From Candidatus Fraserbacteria bacterium (GTDB taxonomy: Bacteria; Bipolaricaulota; Bipolaricaulia; RBG-16-55-9): a DNA stretch of 18,833 nt. Of this stretch, positions 1 through 18,833 are shown piece by piece. Positions within the stretch are counted from its first letter, which is position 1. Each line of letters opens with the position of its first letter. A model generated the notes under the pieces. That model worked only from the letters and a program-made list of their open reading frames with translations. It ran no database searches and was not told the DNA's origin. The DNA lies in the NCBI GenBank assembly GCA_037442925.1, contig JBBIPG010000046.1, positions 1 to 18,833 of the forward strand, in the 5' to 3' direction. A program made the position numbers and the translations under genes.

Positions 1-81
1 CGTTTGAGCGAGCTGGGGCAGCGCAAGAGAGCCGTGCGCTGCCTGGAAGAGAGGAAGGAGTTGGAGTACATTCTTACGTGA
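1..81 (+). CDS. 3' end of an unidentified CDS truncated by the window edge
   Basis: Frame 1 is open from base 1 (RLSELGQRKRAVRCLEERKELEYILT) to TGA at 79-81 and converges on glyA. Too short to identify. Confidence 0.45.
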   Translation, partial: RLSELGQRKRAVRCLEERKELEYILT

Positions 82-131
82 GGCAACGAATCTCATTTCG
101 AGTACTTTCTTAGGTGAGGCAACAGGGGGTC

Positions 132-1379
132 CTAGTGAGCCACATAGAGAGAGAAGGCTTCACAGAGCCTCTGCACCTCCTGCTGGGCTTCCTTTTTCAC
201 TTCGGGGTCATCCGTTCTTCGCAAGACCAGATCCATGATTTCTGCGATGTGGTCCATCTCTCGTTCTCCCATGCCTCGCGTGGTTACCGCTGGCGTACCC
301 AGTCGGATGCCGCTGGTGATAGCCGGTTTGAGCGGATCAAAGGGGATGGCGTTCTTGTTCACCGTAATCCCCACTTCTTCCAGGTGCTTCTCGGCCTGGG
401 CGCCGGTCACTCCTTTGGCAGTTAGATCCACCAAGATGAGATGGGTATCGGTGCCGCCTGACACGAGCCGAAAACCTCGCTTGGCTAAGGCCCGAGCCAG
501 GGCCCGTGCATTTTCAACGACTTTTCGCTGATAGACGCGAAAGGACTCCTTCAGCGCTTCCTTAAAGGCGACAGCTTTCGCCGCGATCACATGCATGAGT
601 GGCCCACCCTGCATGCCCGGGAAGACCGCCTTGTCCACGAGTTTGGCGTGTTCTTTGCCGCAGAGAATCGCTCCGCCCCGCGGACCCCGAAGCGTCTTGT
701 GAGTGGTGAGGGTGACAAAGTGGGCATGAGGTAGCGGTGATGGGTGGAGTCCGGCTGCACATAGCCCCGCGATGTGGGCGATATCCGCCATGAGGTATGC
801 TCCCACTTCATCACAGATCGTACGGATGCGCGCGAAGTCAATGAGGCGGGGATAGGCGCTCGCTCCGGCAACGATGAGCTTGGGTCTTTCTTTCAAGGCG
901 ATGCGGCGAATCTCCTCGTAGTCGATGCATTCGGATTTGTGATTCACACCGTAATGGACCACGCGATAGAGCTTGGCGGAGAAGTTGGCCGGATGGCCAT
1001 GGGAGAGGTGGCCTCCGTGGTCGAGCGCCATTCCCAAGAGCGTGTCACCCGGTCTAAGAACCGCAAAATAGACGGCCATATTGGCCTGCGTACCCGAATG
1101 AGGCTGCACGTTGGCGTGCTCGGCGTGGAACAGCTCGCACAAGCGCGCTCGTGCTAACTCTTCCACTTGATCGACATGCTCGCAGCCGCCATAGTACCGT
1201 CGGCCGGGGTAGCCTTCGGCGTATTTATTGGTGAGCACAGAGCCTTGTGCTGCCAGCACGACTTCGGATGTGAAATTCTCGGAAGCGATCAGCTCGATGG
1301 TGTTCTGTTGTCGCGCCAGTTCCCCTTGGATGGCTTGATAGACTTCCGGGTCAGCGCGCTTGAGTAGTTCTTCGTTCAT
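132..1379 (-). CDS. glyA: serine hydroxymethyltransferase
   Basis: [34 protein letters not shown]-lysine motif [34 protein letters not shown]. Confidence 0.98.
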
Positions 1380-1401
1380 GGAACGTTCCGTGTGGTGTGG
1401 A

Positions 1402-2037
1402 TCAACCTACTCGGGTGAAGAGGGAGCGTAGGATGTCTCCATACATGAGCAAGCGTTCTCGGAATCCCTTAGAGAAGCCGCGCTTCTCTTCCTTCATCAC
1501 GTGCGTGACCCCCTCCAGGAAGATGCGCTCCTCGGCCCAATTCTCTTTCAACGAGAGTTTGGTGAGTGCCATCTCCACGCCGAACTCCAGCTTTCCGGAT
1601 TTTCGCAAACGATTCCACAATGTGCGATTCAGAACCCTCTGCCCCGATAAATAGGGCGCAATACTATGTGCAATATCGGTATTGAGTCGCCCATTCTTGA
1701 AGACCCCAACGATCATGTCCAGTTGCTTCTCTTCGTATCGCTGAATGAGCCGATCAATATGATCGGGTCGCAGTCCCACCAAATCCGCATCCAAAAAGAG
1801 GAAGACGTCATTCTTGGCACGGCTCACCCCGTGATCTAAAGCCGCCGCCTTTCCCACATTGCGTGGAAGCTCAACGACGTGCACCCCCAAGCTTCGAGCA
1901 ACTTCGGTGGTGTCGTCCGTCGATCCGTCATCTACGACGATGATCTCCTCCACGTGCACCGCTTGCTTCAAAGGATAGATCACAGCTTCAATGCGTCCCG
2001 CTTCGTTATAGGCTGGTACGATGGCTGAAACCTTCAT
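1402..2037 (-). CDS. family 2 (GT-A fold) glycosyltransferase
   Basis: [24 protein letters not shown] and DxD motif FLDADL. Confidence 0.92.
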
Positions 2038-2053
2038 GATTTCGGATCGGCCA

Positions 2054-2332
2054 TCACATTATACCCGTTGGAGTCTTCGACTGTCCAGAGCCCGTCCTAT
2101 CGTAGAGGCGCTTCCAGAGCTGAGCGAGAGTCGGGCTCTTGGCGAGAATTCCTGAGACGAAGCGCGTCCTCTCCAGTCGCGCAAAGACCCGACTCTTGCC
2201 CGGAAAATCCAGCAAGATGATCCCGGGGATGATGAGCGCCCAGCCCGACAAAATCGGCACAGGCAGTAAGATGATTCCCACAAGAATTAAGAGCCCTCCG
2301 GCTAGATTGCGAGCAATACTCATCAACAACAT
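2054..2332 (-). CDS. small hypothetical membrane protein (PGPGW-like helical hairpin), about 92 aa
   Basis: The ATG at 2332 overlaps the ispG stop (TGATG). Hydrophobic LAGGLLILVGIILLPVPILSGWALIIPGIILL is followed by a basic tail. The longer listed ORF to 2632 lies inside ispG. Confidence 0.75.
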   Translation of the reverse strand: MLLMSIARNLAGGLLILVGIILLPVPILSGWALIIPGIILLDFPGKSRVFARLERTRFVSGILAKSPTLAQLWKRLYDRTGSGQSKTPTGIM

Positions 2333-3429
2333 CAGGAGGTCCGCTTCACATTGGAACCGAGAAGTTCTCTCTCGTAGTCGAAGACCAGCTGGCAGAGTTC
2401 CTCCACGATCTCGTCTTCGGGCACGCGCTTGACGGGTTTTCCGTCTTTGTAGAGCACTCCGGCCTTGTCTTGTCCTACGAGTCCAATGTGCGAGTGCCCG
2501 GCCTCGCCGATGCCGTTCACCACACAGCCGATCAGTGACACCTTGATAGGGGCTTCCACATCCTTGAGGCGCTCTTGGGCTTCGGCCACGATCTTCTCTA
2601 GATCGATGCCAATGCGCCCGCAGGTCGGACATGCCGTGAACTGCACCCCGCGCCAGCGCAGCCCCAAAGCCCCCAGAATGGCATACGCCACTTTGACTTC
2701 CTGCACGGGATCTCCCGTAAGAGAAACTCGCACTGTGTCCCCGATGCCTTCTTCTAAGAGCGTGCCAATGCCAAGGGCGCTCTTGGCAATCGCCGCTTCC
2801 CCCAGGCCCGCCTCCGTAACGCCCAGATGCAATGGGTAATCGACATGCTTCGTGATCAAGCGATACGACTCGATCATCACTCTCACATCTGTACTCTTGA
2901 GCGAGATCACAATATCTCTGAAATGGAGTGACTCCAGAATCCCGATCTCGCCCAGGGCGCTTTCCACCATCGCTTCCGGTGTGGCGCCCTCATGCTTGAT
3001 TAAAATCTCCCGAGCCAGCGACCCGGAGTTAACCCCCACTCGAATGGGGATGCCTGCGTCTTTGGCAGCTCGTACGACCTCCTTGATCTTTTCGGGCTTG
3101 GTGATGTTGCCCGGATTGAGCCGGACTTTATCGACGCCCTGTCGGATGGCCTCGAGGGCCAAGCGATGATCGAAATGGATATCGGCTACTAAGGGAATCG
3201 AAATGCGCCTTTTGATCTCGTTCAAGCATTGGGCAGCGTCCATGTTGAGCACGGCCACCCGAACTAACTCGCACCCTGCGCTTTCCAGTCGATGGATCTG
3301 AGCTACCGTGGCCTCCATGTCACGAGTGTCGGTGTTCGTCATCGATTGCACGATGATGGGGTGGCCTCCGCCGATCATCACATCTCTGATCTTCACGGTC
3401 CGGGAGGGCCTGCGCTCGATGGCACGCAT
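2332..3429 (-). CDS. ispG: 4-hydroxy-3-methylbut-2-en-1-yl diphosphate synthase (GcpE)
   Basis: VQSMTNTDT, PLVADIHFD, RLNPGNI, IRVGVNSGSL, PLHLGVTEAG, GIGDTVRVSLT; Fe-S ligands CPTCGR and GCVVNG.GE. Confidence 0.98.
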   Translation of the reverse strand: MRAIERRPSRTVKIRDVMIGGGHPIIVQSMTNTDTRDMEATVAQIHRLESAGCELVRVAVLNMDAAQCLNEIKRRISIPLVADIHFDHRLALEAIRQGVDKVRLNPGNITKPEKIKEVVRAAKDAGIPIRVGVNSGSLAREILIKHEGATPEAMVESALGEIGILESLHFRDIVISLKSTDVRVMIESYRLITKHVDYPLHLGVTEAGLGEAAIAKSALGIGTLLEEGIGDTVRVSLTGDPVQEVKVAYAILGALGLRWRGVQFTACPTCGRIGIDLEKIVAEAQERLKDVEAPIKVSLIGCVVNGIGEAGHSHIGLVGQDKAGVLYKDGKPVKRVPEDEIVEELCQLVFDYERELLGSNVKRTS

Positions 3430-3863
3430 TAGAGCAGTCCTTTCAAGAGATCAATTCGTCGCACCACCCCGATGAGCACTCCCTGCTGATCCACCACGGG
3501 CAGCAGCTTGAATCCCTTCTGAATCATGAGCTCTGCCACGTAGAGATCGTCCTCGTCCTGGTTGACCTTGCCCACGGTGCGTACCATATATGCCCGCACG
3601 GGGTCGCCTGCCATCTCGCGCAGCTTCTTCGAGAACTGCTCGACCTCCGGCCAGAAGGACCCGCTTTGCAGAAGATCAAAATAACCGGGGAGTGCTGCTT
3701 GAATTACGTCTTTCTCGGAGATGAAGCCCACTACTCTCCGATCCTTATCGACGACAGGAAGCCCAGAGGATGCGCTTTGGTAGAGCATCCGTACAAAATC
3801 ACGAATGGTTGTATCTTCACGAACGGCCGTGAACTCGCGCGTCATAAACTCAGACGCTTTCAT
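3429..3863 (-). CDS. tandem CBS-domain protein
   Basis: Two CBS repeats (SGLPVVD..RVVGFISEKD; LLPVVD..GVLIGVVRRIDLL). Overlaps miaB (ATGA) and ispG (TAATG). Confidence 0.92.
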   Translation of the reverse strand: MKASEFMTREFTAVREDTTIRDFVRMLYQSASSGLPVVDKDRRVVGFISEKDVIQAALPGYFDLLQSGSFWPEVEQFSKKLREMAGDPVRAYMVRTVGKVNQDEDDLYVAELMIQKGFKLLPVVDQQGVLIGVVRRIDLLKGLL

Positions 3864-5203
3864 GAGATCACACGTCCGAACAGACCGGCCACACCCGCTT
3901 TCTCAATCGCTACGTGCACAAACGTCCCGGTCATTTGCGGCCCTGCGGAGAAGAGCACGGTCTTGTTGTCGCGGGTCTTGCCCAGATAGCGATCCGAACC
4001 CGTTCGGGCTTCCCCTTCGACCAGTACCTCGACCGTCTGACCCACCCGCGCTCGATTCTCTTCGTCTGTGATGCGTTTCTGTAGAGTGAGCAGGTGCTCC
4101 AGGCGACGCTGCTTCTCCTCCAGCGGGATAGCATCGGGATATTTATAGTAACTGATCGTGCCCGGACGCGGAGAATACCTGAAGATGAAAGCGCCGCCAA
4201 AGCGCGCCTTGCGAACAAGATCGACGGTCTCTAAGAAATCCTGCTCTGTTTCTGTGGGAAATCCCACGATGATATCGGTCGTGATGTTCACACCAGGCAC
4301 GCGGGCCTTGAGCGTACGAACCAGCTCCAAGAACTGCTCTTTGGTATAACCGCGGCGCATAGCGTCAAGAACCCGATCACTACCGGATTGCACGGCCATG
4401 TGCACGTGCTCGCAGACGTTGTTCTCCTCGCTCAATACATCGATCACATCCGGTGTGATGTCCTTGGGATGGGATGACGTGAAGCGAATTCGTGGGATAG
4501 CAATGCGTGTCAGCGCTCGTAGCAGATTTGCGAAGTTAATGTCGGGGTCATCCAGATCATTGCCGTAAGAGTCCACATTCTGACCGAGGAGCTGCACTTC
4601 TTTGTAGCCCTGCTCGGCCAGCTGGGTGACTTCTCGAATGATGTCGCCGGGAAGGCGGCTGCGTAGCAATCCCGTTGTGTAGGGTACAATGCAGAACGAA
4701 CAGAAATTGGAGCAGCCCTCTGTAATCGTGACTTTAGCTTGGAAGGAACTCTGGCGCAGAAACGGGAGATCTTCAATGCGGTCAGGAATTCTCGAGAGAG
4801 CCATCACGGGTGCACCGTTTCGATGTCCATTCTTTCCCTTCTCTTGGATCTCACGAATCAAACGGGGAATGTCTGTGATGTTGGAGCTGCCGAAGACGAA
4901 ATCGACGATTGGGCTGTAGTGGAAGATCTTTTTGCCGAGTGCCTGAGCCATGCAGCCGCCTATGCCTAAGAGCAAGTCGGGCTTCTTCTCTTTGAGAGCA
5001 CCAATGACACCAGCCTCGGAATAGACTTTATCTTCCGCCTTCTCGCGTACCATGCAAGTGTTAAATATGACGAGATCTGCATCTTCAGGGCGCTGAACTA
5101 GCTGATACCCCTCGTGCACGAGCAGGCCAGCGATGCCCTCGCTCTTGTGCTCGTTCATCTGGCAGCCCCAGGTGTGAATGTAGACGCGCTTTCTCGTTTC
5201 CAT
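3860..5203 (-). CDS. miaB: tRNA (N6-isopentenyl-A37)-C2 methylthiotransferase, radical SAM
   Basis: TWGCQMN, NTCMVRE and GGCMAQ (UPF0004 Cys), CSNFCSFC, LLGQNVDSY, RIRFTSSHP, YSPRPGT, C-terminal TRAM domain. Start is ATG 5203 or GTG 5209. Confidence 0.95.
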   Translation of the reverse strand: METRKRVYIHTWGCQMNEHKSEGIAGLLVHEGYQLVQRPEDADLVIFNTCMVREKAEDKVYSEAGVIGALKEKKPDLLLGIGGCMAQALGKKIFHYSPIVDFVFGSSNITDIPRLIREIQEKGKNGHRNGAPVMALSRIPDRIEDLPFLRQSSFQAKVTITEGCSNFCSFCIVPYTTGLLRSRLPGDIIREVTQLAEQGYKEVQLLGQNVDSYGNDLDDPDINFANLLRALTRIAIPRIRFTSSHPKDITPDVIDVLSEENNVCEHVHMAVQSGSDRVLDAMRRGYTKEQFLELVRTLKARVPGVNITTDIIVGFPTETEQDFLETVDLVRKARFGGAFIFRYSPRPGTISYYKYPDAIPLEEKQRRLEHLLTLQKRITDEENRARVGQTVEVLVEGEARTGSDRYLGKTRDNKTVLFSAGPQMTGTFVHVAIEKAGVAGLFGRVIS

Positions 5204-5226
5204 AGCCACTTTCCCAACCTTTGCGT

Positions 5227-5255
5227 ACTATAGCAGAGGGGTATAGGGCTGTCAA
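5227..5255 (-). promoter_or_regulatory. sigma70-type promoter of the miaB-glyA operon
   Basis: Minus strand reads TTGACA (5255-5250), 17 nt, TATAGT (5232-5227), with an extended -10 TG. Confidence 0.8.
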
Positions 5256-5265
5256 CCACAAGGCT

Positions 5266-5295
5266 TTGACCCTTTCCCTTCTCAAGAGGTAGAAT
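5266..5295 (+). promoter_or_regulatory. sigma70-type promoter of the acyl-CoA dehydrogenase gene
   Basis: TTGACC (5266-5271), 18 nt, TAGAAT (5290-5295). GAGGAGG Shine-Dalgarno precedes ATG 5329. Confidence 0.7.
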
Positions 5296-5328
5296 AAGAC
5301 AACGAAATCTGAAGATGAGGAGGCGGCT

Positions 5329-6477
5329 ATGGAATTTGAGCTGAGCGAAGAGCACAAGCTGCTGCGTAAGACGGCCAGAAAATTCGCCGAGGAAGTGATT
5401 CGTCCGGCGGCCGAAGAATACGATGAGCACGCGAAATACCCCCACGAGATCGTAGAGGAAGCGAAGAAGCTCGACTTCATCGCTCCTGCGATCCCGCAAG
5501 AGTACGGGGGAGCAGGGATGGATTTTCTGGCGCAGGCCATTGTGATTGAGGAGCTTACCCGAGGCGATGCGGGTATTGCCCAAGCCGTCACAGCGCGGAT
5601 CTTCGGAGCGGATATGCTGCTCGAATTTGGCACGGAGGAGCAGAAGAAGAAATTCCTTGTGCCCGTGGCCAAGGGTGATTGGGTGATGGGCTCAGCGATT
5701 ACTGAACCTGAGGCCGGATCGGACGTGGCAAGCATGAAGACGCGGGCGGAAAAGAGCGGCAATGAGTACGTCTTAAACGGGAGCAAGATGTTCATCACGA
5801 ACGGAAGTGTCGCCCACTTTCTGATCGTCTTCGCCCGCACGGACTTCAATCCCCCGGAGAAGCATATGGGGATCACGGCCTTCATCGTGGAGAAGGACCG
5901 CAAGGGCTACATCGCAGAGCCCTTAAAGAAGAAGCTGGGCATTCGCGCCTCAGATCTGGCTGAAATCACCCTCAAGGACGTCCGAGTCCCGGAGACGAAC
6001 ATCGTTGGTCAACTCGGCATGGGGTTCTATCACTTGATGCAATTCTTCAGCCGGGGTCGGACGGCGGTGGCCGCTCAGGCCGTGGGCATTGCTCAAGGGG
6101 CTTTCGATGAGGCGTTCCGGTATGCCCAAGAGCGCCAGCAGTTCGGTCGCCATATTGTAGACTTCCAGGCGATTCAATTTAAGCTTGCGGACATGGCCAC
6201 AGACATTGAAGCGGCTCGGCTCTTGACGTATCGAGCGGCATGGCAAATCTCTCTGGGAGGCAATCCAGCGAGGGAGGCCTCCATGGCGAAGCTATTCGCT
6301 TCGAGGGTTGCCCGTGAAGTGGCCAATGAGGCCTTGCAGATCCACGGTGGCTATGGCTTCATTAAAGAATACCCCGTTGAGCGTTTCTATCGTGATGCGA
6401 AGATCACGGAACTCTACGAAGGGACCAGTGAGATTCAGCGGCTGATCATCGTCCGATCGCTTCTGGGCAAGATCTAA
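5329..6477 (+). CDS. acyl-CoA dehydrogenase
   Basis: EYGGAG, AITEPEAGSDV, LNGSKMFITNG, KLGIRAS, R.QFG, ALQIHGGYG, YRDAKITELYEGTSEIQR. Confidence 0.97.
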   Translation: MEFELSEEHKLLRKTARKFAEEVIRPAAEEYDEHAKYPHEIVEEAKKLDFIAPAIPQEYGGAGMDFLAQAIVIEELTRGDAGIAQAVTARIFGADMLLEFGTEEQKKKFLVPVAKGDWVMGSAITEPEAGSDVASMKTRAEKSGNEYVLNGSKMFITNGSVAHFLIVFARTDFNPPEKHMGITAFIVEKDRKGYIAEPLKKKLGIRASDLAEITLKDVRVPETNIVGQLGMGFYHLMQFFSRGRTAVAAQAVGIAQGAFDEAFRYAQERQQFGRHIVDFQAIQFKLADMATDIEAARLLTYRAAWQISLGGNPAREASMAKLFASRVAREVANEALQIHGGYGFIKEYPVERFYRDAKITELYEGTSEIQRLIIVRSLLGKI

Positions 6478-6480
6478 ACC

Positions 6481-6504
6481 AGATCCCGCTGCGCGATGGG
6501 ATCT
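6481..6504 (+). terminator. possible stem-loop after the acyl-CoA dehydrogenase
   Basis: AGATCCC (6481-6487) pairs with GGGATCT (6498-6504). No U-tract follows. Confidence 0.3.
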
Positions 6505-6546
6505 CGATGAGCGTAAAGCGCTCGGGGAGCAAGAGGAAGCATTTCC

Positions 6547-6575
6547 TTGAACGCCTATGGCTCGGGGACTATAAT
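6547..6575 (+). promoter_or_regulatory. sigma70-type promoter of pyrG-lptC-lptB
   Basis: TTGAAC (6547-6552), 17 nt, TATAAT (6570-6575). Confidence 0.8.
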
Positions 6576-6600
6576 GCCCAGCCAGGGGCAAGAGGATTCC

Positions 6601-8214
6601 ATGAGCAAATTTTTATTTGTTACCGGAGGTGTGCTTTCGGGGCTCGGAAAGGGCATTAGCTCCGCTTCCATCGGACTCTTGCTTAAGGCCCGTGGGGTCC
6701 AAGTCACCGCCATCAAAATTGACCCCTACCTCAATTGCGATGCGGGCACGATGAACCCCTACCAGCACGGCGAGGTCTTTGTGCTGGACGACGGCGGTGA
6801 GGTAGATATGGACCTCGGTAGCTACGAGCGTTTTTTGGATGTCAGCCTTACCAGCGATCACAACATCACGACCGGCAAAGTCTACCAGCGCGTGATCGAA
6901 AAGGAGCGCCGAGGAGAGTATCTGGGCCAGACGGTCCAGATCATCCCGCATATCACCGATGAGATCAAGAGCTCCATCAAACGCGTGGCCGAGAAGAGCG
7001 ACGCCGAGGTGGTCATCGTTGAACTGGGCGGCACCGTGGGCGACATTGAAAGCATGCCCTTCCTGGAAGCTGCCCGCCAGATGCACCAGGAACTCGGTCA
7101 CGAAAACACGGTCTTCATTCACACCACTCTTGTTCCCGTAGTCGAAGCCGTCGGCGAGCAGAAGACGAAACCGACTCAGCACTCCGTAAAAGAACTCCGC
7201 GCCATTGGGATTCAGCCCGATGTCATCGTGGGGCGTAGCGACGAGCCCCTCAAAGAGAGCATCAAGCGCAAGATCGCGCTCTTCTGTGATGTGCCCCTTG
7301 AGGCCGTCATCAGTGCACCCGATGTGGAACTCATCTATCAAGTGCCCTTGGTCTTTGAAGAACAAGGCCTCACAGATTACCTCATGAATCGCCTGAGGTT
7401 GCGGACCAATCAGCAGGATCTTAGTGAATGGAAGAGGTTTCTCGAGAACGCCCTCCATCCCGAATTACACATCACTGTGGCTCTGGTGGGCAAGTATACG
7501 GACTTGAGGGATAGCTATGTGAGCTACGCTGAGGCGCTCACCCACGCCGCCGCCAGCCAGCGCGCCCGCGTGGACATCCAGTGGATCGAGGCCGATTTCT
7601 ATCGGGATGAACTGCTCGAGGGAGTCGATGGATTGATCGTCCCCGTCGGCTTTGGCCACCGTGGAGCGGAAGGGAAGATGCAGGCGATTCAGTATGCTCG
7701 CATGAATGACTTGCCTTTTCTGGGGATCTGCTACGGCTTCCAGCTGTCCGTCATCGAGTTCTGCCGAAACGTTCTGGGCTTGAAAGGTGCCAACAGCACG
7801 GAGTTTGAGGAACACCCGGCGCACCCGGTGATCTGTCTTATGCCCGAACAAGCGGGCATGAAAGAGATGGGTGCCACCATGCGCCTCGGAGCCCAGCCCG
7901 TAGTGATCGAGCGCGGCACGTTGGCTCACAGGCTCTACGGCACCACAGAGATCTCCGAGCGCCATCGCCATCGCTACGAAGTCAACCCTGAATATATCAA
8001 ACCCATCGAAGAGGCAGGATTCGTCTTTTCGGGAAAATCTCCGGATGGGCGACGGATGGAGATCGGAGAGATACCAGAACACCCGTTCTTCATCGCCTCC
8101 CAGTTCCACCCGGAATTTAGATCTCACCCTACAAAGCCACGACCCCTCTTTGCAGGGTTAGTGAAGGCATGTCTCGCTCGAACCCCCAGCGACGCGGCTT
8201 CGCCTTCGTCGTAA
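6601..8214 (+). CDS. pyrG: CTP synthase
   Basis: [44 protein letters not shown], GATase [21 protein letters not shown]. Start moved to ATG 6601 because the listed TTG start is the -35 box. Confidence 0.98.
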
Positions 8215-8738
8215 CAGCCCTTTGGGTTAGCGCTGTTCTGGGCCTGCTGTCCTCCTGTAGTAGCAGTTCCATCGAGGACGAACAGGCAGATCGTCAGTTA
8301 CCCGAGATCGAGCTTCAAGGTAACGAACTCACTCATTACAGCGAAGAGGGCAAGCCCGTCTGGGTCCTGCGCGCACGCTCGGTGGAGTACTTTGAAGAAG
8401 CCCAGCAAACTCACGCCAGAGGAGTAGAGGTGCGCTTTTGGGATCGAGATGGTGCGGACGCCCTGATCGTCCAGGCAGACCAGCTTACGTTCTATCACCG
8501 TTCGGGGGATCTTACGTTCAGCGGGAATCTGCGCGCACGGGATCCTGCGGGTTTACATTTCTCTACGGACGCGGCGTACTGGGAAGAGAAAGCACGCGTG
8601 CTCCGAAGCGACTCTCCCGTCCATGTCGAGCGCGAGGATCTCACACTGACGGGACAAGGCTTCGAGTATCGCCCGGATGAAGGAACGCTCACGATCCAAG
8701 ACGCTCATTTGAAGCTCATCCTCAAAGAGCAGCCATGA
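8169..8738 (+). CDS. lptC: LptC-like beta-jellyroll envelope protein, probable lipoprotein
   Basis: Signal peptide ends in lipobox-like LLSSC. Beta-strand pattern typical of LptC ([39 protein letters not shown]). ATGA-coupled to lptB. Confidence 0.75.
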
Positions 8739-9454
8739 CACTGAAAGCAGAAGGCTTGAGCAAGCGCTACGGCCGCCAACTCATTGTGGATGGAGTATCC
8801 CTCCAAGTCGAGAGCGGGCAAGTCGTGGGACTGCTGGGCCCCAACGGCGCGGGGAAGACGACCACTTTTCATTTGATCGTGGGACTGGCCGCGCCCGATG
8901 CCGGTCGAATCACCCTCGATGGGGAAGACATCACACGTGAGTCCTTCCACTGGAAAGCCCGCCAAGGGGTCAACTATCTTCCTCAGGAACCTTCGGTCTT
9001 CCGCAAGCTCTCTGTGCTAGAAAATCTGCTTGTGGTCTTAGAAAGACAGCATGCAAGCAGAATCGAATGTCAGAGATGTGCCGAAGAGTTGCTCGACAAA
9101 TTGGGCATTCTACAGCTGGCCTTACAGCGAGCAGATACGCTATCGGCCGGTGAGCGCCGTCGTGTGGAGATTGCCCGCGCACTTGCTTCCACTCCGCGCT
9201 TCTTGCTGCTCGATGAGCCCTTTACCGGGGTAGACCCCCTTTCCGTGGAGGGGCTGCAAGAGATCATTCAACAGCTCAAAGGAGAACGTATTGGCATCAT
9301 CGTGACCGATCACAACGTGCGTGAGACGTTGGCAGTGACTGATTATGTTTATCTCCTGCAGGGGGGACGGATCTTCTTGGAGGGAACTCCGCAAGAGATC
9401 CAGGATCACCCGCTAGCGAAAAAATTCTACTTGGGCGAGCGGTTTCAAATCTAA
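8735..9454 (+). CDS. lptB: LPS-export-type ABC transporter ATPase
   Basis: Walker A GPNGAGKTT, YLPQEPSVFRKLSV, signature LSAGERRRVEIARAL, LLDEPFTGVDP, TDHNVRETL, C-terminal YLGERF. Confidence 0.93.
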   Translation: MTLKAEGLSKRYGRQLIVDGVSLQVESGQVVGLLGPNGAGKTTTFHLIVGLAAPDAGRITLDGEDITRESFHWKARQGVNYLPQEPSVFRKLSVLENLLVVLERQHASRIECQRCAEELLDKLGILQLALQRADTLSAGERRRVEIARALASTPRFLLLDEPFTGVDPLSVEGLQEIIQQLKGERIGIIVTDHNVRETLAVTDYVYLLQGGRIFLEGTPQEIQDHPLAKKFYLGERFQI

Positions 9455-9467
9455 TTGAACCTCATCC

Positions 9468-9501
9468 TGCCTTCGGCACCCCTCTCCGAGTCGGAGAGGG
9501 G
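9468..9501. repeat. REP-like double hairpin / possible bidirectional terminator between convergent lptB and lgt
   Basis: TGCC-TTC-GGCA (9468-9478) is directly followed by the perfect 11-bp inverted repeat CCCCTCTCCGA-G-TCGGAGAGGGG (9479-9501). Confidence 0.7.
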
Positions 9502-9509
9502 CTAGGGGG

Positions 9510-10409
9510 TTATGCGTGCTCAGTTCCTGGCTTGAGTTCCTGCTGGTAGAGCCTTCCCCGGAGCATGAACCAGGCGAAGACAACAAAGATCAAGACGCTG
9601 ATGACCTGAGCGATGCGCAAGGATTCCAGGAACGTCCCGCCTCCTGTGACGCAGGCATTGCCACCGGCCAGACAGAGTGCATCGCCACGGAAGAACTCCA
9701 CCGTGAAGCGCAATACGGAATATAAGAGGGCATAGAGCGAAACCAAAAACCCGTCTTTGAATGGCTTGGTGCGCAGCCACCAGAGCAACCCAAAGATAAG
9801 AAGATCCCCGAACATCTCGTAGAGCATCGTGGGGTGGAGGTGCAGTTCGACGAATTCCCCTGCACCCGTGGGTCCCCTGCTGGCAGGCGAATCCGGAGGG
9901 AAGACGATTCCCCAGGGCAGATCTGTGGGTGTGCCGAAGGCATCTCCGTTCATGAAATTGCCGAAGCGCCCCAAAGCCTGTCCTAGGATGATCGCTGGAG
10001 CAATCACATCGGCGAACTTCCAGAAGGAGATCTTGACACCCCGCAAGAGTCCCTTCCAGGGCGTGACGAACGTAAAGAGATTCATGCCGCGGCTGAAGAG
10101 AAAGAGCGCGAGCGCTCCGCCGATCAACCCGCCGTGGATGGCGAGTCCCCCTTGCCAGATCTGATAGATCTCGTTGAGATGTCTTCCGTAATAGTCCCAA
10201 CGGAACGCAACGTAATAGAGCCGGGCGAAGATGATGGCAATGGGAATCGTGAGCAAGACGAAATCCAGAAGATCATCCAGAGTTAAATCGAGATGGCGCC
10301 TTCTGACTTCGCGGTGGGCGAGAATGATGCCGACGACGATGGCGACCACGTACATCAGGCCATACCAACGAATCGACCACGGCCCGATATTGACAATCAC
10401 AGGGCTCAT
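9510..10409 (-). CDS. lgt: prolipoprotein diacylglyceryl transferase
   Basis: IRWYGLMY, ARLYYV, IWQGGLAIHGGLIGG, GRFGNFMNG, LPWG, HPTMLYE, RFTVEFFR. Confidence 0.96.
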   Translation of the reverse strand: MSPVIVNIGPWSIRWYGLMYVVAIVVGIILAHREVRRRHLDLTLDDLLDFVLLTIPIAIIFARLYYVAFRWDYYGRHLNEIYQIWQGGLAIHGGLIGGALALFLFSRGMNLFTFVTPWKGLLRGVKISFWKFADVIAPAIILGQALGRFGNFMNGDAFGTPTDLPWGIVFPPDSPASRGPTGAGEFVELHLHPTMLYEMFGDLLIFGLLWWLRTKPFKDGFLVSLYALLYSVLRFTVEFFRGDALCLAGGNACVTGGGTFLESLRIAQVISVLIFVVFAWFMLRGRLYQQELKPGTEHA

Positions 10410-10438
10410 AGGTTTCGGCTCGTCCTCCTTAAATAAGC

Positions 10439-10468
10439 ATTGTAGACGATGGCCAAGAGATCTGTCAA
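10439..10468 (-). promoter_or_regulatory. sigma70-type promoter of lgt
   Basis: Minus strand reads TTGACA (10468-10463), 18 nt, TACAAT (10444-10439). SD AAGGAGG at 10430-10424. Confidence 0.75.
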
Positions 10469-10537
10469 CGGATACGGAACGGATGAACGGATCACACGGC
10501 CCACAGACATCTGCTAATCCGCTTCACATCCGTTGAC
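10464..10537. repeat. 74-bp low-complexity inverted-repeat element
   Basis: Perfect terminal IR GTCAACGGAT (10464-10473) / ATCCGTTGAC (10528-10537). The left arm has tandem ACGGA(T) units and the right arm has ATC[T/C]G units. Confidence 0.7.
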
Positions 10538-10546
10538 CGATACCCC

Positions 10547-10575
10547 TTGACTTTCGGAGTCGACTGTGCTAGATT
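10547..10575 (+). promoter_or_regulatory. sigma70-type promoter of the arsR-merA cluster
   Basis: TTGACT (10547-10552), 17 nt, TAGATT (10570-10575), with an extended -10 TG. Confidence 0.8.
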
Positions 10576-10580
10576 ATCAT

Positions 10581-10596
10581 TTGAATATTTTTTCAA
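10581..10596. promoter_or_regulatory. ArsR/SmtB-family operator
   Basis: Palindrome TTGAA-TATTTT-TTCAA over the expected transcription start. It contains the TGAA-N6-TTCA core of SmtB/CzrA-type boxes. Confidence 0.8.
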
Positions 10597-10612
10597 TTAA
10601 AGGACGGTGCTC

Positions 10613-10987
10613 ATGCTTCAACGAACTGTGCAGCATCTAGGCTTCAAGTGTCTCGGGCCAACGATCACGCCGGAGCGCATCTTGCGATTGCGCAAGGAAG
10701 TGCTTGAGAATGGAGAACTGCAAGCATTGCGAGGAATCTTGCACGCACTCAGCGGCCCCCTACGCTTAAAGATTTTATATCTGCTCCATCGCGAGCCCGA
10801 GTTATGTGTGTGTGATCTGGCCGATATTTTAGACGAGTCCGTCTCGGCCGTCTCCCATCAACTCCGCGTGCTCAGAAGATACGATCTGGTCAAGACCCGC
10901 CGCGATGCCAAGACGATCTTCTATTCGCTCAATGAGCCCGTCGTCCAGCGCTATTTGCGCTTAGAGAAGGAGGCTGTGCTTGTATGA
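10613..10987 (+). CDS. ArsR/SmtB-family metalloregulatory repressor
   Basis: ALSGPLRLKIL, alpha3 metal motif ELCVCDL, SAVSHQLRVLR, RRDAKTIFYSL, plus an N-terminal Cys. AAGGA lies 8 nt before ATG 10613 (alternative GTG 10607). Confidence 0.95.
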   Translation: MLQRTVQHLGFKCLGPTITPERILRLRKEVLENGELQALRGILHALSGPLRLKILYLLHREPELCVCDLADILDESVSAVSHQLRVLRRYDLVKTRRDAKTIFYSLNEPVVQRYLRLEKEAVLV

Positions 10988-12375
10988 ATCGCTATGATCT
11001 CATCGTGATCGGCGGAGGAGCGGCGGCCTTCGCGGCGGCCACGCGCGCTGCGGATTTGGACGCCCAGGTGTTGATGATCAACGATGGCTTACCCCTGGGA
11101 GGGACGTGCGTGAATGTGGGCTGCATCCCCAGCAAATTTCTCATAGAAGCTCTTAAAGAATATGAACACGCTCGAACGGGTCGCGACGACTGGTTCTTCT
11201 CAAAAGCCACCCTCGATTACGCAAAACTCAAAAAGGGCAAAGACGCGCTCGTCTCAGCGCTGCGCCAACGCAACTACTATGATGTGCTTGAAGCTTTGGG
11301 CAACGTCACGCTGATCGAGGGCCGTGCGCGCTTCGTTGCCCCCCACGAGGTGGAAGTCAACGGCGAGCGTTTCTCATCGGAGCGGATCATCATCGCCACG
11401 GGTGCTAGGACTCTCATCCCGCCGGTCCCCGGCCTGAAAGAGGCCGAGCCCTTGACGAACATCACGGCCCTTAAATTAGAAGAGCTGCCGCGCTCGATGG
11501 CCGTCATCGGCGGTGGGCCTTTGGGCTTAGAGTTCGCCCAGATCTTCCATCGGGCAGGAGCGGATGTCTCTACAGTGGAGCTGATGGGCCGCATTCTGCC
11601 TCAGTTCGAGCCCGAGATCTCGCAAGCCTTAGCGGAGATCTTGCAACGTGAGGGCATGAGAATTCATGTGGGACATCGCCTGGTGAAAGCGGAGGGCAAG
11701 TCTGGCAGGATTCGACTCTACGACTCCTGCGGTTGCATTACGGAAGTGGATCGGGTTTTAGCCGCCACCGGCATCCGTCCCAATTCCGACAATCTAGGGC
11801 TAGAAAAGATTGGAGTCAAGCTCGATCCCAAGGGCTTCATCCTCACGGACGAGCGCCAAGAGACTTCCGTGCCCGGAGTCTACGCCGCCGGAGACGTCAC
11901 GGGCAAGATGCCTCTTGAGACAGTTGCGGCCAAGCAGGGCTTCAACGCTGCGCACAACGCGCTCACCGGCGAAGCCAAGACTATCGACTATGATCTTGTC
12001 CCGCACGCCGTCTTCACGGACCCGCAGGTTGCTGCCGTGGGTTGGACGGAGGAGCGCGAAATGCAAGAGCTGGGGGAGTGCTGGTGTCGCACGCTCCCTC
12101 TCGAGGCAGTCCCTAAAGCCCACGCCGCGGGAGACACCCGCGGACTGGTCAAGCTCGTCGTTCATCCGAAAACCCGCAAAATCTTGGGCGCTCATGCCGT
12201 AGCTGTGAACGCCGCGGAGATCATTCATGTGCCGCTCTTAGCCATGCGAGCTGGCTTTACGATTGATGAGCTGATTGAGACCGTTCATGTCTTCCCAACA
12301 TATGCCGAGGCCTGGAAGATCTGTGCTCAGAGCTTTGAGCGCAATCTCAAGACTATGAGCTGTTGTGTCGTCTGA
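10984..12375 (+). CDS. merA: mercuric reductase, lacking the N-terminal NmerA domain
   Basis: FAD motif IGGGAAA, redox motif GGTCVNVGCIPSK, VYAAGDV, AVFTDPQVA and the diagnostic C-terminal pair AQSFERNLKTMSCCVV. Confidence 0.93.
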   Translation: MNRYDLIVIGGGAAAFAAATRAADLDAQVLMINDGLPLGGTCVNVGCIPSKFLIEALKEYEHARTGRDDWFFSKATLDYAKLKKGKDALVSALRQRNYYDVLEALGNVTLIEGRARFVAPHEVEVNGERFSSERIIIATGARTLIPPVPGLKEAEPLTNITALKLEELPRSMAVIGGGPLGLEFAQIFHRAGADVSTVELMGRILPQFEPEISQALAEILQREGMRIHVGHRLVKAEGKSGRIRLYDSCGCITEVDRVLAATGIRPNSDNLGLEKIGVKLDPKGFILTDERQETSVPGVYAAGDVTGKMPLETVAAKQGFNAAHNALTGEAKTIDYDLVPHAVFTDPQVAAVGWTEEREMQELGECWCRTLPLEAVPKAHAAGDTRGLVKLVVHPKTRKILGAHAVAVNAAEIIHVPLLAMRAGFTIDELIETVHVFPTYAEAWKICAQSFERNLKTMSCCVV

Positions 12376-12388
12376 AAGGGGGAGGTCT

Positions 12389-13024
12389 ATGAAGAAGCAA
12401 ACGACGAAGAATCTGAAGATTCTCTTGATCGGCGGGGTCGGGCTTTTAGGGCTGTTCGTGTTGGCCTTCTTCGCGCTTCCGGCGGTCTGTCCCTCGTGTG
12501 CGAGTTGGATCGGGAGACTCACGCCCAATGAGCCCTCTGCATCCCAAGGGCAGGCTCAACCCCTGAACGATACGACTTCCGTCGGGACCCGAGTGGGCGA
12601 GCGGGCACCCAATTTTGCACTGACCGACGTCGATGGAAATCGCTTTGAGCTGAGCGATCTTCAAGGCAATCCGATCATCGTGTACTTCTCAGCCAGCTGG
12701 TGCACTCCCTGCATCCCAGAGACTCAAGAGCTGGCGCGGCTGAAGGACCGCTACTCTGATCTTCAAGTTGTCTGGATCAGCGTCGACCCTCGTGGCGACT
12801 CCGTGCAGAGCCTGCGCAAGCATCGCCAGCGCTACGCCCGGCCCAGCTTCATGTACGCCCTCGACACCCCGACCAACGAGATCGCCAAGCAGTACCAAGT
12901 CTACGCCCTGGGGACGGAGTATCTTCTCGACCGCAATGGGGTGATTGCCTTCCGAGGAACTTTCTCGGTGGGGACGCAAACCTTTCAGCAGACGCTCGAG
13001 CGAGTGGCGAAAGAGCAGCCATGA
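12389..13024 (+). CDS. membrane-anchored TlpA/ResA-family thiol-disulfide oxidoreductase
   Basis: GGAGG SD before ATG 12389, N-terminal TM helix, VGERAPNFALTD, FSASWCTPC, ISVDP, LLDRNGVI. An extra CPSC follows the anchor. Confidence 0.9.
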   Translation: MKKQTTKNLKILLIGGVGLLGLFVLAFFALPAVCPSCASWIGRLTPNEPSASQGQAQPLNDTTSVGTRVGERAPNFALTDVDGNRFELSDLQGNPIIVYFSASWCTPCIPETQELARLKDRYSDLQVVWISVDPRGDSVQSLRKHRQRYARPSFMYALDTPTNEIAKQYQVYALGTEYLLDRNGVIAFRGTFSVGTQTFQQTLERVAKEQP

Positions 13025-13752
13025 ACCTCGAGATGCTGGCCATCGCGTTTGGTGCCGGTGTCGTGACCTTCTTCAATCCCTGCGGGTTCGCGCTCTTGCC
13101 TGCATATGTCTCGTATTTTTTGGGTCAGCGCAATAATCCCTGTGAGTCACAGATGGTTGGGAGCAACGCCTGGCTTAGCAGTGGCTGGCACGGCCTCATC
13201 TTAGGACTGACTGTCAGTGCCGGTTTCTTCACGGTCTTCGGGGCGCTGGGCTTGCTCTTCTCCCTGGTCGGAGGCACGCTCATGAGATTCCTCGGCCCTC
13301 AGTTGCCCTGGATTGCGGCAACTATCGGAGCCCTGCTCATTGTGCTGGGCCTGCTCATGTTCTTCGGCTCCTTCTCGCTTGGGCTCTCTCTGGAGGTGCT
13401 GGCGGCGCGGTTCATGGGCAACCCGGCTCCTCGTCAGGGGCTTCTGCCCTACTATCTCTATGGGATCGGCTACGCGGTGGGTTCGGTCGGCTGCACGTTG
13501 CCCGTGTTTCTCATCTGGGTCATTCAGCCCTTGCTGCAAGGCTTCGTAGGCGGGCTGTTCAATTTCCTCGCCTACGCCAGCGGCATGGCCCTGATGATGG
13601 TCGCCTTGTCACTGACTATGAGCCTGTCGAAAGAGCTCATTCAACAACGTCTTCGTCCGTTGATGCGATTTGTCCAGAAGGCGGCAGCCCTGGTGATGAT
13701 CGGAGCGGGCGCTTATCTGATCTACTACAACCTGATCTACGTGCGCATTTGA
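13021..13752 (+). CDS. ccdA: CcdA/DsbD-family transmembrane electron transporter
   Basis: AGVVTFFNPCGFALLPAY, GCTLP, AYASGM, about six hydrophobic segments. ATG overlaps the stop of the TlpA-like gene. Confidence 0.88.
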   Translation: MNLEMLAIAFGAGVVTFFNPCGFALLPAYVSYFLGQRNNPCESQMVGSNAWLSSGWHGLILGLTVSAGFFTVFGALGLLFSLVGGTLMRFLGPQLPWIAATIGALLIVLGLLMFFGSFSLGLSLEVLAARFMGNPAPRQGLLPYYLYGIGYAVGSVGCTLPVFLIWVIQPLLQGFVGGLFNFLAYASGMALMMVALSLTMSLSKELIQQRLRPLMRFVQKAAALVMIGAGAYLIYYNLIYVRI

Positions 13753-13770
13753 AAGGAGGCACAACGAACT

Positions 13771-14640
13771 ATGAGCGAGATGGTGTTTACGCTGGTGCTG
13801 CTGATCATCACTTTGGGCGCGATGGTTCTTATCGTTGCTCTGACAAGACCGAGGAGGAAGCCAACGGGACAGACAGGAATAATCTCCGGGGCAACATCCG
13901 CTGTGTCCAATGCGGAACTCTTCTGGACGCTGCTGGCCTTGGTCACGGGCAACCCCATCTTCATGCTGCTCCTTAGAGCCTCTAACAAAACGGGGCAACC
14001 CATGCCGCCCGCAGAAGACATGATGCAGATGATGATGAACATCGTCATGACCGTCCATCAGTTCATGGCTTGGTATCTGCCCTATGTGCTCATCCCCTCG
14101 CTGGTGATTCTGTTGCTGATCACGCTTTACAGCCGCACGCGCTACCCAAGGCTCTTCAATAGAATCATTGCCGGGCTGGGGGCCGGGGCGCTGGGCACGA
14201 TTGCCTTAGACATCTTCCGCTACCCGTTGGGCGTGCAGTTGGGCGGGCTTCCGGGTGATCTGCCCACCATGTTCGGCATGTTCATCACTGGAACGATGCC
14301 TGCTACGACGGCGGTGATTCTCATCGGCTATCTCTATCACTTCTTGAACGGGGCTGGCTTCGGGTTGACCTATACGCTCATAGCGGGCAAGGCCAAGTGG
14401 TATTGGGGATTGGTCTGGGCGCTCATCATCGAGATCCTGATGATGACTACGCCCCCGCTGCTGATTATGGGTGTGGGGCCATTCGGGATCAATCCACCCT
14501 GGTGGCCGAAGCTCTTCTTAACGAGCCTGATTGCCCATATCTCGTTAGGGATTGCGTTGGGGCTCTTAGCTGAGAGATTCGTGAAAGAGAAGGGAACGAT
14601 CTTTGCCATTTTGCGCTCGAGGCCGGAAAGCTCATCATGA
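13771..14640 (+). CDS. uncharacterised multi-pass membrane protein with a Met-rich segment
   Basis: AGGAGG SD, about seven hydrophobic segments, DMMQMMMNIVMTVH, and two His in hydrophobic helices (YLYHFLNG, LIAHISLG). No Cys. Confidence 0.8.
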   Translation: MSEMVFTLVLLIITLGAMVLIVALTRPRRKPTGQTGIISGATSAVSNAELFWTLLALVTGNPIFMLLLRASNKTGQPMPPAEDMMQMMMNIVMTVHQFMAWYLPYVLIPSLVILLLITLYSRTRYPRLFNRIIAGLGAGALGTIALDIFRYPLGVQLGGLPGDLPTMFGMFITGTMPATTAVILIGYLYHFLNGAGFGLTYTLIAGKAKWYWGLVWALIIEILMMTTPPLLIMGVGPFGINPPWWPKLFLTSLIAHISLGIALGLLAERFVKEKGTIFAILRSRPESSS

Positions 14641-14678
14641 AAGAAAAGCCTCACAACTGCGGCCCCCTTATCCCTCAA

Positions 14679-14719
14679 GGGCCTGCCCTTACGAGTCACC
14701 CCGTCCGTGGGGCAGGCCC
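14679..14719 (+). other. GC-rich intercistronic stem-loop
   Basis: GGGCCTGCCC (14679-14688) pairs with GGGCAGGCCC (14710-14719). No U-tract. Confidence 0.6.
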
Positions 14720-14781
14720 CCTCTCACCTCGGCTGTCTTGAGAGCAGATTTTATAACTTGAGAAGAAGGGAGGCAAATGTC

Positions 14782-15981
14782 GTGAAGCTTCGAATGCCAA
14801 TTTATGTAGTGCTGATCGCAGTCGGGCTGGTGGCTTTGCTCCTACTCATGAGGGCCAGCCCACCGGAAAACCTGCCATCGGGCGCCGTAAACGCGAAGCA
14901 CAAACAGACGAAAGTGGATTTTGTCTTCGCTCTCCCCCAGCCGAGCACGCTAGCGGGCATCGCTGCCTCTGCCGACGGGAAATATCTGGCGCTGGCGCGC
15001 AACTTCTGGTCTGAAAAAGAGCGAGCCAACCTGACCGAGCTCAGCTTGTTTGATTTAGAGACCGGCGAGGCCATGTGGTCAAAGGTGTACGCCAATCCCA
15101 ACTGCTGCTCCACGCCCATCGTGAAGGCCACTCCCGACGGTCAGCTGATCTTGGGGGCAGGCAAGCAGCTGCATCTCTATACCCAAGACGGCCAAGAGCT
15201 AAAGACTTATAGTTTTCAGGAAGACAGCGAATTCGCCTTCAGTGCCGACATAAGCCGTGACGGGAAATTCATCGCTGCAGCGTCCAGTCGACGGGCCTAT
15301 CTCTTCTCACAAGATGGGCAGCTTCTCTGGACATCTGACTCCAAGGACGTACCTTCGGTCGCGCTCTCCGGGGATGGGCAGTATCTGCTCGTGGCGACCT
15401 CACACGCTTTTCAGCTGTATAGAACTTCAGACCAGCAACTGATCCGGCGGGGGGAGCTGACGTACCAAGGCCCCATGGTGATTCCGGCCATCTCCCAGGA
15501 TGGGAGCAGTTTTGCGATTGCCGGAAACCCAATGTGGGGTCAGGCAGATCTGTCAGTCAACATCTTCCTGCAGCAGAGCTCCGAAGCGCGCTTGATCCCA
15601 CTCGGCAAGGTGAATGCCCCGAAGCTGAGCATAGACGAGCGAGGACAACTTGTTTTAGTCGAAGGGAATTTGGGATCTGAAGCGGCTCTTATCCCGACGG
15701 ACGACGGTCGCCCGCGGCGATTCTTCCCGCAGTCAGATTCCGTTCACATGGCTGTTGATGCAGTCAGCGATCGCCTGGCAATTACCCATGGGAGAGTCGT
15801 TGAAGTGTGTCGCCTCTCAGATGATCAGCCGCTCTGGCAAACGCCAATGCCAGGGGCAATTCTAGCTCTTTTACTGAGGGGAGACAGGATTATCGCTCTG
15901 GGGAACGAGCAAGGCAATTCCATATTGCCCAATCGCGTTTGGGCATGGAGCGTGAACATCACTGTTAACCAAGGAGGCTGA
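14782..15981 (+). CDS. membrane-anchored or exported WD40/PQQ-like beta-propeller protein
   Basis: GGGAGG SD 8 nt before GTG 14782, N-terminal hydrophobic helix, repeated blades (ASADGKYLAL, ATPDGQLILG, ISRDGKFIAA, LSGDGQYLLV, ISQDGSSFAI, IDERGQLVLV). Contains NPNCCS. Confidence 0.88.
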   Translation: MKLRMPIYVVLIAVGLVALLLLMRASPPENLPSGAVNAKHKQTKVDFVFALPQPSTLAGIAASADGKYLALARNFWSEKERANLTELSLFDLETGEAMWSKVYANPNCCSTPIVKATPDGQLILGAGKQLHLYTQDGQELKTYSFQEDSEFAFSADISRDGKFIAAASSRRAYLFSQDGQLLWTSDSKDVPSVALSGDGQYLLVATSHAFQLYRTSDQQLIRRGELTYQGPMVIPAISQDGSSFAIAGNPMWGQADLSVNIFLQQSSEARLIPLGKVNAPKLSIDERGQLVLVEGNLGSEAALIPTDDGRPRRFFPQSDSVHMAVDAVSDRLAITHGRVVEVCRLSDDQPLWQTPMPGAILALLLRGDRIIALGNEQGNSILPNRVWAWSVNITVNQGG

Positions 15982-15986
15982 GATGT

Positions 15987-16532
15987 ATGTGCTGTAGTCG
16001 TCGTGATCTCTTGAAGGGAGTTGCGGGCCTGGCTGTGGCCGGCGGACTGGCACTACGCCAAGTGGAGTCTGCATTAGCTCAGCCGGTCCAGGGAGCACCT
16101 GGCGCGCTGGTCCGGATCGTTTATCCCGGCTGGTCGCGTTGGGAGACGGCGTTGGGCTCGGCCGTCTACACGCCCGTCGCCAAAGACTTTCAAGTGAGTT
16201 TAGAGCTGCGCGGGCTCAGGGTATTCAATCCCTATTGAGCTATCGCGCAGGCGGTCAGCTTTAAGGCCACACAAGCACCCGCTGCCACCCAAGACTTTTC
16301 GAGCGATGGAAGCGGCAGCGCACGGCTCAGCTTGACGATTTCAAATAGCGACTTGATTGTCAGTGACATGAGCAAAGATCTGCCGGTCTATCAAGTGCAT
16401 ATTTTAATTCTGGACTTAGCGGAGTCGCTGAGCGACTTGCCCAGCGATAGGCGTCCACCAGCGGTGCTTGGATTGAGCAACGGCGTGCCCTTGGCCTGTG
16501 AGTACCCCTTGGGCTTCGCCCTGCAAAGCTAA
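15987..16532 (+). pseudogene. Tat-signal protein of 181 codons interrupted by one in-frame TGA at 16236-16238 (pseudogene, sequencing error or recoded UGA)
   Basis: AGGAGG SD, SRRDLLK twin-arginine motif, hydrophobic h-region and ALA cleavage site. The frame stays open after the TGA (AIAQAVSFKATQAP...) and joins listed ORF 16332-16532. Confidence 0.7.
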
Positions 16533-16541
16533 TGGAGAGTG

Positions 16542-17147
16542 ATGGCTATGCCCGGCTGTTGCAGCCTGCCGGTGAATCCTGAGGGTGAGTTGACGATCCC
16601 GCTGCCTGAGGAATTCGCCCAGAGGCTCCGGGAGCTTTATGGCTTGAAGGGAACTCCCAAGGATCTAGAGGAGCTGATAGCTCTAAGGCGCGAGTCGGGC
16701 CGGGTCTGGGTGCTTTCTTCGGCAGAGCTTTTAGTCTCGCCCACCCCAACGCGCCATGAAGTCCGCATGAAAGACGAGCGCCTCTATGTGCACTGTGCCC
16801 TCGACGCCCTGATGTACCCACTGATCACAGGGCAAGAGGCGGAGATTCAATCGCGCTGTCCCGTCTGTGATCACCTGATCGGTGCCGCCGTGCGCAAGGA
16901 AGAGATCGCCTCTTGGGCACCTGAGTCTGCCGTGCTCTGGCTGGGGGTCTCTTCCAAGGGCGGAGCTTGCTGCACAAGCGCATCAGATTTCAGCACCATT
17001 CGCGAATGTGTCTGCCCCTTCATCAATCTGTTTGACTCTGAAGGGCACCTGGAGGCTTGGCTGGCCAAGAACGAGGAGGTTTTAGGCGTAAAACTCTCGC
17101 TGCCCGAGGCGTTCACGTTGGCGAAGGGTCTATGCCCAAGGGGGTGA
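16542..17147 (+). CDS. merB: alkylmercury (organomercurial) lyase
   Basis: PTRHEV, catalytic Cys/Asp motif HCALDAL, SRCPVC, PESAVLW, second catalytic Cys in CPFINLF. Start could be 16539, 16542 or 16548. Confidence 0.88.
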   Translation: MAMPGCCSLPVNPEGELTIPLPEEFAQRLRELYGLKGTPKDLEELIALRRESGRVWVLSSAELLVSPTPTRHEVRMKDERLYVHCALDALMYPLITGQEAEIQSRCPVCDHLIGAAVRKEEIASWAPESAVLWLGVSSKGGACCTSASDFSTIRECVCPFINLFDSEGHLEAWLAKNEEVLGVKLSLPEAFTLAKGLCPRG

Positions 17148-17151
17148 ACGG

Positions 17152-17802
17152 ATGCCGATAAAGTGGGATGATTTCGGCCATCTCCCCTGCTGCCCCAAGC
17201 AGATCAATTATCAAGCGAGCGAGGTGATCTACTGCTCCGGCGACGCTGCGGATCAGATCTATCGCATCCATCGCGGCAAGGTGAAGCTCTCTTATCTCGA
17301 TGGGAGCGGCAGACGGTTGACCGTAGCCATCTTGGGTCCAGGGGAAGTCTTCGGGGAATCGGATCTATTACCTGGAGAGGAGCATCGCTTCTTCGCCGAG
17401 GCTTGGGAGGACGCCTGCATCTGTCCCATCGAGCTGAGGCAACTACGGGAACGCTGGCGTGAGGATTCGGAGCTGATCTTGGAAATGCTGCGGATCTTGG
17501 GGCAGCATGAGCACAAGCTGCTCAAGAAGCTCGTTCGCCTGCACTTCCAGAGTGTGCCACAGCGGATCGCCCGAGAGCTTTTAGAGTTGGCCCAGAAGTG
17601 GGGTGAACCCTCAGCAGAAGGCGTTGCAATTTACATCACTCACCAAGAGCTGGCCTATCTCATCGGTGCAGCTCGAGAGACGACTACGGCAGCGCTGGAC
17701 TGCCTGGCGCAAGAGGGGCTGTTGGATACCGGCCATGGCCACTCTCAGGGCAAGATCGTGCTCCTAGATCTTTTGGGATTGCGCGCGGTGGCCGAAGAAT
17801 GA
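17152..17802 (+). CDS. Crp/Fnr-family transcriptional regulator
   Basis: cNMP-type barrel (IY.SGD.ADQIYRIHRGKVKL, LGPGEVFGE) and HTH ITHQELAYLIGAARETTT. Six Cys including an N-terminal CC. Confidence 0.93.
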   Translation: MPIKWDDFGHLPCCPKQINYQASEVIYCSGDAADQIYRIHRGKVKLSYLDGSGRRLTVAILGPGEVFGESDLLPGEEHRFFAEAWEDACICPIELRQLRERWREDSELILEMLRILGQHEHKLLKKLVRLHFQSVPQRIARELLELAQKWGEPSAEGVAIYITHQELAYLIGAARETTTAALDCLAQEGLLDTGHGHSQGKIVLLDLLGLRAVAEE

Positions 17803-17866
17803 CGCCTCGTTCCTGCTAGGGAGATCCGCAGCAAGAAGACCCGGAGTCGCTGGACGAGCGTGTGAG

Positions 17867-17911
17867 CTGTAAGAAAGCTTACAGACTTCTTAGCGAGAAG
17901 GATGGTACGAT
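17867..17911 (+). promoter_or_regulatory. Crp/Fnr-type palindrome plus extended -10 (class II-like activated promoter)
   Basis: CTGTAAG-AAAG-CTTACAG (17867-17884) followed by TGgTACGAT (17903-17911). No good -35 hexamer. Confidence 0.65.
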
Positions 17912-18009
17912 GAAAAGTGCGCGGTGGATGAGAGAGGCGATCATCAGAGAAAGTGTCTTCCCCTCTCACCAGGCTGGTCCCATCTCTCTATGGAGAGGAG
18001 GTGAGCCCC

Positions 18010-18312
18010 ATGGCCAAGCCGAAGCTCGAGGAGTTCCTCCAGCTACAGACAGAGCTGGCCCGCGTGCAGGAGCGCTTTGCCACACTCGAAGTGGCCGCGG
18101 AGGACTGCTGCAAGGGCGCGCTCCGAGCTACAGAGCTGGCAGCGAAGGTCGAACCGACGGCTCTTGCCGAGCCGGAGTTGCGCACCCAAGCAGAAAACTT
18201 GCGCAAGGCTGCCCAACAGCTGAAGGGCTTCGAGCAGACCCTGCGCACTCAAATAAGAGAGCTGCGCGAGCCGCTCATACAACTGGAGGCCTTTGGCCTC
18301 AAGCGAGAGTAG
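18010..18312 (+). CDS. small helical/coiled-coil hypothetical protein (100 aa) with a central Cys-Cys
   Basis: Strong SD GAGGAGGTG before ATG 18010, Leu/Ala/Glu heptad-like pattern, AEDCCKG. Confidence 0.8.
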   Translation: MAKPKLEEFLQLQTELARVQERFATLEVAAEDCCKGALRATELAAKVEPTALAEPELRTQAENLRKAAQQLKGFEQTLRTQIRELREPLIQLEAFGLKRE

Positions 18313-18366
18313 CCCCATCCTATCGTGCCTCCTTTCCCTCGCGCCCTGCCTCCACATCACCGCTTG

Positions 18367-18404
18367 GCAGCCCCCGGCCCAGGCCCCCTGGAGTCGGGGG
18401 CTGC
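18367..18404 (+). other. long GC-rich intercistronic stem-loop
   Basis: GCAGCCCCCGGCCCAGG (18367-18383) pairs with CCTGG-A-GTCGGGGGCTGC (18387-18404): 17 bp with one G-U pair and one bulge. Confidence 0.7.
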
Positions 18405-18439
18405 GGCTATTCTCTGGAAGAGAAGGAGGATGATTCCTT

Positions 18440-18833
18440 ATGATGACCGATGAAGAGCGCCGCGAGAAGGAAGCCCTCAAGGAGCGCCTTCTGGCCCAGC
18501 GGCAAAAGATCGTCGCTCAACTTGAAGCTGAGCGCGGGACGAAAGTCATCACTCTCATCCACCGACGGGAACCATGGTCAGAAGACGATGACTCGATCAC
18601 AATTGAAGACAGTGAATTCGTGCTCATGGAGATCCATAAGACCCCTGAAGATAAACCCCTGGATCTCATCATCCACACGCCCGGGGGAATCATCCTCTCG
18701 GCGGAGATGATTGCCATGGCCCTCAAACACCACGAGGCGAAAGTGACGGCTATCGTCCCCTTCTATGCCCTGAGCGGTGGGACGCTGATCGCTCTGGCAG
18801 CGGATGAGATCTTGATGGAGAAATTTTCCATCT
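18440..18833 (+). CDS. ClpP-fold serine protease, SDH_sah-like (truncated at window end; absent from the ORF track)
   Basis: AGGAGG SD. My translation gives MMTDEERREKEALKERLLAQRQKIVAQLEAERGTKVITLIHR...ITIEDSE...LDLIIHTPGG...VPFYALSGGTLIALAADEILM. Confidence 0.9.
   Translation, partial: MMTDEERREKEALKERLLAQRQKIVAQLEAERGTKVITLIHRREPWSEDDDSITIEDSEFVLMEIHKTPEDKPLDLIIHTPGGIILSAEMIAMALKHHEAKVTAIVPFYALSGGTLIALAADEILMEKFSI

Follow-up and report, generated by a model that had tools for sequence, protein, structure and literature searches.

Does a mercury-resistance cluster without recognizable classical regulator and transport genes carry, in their place, a new route for bringing mercury to its enzymes, or do its unfamiliar genes assist resistance in some other way? 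The question is raised by an 18,833-nucleotide stretch of DNA from a Candidatus Fraserbacteria bacterium (the window), in which merA and merB lie among genes for thiol-redox and envelope proteins. The first-pass annotation proposed an undescribed capture and uptake route, instead of merT and merP, in which a CcdA–TlpA pair keeps exported Cys pairs reduced and a membrane protein passes the metal to MerB and MerA.

The eleven co-directional genes behind one promoter and operator that had been described are indeed present. Specifically, from position 10,607 to the end of the contig, the plus strand encodes arsR, merA, tlpA, a ccdA-like gene, the membrane-protein gene, a beta-propeller gene, a Tat-signal gene, merB, crp, a gene for a 100-residue helical protein, and an SDH protease gene. 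A sigma70-type, promoter-like site, TTGACT-17-TAGATT (10,547–10,575, plus strand), is oriented divergently from lgt; it is weak evidence by itself, with 6 such sites seen versus 2.9 ± 1.7 in shuffled sequence, and several orthologous arsR genes show comparable −35/−10 spacing 5′ of their starts. Immediately 3′ of the −10 lies a putative ArsR/SmtB-type operator, TTGAA-N6-TTCAA (10,581–10,596, plus strand), that has no second copy anywhere in the genome. Its core, TGA[A/G]-N6-TTCA, is found 5′ of all nine close ArsR orthologs (9/9). A single transcript across all eleven genes would have to span three long gaps, each with predicted hairpins: before the propeller gene (141 bp), the helical-protein gene (207 bp), and the SDH gene (127 bp). 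Sequencing run X1, which may derive from the source sample and so is not independent, has a contig with nine listed differences, all at 13,977–13,990.

The regulator (10,607–10,987, plus strand) is a CadC-like ArsR/SmtB repressor that scores above the NF033788 cut-off and is 32% identical to pI258 CadC over 96 residues. It displays the features of the alpha3N SmtB/ArsR group as defined previously (PMC8790569): an N-terminal Cys (Cys15), a CxC in helix 3 (Cys67-x-Cys69), and an inverted-repeat operator near the transcription start. These Cys residues are retained in orthologs. Where CadC-group genes stand ahead of a P-type ATPase gene, this one leads into merA, and its inducer would be a thiophilic metal. 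ArsR-type mer repressors are already known (PMC3466566). Among eight ArsR orthologs, three have no merA beside them: those of G003 (next to a P-type ATPase), G011 (next to an MFS transporter), and G004 (where the contig ends). Here and below, G-numbers denote genomes of the same phylum, Bipolaricaulota, of which 184 were searched; these genomes are kin and not independent of one another.

Both mercury enzymes carry their key residues. MerA (10,984–12,375, plus strand) lacks the NmerA domain and matches TIGR02053 at 516 bits (cut-off 454). Alignment identifies the redox pair C42/C47 (equivalent to 207/212), the C-terminal vicinal pair C460/C461 (628/629), Y98 as the Tyr264 equivalent, and F437 at the position equivalent to 605. 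MerA proteins are defined by Tyr264 and, at 605, by Tyr in bacteria or Phe in archaea; 46 bacterial Phe605 variants have been listed, none of them assayed (PMC8261052). MerB (16,539–17,147, plus strand) bears an N-terminal CCSLP tag and passes the Pfam model PF03243, and C86, D89, C107, and C159 align with Cys96, Asp99, Cys117, and Cys159. It falls below two NCBIfam equivalog cut-offs (77 versus 193 and 66 versus 200 bits), and its N-terminus is divergent. With these residues in place, MerB would cleave C–Hg bonds and MerA would reduce Hg(II).

The reported absence of recognizable merR, merT, merC, and merF was borne out by a search of the whole genome, which is 94% complete. MerT and MerC gave no match, nor did MerE, for which the controls were likewise blank. 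The sole MerF match was a stretch of only 25 residues within the cluster's own membrane protein, below threshold (17.6 versus 24.3 bits) and seen in 1 of 32 family members. Two proteins matched the MerR family: the strong match is a 303-residue protein unlike mer MerR, and the weak one lies on contig C23. Thus, the MerR activator, merT, and merP that characterize Tn21/Tn501-type operons were not found together in this genome.

The gene pair behind merA has known counterparts. The first gene (12,389–13,024, plus strand), which most likely starts at the ATG at 12,389 rather than within merA, encodes a TlpA-type thioredoxin with CPSC behind its membrane anchor and a WCTPC active site. The second (13,021–13,752, plus strand) encodes a CcdA-like protein with six transmembrane helices and both catalytic-type Cys residues (C21 and C158); it scores below the PF02683 cut-off. 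In the Staphylococcus aureus pI258 mer operon (NC_013319; merR-TlpA-CcdA-merT-merA-merB), TlpA is likewise followed directly by CcdA, and the cluster's proteins are 28% (E = 5e-14) and 34% (over 226 residues, E = 3e-28) identical to that pair, respectively. pI258 possesses MerR, MerT, and a Tyr605 MerA bearing NmerA, whereas the cluster has ArsR, no MerT, a Phe605 MerA, and additional membrane, propeller, Crp, and SDH genes. CcdA adjoins mer genes in 11 of the 15 plasmid matches inspected. ORF3/ORF4 and orfIV are labels used for genes of the pI258 and Streptomyces mer operons. TlpA together with CcdA also occurs in many actinobacterial mer loci, where database entries name the pair "mercury transporter" (PMC12195606 Table 4). 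The loci compared, on Pseudonocardia, Rhodococcus ruber, and Mycobacterium plasmids and of the Streptomyces lividans type (PMC3466566), share with the cluster an ArsR/SmtB regulator, TlpA plus CcdA, merA, and often merB in a single locus; they differ in their divergent two-operon layout and small MerT-like gene, and their ArsR gave no tblastn match to the cluster's CadC-like ArsR at 1e-4. The window holds the arrangement that defines the Gram-positive and actinobacterial loci, TlpA adjoining a CcdA-like gene with merA and merB. Given these precedents, and the known ArsR-type repressors, the route cannot be called undescribed; what is new here is the mer linkage of the membrane gene and the propeller gene.

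Could the pair instead be an ancestral housekeeping pair, of the cytochrome c maturation type, that resided beside lgt and into which arsR-merA inserted? Relatives without mer genes do carry a ccdA-like gene directly divergent from lgt at the position where the cluster starts. However, the cluster's CcdA shares 66% identity with G030's mer-linked copy (a 99* clade) and only about 47% with lgt-side copies, and a further CcdA/TlpA locus of this genome lies on contig C61. We consider the housekeeping origin very improbable. Speaking against the scavenging account favored below, 9 of 30 fetched CcdA-like loci adjoin lgt, and of some 54 CcdA-like copies in the phylum only 7 have merA within 10 kb. 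In a quick tree, the cluster's CcdA falls among Bipolaricaulota copies, apart from the staphylococcal and actinobacterial mer copies and seemingly outside the lgt-side clade, and it is not sister to that of pI258. The mer label requires at least five changes on starred branches, suggesting repeated recruitment or loss.

The membrane protein (13,771–14,640, plus strand) resembles DUF6789: 19 of 32 homologs match the PF20587 model, and DUF6789-bearing Atlas clusters reach a score of 0.92. The cluster's protein itself does not match; it exceeds DUF6789 proteins in length and has additional helices at its N-terminus as well as a Met-rich loop. DUF1440/YagU and DUF2938 are more distant kin. In fold searches, Foldseek matched nothing at E ≤ 0.001, and the highest Z, 6.0, fell on a generic helical hairpin. 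Like MerT, MerC, MerE, and MerF, the protein is placed in a membrane within mer loci; unlike them, it has no intramembrane Cys pair and no family HMM match above threshold. It has no Cys at all, which excludes a MerT-like thiol relay. H190, H256, and M225 are invariant and intramembrane, and transport, if there is any, would need His/Met chemistry. A literature search, with subscription journals mostly outside its coverage, returned no paper tying DUF6789 to mercury and none giving CcdA/TlpA in mer operons a function. The only DUF6789 match in that search was a nematode paper.

Linkage of the membrane gene to mer is nonetheless recurrent. Within the phylum, 7 of the 12 genomes that have the gene also have merA nearby. 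In metagenomes, mer genes lie beside it in 23 of 80 loci, one of them archaeal; a mer marker accompanies it in 15 of 23 loci of at least 8 kb and in 18 of 51 clusters at 90%. It abuts merA in several loci and adjoins merB in G014; in a cluster labeled Nitrosarchaeum, merA and TlpA follow immediately 3′ of it, and on a Stutzerimonas plasmid it sits behind merR. Its MerA partners, from distant lineages, are of the Tyr605 as well as the Phe605 type. The idea that the gene stands in for merT/merP is weak, since 12 of the 23 mer-positive metagenome loci have it together with a MerT-like gene and since it is frequent in DUF302 contexts without mer. DUF302 is the commonest neighbor of the family in non-mer loci (21 of 47 scanned), and HxlR and ECF-sigma genes are further neighbors.

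The N-terminally anchored WD40/YVTN-type propeller (14,782–15,981, plus strand) is linked to mer as well. It is present in 5 of the 184 genomes, each time within about 9 kb of merA (5/5), and directly 3′ of the membrane gene in 4 of those 5. Rarity of linkage between accessory and mer genes, set out beforehand as the test of the proposal, is thus not what either gene shows. In the NPNCC motif (C108/C109), the Cys-Cys pair is invariant in 14 of 14 homologs. The fold search yielded generic WD40/YVTN matches only, and 15 close homologs, with no others, were found. Longer fused forms (703–2,005 residues) proved to be generic WD40 proteins. A natural CcdA–propeller fusion, P0089, was seen on two contigs; it could represent a deletion variant or an artifact of assembly.

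Four of the five genes said to separate merA from merB are tlpA, the ccdA-like gene, the membrane gene, and the propeller gene. The fifth, the Tat-signal gene (15,987–16,532, plus strand; 181 codons), is interrupted by an early stop codon, TGA, at 16,236–16,238. G006 and G009 have intact versions, and in the phylum the gene always occurs with merA (3/3); an Atlas search with its protein gave no match at ≥0.9. As a check for assembly error, the X1 contig, with its possibly shared origin, is identical at the TGA. Selenocysteine was considered and rejected: a relative has CGG (Arg) there, and neither SelA nor a tRNA-Sec over the cut-off was found. The proposal that CcdA–TlpA keeps exported Cys pairs reduced therefore keeps the propeller's Cys-Cys as a plausible client and loses the truncated Tat protein. 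Downstream of merB lie a Crp/Fnr-family regulator with an N-terminal CC (17,152–17,802, plus strand), whose like recurs near merA in G006, G009, G024, and G043; the 100-residue helical protein with a central CC (18,010–18,312, plus strand), found only here and in G006 (2 of 184 genomes); and the 5′ half of an SDH-type Clp-fold protease gene (18,440–18,833, plus strand). The remainder of the protease gene is on contig C67, into which the cluster apparently continues.

In our judgment the locus is most likely a broad-spectrum mer island under ArsR control that includes an envelope module for thiol maintenance and mercury scavenging. CcdA is established to transfer electrons from the cytoplasm to TlpA. 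By family precedent, the alpha3N-type ArsR would sit on the palindrome by the −10 and leave upon binding a thiophilic metal, and Hg would likely derepress the island in this way. CcdA and TlpA would then reduce or unblock exported thiols, probably including propeller C108/C109, thereby buffering Hg at the envelope and repairing damaged thiols. For the membrane protein, the likeliest role is to hold a metal or cofactor inside the bilayer via H190, H256, and M225. In its specifics, with CcdA–TlpA reducing envelope Cys, the propeller binding Hg, and the membrane protein a helper and not a MerT substitute, we favor this account by a slight lean. That the membrane and propeller genes are unrecognized aids to mercury resistance is likely, as judged from their neighborhoods.

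Two other accounts compete with the scavenging island. The notion of uptake, narrowed by the evidence, is that the reduced CC-propeller is a MerP-like collector, although it is a propeller and not an HMA domain, and that the Cys-free membrane protein is an importer feeding MerB and MerA. The missing known transporter, the gene adjacencies to the propeller, merA, and merB, and the invariant His/Met residues speak for it, and histidine besides cysteine is reported to take part in MerE transport (PMC5715351). Against it stand the lack of Cys, the accompanying MerT-like genes, and the non-mer DUF302 contexts; moreover, many ArsR-bearing mer operons lack a transporter anyway (PMC3466566), and with only 15 close homologs the propeller cannot be the general partner of the membrane family. 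We regard import as unlikely. The broader claim, that DUF6789-like proteins form a new Cys-free, His/Met class of Hg transporter in bacteria and archaea, fed in Bipolaricaulota by a CcdA/TlpA-reduced CC-propeller replacing MerP, is to us an improbable one; if true, the unassigned TlpA–CcdA of classical Gram-positive mer operons would be explained too. Alternatively, the accessory genes may share a general thiophilic-metal or thiol-stress signal and merely travel with merA and merB, with nothing specific to Hg. Shuffled gene orders in relatives, with Crp, TauE-like, CsoR-like, P-type ATPase, and SDH genes, are consistent with this idea, as are the ArsR orthologs without merA, the HxlR, ECF-sigma, and DUF302 neighbors, and the retention of the island after loss of the Tat gene. 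Yet the propeller and Tat genes occur in the phylum only with merA, the membrane gene accompanies MerA of either type in distant lineages, and 6 of the 11 cluster proteins have CC pairs, versus 88 of 1,785 genome ORFs. A purely general stress island is possible but doubtful.

Inventories limited to merR/T/P/C/E/F/D/G/H, merA, and merB make ArsR-type, archaeal, and deep-branching loci appear "minimal." The linkages reported here point to accessory genes that have been overlooked, namely those of a DUF6789-like family associated with merA in bacteria and archaea alike and of a CC-propeller. The TlpA–CcdA pair, unexplained in classical mer operons, gains a testable role, and the locus offers a Phe605 MerA of bacterial origin and a CadC-like repressor, its operator well defined, for tests of mercury sensing.

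The window spans one entire contig, C46 of genome G000. Housekeeping genes occupy positions 1-10409, and the mer cluster that follows starts divergently from lgt, with an unremarkable GC content. Gene calls and profile matches bear out the eleven predicted genes, all on the + strand, that the first-pass annotation reported, and another genome of the phylum Bipolaricaulota, G006, carries this cluster with the gene order unchanged. Vicinal cysteines (CC) occur in 6/11 cluster proteins versus 88/1785 genome ORFs, the latter crudely called; a post hoc binomial on 5/9 proteins, leaving out MerA and the CC-free TlpA, gives 3e-5. A 33-nt imperfect inverted repeat (76%; 10460-10541) lies 5' of the cluster promoter and overlaps the predicted lgt promoter. 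Two long intergenic gaps (14641-14781 and 18313-18439) are predicted to form strong hairpins that are rich in GC and lack a U tail, scored with no shuffle control. In relatives without mer genes (loci L029, L031, and L032), a longer CcdA-like gene is directly divergent from lgt, where the island sits here.

The window MerA exceeds the TIGR02053 cut-off. By alignment, it possesses C42/C47, Y98, and C460/C461; Phe occupies position 605, and the NmerA domain is absent. Among the bacterial Phe605 variants listed in PMC8261052, 46 in number, none was tested, and the MerA table of that paper counts one Bipolaricaulota genome. Here, MerA is over the cut-off in 13/184 phylum genomes and just below it in one more. 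MerB, again by alignment, retains the equivalents of Cys96, Asp99, Cys117, and Cys159. Its N-terminus (16548-16565) is MPGCCSLPV, and the NmerA-less MerAs of genomes G030 and G027 begin MPSCCSLPV (L027:10445-10475; L043:3003-3035). The shared CC tag might be a stand-in for NmerA. The reported lack of a recognizable mer transporter or merR stands for MerT and MerC, which have no match anywhere in the genome. MerE gave no match either, but its controls were equally blank. The MerF search returned a sub-threshold stretch only, and the strong MerR-family match is not mer-like. In genome G024, a 28-kb island on contig C69 (L041, L118) holds two MerA types, Phe605 and Tyr605; it also has merB and merT/merP-like genes, CcdA in two copies, and both the membrane gene and the propeller.

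Regulation appears to center on ArsR. A palindromic site, TTGAA-N6-TTCAA, is located 5 bp downstream of the -10 element. It is unique in the genome, against 37 copies of the shorter TGAA-N6-TTCA. The palindrome core is present upstream of 9/9 close ArsR orthologues examined and absent ahead of one more distant orthologue (L129). The window ArsR falls within the alpha3N definition given in PMC8790569, and CadC is 32% identical to it. In the phylum, 5/8 ArsR orthologues head merA clusters and 3/8 do not. PMC3466566 describes ArsR control of mer genes for Sulfolobus and Streptomyces lividans and reports it in 22/272 operons.

The first-pass annotation suggested that CcdA-TlpA may serve an undescribed capture/uptake route; the pair itself has precedent in mer loci. 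The pI258 mer operon (merR-TlpA-CcdA-merT-merA-merB) contains it, with identities to the window proteins of 28% for TlpA and 34% for CcdA. Plasmid records matching the window CcdA-like protein number 66, including 40 from staphylococci; among 15 opened, chosen for taxonomic spread rather than at random, 11 adjoin merA or merB and 4 do not. Such proteins carry the label "mercury transporter" in database entries (PMC12195606, Table 4). The literature searched yielded no functional study of TlpA-CcdA in mer loci. In a quick tree, the window CcdA groups with its own phylum's copies, mostly not mer-linked, which counts against simple orthology with the plasmid mer copies; 7 of about 54 phylum copies lie within 10 kb of merA. 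The distribution would fit repeated recruitment beside mer genes, suggesting a functional fit with mer.

The accessory genes were also expected to be mer-linked, and the propeller, Tat, and membrane genes are, with the proviso that the membrane family often occurs outside mer. The propeller gene (14782-15981) is found in 5/184 phylum genomes, each time within about 9 kb of merA. Its product has one N-terminal hydrophobic helix, and the NPNCC loop is invariant in 14/14 propeller sequences. One database protein on 2 contigs, P0089, is an in-frame CcdA-propeller fusion, which hints at a link between the two. The Tat gene (15987-16532) is found in 3/184 phylum genomes, all within merA clusters. 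In the window it is broken by a single TGA; past it, divergence is third-position-biased (12/9/29 by codon position), pointing to a recent nonsense change. Selenocysteine at the TGA was rejected given that pattern and the CGG present there in a relative.

The DUF6789-like membrane gene (13771-14640) is present in 12/184 phylum genomes: near merA in 7, abutting merB and a MerR-like gene in 1, divergent from a MerR-like gene in 1, behind an ArsR orthologue in 2, and without any marker in 1. The phylum genomes behind these counts are kin and mostly incomplete. Beyond the phylum, among the best 80 of at least 104 confirmed metagenome loci, 23 have a mer marker, strictly MerA or MerB at 15. From the same 80, the counts are 15 and 11 for the 23 loci of at least 8 kb, and 18 and 11 for the 51 clusters at 90% identity. 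In a Nitrosarchaeum-named cluster, the membrane protein, MerA, and TlpA have consecutive accessions. There are two plasmid matches; the Stutzerimonas copy follows merR, whereas its counterpart sits behind DUF302 and has no mer gene nearby. Nine letters at 13977-13990 differ from the matching contig of sequencing run X1, which also has two gaps at unlisted places; P0016, a 94% identical protein, likewise differs at those residues, with the frame intact. This stretch is possibly an assembly error.

The SDH protease gene (18440-18833) continues onto contig C67, where a TauE-like gene and another SDH gene come next. Several relatives likewise have, next to merA or the ArsR orthologue, TauE-like membrane genes and SDH-type proteases whose C-terminal tail is Cys-rich (CEFGLCKRPC); the loci concerned are L221:7518-9664, L037, L041, L043, and L070, besides the window. 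SDH has four further paralogues in the window's genome. The 1295-aa MutS gene on C67 (L221:2788-6675) has an apparent intein, judged by eye, directly after the P-loop.

It is well established that CcdA hands electrons to TlpA-type proteins. The data here show which genes and residues are present, that the operator is conserved, and that the genes are linked to mer; from these we infer the inducer, the flow of electrons, the binding of Hg, and transport, if any, and we lean modestly toward one reading. The notion is that ArsR derepression would switch on a broad-spectrum mer island, that a CcdA to TlpA to CC-propeller relay would keep envelope thiols reduced and buffer Hg, and that the membrane protein would act as a His/Met helper. 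That protein lacks cysteine altogether; H190, H256, and M225 never vary across 32 sequences, 19 of which match DUF6789. Structure searches with its confident model (pLDDT 85) gave no clear match. The first-pass annotation instead suggested that it may pass metal inward in a novel Hg capture/uptake route. Of the 23 loci with a mer marker among the best 80, 12 also have MerT-like genes; we consider an importer improbable.

A general metal or thiol-stress island is the other candidate. Among 52 loci mostly without markers, we scanned 128/209 neighboring ORFs, from 47 loci. DUF302 lies directly upstream in 21/47 (among L130-L203), and HxlR, ECF-sigma, and copper-protein genes are neighbors in others. 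These neighbors indicate that the membrane family is broader than mer, and they count against Hg specificity. The merA linkage of the propeller and Tat genes speaks against a general island, which we consider doubtful. DUF302 plus the DUF6789-like gene forms a recurring uncharacterized two-gene module, often near ECF sigma/zf-HC2 genes.

ArsR control, TlpA-CcdA, and the absence of merT/P all have precedent. No link of the DUF6789-like family or the CC-propeller to mer was found in the literature searched. The mer linkage of these two families would be the new part, and it is directly testable.
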